Part shown: piece by piece, positions 1 through 52,506 of the stretch | How the letters are laid out: every line of letters starts with the position of its first letter | Numbering within the stretch: the first letter of the stretch is position 1 | From: a virus | Lineage: Duplodnaviria > Heunggongvirae > Uroviricota > Caudoviricetes | DNA: 52,506 nucleotides | Virus record (IMG/VR): IMGVR_UViG_2534681604_000014 | Location: 1-52,506 of that record | Direction: 5' to 3' (one strand) | Made by a program: the position numbers and the translations under genes | The notes under the pieces: generated by a model | What the model was told of the DNA's origin: nothing | The model's database searches: none | What the model saw: the letters and a program-made list of their open reading frames with translations, nothing else

Positions 1-222
1 ATGCAATCCATTAACTTCCGTACCGCGCGCGGCAACCTTTCTGAAGTGCTCAACAATGTTGAAGCCGGGGAAGAGGTTGAAATCACCCGCAGAGGCCGTG
101 AGCCAGCAGTAATTGTCAGCAAGGCTACTTTCGAAGCCTACAAAAAAGCGGCGCTGGATGCTGAATTTGCATCCCTGTTTGACACCCTGGACTCCACCAA
201 CAAGGAACTGGTTAACCGATAA
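1..222 (+). CDS. phd: Phd antitoxin (prevent-host-death)
   Basis: 73-aa ORF whose sequence I recognise as P1 Phd; stop overlaps the doc start (TAATG at 220-224). Confidence 0.95.
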
Positions 223-602
223 TGAGGCATATATCACCGGAAGAACTTATTGCGCTTCATGATGCGAATATAAGCCGCTACGGCGGCCTGCCGGGAATGT
301 CAGATTCGGGTAGGGCAGAGGCCATTATCGGGAGAGTTCAGGCCAGAGTTGCCTACGAAGAGATCACCGACCTTTTCGAAGTCTCCGCCACCTACCTGGT
401 GGCTACAGCGAGAGGGCATATATTCAATGATGCCAATAAGCGTACCGCGCTAAACAGTGCGCTGCTATTTCTACGCCGTAACGGGGTGCAGGTATTTGAT
501 TCACCTGAACTGGCAGACCTTACTGTAGGCGCTGCGACTGGCGAGATATCTGTATCTTCTGTCGCCGCCACGTTACGTAGATTGTATGGTTCTGCGGAGT
601 AG
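222..602 (+). CDS. doc: Doc toxin (Fic-fold)
   Basis: 126-aa ORF with Fic-type motif [11 protein letters not shown]; translationally coupled to phd. Confidence 0.95.
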
Positions 603-606
603 ATTA

Positions 607-786
607 ATGGCACGCAAATACAACAAATTGTCCCGTGAAGCGTTAAAGATGCTTCTTGATGGCGTGAGTCGCCGCAAGGTAAAGCAATACCTGGTTGGTA
701 AGCAAATTGGAGTCAGGACCGCTATTGCTGTGTTATGCCGTCAGGAAATGGTTGTGCTTAAACAGAGAATGCCGGGCAGCAGATAA
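607..786 (+). CDS. pdcA: small post-doc protein (PdcA-like)
   Basis: 59-aa ORF from ATG 607 with GGAG about 8 nt upstream; the 586 start in the ORF track would overlap doc. Position matches P1 pdcA. Confidence 0.45.
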   Translation: MARKYNKLSREALKMLLDGVSRRKVKQYLVGKQIGVRTAIAVLCRQEMVVLKQRMPGSR

Positions 787-813
787 AGCCCAATCAGTGA
801 TTAAAGGTGTGAT

Positions 814-1857
814 GTGAAAGCCGTAATTACTCCCTTTGTACAGAAAGAGCTTGGCCTCGCCACGTTCAAAGTGGATCAGGAGGTCAGAAAGCTGGTGGAG
901 GCTGGCCGTAAATTTATTATGGAGCCGGTGCCGCGTGAGTTAATCGAGCACATGGAAGACGGCCTCGTTGTTACCGAGCAAACCATGGCAACAAATGAGG
1001 CGTTGCAGCCGTTTTTTAACAGCGATGAACTGTTTCGCCGTATTGGTGGAATTGACGCGCTGGTGGCGTGGTTGCGTAGGAAAGAGGGTCAATGCCAGGC
1101 CGCAGATCGTAGTTGGTGTGACAACCATATTGTCCACGCTGAACGAGACAATAGCGCGGTGTTGTTGTGCTGGCATCACGATAACCATTACCGGATGCGT
1201 GGTTTTAATGAGCTGAAAGAAACGCTGCACAATAATCGCGTTAACTGGATACTGGATGTCGCCCGTCAGGAAATGGGCCTTTCAAATAGCCATGATTTAA
1301 GTATTCAGGAGCTGTGCTGGTGGGCTTTCATGCGCAACATGATGCACCTGATGCCGGAAGAAGTCTGCCGCATATCAATAAATAAGATGAAGGCTACTCC
1401 GCAGGATAGCGGACCTCTGAAAGAGGCGGATATTCGCCCGTATGACGATCGCGCTACAGCATATGTTCAGATGATGGAAGAACGCGCCGCGCCGATGCGT
1501 GCAAAAGTATGCCCTGTGGATGTTGACTCCGACCCAGGTATGGCGCATTTCAAAATACCAAAACTTCAATCGCTAAAATTGCCCGAGTACATGGACTTTG
1601 TGGCTTCCCGTCCATGCTGTGGCTGTGGAGCTGCGGGAGCTGGCGCTCACATTACGCCTTATATCGTTCGTCATAGTCGATTATGCGCGCATGACATTTA
1701 TGCTATTCCTCTGTGCCAGTCATGCCAGCGTGATATTGAGCGTGACCGCGATAATTGGGAGAAGACGCACGGTAGGCTGGCGATGCATCAACGATTGTTC
1801 TTTGATTACGCGCTTGGAGTCGGCGCTATCACAAGTCATTCGTCGAGCGTTAGATAA
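814..1857 (+). CDS. pdcB: post-doc protein PdcB-like, Cys/His-rich C-terminus
   Basis: 347-aa ORF, GTG start preceded by AAAGG; C-terminal CCGCG...H...C..C..C cluster; position as in P1. Confidence 0.55.
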
Positions 1858-1858
1858 A

Positions 1859-1875
1859 ATTGCTCTAATGTATTG
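1859..1875 (+). promoter_or_regulatory. C1 operator-like 17-mer upstream of lpa
   Basis: ATTGCTCTAATGTATTG; matches the ATTGCTCTAAT core of the P1 C1 operator consensus ATTGCTCTAATAAATTT. Confidence 0.6.
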
Positions 1876-1945
1876 CTATTTATTTAATCGATGGTATTAT
1901 ATTCGACGTTGATTAGTTGACATGGGCTAATCAGTAGGTGACAGG

Positions 1946-2398
1946 ATGTTACTTAACTGGCAGGGACGCCACTTCATGGAAATAAATCACTCACGAATAA
2001 CATCGTACGAGATTGCGGATTACATGATCCGCACTAAATCTCTTCTATCAGCGAAAGAACTCGCAGCAATTCTTGAAAAGGAATACCCGCATCTGGATGT
2101 CGATAAGCGCGATGTTTATCTGCGCTTAAAGGCTATCGCTGTGTCTAAGTATTCGTCTGTTTTGATTGATGACAGTACACGCCCACGTAGATTTCAGATC
2201 CACTCTCTGAATCCTGAATTCTTTCGCCGCAGCCGCGCGCCGCGCCGGTTTGATGAAAAACTCCAGAACGAACTCTATATGACGCAGGACGAAAAGGAAC
2301 GCCGGGAGCACCAGCCTTGGGTAATGGCGCGTCAACTTTTCAATAAGGTGGTCCGTCAGCACCGTCATTACGGTAATGCCACATCCGCACGTATCTGA
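1946..2398 (+). CDS. lpa: late promoter activator Lpa (gp10)
   Basis: 150-aa ORF between pdcB and pacA as in P1, preceded by a C1 operator; alternative start at 1976. Confidence 0.7.
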   Translation: MLLNWQGRHFMEINHSRITSYEIADYMIRTKSLLSAKELAAILEKEYPHLDVDKRDVYLRLKAIAVSKYSSVLIDDSTRPRRFQIHSLNPEFFRRSRAPRRFDEKLQNELYMTQDEKERREHQPWVMARQLFNKVVRQHRHYGNATSARI

Positions 2399-2484
2399 TT
2401 GATTGCTTGCCCGTTCCGGGCCTTTTGACATGTGACTTTCGTTACCCTCGCGTCAAAAAGAGTTTTATACGAAAGGAAGCATAA

Positions 2485-3678
2485 GTGACCTGGGACGATC
2501 ACAAGAAGAATTTTGCTCGCCTGGCGCGAGATGGTGGTTACACCATCGCACAGTATGCCGCCGAGTTTAATCTTAACCCTAATACCGCACGTCGTTATCT
2601 CCGTGCCTTCAAAGAAGACACCAGGACAGCGGACAGCCGCAAGCCAAATAAGCCAGTCAGGAAGCCACTAAAAAGCATGATCATTGATCACTCTAATGAT
2701 CAACATGCAGGTGATCGCATTGCGGCTGAAATAGCGGAAAAACAAAGAGTTAATGCTGTTGTCAGTGCCGCAGTCGAGAACGCTAAGCGCCAAAATAAGC
2801 GCATAAATGATCGTTCTGATGATCATGACGTGATCACCCGCGCCCACCGTACCTTACGTGATCGCCTGGAACGCGACACCCTGGATGATGATGGTGAACG
2901 CTTTGAATTCGAAGCTGGCGATTACCTGATAGATAACGTTGAAGCGCGGAAGGCCGCGCGCGCTATGTTGCGTCGGTCCGGGGCCGATGTTCTGGAAACC
3001 ACTCTTCTGGAAAAGTCTCTTTCTCATCTCCTTATGCTGGAGAACGCCAGGGATACGTGTATTCGCCTGGTGCAGGAAATGCGCGATCAGCAAAAAGACG
3101 ATGATGAAGGTACTCCGCCTGAATACCGTATCGCGAGCATGCTAAACAGCTGTTCCGCGCAGATAAGCAGCCTGATCAACACCATTTACAGCATCCGGAA
3201 TAACTATCGAAAAGAAAGCCGGGAGGCGGAAAAGCACGCTTTGTCTATGGGGCAAGCTGGCATTGTTAAGCTGGCATACGAACGAAAGCGTGAAAATAAC
3301 TGGTCAGTGCTGGAAGCAGCTGAATTCATCGAGGCGCATGGCGGGAAAGTGCCGCCCCTGATGCTGGAGCAAATCAAAGCCGATCTGCGTGCTCCTAAGA
3401 CCAATACCGATGATGAGGAAAGGCAAACAGCCGTCGGTGGCCCTTCTCTTGAAGATCTGGACAAAGTTGCGCGAGAACGGGCCGCCAACCGCCGCGCCGA
3501 TGCCGCATTGTGGATTGAGCAGCGTAGGGAAGAAATCGCCGATATCGTTGATACAGGCGGTTATGGAGATGTTGATACTGAAGGTGTATCAAACGACCCA
3601 TGGCTGGAACAAGACCTGGACGAAGACGAGGAGGAAGACGAAGAAGTTACCCGCAAGCTATACGGGGATGATGATTAA
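2485..3678 (+). CDS. pacA: terminase small subunit PacA
   Basis: 397-aa ORF, GTG start; sequence recognised as P1 PacA; contains the pac site. Confidence 0.95.
2678..2836 (+). other. pac packaging site (4 + 3 TGATCA/G hexamers, Dam GATC sites)
   Basis: Hexamers at 2678, 2685, 2697, 2712 and at 2808, 2820, 2831 flank an AT-rich centre inside pacA; this is the P1 pac architecture. Confidence 0.9.
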
Positions 3679-5162
3679 TGGCCAGAAGTTGCGTAACGGA
3701 CCCACGTTGGCGCGAGCTGGTGGCGCTATATCGTTATGACTGGATTGCGGCCGCTGATGTTTTGTTCGGCAAAACACCTACCTGGCAGCAGGATCTGATT
3801 ATTGAGTCTGTGCAGGAACAGGGTAGCAAGACATCTGTTTCGTCTGGTCACGGTACCGGGAAATCAGACATGACTTCTATCATGATCATGTTGTTCATAA
3901 TCATGTATCCCGGTGCCCGCGCCATTATCGTTGCGAACAAAATTCAGCAGGTAATGACCGGTATTTTCAAGTACATCAAGATAAACTGGGCTACTGCCAC
4001 CAGCCGTTTTCCATGGCTTGCTGATTATTTTGTTCTGACAGAAACCGCTTTCTATGAGGTTACTGGTAAAGGGGTATGGACAGTTGTACCGAAGGGCTTT
4101 CGTCTGGGAAGTGAAGAAGCTCTCGCAGGTGAACACGCAGATCATCTTCTGTATATTATCGATGAAGCCTCCGGTGTCAGTGATAGAGCTTTCGGTATCA
4201 TCACCGGTGCTCTTACCGGACAGGATAACCGCATCTTATTGCTGTCACAGCCTACACGCCCAAGCGGCTATTTCTACGATACTCACCATAAACTGGCCAA
4301 GCGTCCTGGTAACCCTGATGGCGTTTATACGGCGATCACGCTTAACAGTGAGGAATCACCGCTGGTAACGCCAGCATTTATCAAAATGAAGCTGGCGGAG
4401 TACGGCGGGCGTGATAACCCTATGTACATGATTAAGGTACGCGGCCTATTCCCTAAATCACAGGATGGCTTCCTTCTTGGACGTGATGAGGTTGAACGCG
4501 CAACGCGGCGGAAAGTCAAGATTGCCAAAGGATGGGGCTGGCTTGCATGTGTGGACGTTGCTGGTGGTACGGGACGGGATAAGTCCGTTATCAATATCAT
4601 GATGGTGTCCGGCCAGCGAAATAAACGCCGTGTAATCAACTATCGAATACTGGAATACACAGACGTTACAGAAACGCAGCTTGCCGCCAAAATTTTCGCA
4701 GAATGTAATCCTGAGCGATTCCCAAATATCACCATAGCGATAGACGGCGATGGCCTGGGTAAAGCAACGGCGGATCTGATGTACGAGTATTATGGTATTA
4801 CCGTACAGCGTATACGCTGGGGTAAAAAGATGCATAGCCGTGAAGATAAGAGCCTGTACTTTGATAAACGTGCTTATGCCAACGTTCAAGCCGCAGAGGC
4901 CGTAAAATCTGGTCGTATGAGACTGGATAAGGGTAATGAAACTATTGAGGAAGCGTCGAAAATTCCTGTAGGGATTAACTCCGCAGGTCAATGGAAGGTG
5001 ATGAGTAAGGAGGATATGAAGAAAAAACTCAACCTGCACTCACCAGACCATTGGGATACATATTGTTTCGCTATGCTGGCGGATTATGTTCCCCAGGATG
5101 AAGTGCTTAGCGTCGAAGACGAAGCGCAGGTTGATGAAGCTCTGGCATGGCTTAATGAATGA
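3678..5162 (+). CDS. pacB: terminase large subunit PacB
   Basis: 494-aa ORF, start overlaps the pacA stop (TAATG); P-loop-like GHGTGKS. Confidence 0.95.
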
Positions 5163-5165
5163 ATA

Positions 5166-5182
5166 TTTGCTCTAATAAATTG
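5166..5182 (+). promoter_or_regulatory. C1 operator-like 17-mer
   Basis: TTTGCTCTAATAAATTG, 15 of 17 to consensus, immediately after the pacB stop. Confidence 0.6.
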
Positions 5183-5313
5183 TGTTTTTTAGCTACCGAT
5201 GTTACATTGAACCTGACCTCTTGCGCCTTGAGGCATTTTCGGTTTATGCTTATCAGGCACCTCATTAAAACGGGTGCCGGGATTGGAACCCCGGATAATG
5301 CAAAAGGCGACAC

Positions 5314-5337
5314 AGACGCCAAAAGCGTCTTTTTTTG
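5314..5337 (+). terminator. intrinsic terminator-like hairpin
   Basis: agacgc-caaaa-gcgtct followed by TTTTTTT. Confidence 0.6.
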
Positions 5338-5521
5338 TGTCATGCCATCGCACAGCCATACGTAGCACATAGCTCCGAGATCAATGGTAGTGCTGGCTGG
5401 GCTGCCGAAAGGCAGGCCGGTTCCCTTTTGCGCCGGTAGTTCCAACCCAGTCAGTGCTACCGCCATTGAGATTGGAACCTCACGCGGTAGCTCCTTAAGT
5501 TAGCAAAAGGAGGCTGCCATT

Positions 5522-5743
5522 ATGGCTACTATCCCTACCCCAACTCACCCTGAATTTATCTGGCGCTTTTACTCCTGCCAGAAACGTCACTATCACTTCG
5601 TTATCGCAACAACAGAAGATGAGGCCCGCTCTCAGCTTCCTGACGCCCCATGTATTTTCTCTGCCCGTTTTTCCACTGATTCACGCAATTCTCTCAGTTA
5701 CTGGTGTCTCCCTGTTAACGCTTCTGCTCAGGAGGGAGTATGA
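5522..5743 (+). CDS. small protein, icd-like (translationally coupled to antirepressor)
   Basis: 73-aa ORF; strong SD AAAGGAGG 8 nt upstream; 4-nt ATGA overlap with the next ORF; matches the P1 icd-ant layout. Confidence 0.5.
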   Translation: MATIPTPTHPEFIWRFYSCQKRHYHFVIATTEDEARSQLPDAPCIFSARFSTDSRNSLSYWCLPVNASAQEGV

Positions 5744-6855
5744 GAACGTCATTAGTCACCCGTGAAGAAATGATTGAGGCAATTGAACAGCACACAGCCT
5801 GTATCAGTACCAGGGATATACCGGGCGTTATTGCCAACTACTTCATGATCACCAAACAACTTTACCGGAGAAAGGACAAGAACGCGGTTCACCGCATTCT
5901 GCTAACCGATATCCGTGAATACCTGCTCGAACAGGGTCATCTGAATTACGCAACCGTCGCAGCCGAAGCACGCAAGGAGGCACACAGAATGAAAGCAACT
6001 AACGTTAAATCAGAAAAAATTCATGCAACTTCAGTTCAGGAATCAGAGCTGGTGGTTGTTCAGAATCAGTCTGATGAAATTCCCGTTCTGGAATGGCTGG
6101 GAGTGCGTGTAGTGACAACCAAGATCCTTGCTAAGGGGTATGGGACCGATGCGGATAACATCAAGAAGAACTTTTCCCGTAATGCCGAACGTTTTTGTGA
6201 AGGCAAGCATTTCTATAAAGTTATTGGAGATGATTTGAACAATTTGCGGGTGACTTTAAGTAACTCACAAAATCCCATCTCTCCTAAAGCCCGTTCACTC
6301 ATCCTCTGGACAGAACGCGGCGCTGCCCGTCACGCTAAAATGCTCGAAACCGATCAGGCATGGGCATTCTTTGAAAAACTGGAAGACAGCTACTTCCGGC
6401 AAAAAGAACAGCAACCGGTTGCAATCCCCCAAACATTACCAGAAGCCCTACGCCTGGCTGCCGAACTGGCTGAACAAAAGCAGCTTCTGGAACAGAAAGC
6501 CCACCAGCTAAATCAGCAGCTGGTAGCCGCCGCTCCTAAGGTCGATTTTGCCGACCGGGTATCAGTAGCTAAAGGGATCCTGATTGGGAATTTTGCAAAG
6601 GTTGTTGGACTTAAGCAAAACGCGCTGTTTGCCTGGTTACGGGAGAACGGCATCCTGATAGCGTCCGGCGGACGTAAAAATGTGCCATTCCAGCAGTACA
6701 TCAACGCCGGGTATTTCACTGTGAAAGAAGTGGTGCTAGATGATGAAGATGGCTACCAGATACGGCTGACGCCTCAATTAACGGGGAAAGGCCAGCAGTG
6801 GTTGACGCGTAAGCTGCTCGATGCTGGCTTGTTAAAACCGGTGGCGGCTGAATAA
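5740..6855 (+). CDS. antirepressor (AntA/ORF6N-like N-domain, KilAC-like C-domain), Ant1/Ant2-like
   Basis: 371 aa (about 42 kDa); internal in-frame ATG at 5989 with SD AAGGAGG gives 288 aa (about 32 kDa); C-terminal region looks like a KilAC/ANT domain. Confidence 0.65.
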   Translation: MRTSLVTREEMIEAIEQHTACISTRDIPGVIANYFMITKQLYRRKDKNAVHRILLTDIREYLLEQGHLNYATVAAEARKEAHRMKATNVKSEKIHATSVQESELVVVQNQSDEIPVLEWLGVRVVTTKILAKGYGTDADNIKKNFSRNAERFCEGKHFYKVIGDDLNNLRVTLSNSQNPISPKARSLILWTERGAARHAKMLETDQAWAFFEKLEDSYFRQKEQQPVAIPQTLPEALRLAAELAEQKQLLEQKAHQLNQQLVAAAPKVDFADRVSVAKGILIGNFAKVVGLKQNALFAWLRENGILIASGGRKNVPFQQYINAGYFTVKEVVLDDEDGYQIRLTPQLTGKGQQWLTRKLLDAGLLKPVAAE

Positions 6856-6887
6856 TGGAAGAATGCCCGGTTGATGCCGGGCATAAT

Positions 6888-7739
6888 TTATTGCGCGCTT
6901 TCGGGGTTGTCGTTTACTGGCTGCCCCTTCTTAGTTTTACGGCTGCGCGTAACTGATGCGGCTGACTTAACCTTTTTCTCTTCGCGAGTGATGGCAATTT
7001 GTTTTTTTACATTTTCAATATCTGCCAGGCGATATATTTTTGCCTGCGGCCAGCGGTCGCAGATGATCGGTTCTATGGAGTCATAAAGGCTAAATTTTGC
7101 TTTCTCGAATTCACCGTTGATGATGATTCCATCACGGAGAGTTTCATCGCAGATAAACACGCCACACAGCGGCACATGGTAACTAACTGATTTACCGTTA
7201 TTGTAGTTAGGACTACTGGAGATGTAGTGAACGCGCAGCATTGTTTCGCTAAAGCCGTGTACGCGCATACGGAATTTTTCATCCTCCGGGTACTGCTTCA
7301 TTAGCTCTTTTGTTGCTTCCAGGTTCTCTATGTATTTCGCACTGTGCTCATTGAACCCCGCGCTTTTTTGGATGCGAATGTCCTTATCAATCAGATGAAT
7401 AATGCGGCCAGCGGTCATGTTGACGCTGTTTACAGCTTCTGTCTGATAGGTCGTAACCTTACGCACACCGCGAAGGATGTTAGGCACAGGATATAAAATA
7501 GTCTTTGGGATATTGAGGTCTGGGTACTGTTCCAGTTCCCGCGCCATTAAAGTCCATTTATCAATTTCAGCCTGAATGCTGTCCGTTTCTTTGAACGGCA
7601 GAACGACAACCGGGCGTACAGGACGACCGTCGCTGGCGGCATCAACGTGTTGGGCGCGTGCAACAGCTTTTTTTAGAAAGAGATCCCTGAAGCTGACGAA
7701 CTCCTGGTACAGTTGTTCGCCGTAGACATAATTTATCAT
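6888..7739 (-). CDS. c1: C1 repressor of lysis
   Basis: 283-aa ORF recognised as P1 C1 (MINYVYGEQLYQEF...); strong SD GGAGGAGG upstream. Confidence 0.95.
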   Translation of the reverse strand: MINYVYGEQLYQEFVSFRDLFLKKAVARAQHVDAASDGRPVRPVVVLPFKETDSIQAEIDKWTLMARELEQYPDLNIPKTILYPVPNILRGVRKVTTYQTEAVNSVNMTAGRIIHLIDKDIRIQKSAGFNEHSAKYIENLEATKELMKQYPEDEKFRMRVHGFSETMLRVHYISSSPNYNNGKSVSYHVPLCGVFICDETLRDGIIINGEFEKAKFSLYDSIEPIICDRWPQAKIYRLADIENVKKQIAITREEKKVKSAASVTRSRKTKKGQPVNDNPESAQ

Positions 7740-7833
7740 TGATCCTCCTCCAGAATTGACATGGTCAATAACGCCCGGCTGAGAAAACCGGTCATTACTG
7801 ACCTATATTATAGAGGGAACAGACAAAAATAAT

Positions 7834-7850
7834 AGATTTATTAGTGCATT
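7834..7850 (-). promoter_or_regulatory. weak C1 operator-like site between c1 and coi
   Basis: AGATTTATTAGTGCATT, 14 of 17 to the reverse-complement consensus. Confidence 0.3.
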
Positions 7851-8059
7851 TATTGTGAGTCTAACTGGTTAGTTGCCATGAGATATTCGATTGTGTCAGT
7901 GAGATCATCCAGGTCGTCTGGGGTGATGCGGTACTCCTGATTGGATATCTTTGAGTAGTGTTCAGCAATGGCGCGAGCAGCGTCGGTTTCGGCGGGGTCT
8001 ACAGATAAAGCGTTAGAGCAATGTCTAACATCGTCGATGGTTGGTGGAATGAAAGCCAT
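7850..8059 (-). CDS. coi: Coi (C1 inactivator)
   Basis: 69-aa ORF directly upstream of c1 on the same strand, as in P1 ImmC. Confidence 0.8.
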   Translation of the reverse strand: MAFIPPTIDDVRHCSNALSVDPAETDAARAIAEHYSKISNQEYRITPDDLDDLTDTIEYLMATNQLDSQ

Positions 8060-8297
8060 AATTATGCCTCACTGTATTGACAACACAGAGCCTGAAGCTC
8101 TGACCTACTGTTTCACCCATGTTCCATGCTGGGGTTATCTATCAACATTGCGCTGTGTGTAAGATGAGCAATGCATAGCGATAATGCCGTTGTATAAGGT
8201 TTCCCTGTTTGCTCATTTCCTTCTGAGCCGCTCTACAACGCTGAAGACACATTAAGTAGTGAGTCCAAAGTCGTATTACGAAACGGCGGCAAAACTA

Positions 8298-8314
8298 TAA
8301 TTTATTAGAGCAAT
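8298..8314 (-). promoter_or_regulatory. C1 operator (Op99-like)
   Basis: Reverse complement is ATTGCTCTAATAAATTA, 16 of 17 to consensus. Confidence 0.75.
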
Positions 8315-8380
8315 TGTCAAACAACTATGAAAAACAATCCAGTATTTGGCTGGTGGAGTGGGATTTTTCTCTCAAATTTT

Positions 8381-8397
8381 ATTGCTCTAATAATTCT
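8381..8397 (+). promoter_or_regulatory. C1 operator (Op99-like)
   Basis: ATTGCTCTAATAATTCT, 15 of 17 to consensus. Confidence 0.65.
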
Positions 8398-8440
8398 TGA
8401 TTTTTATGCGCAGCTGGACGTAGACTCCTCTTCGGACCTA

Positions 8441-8474
8441 ATAGCTTCGTATAGCATACATTATACGAAGTTAT
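8441..8474. other. loxP-like Cre recombination site with one arm substitution
   Basis: ATAGCTTCGTATA-GCATACAT-TATACGAAGTTAT; canonical loxP arm is ATAACTTCGTATA, so one arm has G at position 4. Confidence 0.9.
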
Positions 8475-8572
8475 CTTAAGGGTTATTGAACATGATCAAT
8501 TTACCTGTAAATCCATACAGTTCAATACCTTATCAGGTCAAATAGTGATCACTTGATCATTTGATCAAGGTT

Positions 8573-8631
8573 GCGCTACGTAAAATCTGTGAAAAGTTGG
8601 CGGTGTTAGTCCTACAGATTTCGCGTAGCGC
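8573..8631. repeat. 18-bp imperfect inverted repeat (stem-loop) between loxP and the cre-side ORFs
   Basis: GCGCTACGTAAAATCTGT ... ACAGATTTCGCGTAGCGC, one mismatch, 23-nt spacer. Confidence 0.6.
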
Positions 8632-8663
8632 ACTTAGCACCACCAATCAATCAGAGGTGAAAA

Positions 8664-8885
8664 ATGGGATATTCAGCTGCTAAAGTGTCCACTCATCTTG
8701 AGCTTGAGAAAAACCGTGGTTACTGGCGGGCAAAAGGCTTTGAGCGTGATAGTTACCAACTGTCATTATCTCGCGGTGAAGAGAAAATAGAACGCACGCG
8801 CGGTCGCTGGCGTTTCTATGACGAGAACCATAACCAGGTAAAGGCAGAGCCGATCCTGTACACTCTGCTGAAAACAATAATTTAA
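8664..8885 (+). CDS. hypothetical protein (position of P1 cra)
   Basis: 73-aa ORF between loxP and cre. Confidence 0.4.
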   Translation: MGYSAAKVSTHLELEKNRGYWRAKGFERDSYQLSLSRGEEKIERTRGRWRFYDENHNQVKAEPILYTLLKTII

Positions 8886-8904
8886 CTTGATTATGAGGTG
8901 ATGA

Positions 8905-9300
8905 ATGTTTAATGGCCTGACAGATGCCAAGGTAAACGCCTTACTGAACGACGCAAAACAAAAAGCTGCTAACCCTGGAACGAATGAAAATGAACGTGCT
9001 ATGGCTGTTGCAATTTGGGAGTTAGCAGAAGAAGTAAAGCGAAACCGCTTACTATACACTCGGGTTTACCAGCAATTTGATGGTGCGAGCTGGATAGATA
9101 TCGAAGAGGCTGAATATGCAACATGCAAAAAAGAAAAAAAGATTGTTCGGATTTTGCATAAAGCAGCAACCCCAATCACTGTAGAAATCCCCGATCACAG
9201 ATATTTCGAGAACGATGATCTACCAGGGGATGTGATTCGAATTATTGATGAGATACTTCATGAACAAGGCTTAACTGTTAAAATTACGCATAATAAATGA
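8905..9300 (+). CDS. hypothetical protein, overlaps cre start
   Basis: 131-aa ORF; 4-nt ATGA overlap with cre; no recognisable motif. Confidence 0.45.
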   Translation: MFNGLTDAKVNALLNDAKQKAANPGTNENERAMAVAIWELAEEVKRNRLLYTRVYQQFDGASWIDIEEAEYATCKKEKKIVRILHKAATPITVEIPDHRYFENDDLPGDVIRIIDEILHEQGLTVKITHNK

Positions 9301-10328
9301 CTAATTCGTTAACCGTTCACCAAAATTTGCCTGCATTGCCGGTCGATGCAACGAGTGATGAGGTTCGCAAGAACCTGATGGATATGTTCAGGGATCGCCA
9401 GGCGTTTTCTGAGCATACCTGGAAAATGCTTCTGTCCGTTTGCCGGTCATGGGCGGCATGGTGCAAGTTGAATAACCGGAAATGGTTTCCGGCAGAACCT
9501 GAAGATGTTCGCGATTATCTTCTATATCTTCAGGCGCGCGGTCTGGCAGTAAAAACTATCCAGCAACATTTGGGCCAGCTAAACATGCTTCATCGTCGGT
9601 CCGGGCTGCCACGACCAAGTGACAGCAATGCTGTTTCACTGGTCATGCGACGGATCCGAAAAGAAAACGTTGATGCCGGTGAACGTGCAAAACAGGCACT
9701 GGCGTTCGAACGCACTGATTTCGACCAGGTTCGTTCACTCATGGAAAATAGCGATCGCTGCCAGGATATACGTAATCTGGCATTTCTGGGGATTGCTTAT
9801 AACACCCTGTTACGTATAGCCGAAATTGCCAGGATCAGGGTTAAAGATATCTCACGTACAGACGGTGGGAGAATGTTAATCCATATTGGCAGAACGAAAA
9901 CGCTGGTTAGTACCGCGGGTGTTGAGAAGGCACTTAGCCTGGGGGTAACTAAACTGGTCGAGCGATGGATTTCTGTCTCTGGTGTGGCTGATGATCCGAA
10001 TAACTACTTGTTTTGCCGTGTCAGAAAAAATGGCGTAGCTGCGCCATCTGACACCAGCCAGCTATCAACTCGCGCCCTGGAAGGGATTTTTGAAGCAACT
10101 CATCGATTGATTTACGGCGCTAAGGATGACTCTGGTCAGAGATACCAGGCCTGGTCTGGACACAGTGCCCGTGTCGGAGCCGCGCGAGATATGGCCCGCG
10201 CCGGAGTTTCAATACCGGAGATCATGCAAGCTGGTGGCTGGACCAACGTAAATATTGTCATGAACTATATCCGTAACCTGGATAGTGAAACAGGGGCAAT
10301 GGTGCGCCTGCTGGAAGATGGCGATTAG
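9297..10328 (+). CDS. cre: Cre tyrosine recombinase
   Basis: 343 aa, near-identical to P1 Cre from residue 6 onward; N-terminus is MTNSL rather than MSNLL. Confidence 0.97.
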   Translation: MTNSLTVHQNLPALPVDATSDEVRKNLMDMFRDRQAFSEHTWKMLLSVCRSWAAWCKLNNRKWFPAEPEDVRDYLLYLQARGLAVKTIQQHLGQLNMLHRRSGLPRPSDSNAVSLVMRRIRKENVDAGERAKQALAFERTDFDQVRSLMENSDRCQDIRNLAFLGIAYNTLLRIAEIARIRVKDISRTDGGRMLIHIGRTKTLVSTAGVEKALSLGVTKLVERWISVSGVADDPNNYLFCRVRKNGVAAPSDTSQLSTRALEGIFEATHRLIYGAKDDSGQRYQAWSGHSARVGAARDMARAGVSIPEIMQAGGWTNVNIVMNYIRNLDSETGAMVRLLEDGD

Positions 10329-10345
10329 CCATTAACGCGTAAATG

Positions 10346-10362
10346 ATTGCTCTAATTCTTTG
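10346..10362 (+). promoter_or_regulatory. C1 operator-like site (core only)
   Basis: ATTGCTCTAATTCTTTG; perfect 11-nt core, divergent 3-prime half. Confidence 0.4.
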
Positions 10363-10378
10363 ATATTTATGGTGACAT

Positions 10379-10690
10379 ATGAGAAAGGATTTCAACATCG
10401 ACGGAAAATATGTAGTGCTGTCTGTAAGCACTAATATTCAGTCGCCAGCCGTCATTGTCACTGTAAAGCTGAGCGATAGAATGCCTGATATTGATTCAAT
10501 ATCCATTGCGTTCCCTGTCAAAAGTATGCGTGGTGCTGAACATTTCGTGATGAATGCCACCGAGGAAGAAGCACGGCGCGGTTTTGCTAAAGTGATGTCT
10601 GAGTTTGGCGAATTTTTGGGGCACGTTGACAAAGCCCTCTCAATCAGTTCAGCAAGGTCCAAAGCGTTAACAGCTTCCATGATGAAATAA
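10379..10690 (+). CDS. hypothetical protein (c8 position)
   Basis: 103-aa ORF between cre and ref. Confidence 0.4.
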   Translation: MRKDFNIDGKYVVLSVSTNIQSPAVIVTVKLSDRMPDIDSISIAFPVKSMRGAEHFVMNATEEEARRGFAKVMSEFGEFLGHVDKALSISSARSKALTASMMK

Positions 10691-10716
10691 AAAAAAGCCT
10701 GGCAAGGAGCCAGGCT
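10688..10716 (-). terminator. intrinsic terminator for leftward transcription
   Basis: 8-bp stem AGCCTGGC/GCCAGGCT (10696-10716) followed on the minus strand by T8 (10688-10695). Confidence 0.6.
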
Positions 10717-10822
10717 GCACAAAAGAGTGGGTTTGTATTCCGCATCCAATCAATCAAGAAGGAGTATAGCACACAGGTACTGAAGTGAAAAAATGTGATT
10801 AGCGATAAACAAAATATCTATC

Positions 10823-10846
10823 ATTGCTCTAATTGCTTGCTATAAT
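10823..10846 (+). promoter_or_regulatory. C1 operator overlapping the ref promoter
   Basis: ATTGCTCTAATTGCTTG followed by TATAAT at 10841-10846, upstream of ref. Confidence 0.6.
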
Positions 10847-10937
10847 TGAGCCGCAGTTTTTGTCAACTACGAAGACGTTGCCATTACTTCACTCCTTGAC
10901 ATCATTGGCGGCCATTAGGCCGCCTTTTTTTTGCCAT

Positions 10938-11498
10938 ATGAAAACAATCGAACAAAAAATTGAACAGTGCCGCAAGTGGCAGAAGGCAGCCAGAGAACGA
11001 GCGATCGCTCGGCAACGGGAGAAGTTGGCTGATCCGGTCTGGCGAGAATCTCAATATCAGAAAATGCGGGATACTCTCGACCGCCGTATCTCTAAACAGA
11101 AAGAGCGCCCACCAGCCAGCAAAACGCGGAAAAGCGCGGTAAAAATAAAATCTCGTGGCTTGAAGGGGAGAACACCAACGGCGGAGGAACGGCGCATCGC
11201 CAATGCTCTTGGCGCTCTCCCCTGCATTGCCTGCTATATGCATGGAGTAATATCTAATGAGGTGTCTCTGCACCATATCGCCGGTCGTACCGCGCCGGGT
11301 TGTCATAAAAAGCAATTGCCACTTTGTAGATGGCACCACCAGCATGCAGCTCCGGCTGAAGTAAGAGCAAAATACCCCTGGCTGGTCCCTGTTCATGCCG
11401 ATGGTGTGGTTGGAGGCAAGAAAGAATTCACCCTGCTGAACAAGTCAGAGATGGAGTTGCTGGTTGACGCCTATGAGATGGCAAACATCATGCACTAA
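10938..11498 (+). CDS. ref: Ref recombination enhancement function (HNH endonuclease)
   Basis: 186 aa from the internal ATG (MKTIEQKIEQ...), recognised as P1 Ref; the 10833 start in the ORF track is rejected. Confidence 0.85.
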   Translation: MKTIEQKIEQCRKWQKAARERAIARQREKLADPVWRESQYQKMRDTLDRRISKQKERPPASKTRKSAVKIKSRGLKGRTPTAEERRIANALGALPCIACYMHGVISNEVSLHHIAGRTAPGCHKKQLPLCRWHHQHAAPAEVRAKYPWLVPVHADGVVGGKKEFTLLNKSEMELLVDAYEMANIMH

Positions 11499-11687
11499 TA
11501 AATATATTATTTTTAATCTTAAATGATTGACAACTGACAAGTGACTTCAGTCAGAATCATCACACGCCCGGTACGGATGGATCCCTTTTCAAATATTCCA
11601 TGGACGGCACAGTCTGAGTACCGGGCGCTACCTTCAGTTGTATTGCTAAACCGCCGCGGGTGGCTTTTCTTTTTTGTAGGGGGCGCT

Positions 11688-12329
11688 ATGGATAAGAAAA
11701 TATGCGTTGTTTCGATGAGCGTCGGCAAACCGGCGTCAATGGCTGCTGCATGGATCAACAACGAGCTGATAATGGCTGAGCGGACCAGCTACCCTGAACG
11801 CCGCCGCGACATGGAACTCCAGCTGCTGCGCGAATTGCGAGAAAAAGAGGAAAAGGGTTTTATCGTGCTGGTGGAAGAGGAAAACAGCTTTATTACTGGT
11901 CGAGTTGGCCAGCGTGTAAGGTTGCGCGATCCCTTCATGAACGGCAGGCCGGTACTGATTGAAGCAATGCAGATTTACAAGGAGCTGGAACGCCAGAAAG
12001 CGATCAAGTTACCGCGCAAGGAATCCGGCAAATACATCCTCCACCAAAGCATCTTCGATTCCGAACACGATAAAAAAGGCGATGAATTTTTCAACATCAA
12101 CTGGAGTGAAATAACGACAGAGTATGTACTGACGTTACTATGTTGCTTTGCGACGGAATACAACAACGTTGCCAGCGCCGACTACATCAGGGCAATGGCT
12201 GGAGAAGTTGAGGCACGCCAGGAACCATCGTTACTAAGCCCTCTCATTAACATAATTCGGGGCACACAGAAACTTGCAGAAAAAAGAGTTCCTCATGGAA
12301 TCTTAACTGGAGAGGGGAACTATTTTTAA
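11688..12329 (+). CDS. mat: Mat-like protein
   Basis: 213 aa from ATG 11688 (MDKKICV...); lies between ref and res as P1 mat does. Confidence 0.5.
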   Translation: MDKKICVVSMSVGKPASMAAAWINNELIMAERTSYPERRRDMELQLLRELREKEEKGFIVLVEEENSFITGRVGQRVRLRDPFMNGRPVLIEAMQIYKELERQKAIKLPRKESGKYILHQSIFDSEHDKKGDEFFNINWSEITTEYVLTLLCCFATEYNNVASADYIRAMAGEVEARQEPSLLSPLINIIRGTQKLAEKRVPHGILTGEGNYF

Positions 12330-12370
12330 CGGCCTAAACGCCACTTCTTTCAGGTCGTGTAGGATGTCAA

Positions 12371-12394
12371 AAAAGGAGGTTTTCACCTCCTTTT
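12371..12394. terminator. bidirectional stem-loop between convergent mat and res
   Basis: 10-bp perfect stem AAAAGGAGGT / ACCTCCTTTT with loop TTTC. Confidence 0.6.
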
Positions 12395-12403
12395 AAACTA
12401 GAA

Positions 12404-15316
12404 TTATGGTAATGCGCTCTTGATTAACTGATAAATATCATCATTAGCAAACTGCGTTCTGAATTCAACTTTAACAGACTGACTTATTTGATTGAAAAGC
12501 GCTTGGGCATGTTCAATTTTCCGTTTTTCTTCAAGCCGTAAACTATCCTTACTATCTACGTTTTTTGTTTCAATGATAAAGTTAAGATAATCACCTTCCG
12601 CTGTTTTTACAACATAAGCAAAATCGGGTGAGTAAGTGTATCCACCAGCTACCGGGATCTTAATAGAATTCTTCGGTATCTTTGAAAAAACAACAACAGA
12701 CTGGATCTCTCTATCTGTTATATTACGCCTTTCAAGCTCTGAATCATAAAAAACTTCTTCAAAAAGATAAGTATCTAATGGTGCTTTTGCATTATCCTGC
12801 AATACACCAAGATCACTTGATAATACCTCGCCTAGAGGATTACCATCAGCATTTGTGAACTTTGTAGGATGAATTGAACCCGAAATCAAATTATATCCGA
12901 GGCTGAATTTGTTAAACGAATTGTGCAACAAATACTTACTAAAACCAGATTTAATTTTTCTGATTGTTTGAATATTAAGGTATTCAGTGATATTAATAGT
13001 GTCTTTTATATCACAAAAAACTTTATGTAAAGTACCGTGTTTAACAAAAATAGTTTGTGATAAGTTATCGAGAAACTCTCGATAGCTCATTGTGTTTAGC
13101 TTAGCAAAGTCATCGTCATCACTGACAATGCTTTTCGACATTGCCATATCATTGTGGATGTAAATTTTATCAATGCGAGTATGAACGCCTGATTTGGTAA
13201 ATCGTTCTGTTTCTTCGAGCATGAATGACTTGAAAATGGATAAAAATTCACTTTCACTGTTTATTTTGTACTCAATCACCGCTTTTTGATTGATCAAATC
13301 CCATAGTTCTTTCAGCTCACTGAACTTACCAACACGCATTTTAGTGCGTCTTTTTCCATCAGTAGCTTTTTTGATTTTACCAGGTTTCACTCCTATAGGG
13401 AATGCTGCTGGATATTTGGATTTTAAGCGGCTATAGGCATCTGAATCTTTGAAATTATCATTGTCATCAATGATTTCATCATTGAAAAGTTCATTCATTA
13501 GTGCTCTGGATGAAAGCTCAGGATACTGAGCCCTGATTTGTTCCTTAAGCTCTTGAGTAAACTTACTTGGAACCCTTTCTTTGAAAGAACTCTCGTTGAC
13601 CTCTTTAACAAGTGAGTCAACAAAATCCTTTTCTGTAAAATCAACATAATATTTAAGGGTAAAATTGCGGTCTTTCACTCGACACATGTATTCATTCACA
13701 GGAAGACGCAAACCGCGCCCTACCTCTTGAAGCTTAGATGTGGTACTACCGCTCGAACGGAGCTTACAGATCTGAAAGACATTAGGATTATCCCACCCCT
13801 CACGCAACGTCCATTTTGAGAAAATAAACCGACGGGGATTATCTAAAGACAGCAAAAGCTCTTTGTCATGAAGGATTTCGTTGATTTCCTGCTCGATTTT
13901 ATCATCCTTATCACTGTTATCTTTTGAGAAATAACCACCATGAACGGAAGATATATTTTTGACTGTTTTTTCAAGATAGTTTTTATAAAACGCATCATGC
14001 TCTGTTTTTAACAGTTCATTAGCTTCTGCCAGAACGTATTCTTCGAATTTGGTCTTCAGGCTTCCGGCAATATCATTACCGTCACGATAGCCTTCAATAT
14101 CGTCAATAAAGAAAAGAGTAAGAGGCTTTATGCGTGGCCTTTGTGTCAGAAGTTCTTTTTCTAACTTAAAGTGTTCTTTGACAGCCTTACGCATCATGTT
14201 ATCAGCGAGTGTCTGATCGTAAGAATAGGGATTTATTGAGCTACCAATCTTCAACTCAATACCATTACTCAACACTGCTGTGCTCTTGTTTAAAGCATCA
14301 AGAGTTAAATCATGGATCGCACTATGCGTCTTAGACAGCGATTCACCTTTAGCTAACTTAAACGATTTTTTTTTGTTGTTTTCATTCAGTTCAAATGTAG
14401 CTTCCTTTCCGTCAGATTTGACGAATTTGAGGTTTGCGTTACCATCGCCGACTATATCCTCAATATATGCATCAATACCTTTAACGAGATCTTCGTTAAA
14501 TGCGTCCACGGCTGTAAGACGATAAACCAGGTTCTTATAGCCTTCGCTAAAGGTTGCGCCATAGCGGATAATATATTGTGCGTTAAATTTCTCTATGTTT
14601 TCCCATGTTTTTTTACCAGTAGGAAATCTATGTGGTTCGTCAATGATGATAAATGGTTTTACAGCTCTGAGCGCGTCAACTGGAGTATTAAACTGATTAT
14701 CAAGCAAGCCAGTATCGTAAGTATCCGTTAAAGACTTAGAGTTGATCATTCCTGAGTTAATAACAAGAACGTGTATATATTTTTTATTGAAGTTACTTGC
14801 TTCAACAAAATCATGTATAGCCTGAGGCATATACGATTTTGTATTTTTGCCAGAGTTTTTCTGACTTTCAACAACGTAAGTTCTCAGCTCACGCTCGTAA
14901 TCATCCCGGAAATGTTCTTTTAAAGCATCACTTTTTAAAAAGTTAACGGTTCCGGCCTTGATAGATAGAGTCGGAACAATGATGATAAACTTGTTAATAC
15001 CAAATGATTTATTCAGGTCAAAAATAGTTTTGGTATAGGTGTACGTCTTGCCTGTACCTGTCTCCATAGAAACATCAATGATGTTGCTTTTAGCATTGTG
15101 ATTATCTTTTGAGTGCGCAATACCATTGAACGCCTGAACATTTTTTATATTGTTGTAGTATTGTTGTTCAGACAGCTTCAGTTCTGGATTAGCTAAAAGG
15201 CGAACAGCAACATTATCCGTCAGGTGAGGTGTTGCGGAAACAAAAACATTCATCACCGCATCGACTCCTGCTTTCTGATGCGGCAAGTTCTTTTCGAGAG
15301 TGAACCCTTTTGACAT
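12404..15316 (-). CDS. res: type III restriction enzyme Res subunit
   Basis: 970 aa; helicase Walker A GTGKT, motif II DEPH, C-terminal PD-(D/E)xK-like YSPDF...IIETK; low GC. Confidence 0.9.
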   Translation of the reverse strand: MSKGFTLEKNLPHQKAGVDAVMNVFVSATPHLTDNVAVRLLANPELKLSEQQYYNNIKNVQAFNGIAHSKDNHNAKSNIIDVSMETGTGKTYTYTKTIFDLNKSFGINKFIIIVPTLSIKAGTVNFLKSDALKEHFRDDYERELRTYVVESQKNSGKNTKSYMPQAIHDFVEASNFNKKYIHVLVINSGMINSKSLTDTYDTGLLDNQFNTPVDALRAVKPFIIIDEPHRFPTGKKTWENIEKFNAQYIIRYGATFSEGYKNLVYRLTAVDAFNEDLVKGIDAYIEDIVGDGNANLKFVKSDGKEATFELNENNKKKSFKLAKGESLSKTHSAIHDLTLDALNKSTAVLSNGIELKIGSSINPYSYDQTLADNMMRKAVKEHFKLEKELLTQRPRIKPLTLFFIDDIEGYRDGNDIAGSLKTKFEEYVLAEANELLKTEHDAFYKNYLEKTVKNISSVHGGYFSKDNSDKDDKIEQEINEILHDKELLLSLDNPRRFIFSKWTLREGWDNPNVFQICKLRSSGSTTSKLQEVGRGLRLPVNEYMCRVKDRNFTLKYYVDFTEKDFVDSLVKEVNESSFKERVPSKFTQELKEQIRAQYPELSSRALMNELFNDEIIDDNDNFKDSDAYSRLKSKYPAAFPIGVKPGKIKKATDGKRRTKMRVGKFSELKELWDLINQKAVIEYKINSESEFLSIFKSFMLEETERFTKSGVHTRIDKIYIHNDMAMSKSIVSDDDDFAKLNTMSYREFLDNLSQTIFVKHGTLHKVFCDIKDTINITEYLNIQTIRKIKSGFSKYLLHNSFNKFSLGYNLISGSIHPTKFTNADGNPLGEVLSSDLGVLQDNAKAPLDTYLFEEVFYDSELERRNITDREIQSVVVFSKIPKNSIKIPVAGGYTYSPDFAYVVKTAEGDYLNFIIETKNVDSKDSLRLEEKRKIEHAQALFNQISQSVKVEFRTQFANDDIYQLIKSALP

Positions 15317-15318
15317 GA

Positions 15319-17256
15319 TTAGTTCCTCACCACCAAATCTAACTCAATAGATTTTTTATTAGCATAACTTTTCAGGGCTTCATTGAGTTCCATTTGTTTT
15401 GCGCTATCAAAATTACAGCCATAAAACACAACTTTGTGTGGTGCAAAGTCTTTGTCTGAATCCAGCTTTTGAAGTAATGCTTTCAGTGCTTCGCTGGTAA
15501 AATTAGTTTCGATCAAATACAAACGACTATCGCACAAATGTGCTTTGTAGCCACTAAGATCAACATCTTTAATCGGTGTTGTTAGCAGGCTGCCATCATA
15601 CAGACACCATGTAGTCAATAAGGCATCATACTGTTCAGGAGTTAATACTACATCATCAAAGAATGTATGATTAGACAGCGTAAGTTCTGACTCATCTTTG
15701 ATGCGAAAATCTGTCATTAATTGGTAAATTTTAAAGCCAAACTTACCGCTTCCCTCACAAACTCTAATTAATCTTTCTTTGGTTAGGTCATAAATGGTTT
15801 TAAAACCATGCTTAAAAGCGTCAGAATTATCTTTTGTATCCTCATCTAATTGAACAGTTATGAATTGATAATTCATGCCTTTTTCTTTGTTTAAGTTTAA
15901 AATAGCATGCGCTGTTGTACCCGAACCTGCAAAAAAATCCAATACAATACCTTTGCCATCACATGCAAAAGAGATCAATTCTTCAAGTAGTTTAATGGTT
16001 TTAGGGTTAGTGAAAGGCTTAGTCATTTCAGGGAAAATTGCTTTTAGCTCATTAGCCCCGGCTCGACCATCAATATTAATAACAGAACTTAACTTCTGCT
16101 TATAATCTTTAGCATAAACCTTTATTTCCACTAATTTATTTTCATCTTCACCAAAGATAATCCGCCCATCATCAATCATTTTTAGCATAGTAGCTTCAGG
16201 GAAGCGATATCCCATCAAAGGCTGCTTGCAAGGTTTCTTTGTTATTGGATGAATAATATCATACCGATATCCTTCTTTACCGGGGTTATGAATCCCCCTC
16301 TCCCCAGAATATACACCTTTACGGTCTATAAACTTATAATTTTCCAGAGGCCATAATTGACTTTTGTTTTCTCTAAACCACTTTGTGTACTCTTCCTGTA
16401 ATTTTTCGTCATCTTTTATGTCATTAATTAATGAATCGCCTACTTCAACAAGCAAATCCTTTACATCTGAGATGTTTGACTTCCACTCAGTTTCAATTAA
16501 TTCTTTATTTCTAGCATAAACAACAATATATTCATGTTCTACAGCAATGTTCGAAGGATTGTTATCTGTAACATTTTTCCAGACGATGTCTCCGATGTGA
16601 TTTTGTTCACCAAAAATCTCATCGCAAACTAGCTTTAATTGACTAAACTCATTGTCATCAATAGAAATAAAAATAGTCCCATCTTCTCTCATTAATTCAC
16701 GAGCAATATAAAGGCGTGGGTAAATGAATGTCAGCCATGCACTATGACTGCTTGACCCCTTGGTGGTAAATTCTAATATGCGTTTAGCCTCATCGAGGTC
16801 GATGCCTGCTAGTTCAGAAAGCTGCTCAGGTGTAAATTTGCGATCATCATTATAAACGAACCCATCCTTACCTGTATTGTATGGTGGGTCAATGTAAATC
16901 ATCTTCACCTTTTCAGCGTAAGCATTAACCATATGCTTCAATACTTCGAGATTATCCCCTTTGATTAACAGGTGTTGACTGTTCTTGTTCTCTTCTTGTT
17001 GGTTATGAGTTTTATCTTCTGCCAACAACGTTTTCGGTGGTAGATTGGCCAACAAACGGGCATAAGATTTACCCAGCCAGTTCAAGCTGTATGATTCTTT
17101 AGAGAGTTCAACTTCCGATGCCCTAATAATCTCAAGCAATTTTTCTTGAATGAAGGCTCCGTTTTTATCAAAACACTGAGGGAAATTAGCTTTCAACACA
17201 GCCAGTTGCTTGCTGTTAGCCGTTTCTACTTCGGAAAAAATCGTTTCTTTTTTCAT
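15319..17256 (-). CDS. mod: type III Mod N6-adenine methyltransferase
   Basis: 645 aa from ATG 17256 (MKKETIF...); DPPY motif before the FAGSGTT motif (beta-class order); an upstream in-frame ATG at 17277 is possible. Confidence 0.9.
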   Translation of the reverse strand: MKKETIFSEVETANSKQLAVLKANFPQCFDKNGAFIQEKLLEIIRASEVELSKESYSLNWLGKSYARLLANLPPKTLLAEDKTHNQQEENKNSQHLLIKGDNLEVLKHMVNAYAEKVKMIYIDPPYNTGKDGFVYNDDRKFTPEQLSELAGIDLDEAKRILEFTTKGSSSHSAWLTFIYPRLYIARELMREDGTIFISIDDNEFSQLKLVCDEIFGEQNHIGDIVWKNVTDNNPSNIAVEHEYIVVYARNKELIETEWKSNISDVKDLLVEVGDSLINDIKDDEKLQEEYTKWFRENKSQLWPLENYKFIDRKGVYSGERGIHNPGKEGYRYDIIHPITKKPCKQPLMGYRFPEATMLKMIDDGRIIFGEDENKLVEIKVYAKDYKQKLSSVINIDGRAGANELKAIFPEMTKPFTNPKTIKLLEELISFACDGKGIVLDFFAGSGTTAHAILNLNKEKGMNYQFITVQLDEDTKDNSDAFKHGFKTIYDLTKERLIRVCEGSGKFGFKIYQLMTDFRIKDESELTLSNHTFFDDVVLTPEQYDALLTTWCLYDGSLLTTPIKDVDLSGYKAHLCDSRLYLIETNFTSEALKALLQKLDSDKDFAPHKVVFYGCNFDSAKQMELNEALKSYANKKSIELDLVVRN

Positions 17257-17421
17257 ATCCATTTTAAACCAGATCATTTAGCAACAAAGCGCCGCCTCCC
17301 CAGCCCACTAGAGCCAGAAGTTGTCACACTTATACGAGGGCACTATCACTATCTATATGTTTGAATAATCGTTTTTCTTTGAGCGATGCTCGGCGAGCAA
17401 ACAGCCATAATTTGGGGAAGT

Positions 17422-17670
17422 TTAATCCGCATTGAGAAGCAATGCATTATCTATGATGATCTGCTCCCATTCTTCGAATGCCCGATCGCGGACCCCCTGG
17501 GGAACACTGTTTGTTTTGAAATCAACGACTGTCCGCCATTTCCCGTCCGGACGGTACATGCGCAGAGCTTTACTGCCCCCTTCCCTTCGCACCTCAACGT
17601 TATGCTTGTCAGCAAACTCTTGTAATGCTCGTAGCGTCCCATGCTTTACTGTGTAGTATCGCTTTTTCAA
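17422..17670 (-). CDS. lxc: Lxc/Bof C1 co-repressor
   Basis: 82-aa ORF (MKKRYYTVKHG...) upstream of ulx-darB as in P1. Confidence 0.65.
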   Translation of the reverse strand: MKKRYYTVKHGTLRALQEFADKHNVEVRREGGSKALRMYRPDGKWRTVVDFKTNSVPQGVRDRAFEEWEQIIIDNALLLNAD

Positions 17671-18107
17671 GTTTTCTCTCCAGCCTGTGCCAAGGCTTCA
17701 ACTTCCAAATCGTAAGACTCAAACTCATAGTCTTGGTCGTCAACTTCTTCAGGCACTGGCAGTAAATGCCAGGCTGAGTATATCTGACCATTATCAAAAC
17801 GCTCCTGGCTGTAGAGCGTCGCGGCTATGAGTGTTAGCGCCGGGCGGTCATAACGGTAAATTTTGCGAACGTCACGGTCAACGAGACGACCGAAATTACC
17901 ATAACCGCGCTCCAGTAATAATTTTTTAATTTCCGGCCAGTATGGGCCATAGCTGCGGTACAGGCGGGGATTTTTAAGCAATCGCCCGCGTAGCCCTGAC
18001 AGGAAGAAATCAACGTATTCGTCTTCTGTCTTTCCTAACAACGCCGTACGCAGTACCGCCTCAAGATATGTTTTATTCGGTTTTATTGTATCAGATAGTG
18101 TGGACAT
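17667..18107 (-). CDS. ulx: Ulx
   Basis: 146-aa ORF between darB and lxc; 4-nt overlap with lxc. Confidence 0.6.
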   Translation of the reverse strand: MSTLSDTIKPNKTYLEAVLRTALLGKTEDEYVDFFLSGLRGRLLKNPRLYRSYGPYWPEIKKLLLERGYGNFGRLVDRDVRKIYRYDRPALTLIAATLYSQERFDNGQIYSAWHLLPVPEEVDDQDYEFESYDLEVEALAQAGEKT

Positions 18108-18140
18108 ATTATGCGACGCCCGGCGAACCGGGCGCTCCTG

Positions 18141-21100
18141 TTATGCGTATTGTTGGATGACGGCCAGAACGTCCGCCACGTTGTGTTTTGTCTCGATAAT
18201 CCACCAGTTACCCGGGAAATCGCTGTTCTTCGCCTTCGCTGGCAGCCAGCGAGCGCCGAATTTCGCCTTGATTGCGTCTTTCGCACGGAAAAGAATGCCT
18301 TTCATGCCGGACGCCTCCTGAAGCCCAAATACCTCGCCAGCGGCGAATTTTGGTGCGTACATCATCTTCAGGTCGGCGGTGGATACGCGATAATTCAGCC
18401 CAAGAGACTGAGCTATGCTGGTGGCATCACCCTGTATTGATGATAACTCTTCTTGTTTCTCGTTTCTGGCGGCAATTTCTTCCTCCGTGATGTTGCCTAG
18501 GGCCAGGTTTATCCGATCAGCGTCGGCCTGTTTCTCTTCATCGGTGCGTCCGGCAAGAACCGTGTTAATTCTCTGCAATATCTCCACATGATTCTTGCGC
18601 ATGCTGAGCAATTCCGGCGTAACCTCGTTAAGGTCCACCAGCCCAAGGATGGCAAGGTCGGAAAACATTGATACCAGGTTGTAGGTCATGCGATAGCTGA
18701 GTTGGCCATAGGCTGATGGCAACTGCACCGAATCCATTTTATAGGCATCCATAAATTTAGAGCCGTCGTTTACGACTTCCGCAATTGCAGGTGTGATTTT
18801 CCCTGTGGTGGCGGCCTCCCTGATTGCTGTTACCCACGATTGAGTCAGCGCGGCGACTGCATGATTCAGATTGGCTTTCCGTTCTGCTGCAATGCGCGCG
18901 CTTGCAGCGTCCATTGCCTGCTTGATCTCGTCTTTATTGCTGTAAATGCCAATGGTGCCAAACTGTGCTGTGGTGATCTCAAAGTCTGACGCCCGGAACT
19001 CATTAATACCGAAAATGGCATTGGTGACCTCAAGTTCAGAATCACCGTTACGGGTAGCCCCCTGGCTTGTTTTCTCCGGCATTCTGGCGATCGCATCCGC
19101 TATTTTCTCCTGAATTGCTTCAGGGGATAGCGTATCTCCGTATGACGCGATTACATCGCCATAATTGGAGCCAAACAGTTCAGTCAGGAATACTTCTGCC
19201 AAACGGACCTGGCGGTTATTCCCTTCCGACATCATACCAAGCACCCATTTAGCAATTGACGACTTCAGGGCGCCGTCACGGCGATCCGGATAAACCGCAT
19301 GCTTCAGCGGGTCCGTATAGGTACCAACAAAATCAATGCTGTAGCCTGACTCTGTAGTCTGAACGCCGTATGAGTCAGTGATTTTGATCATGCCGCGCTG
19401 CTGGAAACGGTAGAAATCGTCACAGGAAATGATGTCGTTAATCCCGGCGATGGAGACGCCACCACTGATTTTCTGCATAACAGCATCTTCATCGGGAGTT
19501 ACATCCACCTGTTTATCCAGCGTCTTCACATCCCAGTTACCCGATTTGGTACCTTTGAAGGTAAAGATAATCTCCACGTCTGCGCGCTGGCTGTCGAAGT
19601 CCAGCGACTTAATGCGAACGATATCACCGGCACAATCGTAGTATTGGCCTACACGCCATGAGCGATCGCCGATAACAAGGAACTCATTCGCATGGTTAAC
19701 CAGATCAGGATCAACATCCAGAATGCCTTTATTTATTGCATCCTCCACCAGCGGGCGCAGGCGTTTGATATCCGTCGCGGCCTTCTGAGTACGGTTCAAT
19801 AATTTCTCATAACGGGAGATGGCCTGAGAGATATTAGCCTTGCGCTGAATGGCGCTTTTCAACGACGCGCGATACTGTGCTAACAACGTACGGTCTGTGT
19901 GATGGACGCTACCCCAGCGGGCCTTCCAGTCTGCGTTATCAGCTGCTTTGGCCATTGCCGCCTGTTTGAATTTAGCTACCTCGGCGGTGGTCTTTTCAAG
20001 TTCCGCTTTGCTTCGCTCTAATTCAGCGGTAAGTACCTCCACATCCTCGCCAGCTGCGTGCTGCGCCTTGATGTAGTTCTGAAGGTCGATAGTAGCCTGT
20101 TCTTTCTGGCGAGCGCGTTGCGCGGCTTTCGCCTTATCCATTTGAACCTGCATCATTGCCAGACGTTCGCCGTCATCCTTCGCGGTATACATCTGCATTT
20201 CGATCATGTCATTGGCGTCGGCGTTCTCCATTTCTGACTTATCTGAACGGAGGATATCGGAGATCCAGCCTGCTTTACGCTTCAGCGTCTTCAGTCGGTA
20301 TTCATCGAAAGAACCCTTGCCGCAGTAGTAGTGAACGCGAACGCTTGCACGGTTGGAGCCAACTCGGGCACCGCGACCGTTTCGTTGCGCAATACTGGCT
20401 GGAGTCCATGGCAACGTCAGATGATGGATGTCAGTCGTTCCTCGATGCAGGTTGATACCCACCTCTGCCTTTTTGTTGCAGATGATGATCGGAGTCCGGC
20501 CCTCCTGGAAGTCGGCTGCAATCTTTTCCAGACCGCCCAACGACATTTCATTTTGCTGCGCGATATAGGCGTCATACAGAGCCATTTGCTCGTTGTATTT
20601 CGCTATCTGTGCATCTGTTGGTTCATCCGATAACTCTTTCGGCGGTTTAACCGCTTTCAGTTTCTTACCGGTTTTACCTGCCTCGGCAACCGTCTGAGCA
20701 TTCAGGATCCCCACCTTTGAAGGTTCAAGGTTAAGAGCATTGCAGATAATGCGCTTGAGTTTCTGGTGCTGCGTTTTTTCGTCCGTGAAGATGATTTGCT
20801 TACCTTCCGGGAAAAACTCCTTCAGCGTGGCGATCAGCTTCGCGTATTTGGGTGTAACGGGGTGAGTTACGGTCTGTTCGTCAATGCCAAACCTGGCCAG
20901 GCGCTTATTCACTTCCTGCTCGAACGCTTCCGGAACCTGCAACTGAATAAACTCGCCCTTATCTATCAGGGAGTATTGCGATTGCTGCGTGATTGAATCA
21001 TCACTGTCGTCGTCTTCGCTGGTGGCTTGTTTAGGCAAACTGTCCGCCAGCTGCTGCACCGCATCGGCGTACTCCGGCAGGAAACGATAGGTGATCCGGC

Positions 21101-24100
21101 GATAGTACAGGTCCATGTCAGTACATACGCGGTCCATATCCCTGATTATTGAGAAGATCGGACGGGCTTTCTCGTGCTCAATCACGCCGTCTTCATTGAC
21201 CGAGGTCGTTACGCCATTGTTGGCTTTTGCTGCCGCTTCCGCCTGCTGACGCAATTCTTCATACGCCGCCAGTTGTTCTTCAGTAAGTGGTGCATCCTGC
21301 TGGTGTTCGTCCAGTTCCGGGATCTCCACGGTATCCTTAACGTCTTCCGCCGTTTTAAGCGTTGTCCAGCGATGGAATATGCCGCGCAGCGCATCAAGGT
21401 TTTCAAAACCCACCAGCGCCATTTTTTCTTCAACTTCACCGCTGATTTTCTGTACCGTTTCCAGCCTGGTCTTGCCGAAGAATTTAACGAAGTCATCAGG
21501 ACCGTAGATCCCCATCTTCTGCCAGTATTCCTTCGGCAGAACATGAGAAAGCATGTTGTATGCATCGATCGGGGTGTTAACGACTGGCGTTGCAGTCAGG
21601 AGAACCGGTCCGCGCCCGCCATTCTTTTTCATCAGGTACGCGTTTTTGATTGCCATATCTCGCGCCGATTGCGCCACCGCGCTGGTGGGCAGATAGGCCA
21701 GCTGTGACGCTTCGCGACCATTTTTATAGCTATTGCGGTAGTTGTGGCCTTCGTCAGCAATCACGCTGTCGAAGCCCATATCCTCAAAGTACGGATACTT
21801 CTCTGCTTTTTCGGTACCGGTATCTGAATACTCCGACAATACCCGGCGACGCGCCGCCTCTTTGCGGTGGGAGTCGGAGTCCATTGCGCTGGCTACGCGC
21901 CCGGCAGCAACGAAGTCATAAAGCATATCCTGTGCATGCTCATCTACGGTGTCATCACGTAGCGGAATGCGGGCGTATTGTTCTTTGGTAAACACGACTG
22001 CACGGTAATTTGAGTGCGGGATCGCATTCATCCGCGCCGTGATAGTGGCTTCATCTGCCAGTTTAAGGGCATCGCGCATAACTGGAGTACCATCAGTACC
22101 AAGAACAGGTTTACCGTTCTCATCGAGCACCGGCACCTGGCGAATCTGATCGCTGTCCATCAGTACATCCAGACCGACGAACAGGTAGTTACTGAAGGCT
22201 TCTTCACTCAGGAACTCTTTTGCTTCGTAATACCAGTTTTCCAGCACTGATTTAGGCACTACATAAGCAGTACGGGTGGAGCGACCGTTCTCATAGTTGA
22301 ACGCCTCAAGCGCCAGCGCGGTCGTGGTTTTACCCAGCCCGGTACCGAAGCCCAGGATGCCGCGCCCATCTTCGGACAGTCTGCGCACCTCGCTATTCTG
22401 GTAATCAAATGGCTGTCGCTTACCGCTTAATCCCTTCAACCCAAGCGGATCGCCAGAGTGTTCATACGGGATATTGCTATTGAAAACATCGTTGTATTTG
22501 GCAACCAGCTCATCGTAGCGATCGTGCGTCTTGATCCACTTATTGAACTGGTCCTCAAGCAGTGCCATCTGCTCGCGGTAGCCGTTCGCCGTCGCGCTAT
22601 CTTTTCCACCGATACGCGCACCATTGAGATACTTTTCCAGCTGTGCCGGGAACCCGGTCGCGTTTTCACCTGATTTACGGTCCCACTCGTAGCGGATCTC
22701 GCCTGTTTCTTTATCCTTGCGCTGGACGACACCGTATCGGTGCCCGACGAACAGACCATCACCACCGTGATAGGTGTCAGAAACCATTTCGTCGCCTTCC
22801 AGCTGCACTGACTGCACATAGCGCAGATCCGGATAGCCGTTTTCCTGCAAAAACTCCAGAATGACGGAGCGGTCGAACCAACGGCTATTGAGCTTAAAGC
22901 GGATATTCTCTGCTGGCGTCTTGATGCGCTTCTCTTCGATCGCTGCCAGCTGATTAAGGACGTTGTTCTTTACTGGACCGTCGGGGAGTGTGGCAAGGAA
23001 TTCCTGTTTTGGAGCCACTATCTCGTTAATGTCGCCGCTGGTGGCGCGGGCGAACGGAACAATCCCGCCATACGGTGAAACCGCAATACCAGGGGTGCTG
23101 GCCAATAAATTAAGCAACTCTTCATCACTGGCTGGCAGTTCGCCGGTAAACGCAAGGCGGAAATCATCGAGCTGGATTGGATCGCGGGTAAGATCGCTAT
23201 AGAGATAACGCAGGGTGTCCTGATAGCTGGTGGAGTCATAACTGGCGCTGGAATCATGCGTAACCAGCTTTCCTGTCAGCTCGTCAGAAATAGTGCCATC
23301 CAGCTTAATTGCACCACGGAAAGCAAACCAGGCGCGCGCACCGCTTCCCGATAATTTAGCTATCGGACCGCGACCGGGGTTACCAAAACGGTCAATCTCT
23401 GCCTGCAAACGGGATACCAGAGAAAGGCGCTGCTGTTCGATTTGTTCAGCACTATGCCCGGCGGCCTTCATGTCCTGATATTCAATTAACATCCGGCCAA
23501 TCATCGCCCCGCGATACAAGCGTTCACGGTATTTTTCAGGCTGGCTGTTAATCCAGTCCACCAGCTGCACCATATCGTCGCTGATTGATGTGGTGTACTT
23601 ATCGCGGACATTTGCCATCTGGGTAAATGTCATACCGAGACGGCCTTCTGTTGTAGTCAGGTTACGCTGAAGAGCCTCCCAGCTATCCGCGCCATAACTG
23701 GCAGCATCAATCTTAAGCTCCTTACCAGCATCAGCTTCAATCCAGCGACCACCAGCATATTTTTGCCATACGCCATTAATCAGGCGCATTTCCCCTTCAT
23801 CAACAACATCTGCGGTCGGTGACGGTTCAGCCATATCGAGCAAAGACCAGTCGATACGACTTTCGAAACGATGAATCAGCTTCGCTTTAAGAGCCTGGTT
23901 ATCAATCTGCCCGTCGGCACGAACCTCAATACGCCCCTGGAATCCCTTCTCCTGGGTGCCATGAACAAACCGGCGGCCGTCCTTTTCAAACCACTTGCCA
24001 GAAATAAACGTTGGCCAAAGCACATTTGCCGATTCAAGAGTGCTTTTATCCACCAGGGGGATTTTCTCAGCCATCTCTGCCGAATGTTTGCGCATCAGCA

Positions 24101-24908
24101 CCACATCAACGACTGTACTGGTCCCGTTTGCGTCAAAAGTACCGGTAGGCAAGCGGTGAGCGCCAAGAAATTCAGCTTTCCGTGATAGGCGCAGGCGTAA
24201 CCGCTTCATGTTTGAACCTGAAACAATGGACGGCGGCACAATCACACACATGAATCCGCCTGGCTTTATCTTGTCCAGCATGCGGAGCATGAAGTAAGAC
24301 CCCATGTCCGTTTCTTCTGCGTAAGGCTTATCGATGTTGCGTGTGTTATCACGACCGCCGAACGGAACGTTACCCACAACATGGTCGAATGAATCGTTAG
24401 GCGTGCTTACAGCCAGTTGTTCGAACGGGGAAATCTGTACGCTGTCTTCCGGATGTAACAGCTGGTTTATACGACCGGAAACACTGCTGATCTCAGTCGC
24501 GGTCATCACCGTACCAACCGGTTTTGTCTCATTAAAAACGCCGGTGCCCGCCGATGGTTCCAGAGTGTTACCTACGTCCGCGCCGTAGAGCTTCATGATC
24601 TCCCAGACACCTTCAGCGATCGGCTTTGGTGTGTAATATTCGGAGACGGACCCGCCAATGCCGCCTTCACCAGTGTACCCGGCCAGGATCTGGCGCTGTT
24701 CATCTGTCAGTGTCGCGCCGTCCACCAGTGAATTAAGCAAATCTATCGCCTTCTGATTCGCCTCCCGGCGCAGTCGGTCATAGCTTTTGCCTTCCACCTT
24801 TTCCACGCCGTATTTAATCGGCGCTCGGTGAGATGCTATTGCCCTAATGTATTTCAATATTTCGCTGACACTTGAACAGCGAAACACCCCCATAGATAGC
24901 TTGTTCAT
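18141..24908 (-). CDS. darB: DarB anti-restriction protein (N6-adenine MTase plus SF2 helicase)
   Basis: 2255 aa; MTase motifs EPSAGTG and NVPFGG; helicase GLGKT and DEGH. Confidence 0.9.
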   Translation of the reverse strand: MNKLSMGVFRCSSVSEILKYIRAIASHRAPIKYGVEKVEGKSYDRLRREANQKAIDLLNSLVDGATLTDEQRQILAGYTGEGGIGGSVSEYYTPKPIAEGVWEIMKLYGADVGNTLEPSAGTGVFNETKPVGTVMTATEISSVSGRINQLLHPEDSVQISPFEQLAVSTPNDSFDHVVGNVPFGGRDNTRNIDKPYAEETDMGSYFMLRMLDKIKPGGFMCVIVPPSIVSGSNMKRLRLRLSRKAEFLGAHRLPTGTFDANGTSTVVDVVLMRKHSAEMAEKIPLVDKSTLESANVLWPTFISGKWFEKDGRRFVHGTQEKGFQGRIEVRADGQIDNQALKAKLIHRFESRIDWSLLDMAEPSPTADVVDEGEMRLINGVWQKYAGGRWIEADAGKELKIDAASYGADSWEALQRNLTTTEGRLGMTFTQMANVRDKYTTSISDDMVQLVDWINSQPEKYRERLYRGAMIGRMLIEYQDMKAAGHSAEQIEQQRLSLVSRLQAEIDRFGNPGRGPIAKLSGSGARAWFAFRGAIKLDGTISDELTGKLVTHDSSASYDSTSYQDTLRYLYSDLTRDPIQLDDFRLAFTGELPASDEELLNLLASTPGIAVSPYGGIVPFARATSGDINEIVAPKQEFLATLPDGPVKNNVLNQLAAIEEKRIKTPAENIRFKLNSRWFDRSVILEFLQENGYPDLRYVQSVQLEGDEMVSDTYHGGDGLFVGHRYGVVQRKDKETGEIRYEWDRKSGENATGFPAQLEKYLNGARIGGKDSATANGYREQMALLEDQFNKWIKTHDRYDELVAKYNDVFNSNIPYEHSGDPLGLKGLSGKRQPFDYQNSEVRRLSEDGRGILGFGTGLGKTTTALALEAFNYENGRSTRTAYVVPKSVLENWYYEAKEFLSEEAFSNYLFVGLDVLMDSDQIRQVPVLDENGKPVLGTDGTPVMRDALKLADEATITARMNAIPHSNYRAVVFTKEQYARIPLRDDTVDEHAQDMLYDFVAAGRVASAMDSDSHRKEAARRRVLSEYSDTGTEKAEKYPYFEDMGFDSVIADEGHNYRNSYKNGREASQLAYLPTSAVAQSARDMAIKNAYLMKKNGGRGPVLLTATPVVNTPIDAYNMLSHVLPKEYWQKMGIYGPDDFVKFFGKTRLETVQKISGEVEEKMALVGFENLDALRGIFHRWTTLKTAEDVKDTVEIPELDEHQQDAPLTEEQLAAYEELRQQAEAAAKANNGVTTSVNEDGVIEHEKARPIFSIIRDMDRVCTDMDLYYRRITYRFLPEYADAVQQLADSLPKQATSEDDDSDDSITQQSQYSLIDKGEFIQLQVPEAFEQEVNKRLARFGIDEQTVTHPVTPKYAKLIATLKEFFPEGKQIIFTDEKTQHQKLKRIICNALNLEPSKVGILNAQTVAEAGKTGKKLKAVKPPKELSDEPTDAQIAKYNEQMALYDAYIAQQNEMSLGGLEKIAADFQEGRTPIIICNKKAEVGINLHRGTTDIHHLTLPWTPASIAQRNGRGARVGSNRASVRVHYYCGKGSFDEYRLKTLKRKAGWISDILRSDKSEMENADANDMIEMQMYTAKDDGERLAMMQVQMDKAKAAQRARQKEQATIDLQNYIKAQHAAGEDVEVLTAELERSKAELEKTTAEVAKFKQAAMAKAADNADWKARWGSVHHTDRTLLAQYRASLKSAIQRKANISQAISRYEKLLNRTQKAATDIKRLRPLVEDAINKGILDVDPDLVNHANEFLVIGDRSWRVGQYYDCAGDIVRIKSLDFDSQRADVEIIFTFKGTKSGNWDVKTLDKQVDVTPDEDAVMQKISGGVSIAGINDIISCDDFYRFQQRGMIKITDSYGVQTTESGYSIDFVGTYTDPLKHAVYPDRRDGALKSSIAKWVLGMMSEGNNRQVRLAEVFLTELFGSNYGDVIASYGDTLSPEAIQEKIADAIARMPEKTSQGATRNGDSELEVTNAIFGINEFRASDFEITTAQFGTIGIYSNKDEIKQAMDAASARIAAERKANLNHAVAALTQSWVTAIREAATTGKITPAIAEVVNDGSKFMDAYKMDSVQLPSAYGQLSYRMTYNLVSMFSDLAILGLVDLNEVTPELLSMRKNHVEILQRINTVLAGRTDEEKQADADRINLALGNITEEEIAARNEKQEELSSIQGDATSIAQSLGLNYRVSTADLKMMYAPKFAAGEVFGLQEASGMKGILFRAKDAIKAKFGARWLPAKAKNSDFPGNWWIIETKHNVADVLAVIQQYA

Positions 24909-24974
24909 TGGTAATCCTTAACAAGTGACTAGTGTTAAATTCCGTTAAAACACGATGCGAATTATTCTAATTAA

Positions 24975-27706
<2,732 letters not shown>

Positions 27707-27717
27707 CCACCAAAAAT

Positions 27718-27739
27718 AACCCCGGCGGCTGCCGGGGTT
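27718..27739 (+). terminator. stem-loop after pro
   Basis: AACCCCGGC-GGCT-GCCGGGGTT. Confidence 0.5.
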
Positions 27740-27997
27740 CTCGTTAACTATTATCGCCTTCGTCTGCGTGCCATATATTTGCGCACCGCTCGACGTGGGC
27801 AATCTGAAGCGGTTTCTTTCTGCTGCATCAATCTTGCAGCCATGCTCAAAAATGTCAGGCACAGCCGAAGCCCGGCATATAATAGCGGTTCCAGTGGCCA
27901 CGTCTCATTGAGCACATATACCGCCATGAAAATCGAGTCGAAAACTATCGCCGCCAGCGATAACTTCATTGTCGAAAGTCGGCGGAGCTGCCGGAGT

Positions 27998-28555
27998 TTA
28001 TTCATTGACTAGCCCCGTCAGGCAAAGCTGGCGTTCTTTTTCACGGCGAATCTTTAAACCTCGCAAGGGCACGCCGTTACTGTTCACGAAATCAGGGAGA
28101 TGGTTACACATATTCACCCATTCCCCTTTCTGCGCCCACTTGTGGATGGACGTTTCGACTCGCATGCCTCGCGCTTTGCTGTAGTAGGTCCGTAAACTAT
28201 TGCATCCCATATTGAATGCCGCGCTTGTCATTGCGCTGAAGGCATTATCGGGCATGTTTTTGCCCCGGAAGTGCTGATTAATACAGCGTTCAGCGATCAG
28301 GATATTCTTTTCCCAATCAGCGGCGATTTGCTGGTCTGTTTTTCGCACACCCGGCGTTACCCCGTGTGTATTACCGATCCCGTCAGTCCATACCCCCGCC
28401 GGGCACATGTATGGATCACGTCGGCAACCTTCAGCGTTACCAATCAGCTCAAGCCCCGCCTGGTTGGTTCGCACATTGCCATTACCCATCACGATGGTAA
28501 TCATCACCGCGATAGCGCAAATTGCACCGCCTCCTGCGGCTGTTTTTCCCTTCAT
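27998..28555 (-). CDS. lyz: SAR endolysin Lyz
   Basis: 185 aa from the internal ATG (MKGKTAAGGGAICAIAVMITIVMG...), a Gly/Ala-rich signal-anchor-release segment. Confidence 0.85.
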   Translation of the reverse strand: MKGKTAAGGGAICAIAVMITIVMGNGNVRTNQAGLELIGNAEGCRRDPYMCPAGVWTDGIGNTHGVTPGVRKTDQQIAADWEKNILIAERCINQHFRGKNMPDNAFSAMTSAAFNMGCNSLRTYYSKARGMRVETSIHKWAQKGEWVNMCNHLPDFVNSNGVPLRGLKIRREKERQLCLTGLVNE

Positions 28556-28688
28556 AAAGACCTCATAAGCGAATTTTTTACGCTCCAGGACAAACACTAA
28601 TTCACAGCCAATACTGACTGACTCGATCCCTTTAGAAGGCACAGGATAATGCAAATCACTTGTTAGCTACGTTTCAAAGATATACATT

Positions 28689-28705
28689 ATTGCTCTAATT
28701 AATTT
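28689..28705 (+). promoter_or_regulatory. C1 operator upstream of ssb
   Basis: ATTGCTCTAATTAATTT, 16 of 17 to consensus. Confidence 0.7.
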
Positions 28706-28724
28706 CCTTTATTAGGTAAGATAA

Positions 28725-29213
28725 GTGGCACAACGCGGTGTAAACAAAGTCATCCTGATTGGTACCCTGGGGCAAGACCCGGAGATCAGGTATATACCAA
28801 ATGGCGGAGCGGTCGGAAGACTCAGCATCGCAACGAATGAATCATGGCGCGACAAGCAAACGGGCCAACAGAAAGAGCAAACAGAATGGCATAAAGTCGT
28901 TTTGTTCGGAAAACTTGCTGAAATTGCGAGTGAGTATTTACGAAAAGGTTCTCAGGTCTACATCGAAGGGAAACTTAAAACCCGTAAGTGGACAGATGAC
29001 GCCGGTGTAGAACGTTACACGACGGAAATTATCGTCAGCCAGGGCGGCACCATGCAAATGATCGGCGCTCGCCGTGACGATTCACAGTCCTCAAATGGCT
29101 GGGGGCAATCAAACCAACCTCAAAACCACCAGCAATACAGCGGTGGTGGTAAACCTCCGAGCAACACCAATAACGAACCTCCAATGGACTTTGACGACGA
29201 TATTCCGTTTTGA
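28725..29213 (+). CDS. ssb: single-stranded DNA-binding protein
   Basis: 162 aa, GTG start, OB-fold-type sequence, acidic tail DFDDDIPF. Confidence 0.9.
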
Positions 29214-29500
29214 GAGGACTGGAAGCAGCTAGATTGCTTAGGGAGAATATATTCCGTGCGAATGAATTTGATCAGAACATTACCTGCACAATGCGTGCTG
29301 AAGTTCAAACTGTAGCCATAGTCAATACCAGAAGCCTGTTCAGTGAACTCTTGATAACATGTGAACTTTATTTAATCGCTATTTTTAGCGTTAAAAATAA
29401 CATTGCCTAGCTGGTGTGAAAAAATGGGCGCAACAAAGCGCCCCAACAGTAGAGTATTCAAATCAATAAAAGGGTAATAAATAACATGAAGTTAAATTGA

Positions 29501-29525
29501 GAAGAGGCAAGGTTATTGCCTCTTC
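29501..29525 (-). terminator. stem-loop downstream of the porin gene
   Basis: GAAGAGGCAA-GGTTA-TTGCCTCTTC, 10-bp stem. Confidence 0.5.
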
Positions 29526-29601
29526 AAAAGGTGACATGAGGGTGCCACCTATATGCGGGCAGTGACATTACTTCCTTCCCGCATATTCTTACCTAACCAA
29601 A

Positions 29602-30717
29602 TTAGAATTGGTAGGTCATACCAACAGCAACGATGTTGTCGGTTGCAACTTTAGATTCTTTGGTAAAGTCACTTTCATCAATCAGGTTGATCTTGTAGTC
29701 AACGAAAGCGGACATATTTTTGTTGAAGTAATAAGTCGCACCCAAGTCGATGTATTCAACCAGATCCTGGCTGCCGAACTCACCAATATTTTCACCGCGA
29801 GAGTGCAGATAAGCGATGGACGGACGCAGGCCGAAATCAAACTGGTATTGAGCAACAGCTTCAAAGTTTTTCGCCTTGTTCGCGATAAAGTCATCACCGA
29901 AGACAGTCATATTCTGAGTTTCAGAATAAGTTGCAGCCAGGTAAATGTTATTTGCGTCATATTTCAGGCCAGTAGCCCATACTTCAGCAGTTTTACCAGA
30001 AGCATTCAGAGGATCTTTTTTAGCATAGGATTCCTGCCCATCAGTACGATCAGATTTTGCATAGGTTGCACCAACGCCAAATCCTTCATAATCGTAAGTA
30101 GCAGACAGACCAAAGCCATCACCATTAGATTCAACTACGTCGTCACGGCCTTTCCAGTTGTTCACTTTTGCAGCACTATCATTTTTACCTTGATACTGCA
30201 AAGCAAAGTTCAGACCATCAACCAGGCCGAAGAAATCATTGTTACGGTAGGTGGCTACGCCAGTAGCACGCTGGGTCATAAATACATCGGTCTGAGTCCA
30301 GGTATCTCCACCAAACTCAGGCAGCACGTCAGTCCAAGCGCCAATATCATAAGCTACACCATAGTTGCGACCATAGTCGATTGAACCATAATCAGCAAAA
30401 CGGAGGCCAGCAAATGCAAGACGAGTTTTATCTTTATCAGAGCCCTCAGATTCAGTACGGTTACCTTTAAATTCGTACTCCCACTGACCAAAACCGGTTA
30501 ACTGGTCATTAATCTGAGTTTCACCTTTGAATCCCAGACGAGCATAAGTCTTATCTCCGTCATCACTAGCTGAAGAAGAGAAGTAATGTTCTGCGTTAAC
30601 TTTGCCGTACAGATCCAGTTTATTACCGTCTTTGTTGTAGATTTCAGCTGCTTGCGCAGACATTGCCATCAGGACAGATGCTGCAACCGCAGAGAGTGCC
30701 ACTGTGATTTTTTTCAT
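29602..30717 (-). CDS. outer-membrane general porin (OmpC/OmpF/PhoE family)
   Basis: 371 aa; signal peptide ending AQA-AEIYNK; conserved porin blocks ([68 protein letters not shown]); C-terminal YQF. Confidence 0.9.
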
Positions 30718-30829
30718 TTTTTTTGCCCTTTAGATTGAACTTTTCAGTAGAAAAGAGGTCACTGCGGACAAATGTTTATCTTTTTTGGATTCGTGTTTCA
30801 AGTTTTGCAAATAAAAAACAAGATATTTT

Positions 30830-30845
30830 TGTGATCAAAATCACA
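30830..30845. promoter_or_regulatory. CRP-like palindrome upstream of the porin gene
   Basis: TGTGA-TCAAAA-TCACA, 113-128 bp upstream of the porin start. Confidence 0.4.
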
Positions 30846-31548
30846 AATAATGCCCTTAAAAATCCAATGGGCTATTGGAAAAATCTCAATTTACAGAATA
30901 AAAACTGACAAAACAGTTCAAAATACAATCAATAATAAGAGCAAGATAACTCACAATTAAATTAGCATAAAAATAATAACCACAAGAATAGATAGCATGT
31001 TAATTAACAAGGCAATTTTATTGGATGTAGATTTGAAATCTACTTAAAAAATATAATCAATTTAATTACGGTCCATTAGGTATTAAACTGAATCTATATT
31101 GTGAGAATTAAAGACGATGTGTTTTAGTTATACATGTTATTCCCTGGAAAAGAGACTTGCCTCATCGAATTCTTATTAATAACGAACCAAGTCAATTCAT
31201 TTTAGTATGTGTATCTATTTGCTCCCTGAATATGCAATGATGGTTAGACAAGTAAGATAGTGAGAATTAAAATTAATCAGGAGTCACTTGTTAATAAATG
31301 CAACTTAATTTTAACATCTCACACTGATTATAATATTTCCTGGAAGCCTTATGAATACATATTCTGATAACATACACAACCTTATCGATATAGCCAAATT
31401 AGCTGTAGCCATGAGGGAACATGGCTATTTTTTTCGCACTTCGTCGAGGAATAGATGTTAATTTTTGTGCTGATTTAAACGGGAGTGGCACACAAGGGAT
31501 ATTCATAAGAAAAAAAGTTTTAACGCGTATGAGCCAAGTTTTATTGAA

Positions 31549-31956
31549 GTGATTTTCGAACCCACTCATAAAAACGATGATTCATTTCTATACGAAGAGG
31601 ACCTTACTACCGATCAACGAAAAGACTACGAACCTAGTATTAACAGAGGAAAACATCGATTCGTTGCCCGACGTGCTAAGCTAAATCTCGACTGGGACAG
31701 TAATGAAATCCACCAATGGCGTTTGGATATTGAGCGACTTACTAAACCACACAACACTCTTAATGACTGGTTAAAAAATGATTCAGAGATAATGATAATA
31801 CATCGCTGCGGCGGTTATAGGTTCCGTGAACCTGTGATTCTCTCTCAAAGAGACATTAAACAATATGTAGCTTCAGGATTGACTCTGGAAGATTTAAAAA
31901 ATCGGCTAAAGTGCTCAATATGTGGTGAGCGAAACGCCAAAATTAAAGTTTTTTGA
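31549..31956 (+). CDS. hypothetical protein in AT-rich island
   Basis: 135-aa ORF, GTG start without a clear SD; C-terminal CxxC. Confidence 0.3.
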   Translation: MIFEPTHKNDDSFLYEEDLTTDQRKDYEPSINRGKHRFVARRAKLNLDWDSNEIHQWRLDIERLTKPHNTLNDWLKNDSEIMIIHRCGGYRFREPVILSQRDIKQYVASGLTLEDLKNRLKCSICGERNAKIKVF

Positions 31957-32067
31957 TCTACTTTAATAGCAAATGGCTTGCTTCCATAACCTAAAGCAAG
32001 CCACTACACATTTACCTTAAGTACACAATAACATACCAGAACAGGTTATTTTTGCACTATCAGGGAG

Positions 32068-32376
32068 TTAATATACTATCTGGTCTACATGATCACCAAA
32101 ATCATCGTCGTCGTCCTCATCGCCACCATCTACTGCTGGCCAATCAACAAACCAGCCAGCGTAAAGATGCAGCGTTCGGAGAACATCACTTGCGGGGGCA
32201 TCAAGGGTGTTAACGAATCCCATATAGCTATTGGGATTTGCTCCAGCTATGGCTTCAGCGATCATGTCCTCGGTAATGTCACCGGAGATAATGCTTAAAC
32301 GCCCGGAAACTTCTTCATTATCATCAAATTCTATAATGGCATCTCCGCCTAATGGCGCTGCGATTTTAATCTGCAT
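32068..32376 (-). CDS. hypothetical acidic protein (Asp-rich C-terminus)
   Basis: 102-aa ORF overlapping the upstream gene by 11 nt; GGDEDDDDDFGD tail. Confidence 0.4.
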   Translation of the reverse strand: MQIKIAAPLGGDAIIEFDDNEEVSGRLSIISGDITEDMIAEAIAGANPNSYMGFVNTLDAPASDVLRTLHLYAGWFVDWPAVDGGDEDDDDDFGDHVDQIVY

Positions 32377-34054
32377 TATTTAGCTCCTTTGCCACACCTA
32401 ATAACAGTTCCAGCAATCCGTCACCATTCATCAGTGATGCGGCAGCGGCCTCTTTGTCATGATACAACTGAAGAGCCATAGAGAATACTTCCGTTGCTGA
32501 CGTTTTGGAAATAGTCGGTGATTTCTGCCGAATTTTCCCGGAATTACTCACTGAGGCTGACGGGTATACCTTCGCCATATAAATATTACTCAATCGAGAT
32601 CTGAAGCACCATTCGGGCTTGCCACGCCCACCGATATTGACGAAAGATGGCTTATCCCCTTCAACATTGGCCTTCAGGAATGACCTGGCTTTCTCTAACA
32701 GACCAGGGTTACTGTACTCAAGATGATGACCCAGCTCGTGCCACAGTGCACTTGCATTTTTATCGTTCAAATTGACAGCAACAACACCATTAAGATTTGC
32801 ATATGCCCTTCCCTGGTGGTGAACCACCTTTGATAAGGTCGAAATTTTACCGCCGGTCAGGCGATAAATATCAGCAAGTTCCTTGCGCAGGTCTATCCCA
32901 CCATTCTGTCCAGCGCGGGCTTCTTCCACTTCTTCCGTGATAAAAGAGTCGGCCCACTCAAGAGCTTTTTCTTCAGATACGGATGAGTTGGCGATCGCAC
33001 TGTTCATGGCAGATAACACTTTCTCGTGGACCGAACCCATACTTTGCTGATTCATTTGCCAGCGTGTCTGCGGGTTATATGAGAATCGCTTAAGTAGTTG
33101 GTCAAGATGCTCAAGTTCTTCTTCACTGACATACTTTTTAGCCTCACCAATAATGCCAGGGAGAATATTGCCGTTAGGATTAAAGGCTCGCGAAAGGAAG
33201 AGTTTCAGCGCCCCCATGCCCTCCGATGCTTCAATATCACCAATAACCCGGTTAACAATGGCCGCACTCTTCGGATTAGCATCCGCCAACGCCCTGGCTA
33301 CAATTTGCAGGGACGATACGACCTCACGCTGCATATCCGTCCTGATCTCATCAATAAACTCTGGCGTTATGCCGTGCTCTTTAAGGATATCCCTGCCTTC
33401 CGCCGTTACCCCATCGATATCACCGACATGTTTATTAACCCGACTTTGCAATGCCTTAAATGCCTTCAGAATTCCACGGGCATCATCCGCTTTACTAACG
33501 GCCTTCCTGAATGCTGGCAAGAAGTCAGAGTTAACCTCATTTTGTTGATCGGCCCACTGAATGGAGGCTTCTTTCATCTCGTCCAGAGTCAGATCACCCA
33601 ACGCGGTATGGTCTGTGAATATGAGCGACAACCTCTGAACCATTTCTGCCAATGGTGATGCCGAATGCGCCGCGCTAAGGAATGCTTTCACCCTGGTTGG
33701 GCGAATGGAAAACCAGTCAATAGCTGGTGGCATATCTCCGTTTTTTATCGCCTGCGCTATCTCGTCAAAGCCATCGCGCCCAAGGGAGGATGCGTGATTT
33801 AACAAGCCGCGAAGTAACGAATTGCTGATACAGAATAATCGGCACCATTTTTTCACGTCGGCAACAGGCATTCGGACAAAATGCGCAAGCACTTGTACCA
33901 GCTGTTCATCCTGGAGATCTGTGCGGGAAAGCAGCCGGATCAGGTGAATAATATCTTTGATGCCGGATGCCCGATGTAATAACAAGCTGGTATATGGCGC
34001 AACACCGTTGTATCCGCTGCTGGTGGTCATAACTATCTGATCGTTTAAACTCAT
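32366..34054 (-). CDS. dar-operon protein with HExxH metallopeptidase-like motif
   Basis: 562 aa; WHELGHHLEY motif; sits directly downstream of ddrA where P1 has ddrB. Confidence 0.5.
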   Translation of the reverse strand: MSLNDQIVMTTSSGYNGVAPYTSLLLHRASGIKDIIHLIRLLSRTDLQDEQLVQVLAHFVRMPVADVKKWCRLFCISNSLLRGLLNHASSLGRDGFDEIAQAIKNGDMPPAIDWFSIRPTRVKAFLSAAHSASPLAEMVQRLSLIFTDHTALGDLTLDEMKEASIQWADQQNEVNSDFLPAFRKAVSKADDARGILKAFKALQSRVNKHVGDIDGVTAEGRDILKEHGITPEFIDEIRTDMQREVVSSLQIVARALADANPKSAAIVNRVIGDIEASEGMGALKLFLSRAFNPNGNILPGIIGEAKKYVSEEELEHLDQLLKRFSYNPQTRWQMNQQSMGSVHEKVLSAMNSAIANSSVSEEKALEWADSFITEEVEEARAGQNGGIDLRKELADIYRLTGGKISTLSKVVHHQGRAYANLNGVVAVNLNDKNASALWHELGHHLEYSNPGLLEKARSFLKANVEGDKPSFVNIGGRGKPEWCFRSRLSNIYMAKVYPSASVSNSGKIRQKSPTISKTSATEVFSMALQLYHDKEAAAASLMNGDGLLELLLGVAKELNNAD

Positions 34055-34066
34055 CCCTGTTACGCC

Positions 34067-34432
34067 TTATACCGCCTCTTTAATATTGGCGGCTATCCAT
34101 GCCGCCGTGTGCTGTTTAACCTGGTCCAGGTCGATGTATGTGCCAACATATTGACTCAAGTCCTGCAAGGTACCGATAAATGCATCTGTGCTCTGATCGA
34201 CGAATTTATCAGCCAGGAAATCAGCAACCAGTTTTGGCACACCATCATGTACCGAAGGTTGTTTTTCCTCGCCACTACTGCCGCCGGATGCACCGTACCC
34301 CATCTGTTGCATGATCTGGTCAATTTCATCGCTGATATCCAGCAACTCCATGCCACTCGCGGTAGCCGCTTTGGACATCAGAGCATCCAACTTATCGCTG
34401 AGATCCATTAACTCAATAGCTGATAGTGTCAT
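34067..34432 (-). CDS. ddrA: DdrA-like protein
   Basis: 121 aa, immediately downstream of darA with a 4-nt overlap. Confidence 0.55.
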   Translation of the reverse strand: MTLSAIELMDLSDKLDALMSKAATASGMELLDISDEIDQIMQQMGYGASGGSSGEEKQPSVHDGVPKLVADFLADKFVDQSTDAFIGTLQDLSQYVGTYIDLDQVKQHTAAWIAANIKEAV

Positions 34433-36348
34433 GCCGCTACCCCCGCTTTCTGGATTGCTACCAACAGATCAGCCAGGTGGCGAGCTGCGCCGTTAACCAG
34501 CTCTTCGTTTTCCTCAAAACGTCCGGCAGCCTGAAGGGCTGCAATCGCTTCCCGGACATTGCCCCGGGCGTTACGGATCTCCGCCATGTCAGTGCTTTGC
34601 ATATCCATCACGTTATTGAGATATTCAATGGCTTTATTAGCCTCTGCATCTGCTTCGCTAACCGTTTCATCAGGCTGTTCCGGGACCGGTTCTGGTTGAG
34701 TAATCTGACCGACTTCGGCCTGCAATGCATTGATCATGCTCTGCACCATTTTCTCGGTGCCAGCGCCCCCAGGAAACGCAATATTGGGGAAAGTTTTTTG
34801 AAACTGAGTTTTCAGCATTACGCGGAACTCGTCTGGTGAGCTGGTGGCCAGCTCCAGAGCTTTTTGTGCAAATTTGCCAAACGGACCATTAGTAAGTGTC
34901 TTCGCCAGGAAGTCGAAAGAATCCTCGCGAGGCAATAACTTCAGGTCGTACTCACTCATTTGCTGATCAGAAAGCGGGGTATCGTAAGTAGCAATGCCGT
35001 AGCGTGCATATTCATAATACGGGTCACCTTCATCAGGGCGCGGCAGAATTGCTTTGTTACCTTCAGGTATTGCGCCAGGGGCCGCCGGACGCATTTGCAG
35101 GGCATATCGATATGCACCTACAGAGACTTCTGGTTCAGGCGAAGAGCTACCGGTATCCTCCGCTGGTTCAGGCTCGACGTTTTCCGGTTTATGTTCTTCT
35201 GGTTGGACCAGGTATTCCGATACATTACCCGCTTTATAGGCTTTAAACAGCTTGCCGATCGCATCTGCCATGTCCACACCCTGTATGGATTTAGCCTTGA
35301 TCATGTACACGCTGCCATCCGAATCGGTTAACTGGATATACCCTTCGCCATCCCCAATGAATTGCTTCATTGATGCACCATTACTGAGCGTCACTTCCCC
35401 GTTCATATGCATACGATTTTTGATGCTGGCAAGGCGATCCGTCAGCGCGCGAGAGTGCCCACCAGTCATCCCCGCTGGAGCAATGGTATCGCGCCCACCA
35501 GTGCGATTGAGCTGATCAATCTCCGCCTGCAAACGCTCATTTTCTTGATAAAGAGAATCTGCTTCCGAAGCAACCGCGTTAATTTTCTGCTCCAGATCTG
35601 CCTTCTGGCCTTCTACCGCTGCCACCTGATCCGCGAGGTCGCTCATAGCATCCTCTTTCTGGTCACTGTCAGCCTGTAGTTGGGTTATTTCATCAACCAG
35701 GGCTTTTTTCTTCTTCTGCGCACGCTGGAATTTTGCCGAGTTTTTCTCTGCAAGGTTGGCAAGTTTCATGGTGACCTGCGCCAGCGTCATATCACGGCCA
35801 CTCATCGGAGCAACGGTGTGAGTAACGTCTTTTTTATTCAGTAAGAACTGGAAAGCAACCAGCGTATCGCTATTGGTGATCCGGTTTTCCGCTGTCGGGC
35901 TATGAAACAAAATGCTGATAGTCTGACCATCACTGAGCGGAATAATGGCTGGCAGGACCGGCAGACCATTAACGTTACGTGCCCGGCCAATTTCAGCGCC
36001 GCCGATCGCGCGCGCGCCGCTCTGGGCCACATCCCCCGTTTTATCACTCCCCGCAGAGATTCCGGTACCATTCAGCTTCTGGTTCAATGCCCGGACAAAT
36101 GCCTGCATAGTCCGGTGTAACTGCAAACGAGTAGAGCTAATCGCCTCCAGTAAATCCGTAGCACACCAGTGGATCGGCGTGTCATAGAAGAACGTAGCCT
36201 CGATTTCCTCCAGGGTGTTGGATTCCGTCATCAGATAGCGGTCCTCACCGGCCATTAATGCGCGATATTCATCATCAGTCACCGGCGGGGGAAGCACGTC
36301 AAGCCCAGGCTTAATCGTCACCCCTTTATTGATATTGAACTGTTCCAT
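34429..36348 (-). CDS. darA: DarA (packaged anti-restriction protein)
   Basis: 639 aa, size and position match P1 DarA. Confidence 0.75.
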   Translation of the reverse strand: MEQFNINKGVTIKPGLDVLPPPVTDDEYRALMAGEDRYLMTESNTLEEIEATFFYDTPIHWCATDLLEAISSTRLQLHRTMQAFVRALNQKLNGTGISAGSDKTGDVAQSGARAIGGAEIGRARNVNGLPVLPAIIPLSDGQTISILFHSPTAENRITNSDTLVAFQFLLNKKDVTHTVAPMSGRDMTLAQVTMKLANLAEKNSAKFQRAQKKKKALVDEITQLQADSDQKEDAMSDLADQVAAVEGQKADLEQKINAVASEADSLYQENERLQAEIDQLNRTGGRDTIAPAGMTGGHSRALTDRLASIKNRMHMNGEVTLSNGASMKQFIGDGEGYIQLTDSDGSVYMIKAKSIQGVDMADAIGKLFKAYKAGNVSEYLVQPEEHKPENVEPEPAEDTGSSSPEPEVSVGAYRYALQMRPAAPGAIPEGNKAILPRPDEGDPYYEYARYGIATYDTPLSDQQMSEYDLKLLPREDSFDFLAKTLTNGPFGKFAQKALELATSSPDEFRVMLKTQFQKTFPNIAFPGGAGTEKMVQSMINALQAEVGQITQPEPVPEQPDETVSEADAEANKAIEYLNNVMDMQSTDMAEIRNARGNVREAIAALQAAGRFEENEELVNGAARHLADLLVAIQKAGVAA

Positions 36349-36349
36349 G

Positions 36350-36961
36350 TTAATTTCCTGCTTTCAGTTGCTTAAGACGGCGTTTTAGTTCGCCATTTCG
36401 GGCCTTTTCGTTATTGAGTCGGCCCGTCTCCTTATCCAGCTTCGCCCGCAAATCGGTGATCTGCTGTTGATTGAAAGACACCGAGTTCTGCGCGGACTTA
36501 TAAGCGGCAGCCACCTGAGCATTCCTCTGTTTTGCCTCTTGAAGGCGCTGAAAATTGGATTTAACTGCCGGTTTCTTGTCTACCGGATTGGCAACACGTT
36601 TCGCTTTGGCGATCAGTGATTTCTGGAATTTTGCGGAGTTTTTGCGGGCCGCTTGCCCCATGACGGCACCAAGCGTCTTGATATCCGGCGACTGAGCGTT
36701 AGGAATAGCTTTTCCATTCAGTTTCACAGACGATATATCGCCAGTATCGTTTACCTGTATGGCAAGAATTTGTCCGTCGTTAAGAACCAGCTTTGCGGTT
36801 TTAACTTTAACGCCATCTTTCGTTGTTGCGCGGTTGCTGGAGTCAACCTCAATCACCGTCACACCGGTTTTATTGATCGCCGTGATAAGGGATTTCAGCC
36901 CCTTTTCATTAACCTGGTCAAAATCGACCGTTGCATACTTATTTTTCGTCATCTGACACAT
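36350..36961 (-). CDS. hdf: Hdf (head morphogenesis, dar operon)
   Basis: 203-aa ORF immediately upstream of darA. Confidence 0.6.
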   Translation of the reverse strand: MCQMTKNKYATVDFDQVNEKGLKSLITAINKTGVTVIEVDSSNRATTKDGVKVKTAKLVLNDGQILAIQVNDTGDISSVKLNGKAIPNAQSPDIKTLGAVMGQAARKNSAKFQKSLIAKAKRVANPVDKKPAVKSNFQRLQEAKQRNAQVAAAYKSAQNSVSFNQQQITDLRAKLDKETGRLNNEKARNGELKRRLKQLKAGN

Positions 36962-37382
36962 CCTGTGCGAGATTTATTACGTAACTTCTGCGGATTTGCT
37001 GAGTAACAGGGAAAATCCGATACAACGGGTTAATGAACGAGTCGCCATGCGTAACCATGACGTTGAAATGCCACAGCCGTTCTCCTTTACCCATATATTC
37101 AGTGGGTATGTATAACCATTCGCTGTTTTCGCCCTGTTCAGCCGATGTCAGACAACGTTGCTCGCCTTCAATCACTGTCGTCGGCTTCTGAACATCGCGG
37201 ATCCAATACCTGACCGTTGCGCCGCGCAAAAAAGGAAATTTGGACCGGTATTTGAACGGCACCCGGATGAAGCCCGGTTTAATTTCCACTTCACCAAGCT
37301 CTAAATTCGTGATGTCCTTGCGTTTTAGCAAATAGCGATCGGCTAAGGCTAACGCAAGAGCGCATACACCCCAGCCAATCAT
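36939..37382 (-). CDS. lydB: LydB antiholin
   Basis: 147-aa ORF downstream of lydA with a 4-nt overlap. Confidence 0.6.
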   Translation of the reverse strand: MIGWGVCALALALADRYLLKRKDITNLELGEVEIKPGFIRVPFKYRSKFPFLRGATVRYWIRDVQKPTTVIEGEQRCLTSAEQGENSEWLYIPTEYMGKGERLWHFNVMVTHGDSFINPLYRIFPVTQQIRRSYVINLAQDVSDDEK

Positions 37383-37708
37383 TTCCCGCCTCCCTTTTTC
37401 ACCAAACTTGTAAGAACATTCAGAATGCTATCGATATTCACTCGTTTCATCCCTGAAATCACCTCATGACCGTTATTGCTGGCTATCGTTACCATTAAGT
37501 ACGTAATTGATAACTCCCAGCCCTCGTGTTGCCCCAATAGGTACGCCACCGCGCCAGCTGTCACTGCAACAAAGATCTCCGTAACCAATCCCAACAAATT
37601 GCCAGACTGGCGACCGTCTCGGACATCCATCAGGAACGTGCCTATCCCACCAATTACTGAAAGCAGGAGCGCAATAGCAACTGGAGCTAATTCCTGTGTG
37701 TCAAGCAC
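37379..37708 (-). CDS. lydA: LydA holin
   Basis: 109 aa with hydrophobic transmembrane segments and a basic C-terminus. Confidence 0.65.
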   Translation of the reverse strand: MLDTQELAPVAIALLLSVIGGIGTFLMDVRDGRQSGNLLGLVTEIFVAVTAGAVAYLLGQHEGWELSITYLMVTIASNNGHEVISGMKRVNIDSILNVLTSLVKKGGGK

Positions 37709-37775
37709 AAGTTCCCTCCTACGTTGTCAGGAGGTAATGGTATGCAAAGTAACTTCTCAACCGGTCATTTGTTGC

Positions 37776-38126
37776 TTAAGAGGCATTTCTATTGAGGTAC
37801 GAATCGATAAGCCTTTGTAACCTTTCAAGAATGAGCCTGTGATTGACGCTGCAAATAAGAATCACGCAATTCTGAAGGCTTTCATCCATCCCCTTATATT
37901 CCGCGAAATACATGCCTATAAAGCCTGCAAGTACGGCGGAAATACACTCGGCCAACAATTGCCTGCATGACGCTTCGTAACGTTTTTCACGAACCCCATT
38001 CAGAAACGAATTCACTCCGCCAAAGATAGATATAAATAAAATTGTTAAGTCAAACATAAAAACCTTGCCAATTTTGAGTTGAACATCATTGGGGAACGGT
38101 ATGCACTTTGTGATTTCCACACACAC
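37776..38126 (-). CDS. small membrane protein (holin-like)
   Basis: 116-aa ORF with hydrophobic segments; first gene of the lyd/dar operon. Confidence 0.4.
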   Translation of the reverse strand: MCVEITKCIPFPNDVQLKIGKVFMFDLTILFISIFGGVNSFLNGVREKRYEASCRQLLAECISAVLAGFIGMYFAEYKGMDESLQNCVILICSVNHRLILERLQRLIDSYLNRNAS

Positions 38127-38184
38127 TGGTTTTTGTTAATTAAAATCCGCAGCTTGCTATAAATAACGATAGTGAGCAGAAAAT

Positions 38185-38424
38185 ATGCTAATAGGCTATG
38201 TACGCGTATCAACAAATGAACAAAACACTGCTTTGCAACGAAATGCCCTTAAAAGCGCAGGATGTGAGCTAATTTTTGAGGATAAGGCGAGCGGCAAAAA
38301 GGCTGAACGCCCTGGGTTAAAAAAGGTTCTGCGTATGCTTTCCAGAGGTGACACCCTGGTCGTATGGAAGTTAGAGCGTCTTGGGCGCAGCATACGTCAC
38401 TTGGTTGTGCTGGTGGAAGATTGA
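38185..38424 (+). pseudogene. cin: truncated cin invertase (N-terminal 79 aa only)
   Basis: MLIGYVRVSTNEQNT...DTLVVWKLERLGRS is the catalytic N-terminus of a Hin/Gin/Cin serine invertase; ends after about 79 of about 186 aa, so the DNA-binding C-domain is missing. Confidence 0.8.
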
Positions 38425-38660
38425 AAAGTTAGCAGTTATCACAGCTACCCGATCACTATCCGGAGCAATGAAGAAGATAGCGAGAATGGAAGAAAACACC
38501 TAACAATTTGATACATGATATTTTTACACGAAGAGCGAAACTCCTTTTGCAGGAAATGGTCGCAATTACCTTTATGATGAAGGGTTGTCAACAGTTATTC
38601 TATTTTTTATAATCCACAAAAAACAATTCAGGGTATTTTATATAAAAGTCAAGGCAACAT

Positions 38661-39203
38661 ATGGATATTGATTTTCTTAAAGAGTGTCTCCTAGTTGAAG
38701 TTATTGGTGGGGGTAATAAACAATTCTCATGGCCTCGCGCCATTCGCCATGCCTGGCGGCAACCTAAACGCAGGTTTCTTTTTTGGTGGCGTATAGCATC
38801 TTATCTATATGATATGGACAACAAATATCTAAAAAAACTCGGAAAGAAAATTAACAGAAATTTATCCTTTAAATACAATACTGATATTGAACTTGGAGCA
38901 TCAATAGCTCCTGGATTATATATTGGACATTATAGTGGTATTGTTATTACAAGATATGCAACGATTGGTAGAAATTTTAATATAAGGCAAAACACAACTA
39001 TTGGTTTAAAAAATTCTAACACTAACAGAGTTACTATTGGAGATAATGTTAATATTGGAGCAAACTCCTGTATAATCTCAGACCACATCACTATAGGTGA
39101 TAATGTAAAAATAGGGGCTTTTACCTTTGTAAATAAAGATATACCTTCAAATTCAACTTATTACACCAAGAAAATCAATATATGCAAGGAAAGGGAGGCG
39201 TAG
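38661..39203 (+). CDS. hexapeptide-repeat O-acetyltransferase
   Basis: 180 aa; left-handed beta-helix hexapeptide repeats; GC content clearly lower than flanking sequence. Confidence 0.75.
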   Translation: MDIDFLKECLLVEVIGGGNKQFSWPRAIRHAWRQPKRRFLFWWRIASYLYDMDNKYLKKLGKKINRNLSFKYNTDIELGASIAPGLYIGHYSGIVITRYATIGRNFNIRQNTTIGLKNSNTNRVTIGDNVNIGANSCIISDHITIGDNVKIGAFTFVNKDIPSNSTYYTKKINICKEREA

Positions 39204-39224
39204 CCCCCCCTTCTTTACTATTTG

Positions 39225-39620
39225 ATATGAATCGGTATAGGTTCTGGCGACAAATTCAGCCGCATGAATATGTGAGGCGGTATTAACCTGATAGGTGTCT
39301 TCTCCAAGAAGGTATCTTCCCTTCAGCACAATTGCATATTTTTTGCCTGCACTAAGTGCAAGGGAGATATCCTTACGGTGTTGAATAGTTACCTGATAGA
39401 ATTCGCCAATAACCACTGACGCCGCGCCAGCGGTTTTATCACCATCCAGTGAGGTGATTAACAGGTTCATCCCACCGCCAGGCTTCGGCAGGAAACCGGC
39501 ATAAAATCCTGGATCAACAATTCCCCTGAATTTTCGGTTTAGCGCGGCTGACAGATATGGTTCGTGGTATTGCACATCAGCCACCAGAGCCAGTGACTCG
39601 GGCGATGGGTAAGTAACTGA
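39225..39620 (-). pseudogene. orphan 5-prime fragment of tail-fibre gene S (codons about 10-140)
   Basis: About 88-90 percent nucleotide identity to 42843-43241; lacks the S start codon region and diverges after ...TYTDSYQ. Confidence 0.8.
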
Positions 39621-39718
39621 TTAAACTCAACATCACAATTTTCCTATGGTGTATCTGACGGTTCGTCGGGATCTATTTTTGCGAGCGGGGTTTACTGGAT
39701 AGCAATTGGATACTAATT

Positions 39719-40144
39719 ATGAAAGAAGAGAACATTTATTATTATAGTGCTGAAAACAATGCATTTTATCCATTAGTTCTAAAACCTGATTATGAGGATG
39801 CAGGAACTTGGCCTTCTGACGCTGTTCCTATATCTCACTCATGGTATACGCAGTTGTTAGAGCAACAGGCAAATGGACAAGTCATTAAACCGAATGAATA
39901 TGGACAACCTGTTCTTACCGATCCTCCGCCCCCTTCAGTTGAAGATTTAAAACGACAGGCGGAAAACATTAAGGTACAACTCCTTGCTGAGGCTGAATCT
40001 GCCATATTACCGCTGGAACGAGCCGTCAGACTGAATATGGCAACAGATGAGGAACGTATAAGACTTGAGTCATGGGAACGCTACAGCGTTCTGGTCAGTC
40101 GTGTGGATACTACAAATCCTGAATGGCCTGATAAACCGGAGTAA
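39719..40144 (+). CDS. tail fibre assembly chaperone (U-prime-like)
   Basis: 141 aa; convergent with U; no tail-fibre ORF upstream of it. Confidence 0.65.
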
Positions 40145-40152
40145 GCTTATAG

Positions 40153-40175
40153 GGCAGGCTGAGCCTGCCTTTCTT
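40153..40175 (+). terminator. stem-loop between convergent tail fibre assembly genes
   Basis: GGCAGG-CTGAG-CCTGCC followed by TTTCTT. Confidence 0.5.
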
Positions 40176-40184
40176 ATTCACACA

Positions 40185-40709
40185 TCACACGTCAGGTGAT
40201 ACGGGCCATTCAATTGTATTGTAAGTCTGCTCATCGGTTATTCCGATAAAATCCATAGACTCTAAACTCTGGATATACAACATCCAGTTAAGTAACTTTT
40301 CTTTATCGCTTTCACTTATTATTCCAAGAGACAGATATGTCTTCCAGTTTGAGACTCTGCTTTCGGCCTCCACAAGTAACTCTTTGCGTTTACTTTCAGC
40401 TTTCTCTGTATAATTAACAGGGATTGGCTTTATTTCATTTTCATCGAAATACCAACCTTTATTTATATCGAAATCCTCCGGCAAATAATCTGTTTCCACA
40501 ACACTGAAACCATTAGGAAATAGTCTGGAAACATCCTCTGAAATAGAGTGAATCACTCCGGTAACTGGATGCACACAAAATTTGTATTTTTTTGTGAATT
40601 TGTCTAATGATTCATAAAAATCTTGACCATCTTCACTTTGAAAATACTGTACCCCTTCACCATATGGCATGTCATCGGGATAATATCGTGAAATATTTTT
40701 TAGTTCCAT
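40185..40709 (-). CDS. U: tail fibre assembly protein U
   Basis: 174 aa from ATG 40709 (MELKNISRYY...), directly downstream of S. Confidence 0.65.
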   Translation of the reverse strand: MELKNISRYYPDDMPYGEGVQYFQSEDGQDFYESLDKFTKKYKFCVHPVTGVIHSISEDVSRLFPNGFSVVETDYLPEDFDINKGWYFDENEIKPIPVNYTEKAESKRKELLVEAESRVSNWKTYLSLGIISESDKEKLLNWMLYIQSLESMDFIGITDEQTYNTIEWPVSPDV

Positions 40710-40719
40710 TCCTGACTCT

Positions 40720-43263
40720 CTATCCGGTAATTGTTCGCCATGCACCATTAATATAAATCTGTATGGGTTTATATTTAATGAAGTCCATTTTATCGCCACC
40801 ATCAACGAATGTTACAACACAACCAGCCGGAGCAGTTGTTGCATGTTGCACTTCCGCTCCTAATTGAATATTTTGTATATATCTCGAATCAAAATTACCA
40901 TAATCAGTGGGCGTCACTCTGCCTGTGACATTGATTGGCTTATTACTTTGGAGTGCTCCTGGCTGGAAACGGAATACATGCTGGCTATTTGCATAAACAT
41001 CAAGAATGCCATCACCGTTCTGTTTAAAGCCCGTGTCATTATCGCCTAAAACGATAGAGTTTCCGCCGAGAGCGTTCGCTACCCCCAGTCCAACGCCACC
41101 ATTAATTACAGCCCCATTATTAATATCAACGCCATTTCCAAGCGCCACTCGCCCTGTGTCATTTCTAAACGAAAACGGGCGCAAGCTATTCCATCCACCA
41201 AGCTGATCACCTGATGCTGTAACTAATAAATATGTTAATGAGCCGTCATTTCGAAGGAATACTCCGTAATTTCCGTATACGGCACGGAATGCATTTGCAG
41301 TCCTGGAAACCACCTCGCCATTAACACTCATTGTAATAGAGTTATCAGTGTTTCTCTGGCTGTAAAAGTGATATCCCTTCTCATCTTTTAATTCAATAAC
41401 CGTTGGCCTTGATGAACTACCCCATATTTGCATATAAGTATTCAGTGACAGAGTTTCAGTAGTCTGCACCCTGAACACTTTCCCGTTTGAATTTTGAAAA
41501 CCAAGTGGTCCGGTTAAAGTTCCTCCGGTTAATTTCAAAAAGAGCGCATCAATCCAGCCCTCAAATCCAGCTTTCTTGATATACAGGTTGCCATCATTCG
41601 CCAGAATGCCACCACCTGGCGTTCTTAATGGTTGCGATATATTAGCCAAAGTCAGCAATCCCGTCATTGAATCGCCATCCCGACTGAAATCGCGTCTCCA
41701 TCCTGGCGCATAAGCGTCACCGTGGTTGATGTAGGTAAACTGAGCCTTGACAGTTCCACCATTGGTTGCCGTCGTAGGGGTAGTGATGCGAATCGTCATA
41801 GCACCCCGAACCCCCATAACCTCAACTACAGCGCCAGAAAGTTGTATATTCCCACAACCGGTATCCGTGATGATTTTATTGGCAGCGTAAGCCCAGGAGC
41901 CTTTGCACATCCAGTATGGATGATTGAACGCCCCTTGAGACTCCAGCCACTCGATAAATTGCGCCGTCGTCCAGTTATTGCTGTCTCCTCCGATGCTGAT
42001 ATTGCCGCTGGCAGCTTTTGCTGCACCAATATTTCTGACAAATAAATTTTTGTCGGGAATATCTGCGCCGTTCTGGTTTTTCTGCAATGCGCCAGACGCC
42101 AGGTTGACTGATTCTCCTAAACCAAGGTATTGGATAATGGCCTGGGTACTACTTTTAGCAAGAATATCCCGTCCAACTGGCGTCAAATCAGTCTGAGCAA
42201 CAGTATCTTTTCCTGTAAAGTAAGGAAGTTTATTTGCACCTGTTGGTAAACCAGCCAAAGCAGTTAACGTCGCATCCAAAGGCTGTTTACCTGCCAGGGC
42301 ATTTGTCATCGTGGTAGCAAAGTTCGGATCATTGCCAAGCGCCTCAGCTAACTCATTCAGAGTATCCAGAGCTTCAGGCGATGAACCGACCAATGCAGAT
42401 ATAGCAGCTCTTACATAAGCGGTTGTAGCAATCTGCGTATTGTTCGTACCCTGTGCCGCAGTAGGCGCGGTTGGCGTTCCTGTCAGACTCGGGCTTTCTA
42501 TTGGCGCTTTGGTATCAGCAAGATCTTTTACAGACTTAACGGCTTTAGGGGTCGCCGCCATTGTTTCGCTGTCGCTGTTAGTTTCGCTACTGAGCTGAAC
42601 TAATCCCTTTTGCGTTGTGCTTGCATCCTGCGCCGTATACTTGCTTTTCGCCAGATCGTAGGCTTTTTTAACCGCCAGCGAACTTGCAGCAACATCACTT
42701 CTGGTACTGGTTACAGAGTCTGAAATATCAATGCCGATCGTACGGTTGATACGCTCGGATGTATCAATCATCTCCTGGGTAATGGCAGATACACCAGCAG
42801 GAATATTCACCGTACAAACAAGCAGCTCTCCATCTCCTAACTGATATGAATCGGTATAGGTTCTGGCAATAAATTCAGCCGCATAAATATGTGACGCTGT
42901 ATTAACCTGATAGGTATCTTCTCCAAGGAGGTATCTTCCCTTTAGCACAATTGCATATTTCTTACCTGCGCTAAGTGCAAGAGAAATATCCTTACGATGC
43001 TGAATAGTTACCTGGTAGAATTCACCAATATCCACTGACGCTGCGCCAGCAGTTTTATCACCATCCACTGAGGTGATTAACAGGTTCATCCCACCACCAG
43101 GCTTAGGTAAGAAACCGGCATAAAATCCAGGATCAACAATTCCCCTGAATTTTCGGTTTAGCGCGGCTGACAGATATGGTTCGTGGTATTGCACATCAGC
43201 CACCAGAGCCAACGACTCGGGTGATGGGTAAGTAACCGATGTGACAACTGTAACGTCATTCAT
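40720..43263 (-). CDS. S: tail fibre protein S
   Basis: 847 aa from ATG 43263 (MNDVTVVTSVTYPSPESLALVADVQYHEPYL...), RBS AAGGA upstream; the 40720..43350 ORF-track start is rejected. Confidence 0.85.
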   Translation of the reverse strand: MNDVTVVTSVTYPSPESLALVADVQYHEPYLSAALNRKFRGIVDPGFYAGFLPKPGGGMNLLITSVDGDKTAGAASVDIGEFYQVTIQHRKDISLALSAGKKYAIVLKGRYLLGEDTYQVNTASHIYAAEFIARTYTDSYQLGDGELLVCTVNIPAGVSAITQEMIDTSERINRTIGIDISDSVTSTRSDVAASSLAVKKAYDLAKSKYTAQDASTTQKGLVQLSSETNSDSETMAATPKAVKSVKDLADTKAPIESPSLTGTPTAPTAAQGTNNTQIATTAYVRAAISALVGSSPEALDTLNELAEALGNDPNFATTMTNALAGKQPLDATLTALAGLPTGANKLPYFTGKDTVAQTDLTPVGRDILAKSSTQAIIQYLGLGESVNLASGALQKNQNGADIPDKNLFVRNIGAAKAASGNISIGGDSNNWTTAQFIEWLESQGAFNHPYWMCKGSWAYAANKIITDTGCGNIQLSGAVVEVMGVRGAMTIRITTPTTATNGGTVKAQFTYINHGDAYAPGWRRDFSRDGDSMTGLLTLANISQPLRTPGGGILANDGNLYIKKAGFEGWIDALFLKLTGGTLTGPLGFQNSNGKVFRVQTTETLSLNTYMQIWGSSSRPTVIELKDEKGYHFYSQRNTDNSITMSVNGEVVSRTANAFRAVYGNYGVFLRNDGSLTYLLVTASGDQLGGWNSLRPFSFRNDTGRVALGNGVDINNGAVINGGVGLGVANALGGNSIVLGDNDTGFKQNGDGILDVYANSQHVFRFQPGALQSNKPINVTGRVTPTDYGNFDSRYIQNIQLGAEVQHATTAPAGCVVTFVDGGDKMDFIKYKPIQIYINGAWRTITG
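42843..43241. repeat. direct repeat copy (5-prime end of S) matching 39225-39620
   Basis: Same-orientation homology of about 395 bp, with a run identical over about 70 bp (43141-43210 and 39520-39591). Confidence 0.8.
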
Positions 43264-43274
43264 CAAGCATATCC

Positions 43275-43709
43275 TTATGCTGTAGTCGTGTTTATGGCCA
43301 TAACTGCGGTATATGTTTTGCCCACATACAGCGAGTCTTCCTGGACACAAATAATGGCGATTGGCTTGTTCTCGTTATCCAGAACAACCAGAGTGTTGAA
43401 TGGGTAGTTTTTCCCTTCCTGCAACTGGCTTTGATCAAGGTCCATTCGGACAGTAATTATCCCACCTGAGTAGGTTGGCACGAGGTTGATGGTGCAAAAT
43501 TGACTGGTTAGTTCTGCCAGATCGAAAGCCTTTGGCAGTTCTCCAATCTCATAAGTGCCATCTCCTTTCTTAGTAACCAGCGAACTGGTACCGAAAACGG
43601 CCTTGCTGATTAAAAATCGAGAGCCTTTGTTAATGGACGATTCAGCGCGCCGCTGATAGTAATAGTCCAACAACTGACTCTTATAGAGGTTTGTTGAGAC
43701 GTCAGACAT
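43275..43709 (-). CDS. R: tail fibre structural protein R
   Basis: 144-aa ORF immediately upstream of S. Confidence 0.6.
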   Translation of the reverse strand: MSDVSTNLYKSQLLDYYYQRRAESSINKGSRFLISKAVFGTSSLVTKKGDGTYEIGELPKAFDLAELTSQFCTINLVPTYSGGIITVRMDLDQSQLQEGKNYPFNTLVVLDNENKPIAIICVQEDSLYVGKTYTAVMAINTTTA

Positions 43710-43787
43710 GATTTTCCCTAATCAATGTTGTGAAGCCTCATTGTAAGATAAGTAACTTGTCACCCCGCCCTACGGACGGGGTGATTG

Positions 43788-44627
43788 TCAGGCGTCGCTA
43801 TCCAGCAACAAATCATCTGCGCGTGTGCGATCAAACGTAGGTGTCGCTTTCACAATAGTGCCACCAGGCGTTGCGGTGATCGGGGCGCTAATCGACGTAA
43901 CTCCAGTAAGCGAAGTTGTATCCGAAGTTTCAAACCAGCAGAATGCTTTTTCGGTATCAGAAATCTCGTTCAAAGTGATCATGTCGGCCTGTTCATTTAC
44001 AACAACCGACAAATAGAGCGTAAGCCCATCAAACACTATATGCAGTGGCAGTAGAGGCTTTACGAACTGATTAAACTTTCTGAGAATTTCTTCTGTAATT
44101 GCAGACTGATCTATCGTGCCAGTAATACCCATTGTCCTGGCCAGGTCGTTTATGGGAATACTGATCATCCCTCTGGAAGTCAGAAACATCTCGCCGAATG
44201 TGCCGCCGGTAGTCTCCAGTGTGCTTTCTGGTATTAGAACTGTGCCATAGGGATGACGCTCAAGGTCCACCGGTGCATATATCGGATCCCATAAAACAGA
44301 AATACCGTTAAATTCGCGGTAAATTGTCTGGTTTATAGGACGTTCAGTTCCCTTAAAGTGGATCTCATCAAGCCGCTGTTGTAACAACATCGGAACGGAA
44401 GATGAGTTCGAGGTTCTGATAGTAAAGAACTGGCCAAGTTCATTTGTCCTGGTCTCCAGATCCTCCTTGCTCATGGAGAAAATAGACTTCCGGTTGGTAA
44501 TTCGCTCCAACCATGGGTCAACAAAGGTGTCCATCATTGACTGAACCAAATCAGCCAATGATTTATAGAGCAATGACTTTTGCTTAGCTGATGTAAGCCG
44601 GTTATTAAACCAGGAACGCTGCATCAC
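43788..44627 (-). CDS. baseplate/tail morphogenesis protein
   Basis: 279 aa; 4-nt overlap with the upstream gene. Confidence 0.55.
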   Translation of the reverse strand: MMQRSWFNNRLTSAKQKSLLYKSLADLVQSMMDTFVDPWLERITNRKSIFSMSKEDLETRTNELGQFFTIRTSNSSSVPMLLQQRLDEIHFKGTERPINQTIYREFNGISVLWDPIYAPVDLERHPYGTVLIPESTLETTGGTFGEMFLTSRGMISIPINDLARTMGITGTIDQSAITEEILRKFNQFVKPLLPLHIVFDGLTLYLSVVVNEQADMITLNEISDTEKAFCWFETSDTTSLTGVTSISAPITATPGGTIVKATPTFDRTRADDLLLDSDA

Positions 44628-46057
44628 TCCTCCTCATACGAAATATTAAAGGTGGAGTTTTCTGTATCCAGATAAACGAAATCGTAAAAGCCGTTGGACT
44701 CATTCCACTCGACAAATTCCAGATAAAAAGTCGCGGAAATAACCCAGCGTTTCGATAAACGCCCAAACGTCTTTTTCTTAATCAGGATGTACTTTCCGAC
44801 GCGGTTCGGATCAAAGAAAGTTGAGTCGCGCCCAAATTTTGTTTCCAGTGCCGACTTCAGCTCATCGGTCACATTCTCAATGGTCAGGCTTGCCGATATC
44901 CGTCCGGTGATGGTTATCTTAAATGGTAGTTTTCTGACCTCTTTATAAGAGAATTTCTTGTTCAACTCATTCGGCACCTTCTTAAAGGCAGCCAGGATCA
45001 TTTCTTCAAGCTCTGACTGGCTTTTATTTGGATGCCATCCTGAAATAAATATCTTATTGATATTCTGAACATTATAAGCACCATCTAATTTCTCTTGCTG
45101 GCCTTCGCCCCATGCCTTTACCCAGGACAGTCCCGGGATGTTACGCACCAGAAAATACGTATAGTCCCCGCCCCATACGACCTGATCATCATAGGCAAGG
45201 TAATATTGTGCACGGTTACGTGTGATCTCCGTTGTTTCGGCATCGGTACCGGCGGTTATAGGTGTCGTTGTCTTAACTGAAATCGAGTTGGCTAAATTAG
45301 CCGCAGAATCGACAGGCGTCAGGTTTTGGCCAGCAACAAGGGTTATATCTCCGTTGGTGCACCATACCTTAAGTGTAATGGTCGAGCCTTCTGGCGGTAT
45401 TTGCCCAATTAGCCCATCACCGAATCGAACCCCCAACTGCTCGGATGGTTTATAAAACTCAACGTAGACCTGGCTTTTACTACCGGCTAACCGGAACATA
45501 GTGCTGGAAGACCACTGCGTGGTCTTACCATCGGTCGTCACGAATACTTCCAGCTTATAGCAGACAGCAGTGAGAGCCTTTGATAACACGACTTCCAGAA
45601 ATTCTTTGGCTGCCGTAACGGTATATGTCACCTCCTGGATTTCCAACTGTGCCACTTCTACCGTACCGGTGCCGTCAACCAACCTGCATACATCCATAGT
45701 CATGTAAGGGTACTGGTCGTCAGATATTAAAGGCATGTTTTTGGGGATTACCGCTGGGGCATCTTCACTTGTGGCGGTGATCTCAATCATCCCCGATGAC
45801 GGTGTTGGCTTGGTACCAACGTAACTATTCGTTTCTGCCGCTGCCAGGATAGAGGAACGCCGCGTCGCGGTCGATATAAAGCCTTCAGCCAGCGCCGCAT
45901 CGGCATACTGAAAGCACCTGTAGACAATCTGGGTAATAAACAATGTCAGCATCGAGACAAATTGAGAGCCGACAAACTTCGACCAGAATGAATCTTTCTC
46001 GACAAGCTCTTCAAACTCTGCACGAATACTGTCTTTAGTCGGTGTTGTTTTACTCAT
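44624..46057 (-). CDS. baseplate J-like protein
   Basis: 477 aa; operon position between the gp25-like gene and the tail fibre genes. Confidence 0.55.
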   Translation of the reverse strand: MSKTTPTKDSIRAEFEELVEKDSFWSKFVGSQFVSMLTLFITQIVYRCFQYADAALAEGFISTATRRSSILAAAETNSYVGTKPTPSSGMIEITATSEDAPAVIPKNMPLISDDQYPYMTMDVCRLVDGTGTVEVAQLEIQEVTYTVTAAKEFLEVVLSKALTAVCYKLEVFVTTDGKTTQWSSSTMFRLAGSKSQVYVEFYKPSEQLGVRFGDGLIGQIPPEGSTITLKVWCTNGDITLVAGQNLTPVDSAANLANSISVKTTTPITAGTDAETTEITRNRAQYYLAYDDQVVWGGDYTYFLVRNIPGLSWVKAWGEGQQEKLDGAYNVQNINKIFISGWHPNKSQSELEEMILAAFKKVPNELNKKFSYKEVRKLPFKITITGRISASLTIENVTDELKSALETKFGRDSTFFDPNRVGKYILIKKKTFGRLSKRWVISATFYLEFVEWNESNGFYDFVYLDTENSTFNISYEEE

Positions 46058-46413
46058 AGCACCACGTCCTGTGTGATAGTTATATCCCTGATACGAATGG
46101 ATATTTTCAACTTATCAAAAGCATCTCCCTCGGCTACTGACAAGCCAGAAATCGGTATGTCAGGTAAATCTACCGTCAGTTTTTGCAACAGCATTGCCTC
46201 AACCGCAATTTGAACATGCGACAAGTTGGTCGGTTCGTGTTTAAACTGCGGTAAAACATTGCCCCATGACGGATCTCCGTATACCTCACCCTGATAAGTG
46301 TTTAGCCACTCATATAAACGAGCGCCCCAGGCCTCCTCCTGGGACTCATACGTTTTTACGCCGGATAACTCCAGCGTCAGCAAAGGATCAATTTCGTTAT
46401 TGTTGGCCATCAA
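46054..46413 (-). CDS. small baseplate protein (gp25/GPW-like)
   Basis: 119 aa; 4-nt overlaps with both neighbours. Confidence 0.45.
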   Translation of the reverse strand: MMANNNEIDPLLTLELSGVKTYESQEEAWGARLYEWLNTYQGEVYGDPSWGNVLPQFKHEPTNLSHVQIAVEAMLLQKLTVDLPDIPISGLSVAEGDAFDKLKISIRIRDITITQDVVL

Positions 46414-49400
46414 TCAACTCTCGCGTAGTCATTCATCAACGGATCATCAATTGACAGTGGTACCGTGCGCATAACGCCCGGCTGAGGCGTGCTGACCTTT
46501 ACGACAGTTCCCTGGCCTTTCGCCGAGTCTTTGGTGTGCTCTTCAATCCTGGCAAGCAATGAGGTCATCTGCGCAAACAGCCGCTTCGTTTCACCATCAA
46601 GTGAAACGGTATTATCAGCCAACTGCATTGTCGGCTTGGCACCGGAACCGCCAAGGTCACTAATAACCTGCCCGTCTATCTGCATACGACCAGTTGGTTG
46701 CTGCAAATCGTTGACGGCAGTCGTCACCTGGGACGTGGAGGCTGGTTGAGGAGAATTATTTGAGCGCATTCCCCGGGCATTAATGAGTTTGTCATACAGC
46801 CCATCAATCCCCATTTGTGCACCGAGTTGGTCAAAGTAACTTGAGTTGTTTGCTACCGGACGTGCCTCTTCAACTGGCATAGGTGTATCAACATACACAT
46901 TGCCAGCAGCCGTTGCGGTCCCCTTCCCTCGTGCACGTTCTTCGAGCGTTCCCTGAACGACTTCCCGACGCATCCCCCGGCCATTCATGAATTTGTTGAC
47001 CAGATCGTTAACGCCAACAGTATTGCCGATTTTGTCTACCAGACCGCCCTTCTCAAACGGACTATCACCAGGGGTAAACGCCAGACCAGTAGACTGATCG
47101 ATAACGGCGTTATCAGGCAGTGCCCCCCTTATTCCATATTGCGCTCCACCCTGTGCTCCTGCTCCAGGTGTATAGATTTCACCACCTAAATAGCGAGCAC
47201 GATGAGTATTGACCTTGATCGCATACTCACGGTTTTCCTTCGATAAGTCACCTGTGCCTTTTTTCCAGTTGTTAATAGTCCTAAAACCAGCGTTATATGC
47301 GGTGATGGCCTCGTTCCAATCTCCCTTTGCTTGTTTCAAATACTTGCTCATGAGAAGAGCAGCAGCTTCTGCCGATTTTTCCGGATTAAACGAATCTTCC
47401 CGGGATAATCCAGTTTCCTTACGAGCAATGTCCGTAAACTGAAACATTCCTAGCGCACCAGTTTGAGATTTTGCATACGGATTGCCATTAGATTCAGTAG
47501 CTGCAATAGAATGAAGAGTGCCTTCTGGAAGACCATATTTATTCTCTAGTTCAGCAAAATACGGAGCCAACTTATCGAGATTTGCCTTACCTTCAGCGCC
47601 AAGACTTCCGACTTTCACATCCAAGTTGCCATTGTTGTAGGTATCCGCAGCTTTCTGAATGTCATTCCTGGTGCCAGTGGTATTAAGCGATGATGATGAC
47701 GAGCTATTTTGACCAATAGCATTATCAATTTTCTGCAACGCGCTATTGCCCGTTTCTACGGCATTTGCATTGATAATCTGATTAGCAGTTTCTTTAACTG
47801 TTTTATTGCTATCTTTCGCCATATCCAGGGCCGCATTTATCACGCGGGCAGCAATATTAGTCTGTTTGGCATTAGATTTAGTTTTAGAATCAGATGTCCC
47901 CTGGTGGCTATTAACCGGAGTTTTTAACTCTGGCGTGATTTCTTTTGCATTAGCCTCGCCGATCGGATTGGGTATTTTTGATACAATCATTGCCGCAGGG
48001 GTATTTTTAACGGCATCAACCGCTGCATCTAATGCTTTACCGGGTAAATTTTTAACCCCATTCCAAATATTACCAGCCGCCTCTTTAATGTGTTTCCCTG
48101 GGTTCTTAATGAAATCAATTTCACTATCAATTGCATCACTGAAAACCTGTTTCAGGTTATCGACAGTAAAGAAGTCTTTGATGGCATCCAGCTTTTCAAG
48201 CAGCTTATTAGATGTATCGCTAAACCATGCTGAAACAGCATCACCAATCTTTGCTGTATAATCATCGAACTTGGTAGAAATGGTGTCGCCAAGGTTAGAA
48301 ATATATGTTTCTAAGTTGGTAATCCCACTATCAATGGCCTGGGCAATACTTTCCGTCGAAAATGATTGCAACATATTGCCGATCTCCTCAAATCCAAGTG
48401 ATTTGAGAACCTCACCAATGGCACTGCTAATGCCAGATACCAGTCCTCCCATATCGAGAACGTTAGCCAGTGTATAAGCCGCTTTTTGCTGAAAAGATGG
48501 GTCTTCCCCACCCTTAAGCCCAAAGATCCGGCGTTGCGCTTCTGTATCATTCCAACCGGTTACCGCATCATAAATACCTCCAGCCACTGTGCCGACTAGG
48601 GGAATTGCACGTAACGCCCCTTTACCAACAGCCTTTAACCCCAGTTTACCAGCTGCCCGGGCAGCCAAATCTCCGCCTTCATGGGCGAGAGTCTTCTTGC
48701 CACCACCGCGTAGCATTCCTACAAGTTTCTTTACCCCCAGAGCGCCAAAAGCGAGTGCTCCAGCTTTTTTCAGCATGCCACGCCCCATTAACAACGACGC
48801 GACGCCACCGGCCCCCTTCCCTAACAGGCTAAATAGTTTGGACAGCAAGCCGCCCTTCTTTTTCCCGGTGTTTTTGGCTATCTGATCAAGGGCGCTGAGA
48901 ATCTTGTCATTGCCCTCTTTAATTTCGCTGGTCTGCTCCTGAAGTTCCTGAACCGTCCGTTTTTGGGTGTTAACCTGAACGACATCGGCACTATTTTGCG
49001 ATTTACGCCTAAAAAAACCTTTTCTACGGCTGTTATCGTCATTGCCACGAATCACATCGGCAATAGACTTTCTGGCACCATTAAGCGATCCACCAACTTC
49101 TTTTGATATCCCGCCAAGCTCCTTCCCTGCAGCCCACAATGGGCCAGCCACGGCATAACCTAACGCATCGACGGCACGAGTCTCTGAAGGGTTTCCTATG
49201 CCTTCAGCTACTTTTGACAGTTTTTTTAATAAACCTGATTCAGCATTTAGACGCTCATCATCCTCTTTTCGCCTGGCCTTTTCTGCTCGTTCAGCACGGG
49301 CATCTTCCGCTGCGGCCTTACTCCCTGACTTTCCAATAAAACGACCACGCGCATCTCGTTGGTTTTGGCTTTTTTGCGCACCGCCTTTTTGACCGAACAT

Positions 49401-49802
49401 TTCGCGAGCGTGTTCGGCTGCTTCGGTCCGTTGTGCCTTTACATTCTCAGGTATAGCCTTCCTGCGTCGTTTTTTACTCTTTGGTGTAGTTGATTTGGCC
49501 TGCTGTTCCTGTTGAGCAACATCCTCCTGAACTACACGAGAAACATCCCCTAAATTAAGCCGTTTCATTGCGTCAACAATAGGATCTACTGATGGCGCTT
49601 TAGCCACAAAGTCAGGCCGGGAATTTTCGATTGTGCGATTTAATGCCGACACACTGCGAGAGACAGGATCAACAGTTGCAACGCGTCCCCTTTTCAAATC
49701 TTCAACAGCTTCCCGGATACCTGCAAGCTCTTCCAGCTCTTTTGCGCTGGCGGTTTCAACTGTCCTTATAACATCGTCAATGTTGGCGTTTTTTCTTTCC
49801 AT
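46410..49802 (-). CDS. sit: Sit tape-measure / injection transglycosylase
   Basis: 1130 aa; lytic transglycosylase motif ATESNGNPYAKSQTGALGMFQF; Gly/Ala/Lys-rich repeats. Confidence 0.85.
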   Translation of the reverse strand: MERKNANIDDVIRTVETASAKELEELAGIREAVEDLKRGRVATVDPVSRSVSALNRTIENSRPDFVAKAPSVDPIVDAMKRLNLGDVSRVVQEDVAQQEQQAKSTTPKSKKRRRKAIPENVKAQRTEAAEHAREMFGQKGGAQKSQNQRDARGRFIGKSGSKAAAEDARAERAEKARRKEDDERLNAESGLLKKLSKVAEGIGNPSETRAVDALGYAVAGPLWAAGKELGGISKEVGGSLNGARKSIADVIRGNDDNSRRKGFFRRKSQNSADVVQVNTQKRTVQELQEQTSEIKEGNDKILSALDQIAKNTGKKKGGLLSKLFSLLGKGAGGVASLLMGRGMLKKAGALAFGALGVKKLVGMLRGGGKKTLAHEGGDLAARAAGKLGLKAVGKGALRAIPLVGTVAGGIYDAVTGWNDTEAQRRIFGLKGGEDPSFQQKAAYTLANVLDMGGLVSGISSAIGEVLKSLGFEEIGNMLQSFSTESIAQAIDSGITNLETYISNLGDTISTKFDDYTAKIGDAVSAWFSDTSNKLLEKLDAIKDFFTVDNLKQVFSDAIDSEIDFIKNPGKHIKEAAGNIWNGVKNLPGKALDAAVDAVKNTPAAMIVSKIPNPIGEANAKEITPELKTPVNSHQGTSDSKTKSNAKQTNIAARVINAALDMAKDSNKTVKETANQIINANAVETGNSALQKIDNAIGQNSSSSSSLNTTGTRNDIQKAADTYNNGNLDVKVGSLGAEGKANLDKLAPYFAELENKYGLPEGTLHSIAATESNGNPYAKSQTGALGMFQFTDIARKETGLSREDSFNPEKSAEAAALLMSKYLKQAKGDWNEAITAYNAGFRTINNWKKGTGDLSKENREYAIKVNTHRARYLGGEIYTPGAGAQGGAQYGIRGALPDNAVIDQSTGLAFTPGDSPFEKGGLVDKIGNTVGVNDLVNKFMNGRGMRREVVQGTLEERARGKGTATAAGNVYVDTPMPVEEARPVANNSSYFDQLGAQMGIDGLYDKLINARGMRSNNSPQPASTSQVTTAVNDLQQPTGRMQIDGQVISDLGGSGAKPTMQLADNTVSLDGETKRLFAQMTSLLARIEEHTKDSAKGQGTVVKVSTPQPGVMRTVPLSIDDPLMNDYARVD

Positions 49803-49883
49803 GATCTTATCGCCTACCGTTTCGGTTTAAGTTTTTCTTCCAGCTTCTCCAACAGGAAAAACGCATAGGATTCAGTGAGCCTT

Positions 49884-50765
49884 TCAGCGTCTTGAATCGG
49901 TATACCCCCATACAAAACCAGGTTGGACACTAAGGTCTGATAGCTTTTCAATCCCCACCTGTGGAATGAAGTCGGTAGCCCGAAAGGGCACCCACAGACG
50001 GGTATACGCACCCTCTGTGGACTCCTTTTTATCCTGGTTTGGGCATTTATGCGGCGGGAGACGAAGACGCATTTCGCCTTTATCTATGTAGCACGGTAAT
50101 CCATGTTCGAGCTTTTCATGAGCCAGTCGGATGTTTGCCGCCAGCTTCATAAATTCAGTATCAATGGCCATCCGTTTAATCGTTTCATAACGACGCTCAG
50201 CCTGATCTTCACGAGTACCGCTAACATCGTTATAAAGCTCACACTGATAAGCGAATTCCCAAAAACGCAAATCAACGATCGCTTCTTTGAATTCCGCGTC
50301 GTCTTCAGGTGGCAATGCTGCACGGCGCATCTCCAGCATTTCCATTGCCCAACCATCAAGCGGCACGATACGCCATTGATAGGGTACGCCCTCTACAGAC
50401 ACCTCAATATCGTCAATGAACGGTTCCGCTTCCAAGACCTGGATATCTTCAGCCAGAGCATTCATATCGCAATCGTAATAATGCTCTTTACCGCAATGTT
50501 TACAGGTGTAGGTGAATGTCTCGACCGGTGTTTCACGGGAGCCGGTAAATATCCACCATAACGAGGTAATTCGGTCCTGCGCCGTCCATGTCAGGGGATC
50601 ATGTTTCGCGGGTTCAGCCAGCAAGGCTTTTAAATACGCCGTTGTCTGTTGTTCTTGTTCCTCCGGTGTTATCGAGTTGAAACGCATCGCATCAGCAATA
50701 TTTGGCTGACGGAACTGGATCAATTCAGTTGGCCGCGATGGTAGCGGGAAAAGAGGTAAAAGCAT
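49884..50765 (-). CDS. late morphogenetic protein
   Basis: 293-aa ORF upstream of sit. Confidence 0.5.
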   Translation of the reverse strand: MLLPLFPLPSRPTELIQFRQPNIADAMRFNSITPEEQEQQTTAYLKALLAEPAKHDPLTWTAQDRITSLWWIFTGSRETPVETFTYTCKHCGKEHYYDCDMNALAEDIQVLEAEPFIDDIEVSVEGVPYQWRIVPLDGWAMEMLEMRRAALPPEDDAEFKEAIVDLRFWEFAYQCELYNDVSGTREDQAERRYETIKRMAIDTEFMKLAANIRLAHEKLEHGLPCYIDKGEMRLRLPPHKCPNQDKKESTEGAYTRLWVPFRATDFIPQVGIEKLSDLSVQPGFVWGYTDSRR

Positions 50766-50779
50766 CCTTGCTCCTTAAT

Positions 50780-51391
50780 TCAAAGAGAAAAGCTAAAGCC
50801 CAGAAGGGAAGCCAAAGAACTTGAGGATTGGTTAAACGTGCTGTGCAATGCGAAGGTCATTGGGAATGACTTAAATTCAGTAACCTGATCCCGCGCATAG
50901 GTGACATCGCCGGTAGTGACCGGGAATACCGTCATCTCATTTTCCAGTTTGGTTAAACCGGAAGACAGCAACCGATAAATACGCGCATTGAGCAAATATT
51001 TAGACGGTATATTCACGGTGCCGTCAGGATTGATCACCCGACTTTTTGCCGTATTAAACCAGTCAAAAACAAGGCCATCACCGGTATCCCTGACCATCAT
51101 TGTTATCTGCCCAGGAGAACGCTCCGTTGGCTGAAGGATATTCCCTCCGCCGATTTTAATCGTTTCATATTCGATGCTGTAATCGTGGTAGGTAATGTCT
51201 TTGGCAAAGAAGTCTGCCCCCTCCAGTCCATCAACTTCGACAGAGAACTGCCATCCTTGCGCGAACAGCATTTTGTTCATGATGATTGACGTCAGCTTAC
51301 CAACTTCCCGCTCACCAACGCCGGAGCCAAATAATGTCGTCGTTAATGCCGAAGATACATAAGACTTTACTGATGCAACATTAAGTCCCAT
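50780..51391 (-). CDS. tail-associated structural protein (possible tail tube)
   Basis: 203-aa ORF in the late operon. Confidence 0.45.
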   Translation of the reverse strand: MGLNVASVKSYVSSALTTTLFGSGVGEREVGKLTSIIMNKMLFAQGWQFSVEVDGLEGADFFAKDITYHDYSIEYETIKIGGGNILQPTERSPGQITMMVRDTGDGLVFDWFNTAKSRVINPDGTVNIPSKYLLNARIYRLLSSGLTKLENEMTVFPVTTGDVTYARDQVTEFKSFPMTFALHSTFNQSSSSLASLLGFSFSL

Positions 51392-51401
51392 ATCAACGAC
51401 C

Positions 51402-52009
<608 letters not shown>

Positions 52010-52175
52010 TAGTCATTTGTCCATTGAGTGGGAATATTGCCGTCTGGGAGCAATATGGTATCATTAAGTTAGAGTAGGTAGTGTAGATGGAATGAGGAGT
52101 ATCATATGGTTATCACACAATCAGGTTGCTTTGAGTCAGGTTGTTTTGAGTAAAACAATAAAACGCCCTTTAATG

Positions 52176-52506
52176 GGTGATGCTGCCAACTTACTGATTT
52201 AGTGTATGATGGTGTTTTTGAGGTGCTCCAGTGGCTTCTGTTTCTATCAGCTGTCCCTCCTGTTCAGCTACTGACGGGGTGGTGCGTAACGGCAAAAGCA
52301 CCGCCGGACATCAGCGCTATCTCTGCTCTCACTGCCGTAAAACATGGCAACTGCAGTTCACTTACACCGCTTCTCAACCCGGTACGCACCAGAAAATCAT
52401 TGATATGGCCATGAATGGCGTTGGATGCCGGGCAACAGCCCGCATTATGGGCGTTGGCCTCAACACGATTTTACGTCACTTAAAAAACTCAGGCCGCAGT
52501 CGGTAA
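52176..52506 (+). mobile_element. IS1 left end (partial, runs off the window)
   Basis: GGTGATGCTGCCAACTTACTGATTTAGTGTATGATGGTG is the IS1 terminal inverted repeat, followed by insA. Confidence 0.95.
52231..52506 (+). CDS. insA: IS1 InsA
   Basis: 91-aa ORF, GTG start, [21 protein letters not shown]...; stop at the window end. Confidence 0.95.

Follow-up and report, generated by a model that had tools for sequence, protein, structure and literature searches.

The window, by which we mean the whole 52,506-nt stretch of viral DNA that was analysed (IMG/VR record IMGVR_UViG_2534681604_000014), carries on its minus strand a late operon with the gene order lydA-lydB-hdf-darA-ddrA-ddrB-hxr under the late promoter LPdar (37737..37755), which has the same sequence as the annotated LPdar of P1; throughout the LPdar region the sequences of window and P1 are identical. 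The first genes of this darA late operon (ORFs within 36939..37708) were assigned as lydA (37379-37708) and lydB (36939-37382) because of their order and size as in P1, and hdf (36350..36961, 203 aa) was assigned from its position and size. The following darA gene (34429..36348, 639 aa) is collinear with the 639-aa darA of P1 according to megablast and the P1 annotation, and ddrA (34067..34432, 121 aa) matches phrog_1855, 'DdrA-like anti-restriction protein', with E=8e-58. A spacer of 12 nt, equal to that in P1, separates ddrA from the start of the 562-aa gene ddrB (32366..34054), whose stop region is overlapped by the 102-aa gene hxr (32068..32376). On the minus strand between LPdar and hxr no sigma-70-like promoter was found, and the three terminator-like matches there have weak 5-bp stems and occur at background frequency. 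At some distance, darB (18141..24908, minus strand) encodes an intact protein of 2255 aa with N6_Mtase, SNF2 and Helicase_C domains; the darB product is a Dar cargo and its loading into the capsid is aided by DdrB (PMC9024508).

An ORF of 562 aa that contains WHELGHHLEY and lies downstream of darA and ddrA had been noted from the sequence before, and it is found at 32366-34054 on the minus strand. BLASTP aligns its residues 15-562 collinearly with residues 448-995 of P1 DdrB (YP_006491.1 in NC_005856, 995 aa), with 534 of 548 positions identical (97%), HELGHHLE and TEVFS included, and its residues 1-12 with residues 1-12 of the P1 protein (9/12 identical). Similarly, the phrog_2299 profile (E=0, 1053 bits) places residues 12-562 on positions 445-995 of 995. 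The size that the original prediction gave for P1 DdrB, about 108 kDa, agrees with the 108.7 kDa listed for it in the virion proteome of P1 (PMC9024508), and its proposal of a truncated or remodelled DdrB held, while that of a different packaged protein is ruled out by the 97% identity to the P1 DdrB C-terminus. Collinearity with P1 DdrB is confined to residues 448-995 and does not extend over the full length, because 433 codons are absent. By its collinear similarity and by its slot between ddrA and hxr, the gene is therefore assigned as the orthologue of P1 ddrB.

The missing part corresponds to an internal, in-frame deletion of 1299 nt that took P1 codons 13-445 (433 codons), and both of its endpoints were seen in DNA alignments to P1, P7, JL22 and phi456. 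Retained are the upstream region, the native start codon with the first 12 codons (34019-34054, minus strand; translation of 34013..34054, MSLNDQIVMTTSSGYN), the whole C-terminal module and the P1 stop codon, and the slot, start region, stop and late operon are shared with P1 DdrB, P7 'Prt' and the DdrBs of JL22 and phi456. Lost with the deletion are the ddrB-ParB domain and the linker behind it (about 280 further residues in P1 DdrB), together with the antisense ORF iddB. The ddrB-ParB family PF18763 is located at residues 36-167 of P1 DdrB and matches both P1 and P7 DdrB with a Pfam E of about 1e-39; no Pfam match to it was obtained for the window protein, the region being deleted. From its length, the mass of the short DdrB is estimated at ~62 kDa. 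Judged from sequence, the 562-aa gene is thus P1 ddrB minus its N-terminal ParB-like half, with the known, predicted zinc-peptidase half left, and it is a circulating variant and not a new kind of protein. It had been suggested that the HExxH motif distinguishes this gene from that of P1; P1 DdrB bears the identical motif, and it is the absence of ddrB-ParB, not the presence of the peptidase, that sets the window gene apart.

The 102-aa Asp-rich ORF had been taken for a possible frameshifted continuation of the 562-aa ORF. The overlap of 11 nt is real (common stretch 32366-32376). However, the ORF is hxr, a separate conserved gene: its product is identical to P1 Hxr at 100 of 102 positions (98% over the full length) and matches the phrog_2292 profile with E=2e-59. 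Since hxr and full-length ddrB have an equal 11-nt overlap in P1, as they do in P7, JL22 and phi456, hxr is not a continuation of ddrB, and one frameshifted gene made of the two ORFs was discarded. Hxr is P1 gp021, annotated as 'homolog of Xre', and its 'repressor' label goes back to the 28% identity to Xre given in the P1 record; a search for an Xre-type helix-turn-helix in Hxr returned no Pfam family (E<=0.1) and no NCBIfam family.

What remains of DdrB in the window is a C-terminal module made of a helical region of ~315 aa (aa 15-329; 33068..34012, minus strand), which is restricted to DdrB proteins of the P1-like type, and a zincin-like metallopeptidase (MPTase) domain of ~230 aa (aa 330-562; 32369..33067, minus strand). 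The peptidase half of DdrB was already known before this analysis: Iyer et al. (2017; PMC5512222) recognised a DdrB-ParB domain at the N-terminus of DdrB and a zincin MPTase at its C-terminus, and inferred autoproteolysis from a reported 76-kDa processed form, and existing labels read 'possible metallopeptidase' (P1 record), 'putative protease' (P7 Prt) and 'putative metallopeptidase' (JL22). The predicted catalytic zinc-binding motif HELGH (H439-E440-x-x-H443; 32726..32740, minus strand) occupies aa 439-443, inside ...ALWHELGHHLEYSNPG... in the translation. As anticipated, HExxH is conserved among homologues, being present in 139/139 family representatives whose match covers the motif position, and H439, E440 and H443 are invariant columns in an alignment of 24 sequences of 22-42% identity (A5), so that chance does not account for the motif. 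The next invariant residue, E446, lies three residues past the motif (HExxHxxE) and is an extra feature of the window MPTase with respect to the zincin-like MPTases of polyvalent proteins, which form its family context (PMC5512222). All invariant peptidase residues are intact in the window (H439, E440, H443, E446, E481, Y492, Y497, E522 and S525). E522 and S525 correspond to the invariant E193 and S196 of A5, where the domain model has a helix at 194-200, and belong to TEVFS (32480..32494, minus strand). Two invariant glutamates, E481 and E522 (the latter at the helix start), may provide the third zinc ligand, and E522, within an ExxS arrangement like that of gluzincins, is a candidate for this role.

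The window MPTase domain shows the zincin core fold of beta-sheet, active-site helix and following helix, and the structurally nearest solved folds are the anthrax lethal factor-like peptidases (PPEP-2/3, LF, MtfA). A Foldseek search gave nothing significant. For the C-terminal region, Pfam gave nothing at E<=0.1 with the window protein and nothing at E<=1 with P1 and P7; for the peptidase in 10 relatives there was no Pfam family at E<=0.001, and for the peptidase domain neither an NCBIfam model nor a PDB sequence match. A weak match to LPD5 (E=0.095) was set aside. Matches over the whole module (query 8-557) are limited to P1-like DdrBs (P0049, P0052), and farther relatives share only the stretch aa ~320-557. 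In a whole-protein AF2 model the region aa 15-329 is all-helical with modest confidence; this model was built from 4 sequences only and, with pLDDT <50 at 405-527, is unusable for the peptidase region.

At the junction the sequence reads CCAGC, followed by AGCGGA and then by TACAACGG; the junction codons AGC GGA (34013-34018, minus strand) encode Ser-Gly. All 18 other intact copies that were examined have exactly this junction, which indicates that the short allele arose once. When compared to 59 full-length alleles, the short alleles show seven fixed differences (nt 6, 19, 21, 37, 39, 40 and 42), all of them contained in 34013..34054, and neither these differences in the first 42 nt nor the Ser-Gly junction are matched by any sampled full-length allele. 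Around the junction there is an island of about 240 nt with 5-8% divergence: the nearest full-length allele differs at 11-19 nt within the first 240 nt and, for most short alleles, at 0-10 nt beyond them. The short allele thus did not arise by recent deletion from any of the full-length alleles sampled, and the sequences indicate that outside the ~240-nt junction island it recombines freely with full-length alleles. A clean recent deletion with microhomology was also rejected, as none of the 59 full-length alleles reproduces the junction and the seven differences at nt 6-42 are fixed; the junction flanks offer only an imperfect CCAGC/CCGGC match. A parental full-length ddrB would carry ATGAGTTTAAACGATCAGATAGTTATGACCACCAGC followed by ATAGAAACG. 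A short-type 5' end on a full-length continuation gave 0 matches in IMG/VR, and none was found in PLSDB as judged by identity bands.

The short allele occurs in 21 of 477 P1-like plasmids (PLSDB, complete plasmids) and in nine of 475 E. coli genomes with a match, all nine complete, and in IMG/VR seven contigs have the short junction vs 79 with the full-length signature. Because the junction recurs in all three collections, faulty assembly is ruled out as the source of the deletion. Carriers of the short allele include plasmid p1919D3-2 of E. coli 1919D3 (NZ_CP046005) and p1 of strain E2. Its hosts belong to three Escherichia species, E. coli, E. fergusonii and E. albertii. Of the complete copies without assembly errors, 18/18 have an intact short ddrB. 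Decay had been suspected in E. fergusonii EF91, where homopolymer indels also strike darA, hdf and intergenic DNA; the frameshifts in that copy are for this reason attributed to assembly errors. In at least three genomes, RefSeq/PGAP lists the short ddrB as a pseudogene, with the remark 'incomplete; partial in the middle of a contig; missing N-terminus'.

Selection on the short allele was assessed from variants private to the short clade with the 59 full-length alleles as reference panel. This test replaced a first pairwise dN/dS of 0.17, which has to be read with caution since the short alleles form mosaics with full-length ones. The private variants comprise 25 synonymous and 24 nonsynonymous changes (omega about 0.29; binomial P=2e-5 against neutrality), some of which may derive from unsampled full-length alleles, and their ratio is indistinguishable from the 113:70 of full-length polymorphisms (Fisher p=0.19). 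No sign of relaxed constraint was found in this test, imperfect as it still is. Because gene conversion by functional full-length alleles is frequent, the C-terminal part could look constrained without any selection on the short allele.

A ParB-less DdrB is also encountered in P1-like phage-plasmids of Klebsiella (P0021-P0023; for example GCA_051686805.1, contig DBJOEX010000021.1), which encode a native homologue of 558 aa, within four residues of the window protein in length, with the helical region and the zincin domain. It sits in the same slot (X in lydA-lydB-hdf-darA-ddrA-X-hxr-ssb-lyz), its N-terminus starts within about six residues of the window junction, and both proteins share WHExGHHLExSNPGLLEKARSFLK and TEVFSMALQL as invariant motifs. 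In contrast, its identity to the window protein is only 34-35% (97% coverage), its N-terminal 13 residues are unrelated and, unlike with the window allele, no full-length form segregates alongside it; the Klebsiella form represents an independent native architecture in its lineage. This homologue is under strong purifying selection, with dN/dS 0.07-0.11 at dS 0.12-0.19.

The short ddrB is probably still functional, and we favour the reading that it is an expressed, working, natural separation-of-function allele of single origin and not a dead gene. A tolerated pseudogene is possible though distinctly less likely: the deletion would have killed ddrB by taking, for example, a packaging determinant or the sole effector domain, and the ORF would be inert and look intact through youth in each lineage or through recombinational repair. 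Besides the PGAP call, such an origin would agree with the status of the short allele as a minority of about 4-8% of copies, with its extensive recombination with full-length alleles past nt 240, and with the report that most D6-group phage-plasmids are without ddrB (bioRxiv 10.1101/2025.09.12.675607); a loss of ddrB would be tolerated because plaque formation does not need the gene (PMC10695390). Also, in the prediction of Iyer et al. (2017; PMC5512222) the effector that gets packaged is the ParB fragment from the N-terminus, and the peptidase does no more than process it; if this prediction holds, the short DdrB is left without its cargo and perhaps also without the determinant of its packaging. 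However, a dead gene would hardly be expected to keep its start codon, its frame and all 10 invariant peptidase residues, to stay intact in every error-free complete copy from three species and several continents, or to show private variants that lean synonymous in a pattern like that of full-length alleles. The junction island implies that the short allele is old, which would have left time for decay, and yet none is seen. Finally, the Klebsiella homologue is clearly under purifying selection, which argues that the helical-zincin module needs no ParB in cis.

Could the short form instead be ancestral, P1 DdrB having gained ParB by an insertion after codon 12? The short-only architecture of the Klebsiella elements and the 5' end of the short allele, which is more diverged than the remainder of the gene, would fit such an order of events. 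Against this, eight of ten distant relatives of the peptidase domain bear an N-terminal ddrB-ParB, and one of these eight, P0052 (1014 aa), shares the 550-aa module over its entire length with about 30% identity; since ParB plus peptidase is widespread, this combination is parsimoniously ancestral and ParB-less forms were derived at least twice, and an ancestral short form appears very improbable. A frameshifted gene split over both ORFs, or an unrelated packaged protein in the place of DdrB, would have only the 11-nt overlap and the size gap to P1 DdrB in their favour and are practically out of the question when the 98% identity to Hxr, the equal overlap beside four full-length ddrB genes and a stop codon shared with P1 DdrB are considered.

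As the favoured separation-of-function allele, the short ddrB would be expressed late with the other Dar genes to give a protein of ~62 kDa. Full-length P1 DdrB is a protein of the virion head that aids DarB loading (PMC9024508) and has a part in EcoB/EcoK protection (PMC9024508, PMC12810830), and an ordered assembly of Dar proteins has been described (PMC12810830); the P1 proteome supplement holds no peptide map that would tell which half of DdrB sits in virions. The short DdrB would keep the work of the C-terminal module, most likely an Hdf/DarA-dependent entry into the procapsid, and would most likely help to load DarB and carry out zinc-dependent proteolytic processing, with the contribution of the ParB-like domain (a predicted DNase/NTPase) after injection missing. 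Unlike the MPTase of polyvalent proteins, that of the short allele is attached to no effector domain that it could release.

Known gene, known motif and a simple in-frame deletion make this locus otherwise ordinary, and what is new here is the single origin and spread of the short allele, its intactness with no sign of relaxed constraint in spite of the RefSeq label, and the ParB-less Klebsiella homologue in the same slot. Labelled a pseudogene in RefSeq, a protein that is probably functional escapes protein databases and surveys of anti-defence genes. More tentatively, the helical-plus-zincin module may be an autonomous core of DdrB to which ParB is dispensable, with ParB-less variants being kept and the peptidase acting on targets other than its own ParB cargo. 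If this is true, the peptidase could act on other Dar proteins while the head is being assembled or, after injection, on a target in the host, and ParB-less forms would keep DarB-dependent anti-restriction and shed a ParB activity that is costly or targeted in some hosts; such a role would contradict the published prediction of a peptidase whose sole purpose is to free ParB for packaging. The short allele and the Klebsiella homologue provide a ready-made natural domain deletion with which the ParB function could be separated from the peptidase and assembly function.

The window is P1-like (Punavirus) phage-plasmid DNA whose minus strand carries, from 37.7 to 32.0 kb, the genes lydA, lydB, hdf, darA (639 aa) and ddrA (121 aa), followed by a 562-aa ORF (32366-34054, minus strand) and a 102-aa ORF (32068-32376, minus strand). 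The original prediction described this layout accurately, since both ORFs, the 11-nt overlap between them and the HExxH motif were all recovered, with HELGH encoded at 32726-32740 (minus strand) within ...ALWHELGHHLEYSNPG... of the 562-aa translation. Its size of about 108 kDa for P1 DdrB was also correct, as NC_005856 lists the protein with 995 aa and the virion proteome table of P1 gives a mass of 108.7 kDa (PMC9024508). Megablast against annotated phages revealed 96-98% identity of the region to P1, P7, JL22, phi456 and others, and the corresponding stretch was about 1.3 kb longer in every annotated phage matched. The window protein covers only positions 445-995 of the DdrB profile phrog_2299 (995 positions). 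In BLASTP comparison with P1 DdrB, residues 15-562 align without gaps to P1 448-995 (534/548 identical) and residues 1-12 to P1 1-12 (9/12 identical). At the DNA level, the difference from the full-length gene is exactly 1299 nt, or 433 whole codons, so that the frame is kept. The Pfam domain PF18763 (ddrB-ParB), found at residues 36-167 of the P1 protein (E about 2e-39), has no comparable match in the 562-aa protein in a Pfam search. The collinear alignments, the length difference and the absence of PF18763 indicate that the 562-aa gene is ddrB from which codons 13-445 have been deleted in frame. By sequence and synteny the gene is assigned to the DdrB family, the name-giving ddrB-ParB domain of which is missing here; the most suitable classification is that of a known protein in variant form, with one domain deleted.

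Along with the ParB-like domain, about 280 linker residues and the antisense ORF iddB were lost, whereas the start codon, the sequence preceding it and the 12-nt spacer that separates the gene from ddrA were retained. The sequence of the late promoter LPdar, annotated upstream of lydA, matches that of P1 exactly; between LPdar and hxr no minus-strand sigma-70-like promoters were found, and terminator-like stems were weak (5 bp) and at background frequency. The gene darB is intact in the window.

The 102-aa ORF, which had been considered a possible frameshifted continuation of the 562-aa ORF, is instead the separate conserved gene hxr: its product is identical to P1 Hxr at 100/102 residues, and in P1, P7, JL22 and phi456 hxr shares the same 11-nt overlap with the end of full-length ddrB, which rules out a frameshifted continuation. 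Neither a helix-turn-helix nor a domain of any other kind was detected in Hxr with Pfam or NCBIfam, and its label 'possible repressor; homolog of Xre' originates in a note of the P1 record. The C-terminal end of Hxr is an acidic run (GGDEDDDDDFGD). Since hxr (98-99 aa) is kept beside ddrB even in the Klebsiella lineage, Hxr may be a functional member of the dar operon instead of acting as a repressor.

Two further regions of the window differ from P1. Between ssb and hxr (29602-31956) the window has a porin gene of the OmpC/NmpC type (Porin_1, E=1.9e-148), a feature shared with P7, JL22 and phi456, whereas P1 has isaA-IS1-isaB there; a 135-aa isaB remnant is kept at 31549-31956 (phrog_30162 positions 67-201 of 201), and similarity to P1 begins exactly at the end of the P1 IS1. 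The layout combines features of the P7 and P1 types. In the cin invertase region (38185-39203), the cin ORF has 79 aa, matching positions 2-87 of 145 of the Resolvase domain, as opposed to 186 aa for P1 Cin, and beyond it lies a low-GC (37-41%) stretch with a 180-aa hexapeptide-repeat acyltransferase-like ORF on the plus strand (38661-39203). The window cin appears to be truncated by insertion or replacement, which could fix the tail-fibre C-segment in one orientation.

The distribution of the short allele was studied with a 501-nt probe across the junction. End-to-end matches were obtained for 21/477 P1-like PLSDB plasmids (from E. coli, E. fergusonii and E. albertii) and for 9/475 complete E. 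coli genomes with any probe match; in the remaining records the probe split into two separate matching pieces. In IMG/VR, the exact junction was present on 7 contigs and the full-length signature on 79. The 18 other complete intact copies extracted all have the 562-aa ORF intact and an identical junction (CCAGC-AGCGGA-TACAACGG), which indicates a single origin. The copy of E. fergusonii EF91 appears frameshifted; its single-base homopolymer indels are also scattered across darA, hdf and intergenic DNA, and are therefore an assembly artefact and not real decay. In RefSeq/PGAP the short allele carries a pseudogene annotation ('incomplete; partial in the middle of a contig; missing N-terminus'), and for this reason it is absent from PLSDB gene tables.

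None of the sampled full-length alleles is a clean source for the junction. When compared to all 59 full-length alleles examined, short alleles show 7 differences that are fixed and confined to nt 6-42 (first 42 nt, 34013-34054, minus strand). These comprise both codons of the junction (AGC GGA, Ser-Gly) and another five positions in the first 24 nt; the junction is therefore not a simple excision from any known allele. Within nt 1-240, the closest full-length allele is 11-19 nt away, whereas past nt 240 most short alleles are within 0-10 nt of some full-length counterpart; one full-length E. fergusonii allele has 7 differences from the window C-terminal part, all in its first 240 nt. The stretch of about 200 nt downstream of the junction lies at about 33815-34012 (minus strand). 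Over the 160 nt right of the junction, 434/457 PLSDB records are only 90-95% identical, as compared to 95-100% for carriers of the short allele, and a short-type 5' end joined to a full-length continuation was never found in the databases searched, including IMG/VR. Such a pattern would fit an indel polymorphism that is old or was acquired from a diverged relative: recombination would have homogenised the distal flanks, and old divergence would persist in DNA too near the indel to recombine. An unsampled diverged parent or mutation during deletion would explain the junction; neither was found in the allele searches or the 59-allele panel.

Other natural in-frame remodellings of ddrB are represented by two database proteins. 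P0016 (693 aa; on 74 contigs; UniRef name 'DarA') joins DarA residues 1 to ~345 in frame to the C-terminal ~350 residues of DdrB, so that ddrA, the N-terminal part of DdrB and the C-terminus of DarA are lost, and P0013 (762 aa) is DdrB with residues ~419-640 deleted in frame. Both rejoin at ...TAEGRDILKEHG and the zincin domain stays in frame. Four IMG/VR loci with a full-length-type 5' end (L075, L100, L052 and L105) have apparent frames of 32, 910, 991 and 991 aa, counted from the native start and possibly affected by sequencing error, so that ddrB disruption apparently also occurs among full-length-type alleles.

The HExxH region of P1 DdrB is identical to that of the window, and the motif is not special to the short allele. 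A metallopeptidase had already been proposed: record annotations read 'possible metallopeptidase' (P1), 'putative protease' (P7 Prt) and 'putative metallopeptidase' (JL22), and DdrB was divided into an N-terminal DdrB-ParB domain and a C-terminal MPTase of the zincin-like type, the latter suggested to autoprocess DdrB to the reported 76-kDa packaged form (Iyer et al., 2017, PMC5512222). When 1.8 billion representatives were searched exhaustively with a profile, 488 relatives were found which, outside P1-like DdrBs, share residues ~320-557 only, and HExxH is present in 139/139 representatives whose match covers the motif position. In an alignment of 24 sequences (22-42% identity), R416, H439, E440, H443, E446, E481, Y492, Y497, E522 and S525 are invariant. 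No Pfam, NCBIfam or PDB sequence model matches the peptidase domain. A whole-protein AlphaFold model (four sequences) was poor in this region, whereas a domain model from the 24-sequence alignment was confident (pLDDT 92.1, pTM 0.90) and gave no significant Foldseek match. The C-terminal domain has the fold of a zincin peptidase, and its catalytic motif is complete, with E522 (in TEVFS) or E481 as candidate third zinc ligand.

The homologue search also yielded three 558-aa proteins without ParB (34-35% identity, 97% coverage), encoded by Klebsiella P1-like phage-plasmids in the same slot as short ddrB (cin, lydA, lydB, hdf, darA, ddrA, 558-aa gene, hxr-like gene, ssb, lyz). Their N-terminus is within about 6 residues of the window junction, the peptidase motifs are invariant between them and the window protein, and the alleles differ by dS up to 0.19 with dN/dS of 0.07-0.11; ParB-less DdrB is clearly a working protein in these elements. 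Their darA-position gene (L020 2962-5010, L023 2697-4697) encodes 666-682 aa, differing in length between alleles, as compared to 639 aa in P1 and the window, with no Pfam match on record, and their darB-like gene encodes 2254 aa. Because an N-terminal ddrB-ParB domain is present in 8/10 distant relatives of the peptidase domain, among them a 1014-aa protein about 30% identical over the entire 550-aa module, ParB plus peptidase would most parsimoniously be the ancestral architecture. At least two losses of ParB, with almost coincident boundaries, would then have taken place, which argues that the helical-plus-zincin module is an autonomous functional unit.

In P1, full-length DdrB is a head protein (39 unique peptides) that 'aids DarB addition to capsid' (PMC9024508) and assembles after Hdf and DarA, and DdrB, DarB and Ulx form the Dar arm protecting against EcoB and EcoK (PMC9024508; PMC12810830). 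Short DdrB would probably be produced late, enter procapsids by the same Hdf/DarA-dependent route and still support DarB loading and any proteolytic step of the zincin domain, without the predicted DNase/NTPase activity of ParB. What the analysis establishes for the short allele is its gene identity, the retained expression signals, the intact catalytic motif and fold, its persistence in populations and the intact darB in the window. Short ddrB might instead be a non-functional remnant that is tolerated: besides the PGAP call, ddrB is non-essential (PMC10695390) and reportedly absent from most D6-group elements (bioRxiv 10.1101/2025.09.12.675607), and the ParB fragment was predicted as the packaged cargo (Iyer et al., 2017, PMC5512222). 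We consider such a remnant less likely than a working protein.

Pairwise dN/dS was 0.17 among short and 0.135 among full-length alleles, the former being confounded by recombination between both types. Among variants seen only in short alleles, as judged against the 59 full-length alleles, 25 were synonymous and 24 nonsynonymous (omega about 0.29). Under neutrality about 23% of changes would be synonymous, a share that the observed one exceeds by far (binomial P=2e-5), with the caveat that some of the variants may stem from unsampled full-length alleles. Full-length polymorphism in the same region (113:70 synonymous:nonsynonymous) was not distinguishable from the short-allele pattern (Fisher p=0.19). 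Given this synonymous excess and the similarity to the full-length pattern, there is no detectable relaxation of constraint on the short allele.

The ParB-less allele as an old, widespread and apparently constrained polymorphism, a pseudogene in RefSeq, and the native ParB-less orthologue of Klebsiella P1-like elements both appear to be unreported in the accessible literature. The short allele is a clean natural tool, of modest interest for Dar specialists, and not a new kind of system. Together, this allele and the Klebsiella orthologue count against a peptidase existing solely for ParB release, which likewise appears to be unreported in that literature.

Follow-up and report, generated by a model that had tools for sequence, protein, structure and literature searches.

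A decayed tail-fibre inversion switch of the Cin/C-segment type in a P1-like phage-plasmid, with a probable recombinant origin and a fibre-linked acetyltransferase gene

The locus described here, located in a window of 52,506 bp (the whole stretch of IMG/VR record IMGVR_UViG_2534681604_000014 that was analysed), consists of remnants of a tail-fibre inversion switch of the Cin/C-segment type, carried by a P1-like phage-plasmid. Very probably it is a former switch fixed in one orientation, formed by recombination between two P1-like types, in which the acetyltransferase (AT) gene is a fibre-linked moron; this confidence is placed jointly on the lost switch, the recombinant origin and the role of the AT. 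The features of the locus, in window coordinates, are as follows.

38185..38424, plus strand: cin', 5' stub of the Cin serine invertase gene, a pseudogene of 79 codons
38421..38574, no strand: spacer between cin' and the AT unit, 154 bp
38575..39212, plus strand: AT moron unit, with a promoter-like site at 38585-38613 and a CDS at 38661-39203 (180 aa)
39223..39621, minus strand: stray foreign S fragment (codons ~9-141 of the constant part, Sc), 399 bp
39622..39717, plus strand: 3' remnant of Sv', last 31 codons plus stop, collinear with p18B226LT3 from 4717 on
39719..40144, plus strand: U', tail-fibre assembly chaperone (Caudo_TAP, all 131 model positions, E = 4.4e-28; phrog_188)
40185..40709, minus strand: U, tail-fibre assembly chaperone of the expressed fibre (Caudo_TAP; phrog_136, full length)
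40720..43263, minus strand: S, complete tail-fibre gene, an open ORF of 847 aa with Phage_fiber_2 and Gp34_trimer domains
42115..42134, plus strand: solitary cixR inside S, TCCTAAACCAAGGTATTGGA, with one mismatch to the P1 cixR core
43275..43709, minus strand: R gene (43275..43758 together with LPs)
43740..43758, minus strand: late promoter LPs, which drives R-S-U; exact P1 LPs 19-mer at 43740

The order and orientation of lydC, cin, Sv', U', U, Sv, cixR, Sc and R are those of the P1 Cin/C-segment, a system whose relatives include Gin/G of Mu, Pin/P of e14 and Hin of Salmonella. The surrounding backbone is collinear with that of P1 at high identity, as in a Punavirus, with 95% nucleotide identity over lydB-cin, including the 5' part of cin and its flanks, and 94.7% over Sc-R-16 and its R-16 region; cixR is one base off the P1 core. 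The closest complete plasmid, the 99-kb sister pRHB17-C14_2, encodes P1-type replication, partition, lysis, head and tail genes. The differences from P1 lie within the switch, where cin ends at codon 79, cixL is gone, Sv' is 31 codons long and extra DNA (the AT gene and the stray S fragment) is carried instead, and the segment is predicted to be unable to invert. While the odd joining of a duplicated S 5' fragment to unrelated low-GC DNA could point to an assembly chimera or other artefact, the probability of this is practically negligible, as a 1,651-bp stretch occurs at 99.3-99.9% identity in five complete plasmids that were assembled independently. The same architecture is seen in these five plasmids, which come from E. 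fergusonii and E. coli of UK farm and other faecal sources.

The preliminary description of this DNA had proposed that cin ends after 79 codons and that host-range switching has been lost, and both proposals are borne out by the components of the locus. The stub ORF (38185-38424) matches only positions 2-87 of the 145 in the Pfam Resolvase model (E = 2.3e-25), and in the alignment to the P1 cin region that the description had suggested, position 38420, corresponding to cin nucleotide 236, is the last with nucleotide homology to P1 cin or to the intact gene of p18B226LT3. The part of P1 Cin from residue 80 to 186 is missing, and with it a full-length serine invertase with both its catalytic and its C-terminal HTH DNA-binding domain. 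An intact cin elsewhere, which had been named as grounds for rejecting the loss, was found in neither the window nor pRHB17-C14_2, where tblastn with the Cin proteins of P1 and p18B226LT3 recovered the stub alone. Likewise, the inverted pair of cixL and cixR is broken. The solitary cixR is the sole cix-like site at up to five mismatches in the 52.5-kb window, and the complete sister plasmid also holds one site and no partner at up to four mismatches; the search recovered both sites in P1, JL22 and p18B226LT3. Two alternative fibre ends with their chaperones are no longer present, as Sv-U and U' are intact and Sv' is cut to its last 31 codons, in keeping with the earlier observation that U' has no Sv' ORF upstream. 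Inversion would be impossible, because a second cix site and another Cin homologue are both absent from the window and the closest complete plasmid, and the phage is predicted to be limited to a single fibre set, R-S-U, driven by the LPs promoter, which is intact, because cin is reduced to 79 codons, cixL and nearly all of Sv' are lost and cixR stands alone.

The recombinational enhancer of P1, which corresponds to cin nucleotides 19-90, is kept at about 95% identity, though its retention is moot because the invertase and the second site are gone. Cin-family invertases cross-complement, and with cixR and the enhancer region in the 5' part of cin retained, the switch could in principle still work through an invertase of the Pin, Fin or Min type acting in trans on cixR and a cryptic partner. 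This is highly improbable, as the searches of the window and of the sister plasmid returned no second cix-like site at the thresholds given above and the 31 codons of Sv' leave nothing to switch to.

The stub differs from the cin of p18B226LT3 by three amino acid changes (E23K, D64E and M70I) that arise from five nucleotide differences, whereas the intact cin genes compared are 6-12 nucleotides apart with no amino acid change; sister copies of cin' have a stop at codon 5, and the stub appears to be drifting as a pseudogene. The convergent arrangement of U' and U, both Caudo_TAP proteins, is as first described. U' is 98.5% identical to its counterpart in p18B226LT3, has a terminator-like hairpin (39654-39670) immediately upstream and would be an intact but silent orphan whose upstream fibre gene is gone. 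The 525-bp U gene is annotated alike in p18B226LT3 and in locus L005, and S is of equal length in both. For annotation, the consequence is that cin' and the S fragment are pseudogenes, U' is an orphan and one fibre type only is encoded. The stray S copy, the Sv' tail and the solitary cixR had been overlooked in the preliminary description.

It should be noted that this type of switch decay is already known, and the present case is tidy but ordinary. In the P1-like plasmids pSvP1, pTZ20_1P and pJIE250-3, only the N-terminal catalytic part of Cin is left or the C-segment is altered, and a loss of tail-fibre switching was inferred (Venturini et al. 2019, PMC6906374). IS elements account for most of those rearrangements, whereas none is present at this locus, whose lesion is a recombinant patch with the AT gene and for which both parental types can be identified.

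These types are represented by p18B226LT3 (L004) and by the IMG/VR contig UViG_2913167280_000003 (L190). The former has an intact switch, with a cin of 190 aa, cixL, an open Sv', U', U, S and cixR, and its Sv' frame is open between cixL and a stop that matches the stop of the remnant in the window. Relative to this sibling, 1,795 bp (p18B226LT3 2922-4716) have been exchanged for 1,201 bp. The IMG/VR contig has the same cin'/AT junction, a tail-fibre assembly gene (tfa) 16 bp past the AT stop codon and a full S, and the 20.5 kb examined contain a single cix. Identity to the two types is split by block: positions 37000-38184 are 100% identical to p18B226LT3 and 92% to the IMG/VR type, 38185-39621 are 98.5-99.6% identical to the IMG/VR type, and 39622-44700 are 92-99.8% identical to p18B226LT3. 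Because of this split, we infer that the window is a recombinant of the two parental types rather than the product of a cargo insertion in situ, with a backbone of the p18B226LT3 type and a 1.4-kb patch from the IMG/VR type. Further to the left, at positions 36000-37000, the IMG/VR type is the nearer match (99.7%, against 97.3% for p18B226LT3), and the backbone is therefore more mosaic than a single patch would make it.

The preliminary description had held that a receptor-modifying cargo gene took the place of host-range switching. The AT gene does stand in the place of the lost switch, but it was not inserted into the switch of this plasmid, because the identical junction at cin nucleotide 236 occurs on two further backbones, pPSS-10_3 and UViG_2913167280_000003; nor is it a substitute for switching, because JL22 carries an AT from this family alongside intact cin, cixL and cixR. 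An insertion of an AT cassette into the plasmid's own functional switch, deleting the 3' part of cin, cixL and Sv' in one event, would fit the exchange of 1,795 bp for 1,201 bp at exactly this spot and the low GC content of the replacement DNA. It is nevertheless distinctly unlikely, since the junction, the 154-bp spacer and the AT gene are found together on those two other backbones, cin' is 99.2% identical to the IMG/VR type against 97.9% to the relative of the flanking backbone and carries the three amino acid changes of the IMG/VR type, the 399 bp of S within the patch match the donor's S at 98.5% identity, and no terminal inverted repeats or target-site duplications flank the 802-bp low-GC segment or the 1,201-bp patch. 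The lack of such repeats, together with the absence of a transposase ORF, also disposes of a transposon or IS insertion.

The recombinant reading would involve one parent like p18B226LT3, which shares the S/U/U'/Sv' module and whose switch is intact, and a second that was already locked, as in UViG_2913167280_000003, with lyd, cin', the 154 bp and AT followed by tfa and S on the opposite strand. The patch at 38185-39621 would derive from the second parent after the loss of tfa and of S from codon 142 to the end, an order of events that is putative. The left crossover may have occurred in homologous DNA at or near the start of cin, and the right junction, from S codon 9 to the Sv' tail, would be illegitimate. 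The stray S fragment ends abruptly on both sides and shares 98.5% identity with the 5' part of S in the IMG/VR contig (14219-14617), compared with 93.5% for p18B226LT3 and 92.5% for the window's own S (42842-43240); this difference rules out that the 5' end of the resident S was recently duplicated in tandem. The 154-bp spacer is confined to one haplotype, that of pPSS-10_3, the IMG/VR contig and the window lineage: pPSS-10_3 was the sole match in distant blastn against E. coli genomes, and blastn and tblastx against all fetched loci gave just the same-haplotype copy in that plasmid. As such, the locus is a well-resolved case of a P1-like tail-fibre region rebuilt, in all probability, by recombination among co-circulating relatives, both parental types of which are still open to sampling.

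The low-GC segment of about 800 bp with a hexapeptide-repeat acetyltransferase, as first described, measures 802 bp (38421-39222) at 34.0% GC, against 46.5% for the window, and contains the intact 180-aa ORF at 38661-39203. The AT unit is 82.6% identical in nucleotides, over exactly 38575-39212, to a chromosomal prophage remnant of E. albertii, and the promoter-like site (TTGTCA-17-TATAAT, 11/12 matches) is kept together with the gene in the E. albertii copy. The protein scores 34.4 bits against the Pfam Hexapep model (cut-off 27) and belongs to phrog_2154, annotated in PHROG as of function unknown, with residues 2-178 aligned to positions 5-181 of the 185-position profile (E = 9e-69). A GHYSG motif aligns with DHATG of CysE, its histidine is invariant in 34 homologues, and a dN/dS of 0.05-0.10 against homologues shows the gene to be under purifying selection. 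That the AT might be a conserved P1 gene, the other finding that would have overturned the initial reading, is not the case, with neither P1 nor P7 among the 25 of 62 phage records listed. The Acyl_transf_3 family (PF01757) has no match in the AT, which is predicted to be a cytoplasmic LbH enzyme, unlike the classical phage O-antigen acetyltransferases (Oac/OafA), which are membrane proteins of the Acyl_transf_3 type. NeuO of prophage CUS-3 (of the LbH type) and Oac of Sf6 or OafA (of the Acyl_transf_3 type) are prophage-encoded, lysogen-expressed acetyltransferases that alter the polysaccharide to which the phage adsorbs. The AT resembles NeuO in being an LbH enzyme, but a particular sequence kinship with NeuO was not detected: none of the 60 of 63 PDB matches listed is named as a polysialic-acid or capsule O-acetyltransferase. 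It differs from Oac and OafA in the absence of the Acyl_transf_3 domain. A role in a defence system was discarded, as PADLOC gave no family at E <= 0.01.

Many records annotate the AT as a serine acetyltransferase, and it could be a true serine O-acetyltransferase, an auxiliary metabolic gene for cysteine synthesis with no link to a receptor. The best PDB sequence matches are CysE enzymes (E = 1.9e-11) and the histidine aligned to DHATG is invariant. Even so, the nearest NCBIfam models, EpsC, CysE and WcaB, are all under cut-off, with 71.2 bits against 210.65 for TIGR01172 (cysE), 44.5 against 397 for NF008349 and 82.7 against 150 for EpsC, and the gene neighbours are glycosyltransferase, gtr and tail-fibre genes rather than cys genes, so a metabolic role is unlikely. 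The alignment covers just the C-terminal half of the CysE chains, and at 180 aa, against about 273 aa for CysE, the AT presumably lacks the N-terminal domain and C-terminal tail of that enzyme. The AlphaFold2 model has a mean pLDDT of 76.7, with the LbH fold weakly modelled (pLDDT 62-77 there), and Foldseek against the PDB returned only weak serine-acetyltransferase matches (best E = 1.1e-3, TM 0.35), so that the structural route yielded no more than the sequence had. A serine acetyltransferase of unknown role is also the published description of the family (PMC9603915, PMC6456863).

The neighbourhoods of the AT point instead to surface glycans and tail fibres. In 35 of 73 IMG/VR viral loci the gene lies tail-to-tail with a tail-fibre assembly gene, against one of 19 species-representative genomes; an adjoining tfa is absent in about half of the viral loci (n = 73). 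The tail-to-tail arrangement occurs in phiNP, a Salmonella Mu-like prophage, JL22, Ro157c2YLVW, yong2, 613R2 and pPSS-10_3, and no paper found describes a linkage of AT and tfa. Chromosomal homologues adjoin a GT2 glycosyltransferase or, in one case, a gtrB/gtrC-like pair with an Acyl_transf_3 gene. The P1-like Punavirus phages JL22 ('sacF') and vB_EcoM-Ro157c2YLVW have an LbH acetyltransferase of the same family, at 52% amino acid identity, in the tail-fibre region. They differ from the window in that cin, cixL and cixR are intact in JL22, with the AT paralogue inside the invertible segment, and in that lydC, cin and Sv' were lost from Ro157c2YLVW through another deletion; the role of the JL22 acetyltransferase was stated to be unknown (PMC9603915). 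In the Citrobacter rodentium phage phiNP, ORF4-ORF5-ORF6 encode an SAT, a Tfa and a receptor-binding protein (RBP), and the AT, 82% identical to that of the window, is directly tail-to-tail with the 192-aa Tfa. In contrast to the window, phiNP is a myovirus present as an integrated prophage; it has Mu-like baseplate genes and lacks an invertase. Its RBP binds Glc-II of the LPS outer core, in a paper where the AT goes unmentioned (PMC9659904), and another paper names the AT solely as a 'fitness' cargo gene (PMC6456863).

It is plausible, given these gene neighbourhoods and the LPS-core receptor of phiNP (PMC9659904), that the AT modifies a surface glycan or the LPS core. The AT would be a self-promoted moron of family phrog_2154, most likely made in the lysogen, that may O-acetylate a cytoplasmically assembled surface glycan, with the LPS core as the prime candidate, and would thereby alter the receptor for the fibre type with which it normally travels; in the window, it is separated from its usual tfa and fibre. 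A broader reading, which is tentative and on present evidence somewhat doubtful, would make phrog_2154 a widespread lysogenic-conversion partner of a modular RBP-Tfa cassette, a cytoplasmic LbH enzyme with its own promoter, convergent to tfa, that O-acetylates the receptor of the linked fibre, either LPS core or another glycan, for self-exclusion. Such self-exclusion would block re-adsorption, and the AT and fibre module would shuttle between Mu-like prophages and P1-like phage-plasmids, sometimes inside an invertible segment. The family has not previously been described as such a partner. Compared with the locked switch, the AT is the more useful lead, as a conserved phage family that sits beside tail-fibre assembly genes in about half of the viral contigs carrying it; should it modify the receptor, it would be a simple, testable determinant of host range and exclusion, with relevance to the spread of resistance genes by phage-plasmids and to the engineering of receptor-binding modules. 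The Tfa of pPSS-10_3 shares 71% identity with that of phiNP and 90% with that of the IMG/VR parental type. The AT copy of pPSS-10_3 is frameshifted, and the gene is therefore dispensable.

The locus is a well-resolved case of a decayed invertase switch within a mosaic tail-fibre region. The window is a P1-like phage-plasmid. Identity to P1 reaches 95% across lydB-lydA-lydC and the 5′ part of cin and 94.7% across Sc-R-16, and the nearest complete record, E. coli plasmid pRHB17-C14_2 (98.3% over 10 kb), has the typical P1 gene set for replication, partition, lysis, head, and tail. P1-like plasmids with a lost or truncated cin and C segment have already been described (PMC6906374), and the cin-Sv′-U′-U-S region is a recognized hypervariable hotspot (PMC9603915).

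Features of the tail-fibre region
39223–39621 (− strand): stray copy of S codons ~9–141, with abrupt ends
39622–39717: Sv′ remnant coding for the last 31 Sv′ residues
39719–40144 (+ strand): U′, a Caudo_TAP gene
40185–40709 (− strand): U, a Caudo_TAP gene
42115–42134: solitary cix site within S, one mismatch to the P1 cixR core

The truncation of cin stands as proposed in the preliminary description, with an open reading frame of 79 codons (38185–38424) that covers only positions 2–87 of the 145 in the Resolvase model and P1 homology that ends at 38420, cin nucleotide 236. The intact cin genes of P1, phage JL22, and E. fergusonii plasmid p18B226LT3 differ at 6–12 of 234 nt with no amino acid changes, while five differences in the stub produce three (E23K, D64E, M70I), and codon 5 is a stop in sister copies; the stub reads as a decaying gene. 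No partner for the cixR site occurs in the entire window with up to five mismatches allowed, and the same search recovers both sites in P1, JL22, and p18B226LT3 and one site only in pRHB17-C14_2. Searches (tblastn) with two Cin proteins returned the stub alone from the window and the 99-kb sister plasmid. With a decaying stub, a single cix site, and no other Cin, inversion is therefore impossible and switching has been lost, as had been suggested.

The convergent, opposite-strand arrangement of U′ and U and the lack of an Sv′ open reading frame ahead of U′ were likewise borne out, though the stray S copy, the Sv′ remnant, and the solitary cixR site had been overlooked. Inversion is impossible, the late promoter LPs persists upstream of R (an exact match to the P1 19-mer), and neither S (847 aa) nor U is damaged; the element should therefore make a single fibre type. 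The stray copy and 42842–43240 form 399-bp direct repeats (92.5% identity, ~3.6 kb apart), and homologous recombination between them would remove U′, U, and most of S to leave a fibre-less derivative. The E. fergusonii RHB44-C21 plasmid (L001, NZ_CP099329.1) has the same order of cin stub, acetyltransferase, S fragment, U′, and U; at its position 8727/8728, window position 40826 is joined to 52175, followed by the last 332 bp of the window at 100% identity. This plasmid thus locally lacks ~11.3 kb (S, R, baseplate, and tail-tube genes) and is probably a defective derivative.

Plasmid p18B226LT3 shares S, U, and U′ with the window and has a complete switch (190-aa cin, cixL, open Sv′ frame, and cixR); relative to it, 1,795 bp (cin 3′ end, cixL, and most of Sv′) have been swapped for 1,201 bp. 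Its Sv and Sv′ form a 1,248-bp inverted repeat of ~91% identity (L004 3240–4487 against window 40888–42135), about twice the 0.6 kb of the P1 repeat; differences between the two fibres are confined to about the final 100 residues and to their chaperones. The swapped DNA matches a 91-kb IMG/VR contig (UViG_2913167280_000003) in which the junction at cin nucleotide 236 is identical and leads into the 154-bp spacer and an acetyltransferase of 99% identity, followed on the opposite strand, 16 bp past the stop codon, by a 192-aa tfa, then full-length S and R, with one cix site only in the 20.5 kb examined. The stray S fragment resembles the 5′ portion of the contig's S more closely (98.5% identity) than the window's own S (92.5%).

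Identity of window blocks to p18B226LT3 and the IMG/VR contig
37000–38184: p18B226LT3 100%; contig 92%
38185–39621: p18B226LT3 97.9% (cin stub) and 93.5% (S fragment), spacer and acetyltransferase absent; contig 98.5–99.6%
39622–44700: p18B226LT3 92–99.8%; contig absent, or 85–96%

These blocks suggest that a p18B226LT3-type plasmid took up a patch from an acetyltransferase-bearing element whose switch was already locked and which would also have lost tfa and S from codon 142 to its end. The left crossover would have fallen within homologous sequence close to or at the start of cin. The right junction would be illegitimate, showing no more than a single base of microhomology. Farther to the left the backbone is itself mosaic, and no transposon signature was found at the patch flanks. 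The proposal that the acetyltransferase was inserted locally into the switch does not hold, as the same junction occurs in the contig and also in E. coli plasmid pPSS-10_3; the truncation is therefore old and shared. An assembly artefact is ruled out because the architecture is found in five independent complete plasmids. The 154-bp stretch between the stub and the acetyltransferase promoter region (38421–38574) has no detectable relative beyond the same haplotype and includes the tail of an open reading frame ending ...KKIARMEENT*.

The low-GC segment noted previously is real (38421–39222; 802 bp; 34% GC against 46.5% for the window) and encodes an intact 180-aa hexapeptide-repeat protein, an LbH enzyme and a full-length member of phrog_2154, a phage family of unassigned function. 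It evolves under a dN/dS of 0.05–0.10 against homologues at 79–89% identity, and the 86 bp upstream, with a strong sigma-70-like site (38585–38613, 11/12 matches), are conserved along with the gene in a chromosomal copy from E. albertii. There was no defence-system match, and structure prediction with fold search added nothing beyond the sequence evidence. A perfect 14-nt inverted repeat (38665–38678/39168–39181; codons 2–6 and ~170–174) is probably a chance product of AT-rich DNA, since the E. albertii and phiNP homologues encode other residues there.

Homologues lie tail-to-tail with a fibre assembly gene in phiNP (82% identity), a Salmonella Mu-like prophage, Hafnia phage yong2, phage 613R2, pPSS-10_3, and the P1-like phages JL22 and vB_EcoM-Ro157c2YLVW, and this arrangement with tfa occurs at 35 of 73 testable IMG/VR loci compared to 1 of 19 species-representative genomes. 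No published description of the linkage was found; JL22's 'serine acetyltransferase' has been noted in the fibre region with its role stated as unknown (PMC9603915), and phiNP ORF4 appears among 'fitness' cargo genes (PMC6456863). In JL22 (L022, 1875–7336), a 52%-identical copy ('sacF') is flanked by U′ and tfa within an invertible segment that appears functional, with cin intact and both cixL and cixR present, such that its orientation relative to its flanks would flip at every inversion. The acetyltransferase and the switch are therefore not alternatives. Ro157c2YLVW (L023, 3982–5930 and 7409–7428) represents an independent switch loss by a different deletion, which removed lydC, cin, Sv′, and part of U′ and kept the acetyltransferase and tfa; its remaining cixR has a changed central core, AAATCAAGG. 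In pPSS-10_3 (L002, ~6480–7030) the acetyltransferase is frameshifted near codon 63, so at least one lineage can do without it; next come tfa and a truncated, foreign fibre gene, both syntenic with the Salmonella Mu-like prophage (74% nt identity).

Chromosomal homologues form small islands with glycan-modifying genes. In C. rodentium (L009, 6964–8570) the neighbour is a GT2 glycosyltransferase, between yejM and narP, and in another enterobacterium (L020, 3086–7585) a gtrB/gtrC-like pair (gtrB-like and GT_STM0557-like) and an Acyl_transf_3 gene lie with the homologue next to icd, the e14 attachment locus. The LPS core is put together on the cytoplasmic side of the inner membrane and would thus be within reach of a soluble LbH enzyme. 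In phiNP, the fibre whose gene neighbours the acetyltransferase binds LPS outer-core Glc-II (PMC9659904). On gene association only, the tfa linkage, glycan-gene neighbours, phiNP binding, and core accessibility lead to a tentative preference for an enzyme that would be expressed in the lysogen, O-acetylate a glycan or the LPS core, and so change the receptor used by its usual companion fibre, a reading given somewhat under even weight. The chief competing reading is a genuine serine acetyltransferase; the protein aligns with CysE structures over their C-terminal half and conserves a catalytic-type His, but it fails the family cut-offs, with the nearest curated models (EpsC, CysE, and WcaB) all far below threshold, and the architecture test. 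A conserved uncharacterised acetyltransferase family riding with phage fibre-chaperone modules is a modestly interesting by-product. In a Salmonella prophage (L014, 7261–7980), a 239-aa open reading frame with a DXD-like motif (YFDIDVVV) and no Pfam match on record lies directly upstream of the homologue and may encode a glycosyltransferase partner.

Follow-up and report, generated by a model that had tools for sequence, protein, structure and literature searches.

The window, i.e. the whole stretch of 52,506 nucleotides analysed here, is a P1-like phage-plasmid. Its tail-fibre locus carries, from left to right, lydC, a truncated copy of the invertase gene (cin'), an acetyltransferase gene, an orphan fragment of the tail-fibre gene S, the end of Sv', U', U, S, R and, on the minus strand, gp16. 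The features of the locus, with the evidence used to define them, are reported in Table 1. U' is intact and has no cognate Sv' fibre end; since the acetyltransferase gene lies upstream of it and has the same orientation, read-through might still provide for its transcription. In the annotation of NZ_CP099330.1 the Sv' stop codon is found 2 nt ahead of U'. Tandem repeats inside S were considered as an explanation for the repeated sequences described below and set aside, only a trivial 18-bp array being present.

Table 1. Features of the tail-fibre locus. Positions refer to the window; the strand and the supporting evidence are reported for each feature.
Feature	Positions	Strand	Evidence
lydC			upstream of the cin fragment
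Truncated cin, codons 1-79	38185..38424	+	Pfam Resolvase N-terminal domain; tblastn with P1 Cin, 95% identical
Foreign low-GC cassette	38421..39222	+	29-39% GC; 94.5% identity to pPSS-10_3 over 38183-39227
Promoter-like site for acetyltransferase	38585..38613	+	scan, 11/12 match
Hexapeptide-repeat acetyltransferase, 180 aa	38661..39203	+	Pfam Hexapep; phrog_2154 over full length
Strong hairpin just downstream of orphan	39194..39210	-	terminator scan; fold energy
Orphan S fragment, equivalent to S nt 24-422	39223..39621	-	alignment; same boundaries against 8 S alleles
Last 95 bp of Sv' (31 codons + stop)	39622..39716	+	homology to p18B226LT3 and NZ_CP099330.1
U', intact tail-fibre assembly chaperone	39719..40144	+	Pfam Caudo_TAP, E = 4e-28; phrog_188
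U, tail-fibre assembly gene serving S	40185..40709	-	Pfam Caudo_TAP; 174-aa gene calls in relatives
S, tail fibre, 847 aa (ATG at 43263, stop at 40720)	40720..43263	-	Phage_fiber_2 and Gp34_trimer domains in window-identical contig
Remaining cix site, inside S	42115..42134		1 mismatch to P1 cixR; identical to p18B226LT3 cixR
Resident copy of repeat, inside functional S	42842..43240	-	92.5% identity to orphan, 82-bp perfect run
R, tail fibre upstream of S	43275..43709	-	PF26881 Phage_P1_tail_fiber_R in window-identical contig

Alignment of 39223-39621 with 42842-43240, by MAFFT and BLAST, defines a direct repeat of 399 bp, free of gaps and with 30 mismatches (E = 5e-169). A repeat search of the window returned a core pair at 39218-39517 and 42837-43136, also ungapped, with 91% identity. 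Both copies lie on the minus strand, in the gene sense, with a start-to-start distance of 3619 bp. When numbered from the S start codon, the repeat spans codons 9-141. BLAST analysis of the region 36000-46000 showed no repeat besides the orphan/resident pair, and no third copy was found by BLAST in the window. An earlier, sequence-only reading of this DNA had estimated about 395 bp shared in the same orientation, at 88-90% identity, with an identical run of about 70 bp; the alignment proved slightly better than this estimate, and it bears out the description of the orphan as a direct duplicate of the S 5' region. The same reading had the first nine codons and the start codon missing from the orphan: the start codon is indeed absent, and the codons that are missing are 1-8, Ser9 being the first complete one.

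The closest intact relative of the locus is E. fergusonii p18B226LT3, which carries cin, cixL, Sv', U', U, S and R. Window positions 37400-38420 correspond to p18B226LT3 3185-4205 with 99.5% identity, and positions 39622-44000 to 6001-10379 with 96.3% identity (both in L005 numbering). Between these two segments, about 1.8 kb of p18B226LT3, consisting of the 3' two-thirds of cin, cixL and all of Sv' minus its last 95 bp, are replaced in the window by 1.2 kb, composed of the low-GC acetyltransferase cassette followed by S codons 9-141. At the left junction, homology to the cassette ends at about 39222, and from 39223 onward the sequence is homologous to S; at the right junction, S homology extends to 39621 and Sv' homology starts exactly at 39622, i.e. 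at position 6001 of p18B226LT3 (L005 numbering) and 6825 of NZ_CP099330.1 (L006 numbering). In the junction alignments, strict microhomology amounts to about 1 bp or less at each orphan junction. Both ends of the orphan are abrupt illegitimate junctions, and the proposal of a past recombination, made from the letters alone, is supported. A rearrangement mediated by an insertion sequence or transposon was rejected, as no IS was seen in the region examined and none is annotated in the corresponding region of the relatives.

The left part of the replacement was found in E. coli pPSS-10_3 (NZ_AP027688.1), which aligns with window positions 38183-39227 and shares the identical cin truncation point. 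There the acetyltransferase gene is convergent with tfa, which is followed by a tail-fibre relic. The five nucleotides at 39218-39222 of the window match the stop-codon end of the pPSS-10_3 tfa, an assembly gene of the donor type. The relic of pPSS-10_3 is a tail-fibre pseudogene (NZ_AP027688.1, 87118-87771); it lacks the N-terminus and is located between tfa and the functional fibre gene, so that a separate lineage also has a relic at this locus. The D6-like lineage, represented by pPSS-10_3 and CP099330, was discarded as a source of the orphan, since the 5' ends of its S genes have no nucleotide similarity to it.

The orphan starts at S nucleotide 24 and ends after codon 141, so that, compared with full-length homologues, it is cut at both ends, with homology lost sharply. 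An in-frame TAA lies directly upstream of it and closes the frame; there is no ATG, and the only in-frame starts are internal GTGs. An open reading frame covering the orphan runs from a GTG at 39584 to 39153; its last 24 or so codons are unrelated to S and extend antisense into the acetyltransferase gene. The translation matches the PHROG tail-fibre families phrog_454 and phrog_2631, and a 140-aa ORF over the orphan is annotated by gene callers in some assemblies. A consensus scan detected no minus-strand promoter-like site upstream of the orphan, and no Shine-Dalgarno sequence was evident by eye ahead of its GTGs. The GC content of the orphan is 47-50%, vs 29-39% for the cassette. Judged by these features, the orphan is most likely a non-coding, unexpressed relic, and the ORF of 140-143 aa is best annotated as a pseudogene fragment. 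The orphan is not mentioned in PMC6906374 or PMC9603915.

None of the curated NCBIfam cutoffs is reached by the acetyltransferase, its closest families being EpsC/CysE/WcaB-like. Homologues are found in the same tail-fibre locus of the P1-like phages JL22 and Ro157c2YLVW (52% amino acid identity) and close to the termini of records of P2-like ESSI2 phages; Citrobacter phage phiNP has one as well (82%). The gene may be a surface-polysaccharide-modifying moron tied to tail-fibre modules. The GC content of the region 38585-39203, from the promoter-like site to the end of the gene, is 29-37%. The hairpin at 39194-39210 has a predicted folding energy of -22.5 kcal/mol (z = -3.9) when read on the minus strand, vs -13.9 kcal/mol (z = -1.0) on the plus strand; the minus-strand structure is probably the terminator of the donor tail-fibre operon.

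The state of the Cin/cix inversion system was also analyzed. Only Cin residues 1-79 are detected in the window by tblastn and Pfam, vs about 186 aa for a complete invertase, and homology to the intact cin of p18B226LT3 stops at 38420. No second cix site, or cixL-like partner, was found window-wide at up to 5 mismatches, and no inverted repeat longer than 25 nt was found in the region 36000-46000, nor any by BLAST. Sv-U is intact; of Sv', 95 bp are left beside the intact U'. Four features of a C-segment were tested, i.e. a complete invertase, two inverted cix sites, inverted repeats, and two fibre 3' ends with their chaperones, and the locus has none of the four. The switch for host-range inversion was destroyed, and other DNA took its place. 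The tail-fibre configuration is locked, as Cin is absent, cix is present only once and U' has no partner.

The orphan and its resident counterpart had been related by the sequence-only reading to the inverted repeats of the P1 C-segment. This connection was not confirmed: the inverted repeat of the p18B226LT3 C-segment maps to window positions 40888-42135 (90.8%, inverted), within Sv and next to cix, not at the S 5' end, and the annotation of P1 places Sc, the constant part of the fibre gene, outside the invertible segment. The past inversion that was proposed along with it is contradicted by a Cin cut after codon 79, by the single cix site and by the absence of any cix-like site at either orphan junction. 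A Cin-mediated event at a quasi-cix site was also considered, and rejected. The sequence TTAAAC at the right junction resembles a cix half-site, but it derives from the Sv' side; moreover, the break falls outside the expected cix crossover, and neither the region of codon 9 in the resident S nor the left junction contains a cix-like sequence.

In order to trace the origin of the orphan allele, its differences from the resident copy were classified by codon position and compared with eight S alleles (resident, U2501, p18B226LT3, RCS47, pB2-L, P1, phi456 and JL22). Third codon positions account for 24 of the 30 differences, and 24 of the 28 differing codons are synonymous. Thirteen substitutions are private to the orphan with respect to the eight alleles; 11 of them fall at third positions, and two sites change the amino acid. 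The best database match to the orphan, in plasmid U2501, reaches 95.5% identity. An orphan-specific 29-mer had no match in genome, viral or metagenome contigs, and an exact 28-mer of the left junction, used to look for the predicted deletion product or for this junction in other contexts, had none in metagenome and genome contigs. A protein search with the orphan translation returned only four short or partial S N-termini, none of them carrying Leu58 and Val70, the residues specific to the orphan. Neither the source allele nor an intermediate of the type cin'-acetyltransferase-tfa-S, with S of the orphan type, was found in the collections searched.

The pattern of substitutions identifies the orphan as a foreign S allele that diverged under purifying selection, and not as a copy of the resident gene. 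Judged by this pattern, the allele appears to have evolved as a working gene in an unsampled P1-like lineage, and to have been truncated recently. The orphan is accordingly best read, with a probability of roughly 0.83, as a non-coding scar that stems from the S gene of a different P1-like phage and was left by recombination that swapped the inversion switch for the acetyltransferase cassette.

It may be asked if a local duplication or inversion in this genome could have placed a second version of the resident S 5' end next to the C-segment, where it then decayed. The two copies are only 3.6 kb apart, have the same orientation and share an 82-bp identical run, in a locus that formerly held an invertase. 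A local copy would, however, be expected to represent the same allele and to diverge no more than its flanks, and this is not what was found. The orphan is 7.5% diverged, and the flanks are 96.3-99.5% identical to p18B226LT3 and 98-100% among the carriers of the arrangement, which leaves no time for a drift of this size. The quality of the differences also argues against local copying, 80% of them being at third positions, with 24 of 28 codons synonymous, as in functional evolution and not in pseudogene decay. The 13 private substitutions, the position of P1 Sc outside the invertible segment and junctions that are not cix-like point the same way. Local duplication or inversion is thus largely refuted, and we regard it as very improbable; the duplication seen by the sequence-only reading does not stand in the sense of local copying of the resident gene.

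The distribution of the arrangement was examined in other genomes. The window is 100% identical, over positions 33000-47000, to scaffold GL870861.1 (GCA_000190495.1). The same arrangement was found in five finished plasmids, four from E. fergusonii and one from E. coli. In the assembly collection, 146 indexed blocks contain a protein identical to the acetyltransferase, and the order acetyltransferase-orphan-U'-U was confirmed in all ten contigs read from NCBI and ENA assemblies. Across 10 further contigs or records, one of which is identical to the window, the orphan shows 0-1 mismatches; the resident S 5' copy differs from that of the window by 0-20 mismatches across carriers. The resident copies of the other carriers are still 26-31 mismatches away from the orphan, and gene conversion between the two copies, of which there is no sign, was therefore discarded.

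Segment by segment comparison was performed on the nine carriers that are not identical to the window, mostly from E. fergusonii where the host is known. The block from cin' to U' (38185-40144), including acetyltransferase, orphan and Sv' end, is 98-100% identical to the window, with values of 99.2-100% except for one cassette at 98.1%. Identity is 88% for lydC and 94% for U in most of the nine carriers, 92-93% for Sv, again in most of them, and between 92.5 and 100% for the resident repeat; most of the nine thus carry other alleles of lydC, U and Sv than the window. The non-coding DNA adjoining the orphan is conserved as strongly as the orphan itself. A block that is nearly invariant, within flanks that are mosaic, indicates that the scar block had a single origin and was carried unchanged during homologous reshuffling. 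Selection, as opposed to a recent origin, could in theory explain why the carriers differ so little in the orphan, but its non-coding surroundings are no less conserved.

Some carriers and relatives differ in other respects. In the E. fergusonii plasmid CP099329.1, homology to the window stops inside the 3' end of S, at the equivalent of position 40826, and RdgC and replication-type genes are found in place of S, R and gp16; the orphan is thus the only S 5' sequence in that neighbourhood, as no local resident copy is present. E. fergusonii RHB44-C21 hosts two P1-like plasmids of different replicon types (NZ_CP099329.1 and NZ_CP099330.1), in which a U'/U/Sv module is common to both at 96-98% identity. 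Recombination between plasmids, as proposed here, would find a natural setting in this pair. Among otherwise similar carriers the length of S is 807, 847 or 921 aa, which points to internal segments having been gained or lost within the constant part, for example the repeated elements a/b annotated in P1. A ddrB-like gene, located upstream of window position 36348, encodes 425 aa in some carriers, including the window-identical contig, 562 aa in two carriers and 995 aa in others, suggesting internal deletion in the Dar anti-restriction operon.

A function for the orphan was considered in several forms: an antisense RNA to the S mRNA, or a transcript driving U'; a GTG-initiated S fragment of 143 aa; or a deliberate deletion switch. 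A strong plus-strand promoter-like site is found upstream of the acetyltransferase gene and the plus-strand hairpin is weak, so that antisense read-through across the orphan is conceivable; the transcript would have an 82-nt perfect match to the resident S. The orphan is also kept in all carriers, and an ORF of 140-143 aa is called by some pipelines. Conservation of the orphan, however, is no higher than that of the adjoining non-coding DNA. There is neither an ATG, nor a minus-strand promoter-like site, nor an evident Shine-Dalgarno sequence at the GTGs, and the tail of the ORF is unrelated to S and antisense into the acetyltransferase gene. S belongs to the late genes and is controlled separately, and no deletion variant was found in the 11 carrier sequences examined. 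A functional orphan is on the whole very improbable. Slightly less probable still is that it has been kept for use, either through constitutive read-through from the acetyltransferase promoter, in antisense damping of S (over the first 400 nt, 82 of them perfectly matched) or in feeding U', or else as a low-frequency deletion switch; the positive evidence for this is limited to a plausible path of read-through; if the last were true, the switch would give a fibre-less, plasmid-only element. An assembly artefact, produced by mis-joined reads of two co-resident P1-like plasmids, is conceivable in principle, as the RHB44-C21 plasmids share the U'/U/Sv module, but its chances are negligible, identical junctions being present in five complete plasmids and also in NCBI and ENA contigs that were obtained independently, each sample being a different one.

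The reading of the orphan as the scar of a foreign S allele can be translated into a series of events. In the ancestor, with its P1-type backbone, cin'-acetyltransferase would have faced tfa-S-R in convergent orientation. S codons 1-141 would be what remained after an illegitimate deletion that began at the end of tfa and reached S codon 141. A functional S-U-U' module from a phage similar to p18B226LT3 would then have been joined in, by one homologous crossover upstream (in R, gp16 or the start of S) and one illegitimate join that linked S codon 9 with the 3' end of Sv'. The events may equally well have occurred in the reverse order, and any order is conjecture.

The two copies formally provide the substrate for deletion that the sequence-only reading had pointed out. 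RecA-mediated recombination between them would delete 3619 bp, including U', U and S from codon 141 on, and would leave a product of about 165 aa, made of S residues 1-141 and a short tail; such a product would not provide tail fibres. In E. coli recombination, a perfect block of 82 bp exceeds the minimal processing segment, but recombination should be much less frequent at a divergence of 7.5%. Loss of the DNA between the copies would be a rare event, and the 3619-bp deletion product was not seen in the 11 carrier sequences examined.

The locus offers a concrete case of a P1-like lineage losing its programmable host-range switch, with cin', S codons 9-141 and the Sv' end as relics, and the host range of these phages should be fixed. 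The dead block of 2 kb is a useful lineage marker and an example of combined illegitimate and homologous recombination. It is of use mainly to annotation and to the study of evolutionary history, and leaves the understanding of P1 biology as it was.

The obvious reference for the locus is the P1 C-segment with its Cin/cix switch, homologous to the G segment/Gin system of Mu. As in P1, lydC, cin, Sv', U', U, S and R are found at the locus, a cixR site is retained inside S with 1 mismatch, and U' and the Sv' end are the remnants of the alternative arm. Unlike in P1, Cin is cut after residue 79, deletion has removed cixL and almost the whole of Sv', and there are no inverted repeats; the repeat studied here has direct orientation and belongs to the constant 5' part of S, a part that the invertible segment of P1 does not include.

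A truncated cin and an incomplete C-segment have been described in the P1-like plasmids pSvP1, pTZ20_1P and pJIE250-3 (Venturini et al. 2019, PMC6906374). The window shares with them a remnant of the N-terminal catalytic part of the invertase, an altered tail-fibre operon and the presumed loss of switching (PMC6906374). Most of the damage in pSvP1, pTZ20_1P and pJIE250-3 was caused by IS elements and includes large deletions, whereas no IS was seen in the examined region of the window, where the gap is filled by the acetyltransferase cassette and the S 5' fragment, and the S-U-R operon is intact.

The stretch lydC-cin-Sv'-U'-U-S is a hypervariable region of P1-like phage-plasmids (PMC9603915). 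In JL22 a replacement in region 3, sacF-tfa-stf, with a gene for a 'serine acetyltransferase', is described (PMC9603915). JL22 and the window both have a hexapeptide 'serine acetyltransferase' convergent with a tail-fibre assembly gene in a tail-fibre locus of the P1 type; the JL22 enzyme, however, is only about 52% identical, its gene is placed between U and tfa, and the JL22 annotation has no orphan S 5' fragment. The closest parallel is pPSS-10_3, which has the same cin truncation point, the same cassette (94.5% nucleotide identity) and a tail-fibre relic beside tfa. It differs in that the cassette is followed by an intact tfa and a different tail-fibre gene, with no S 5' orphan and with an S 5' end unrelated at the nucleotide level. 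Seen next to these systems, the orphan adds a further relic, of a type already described, to a known tail-fibre hot spot.
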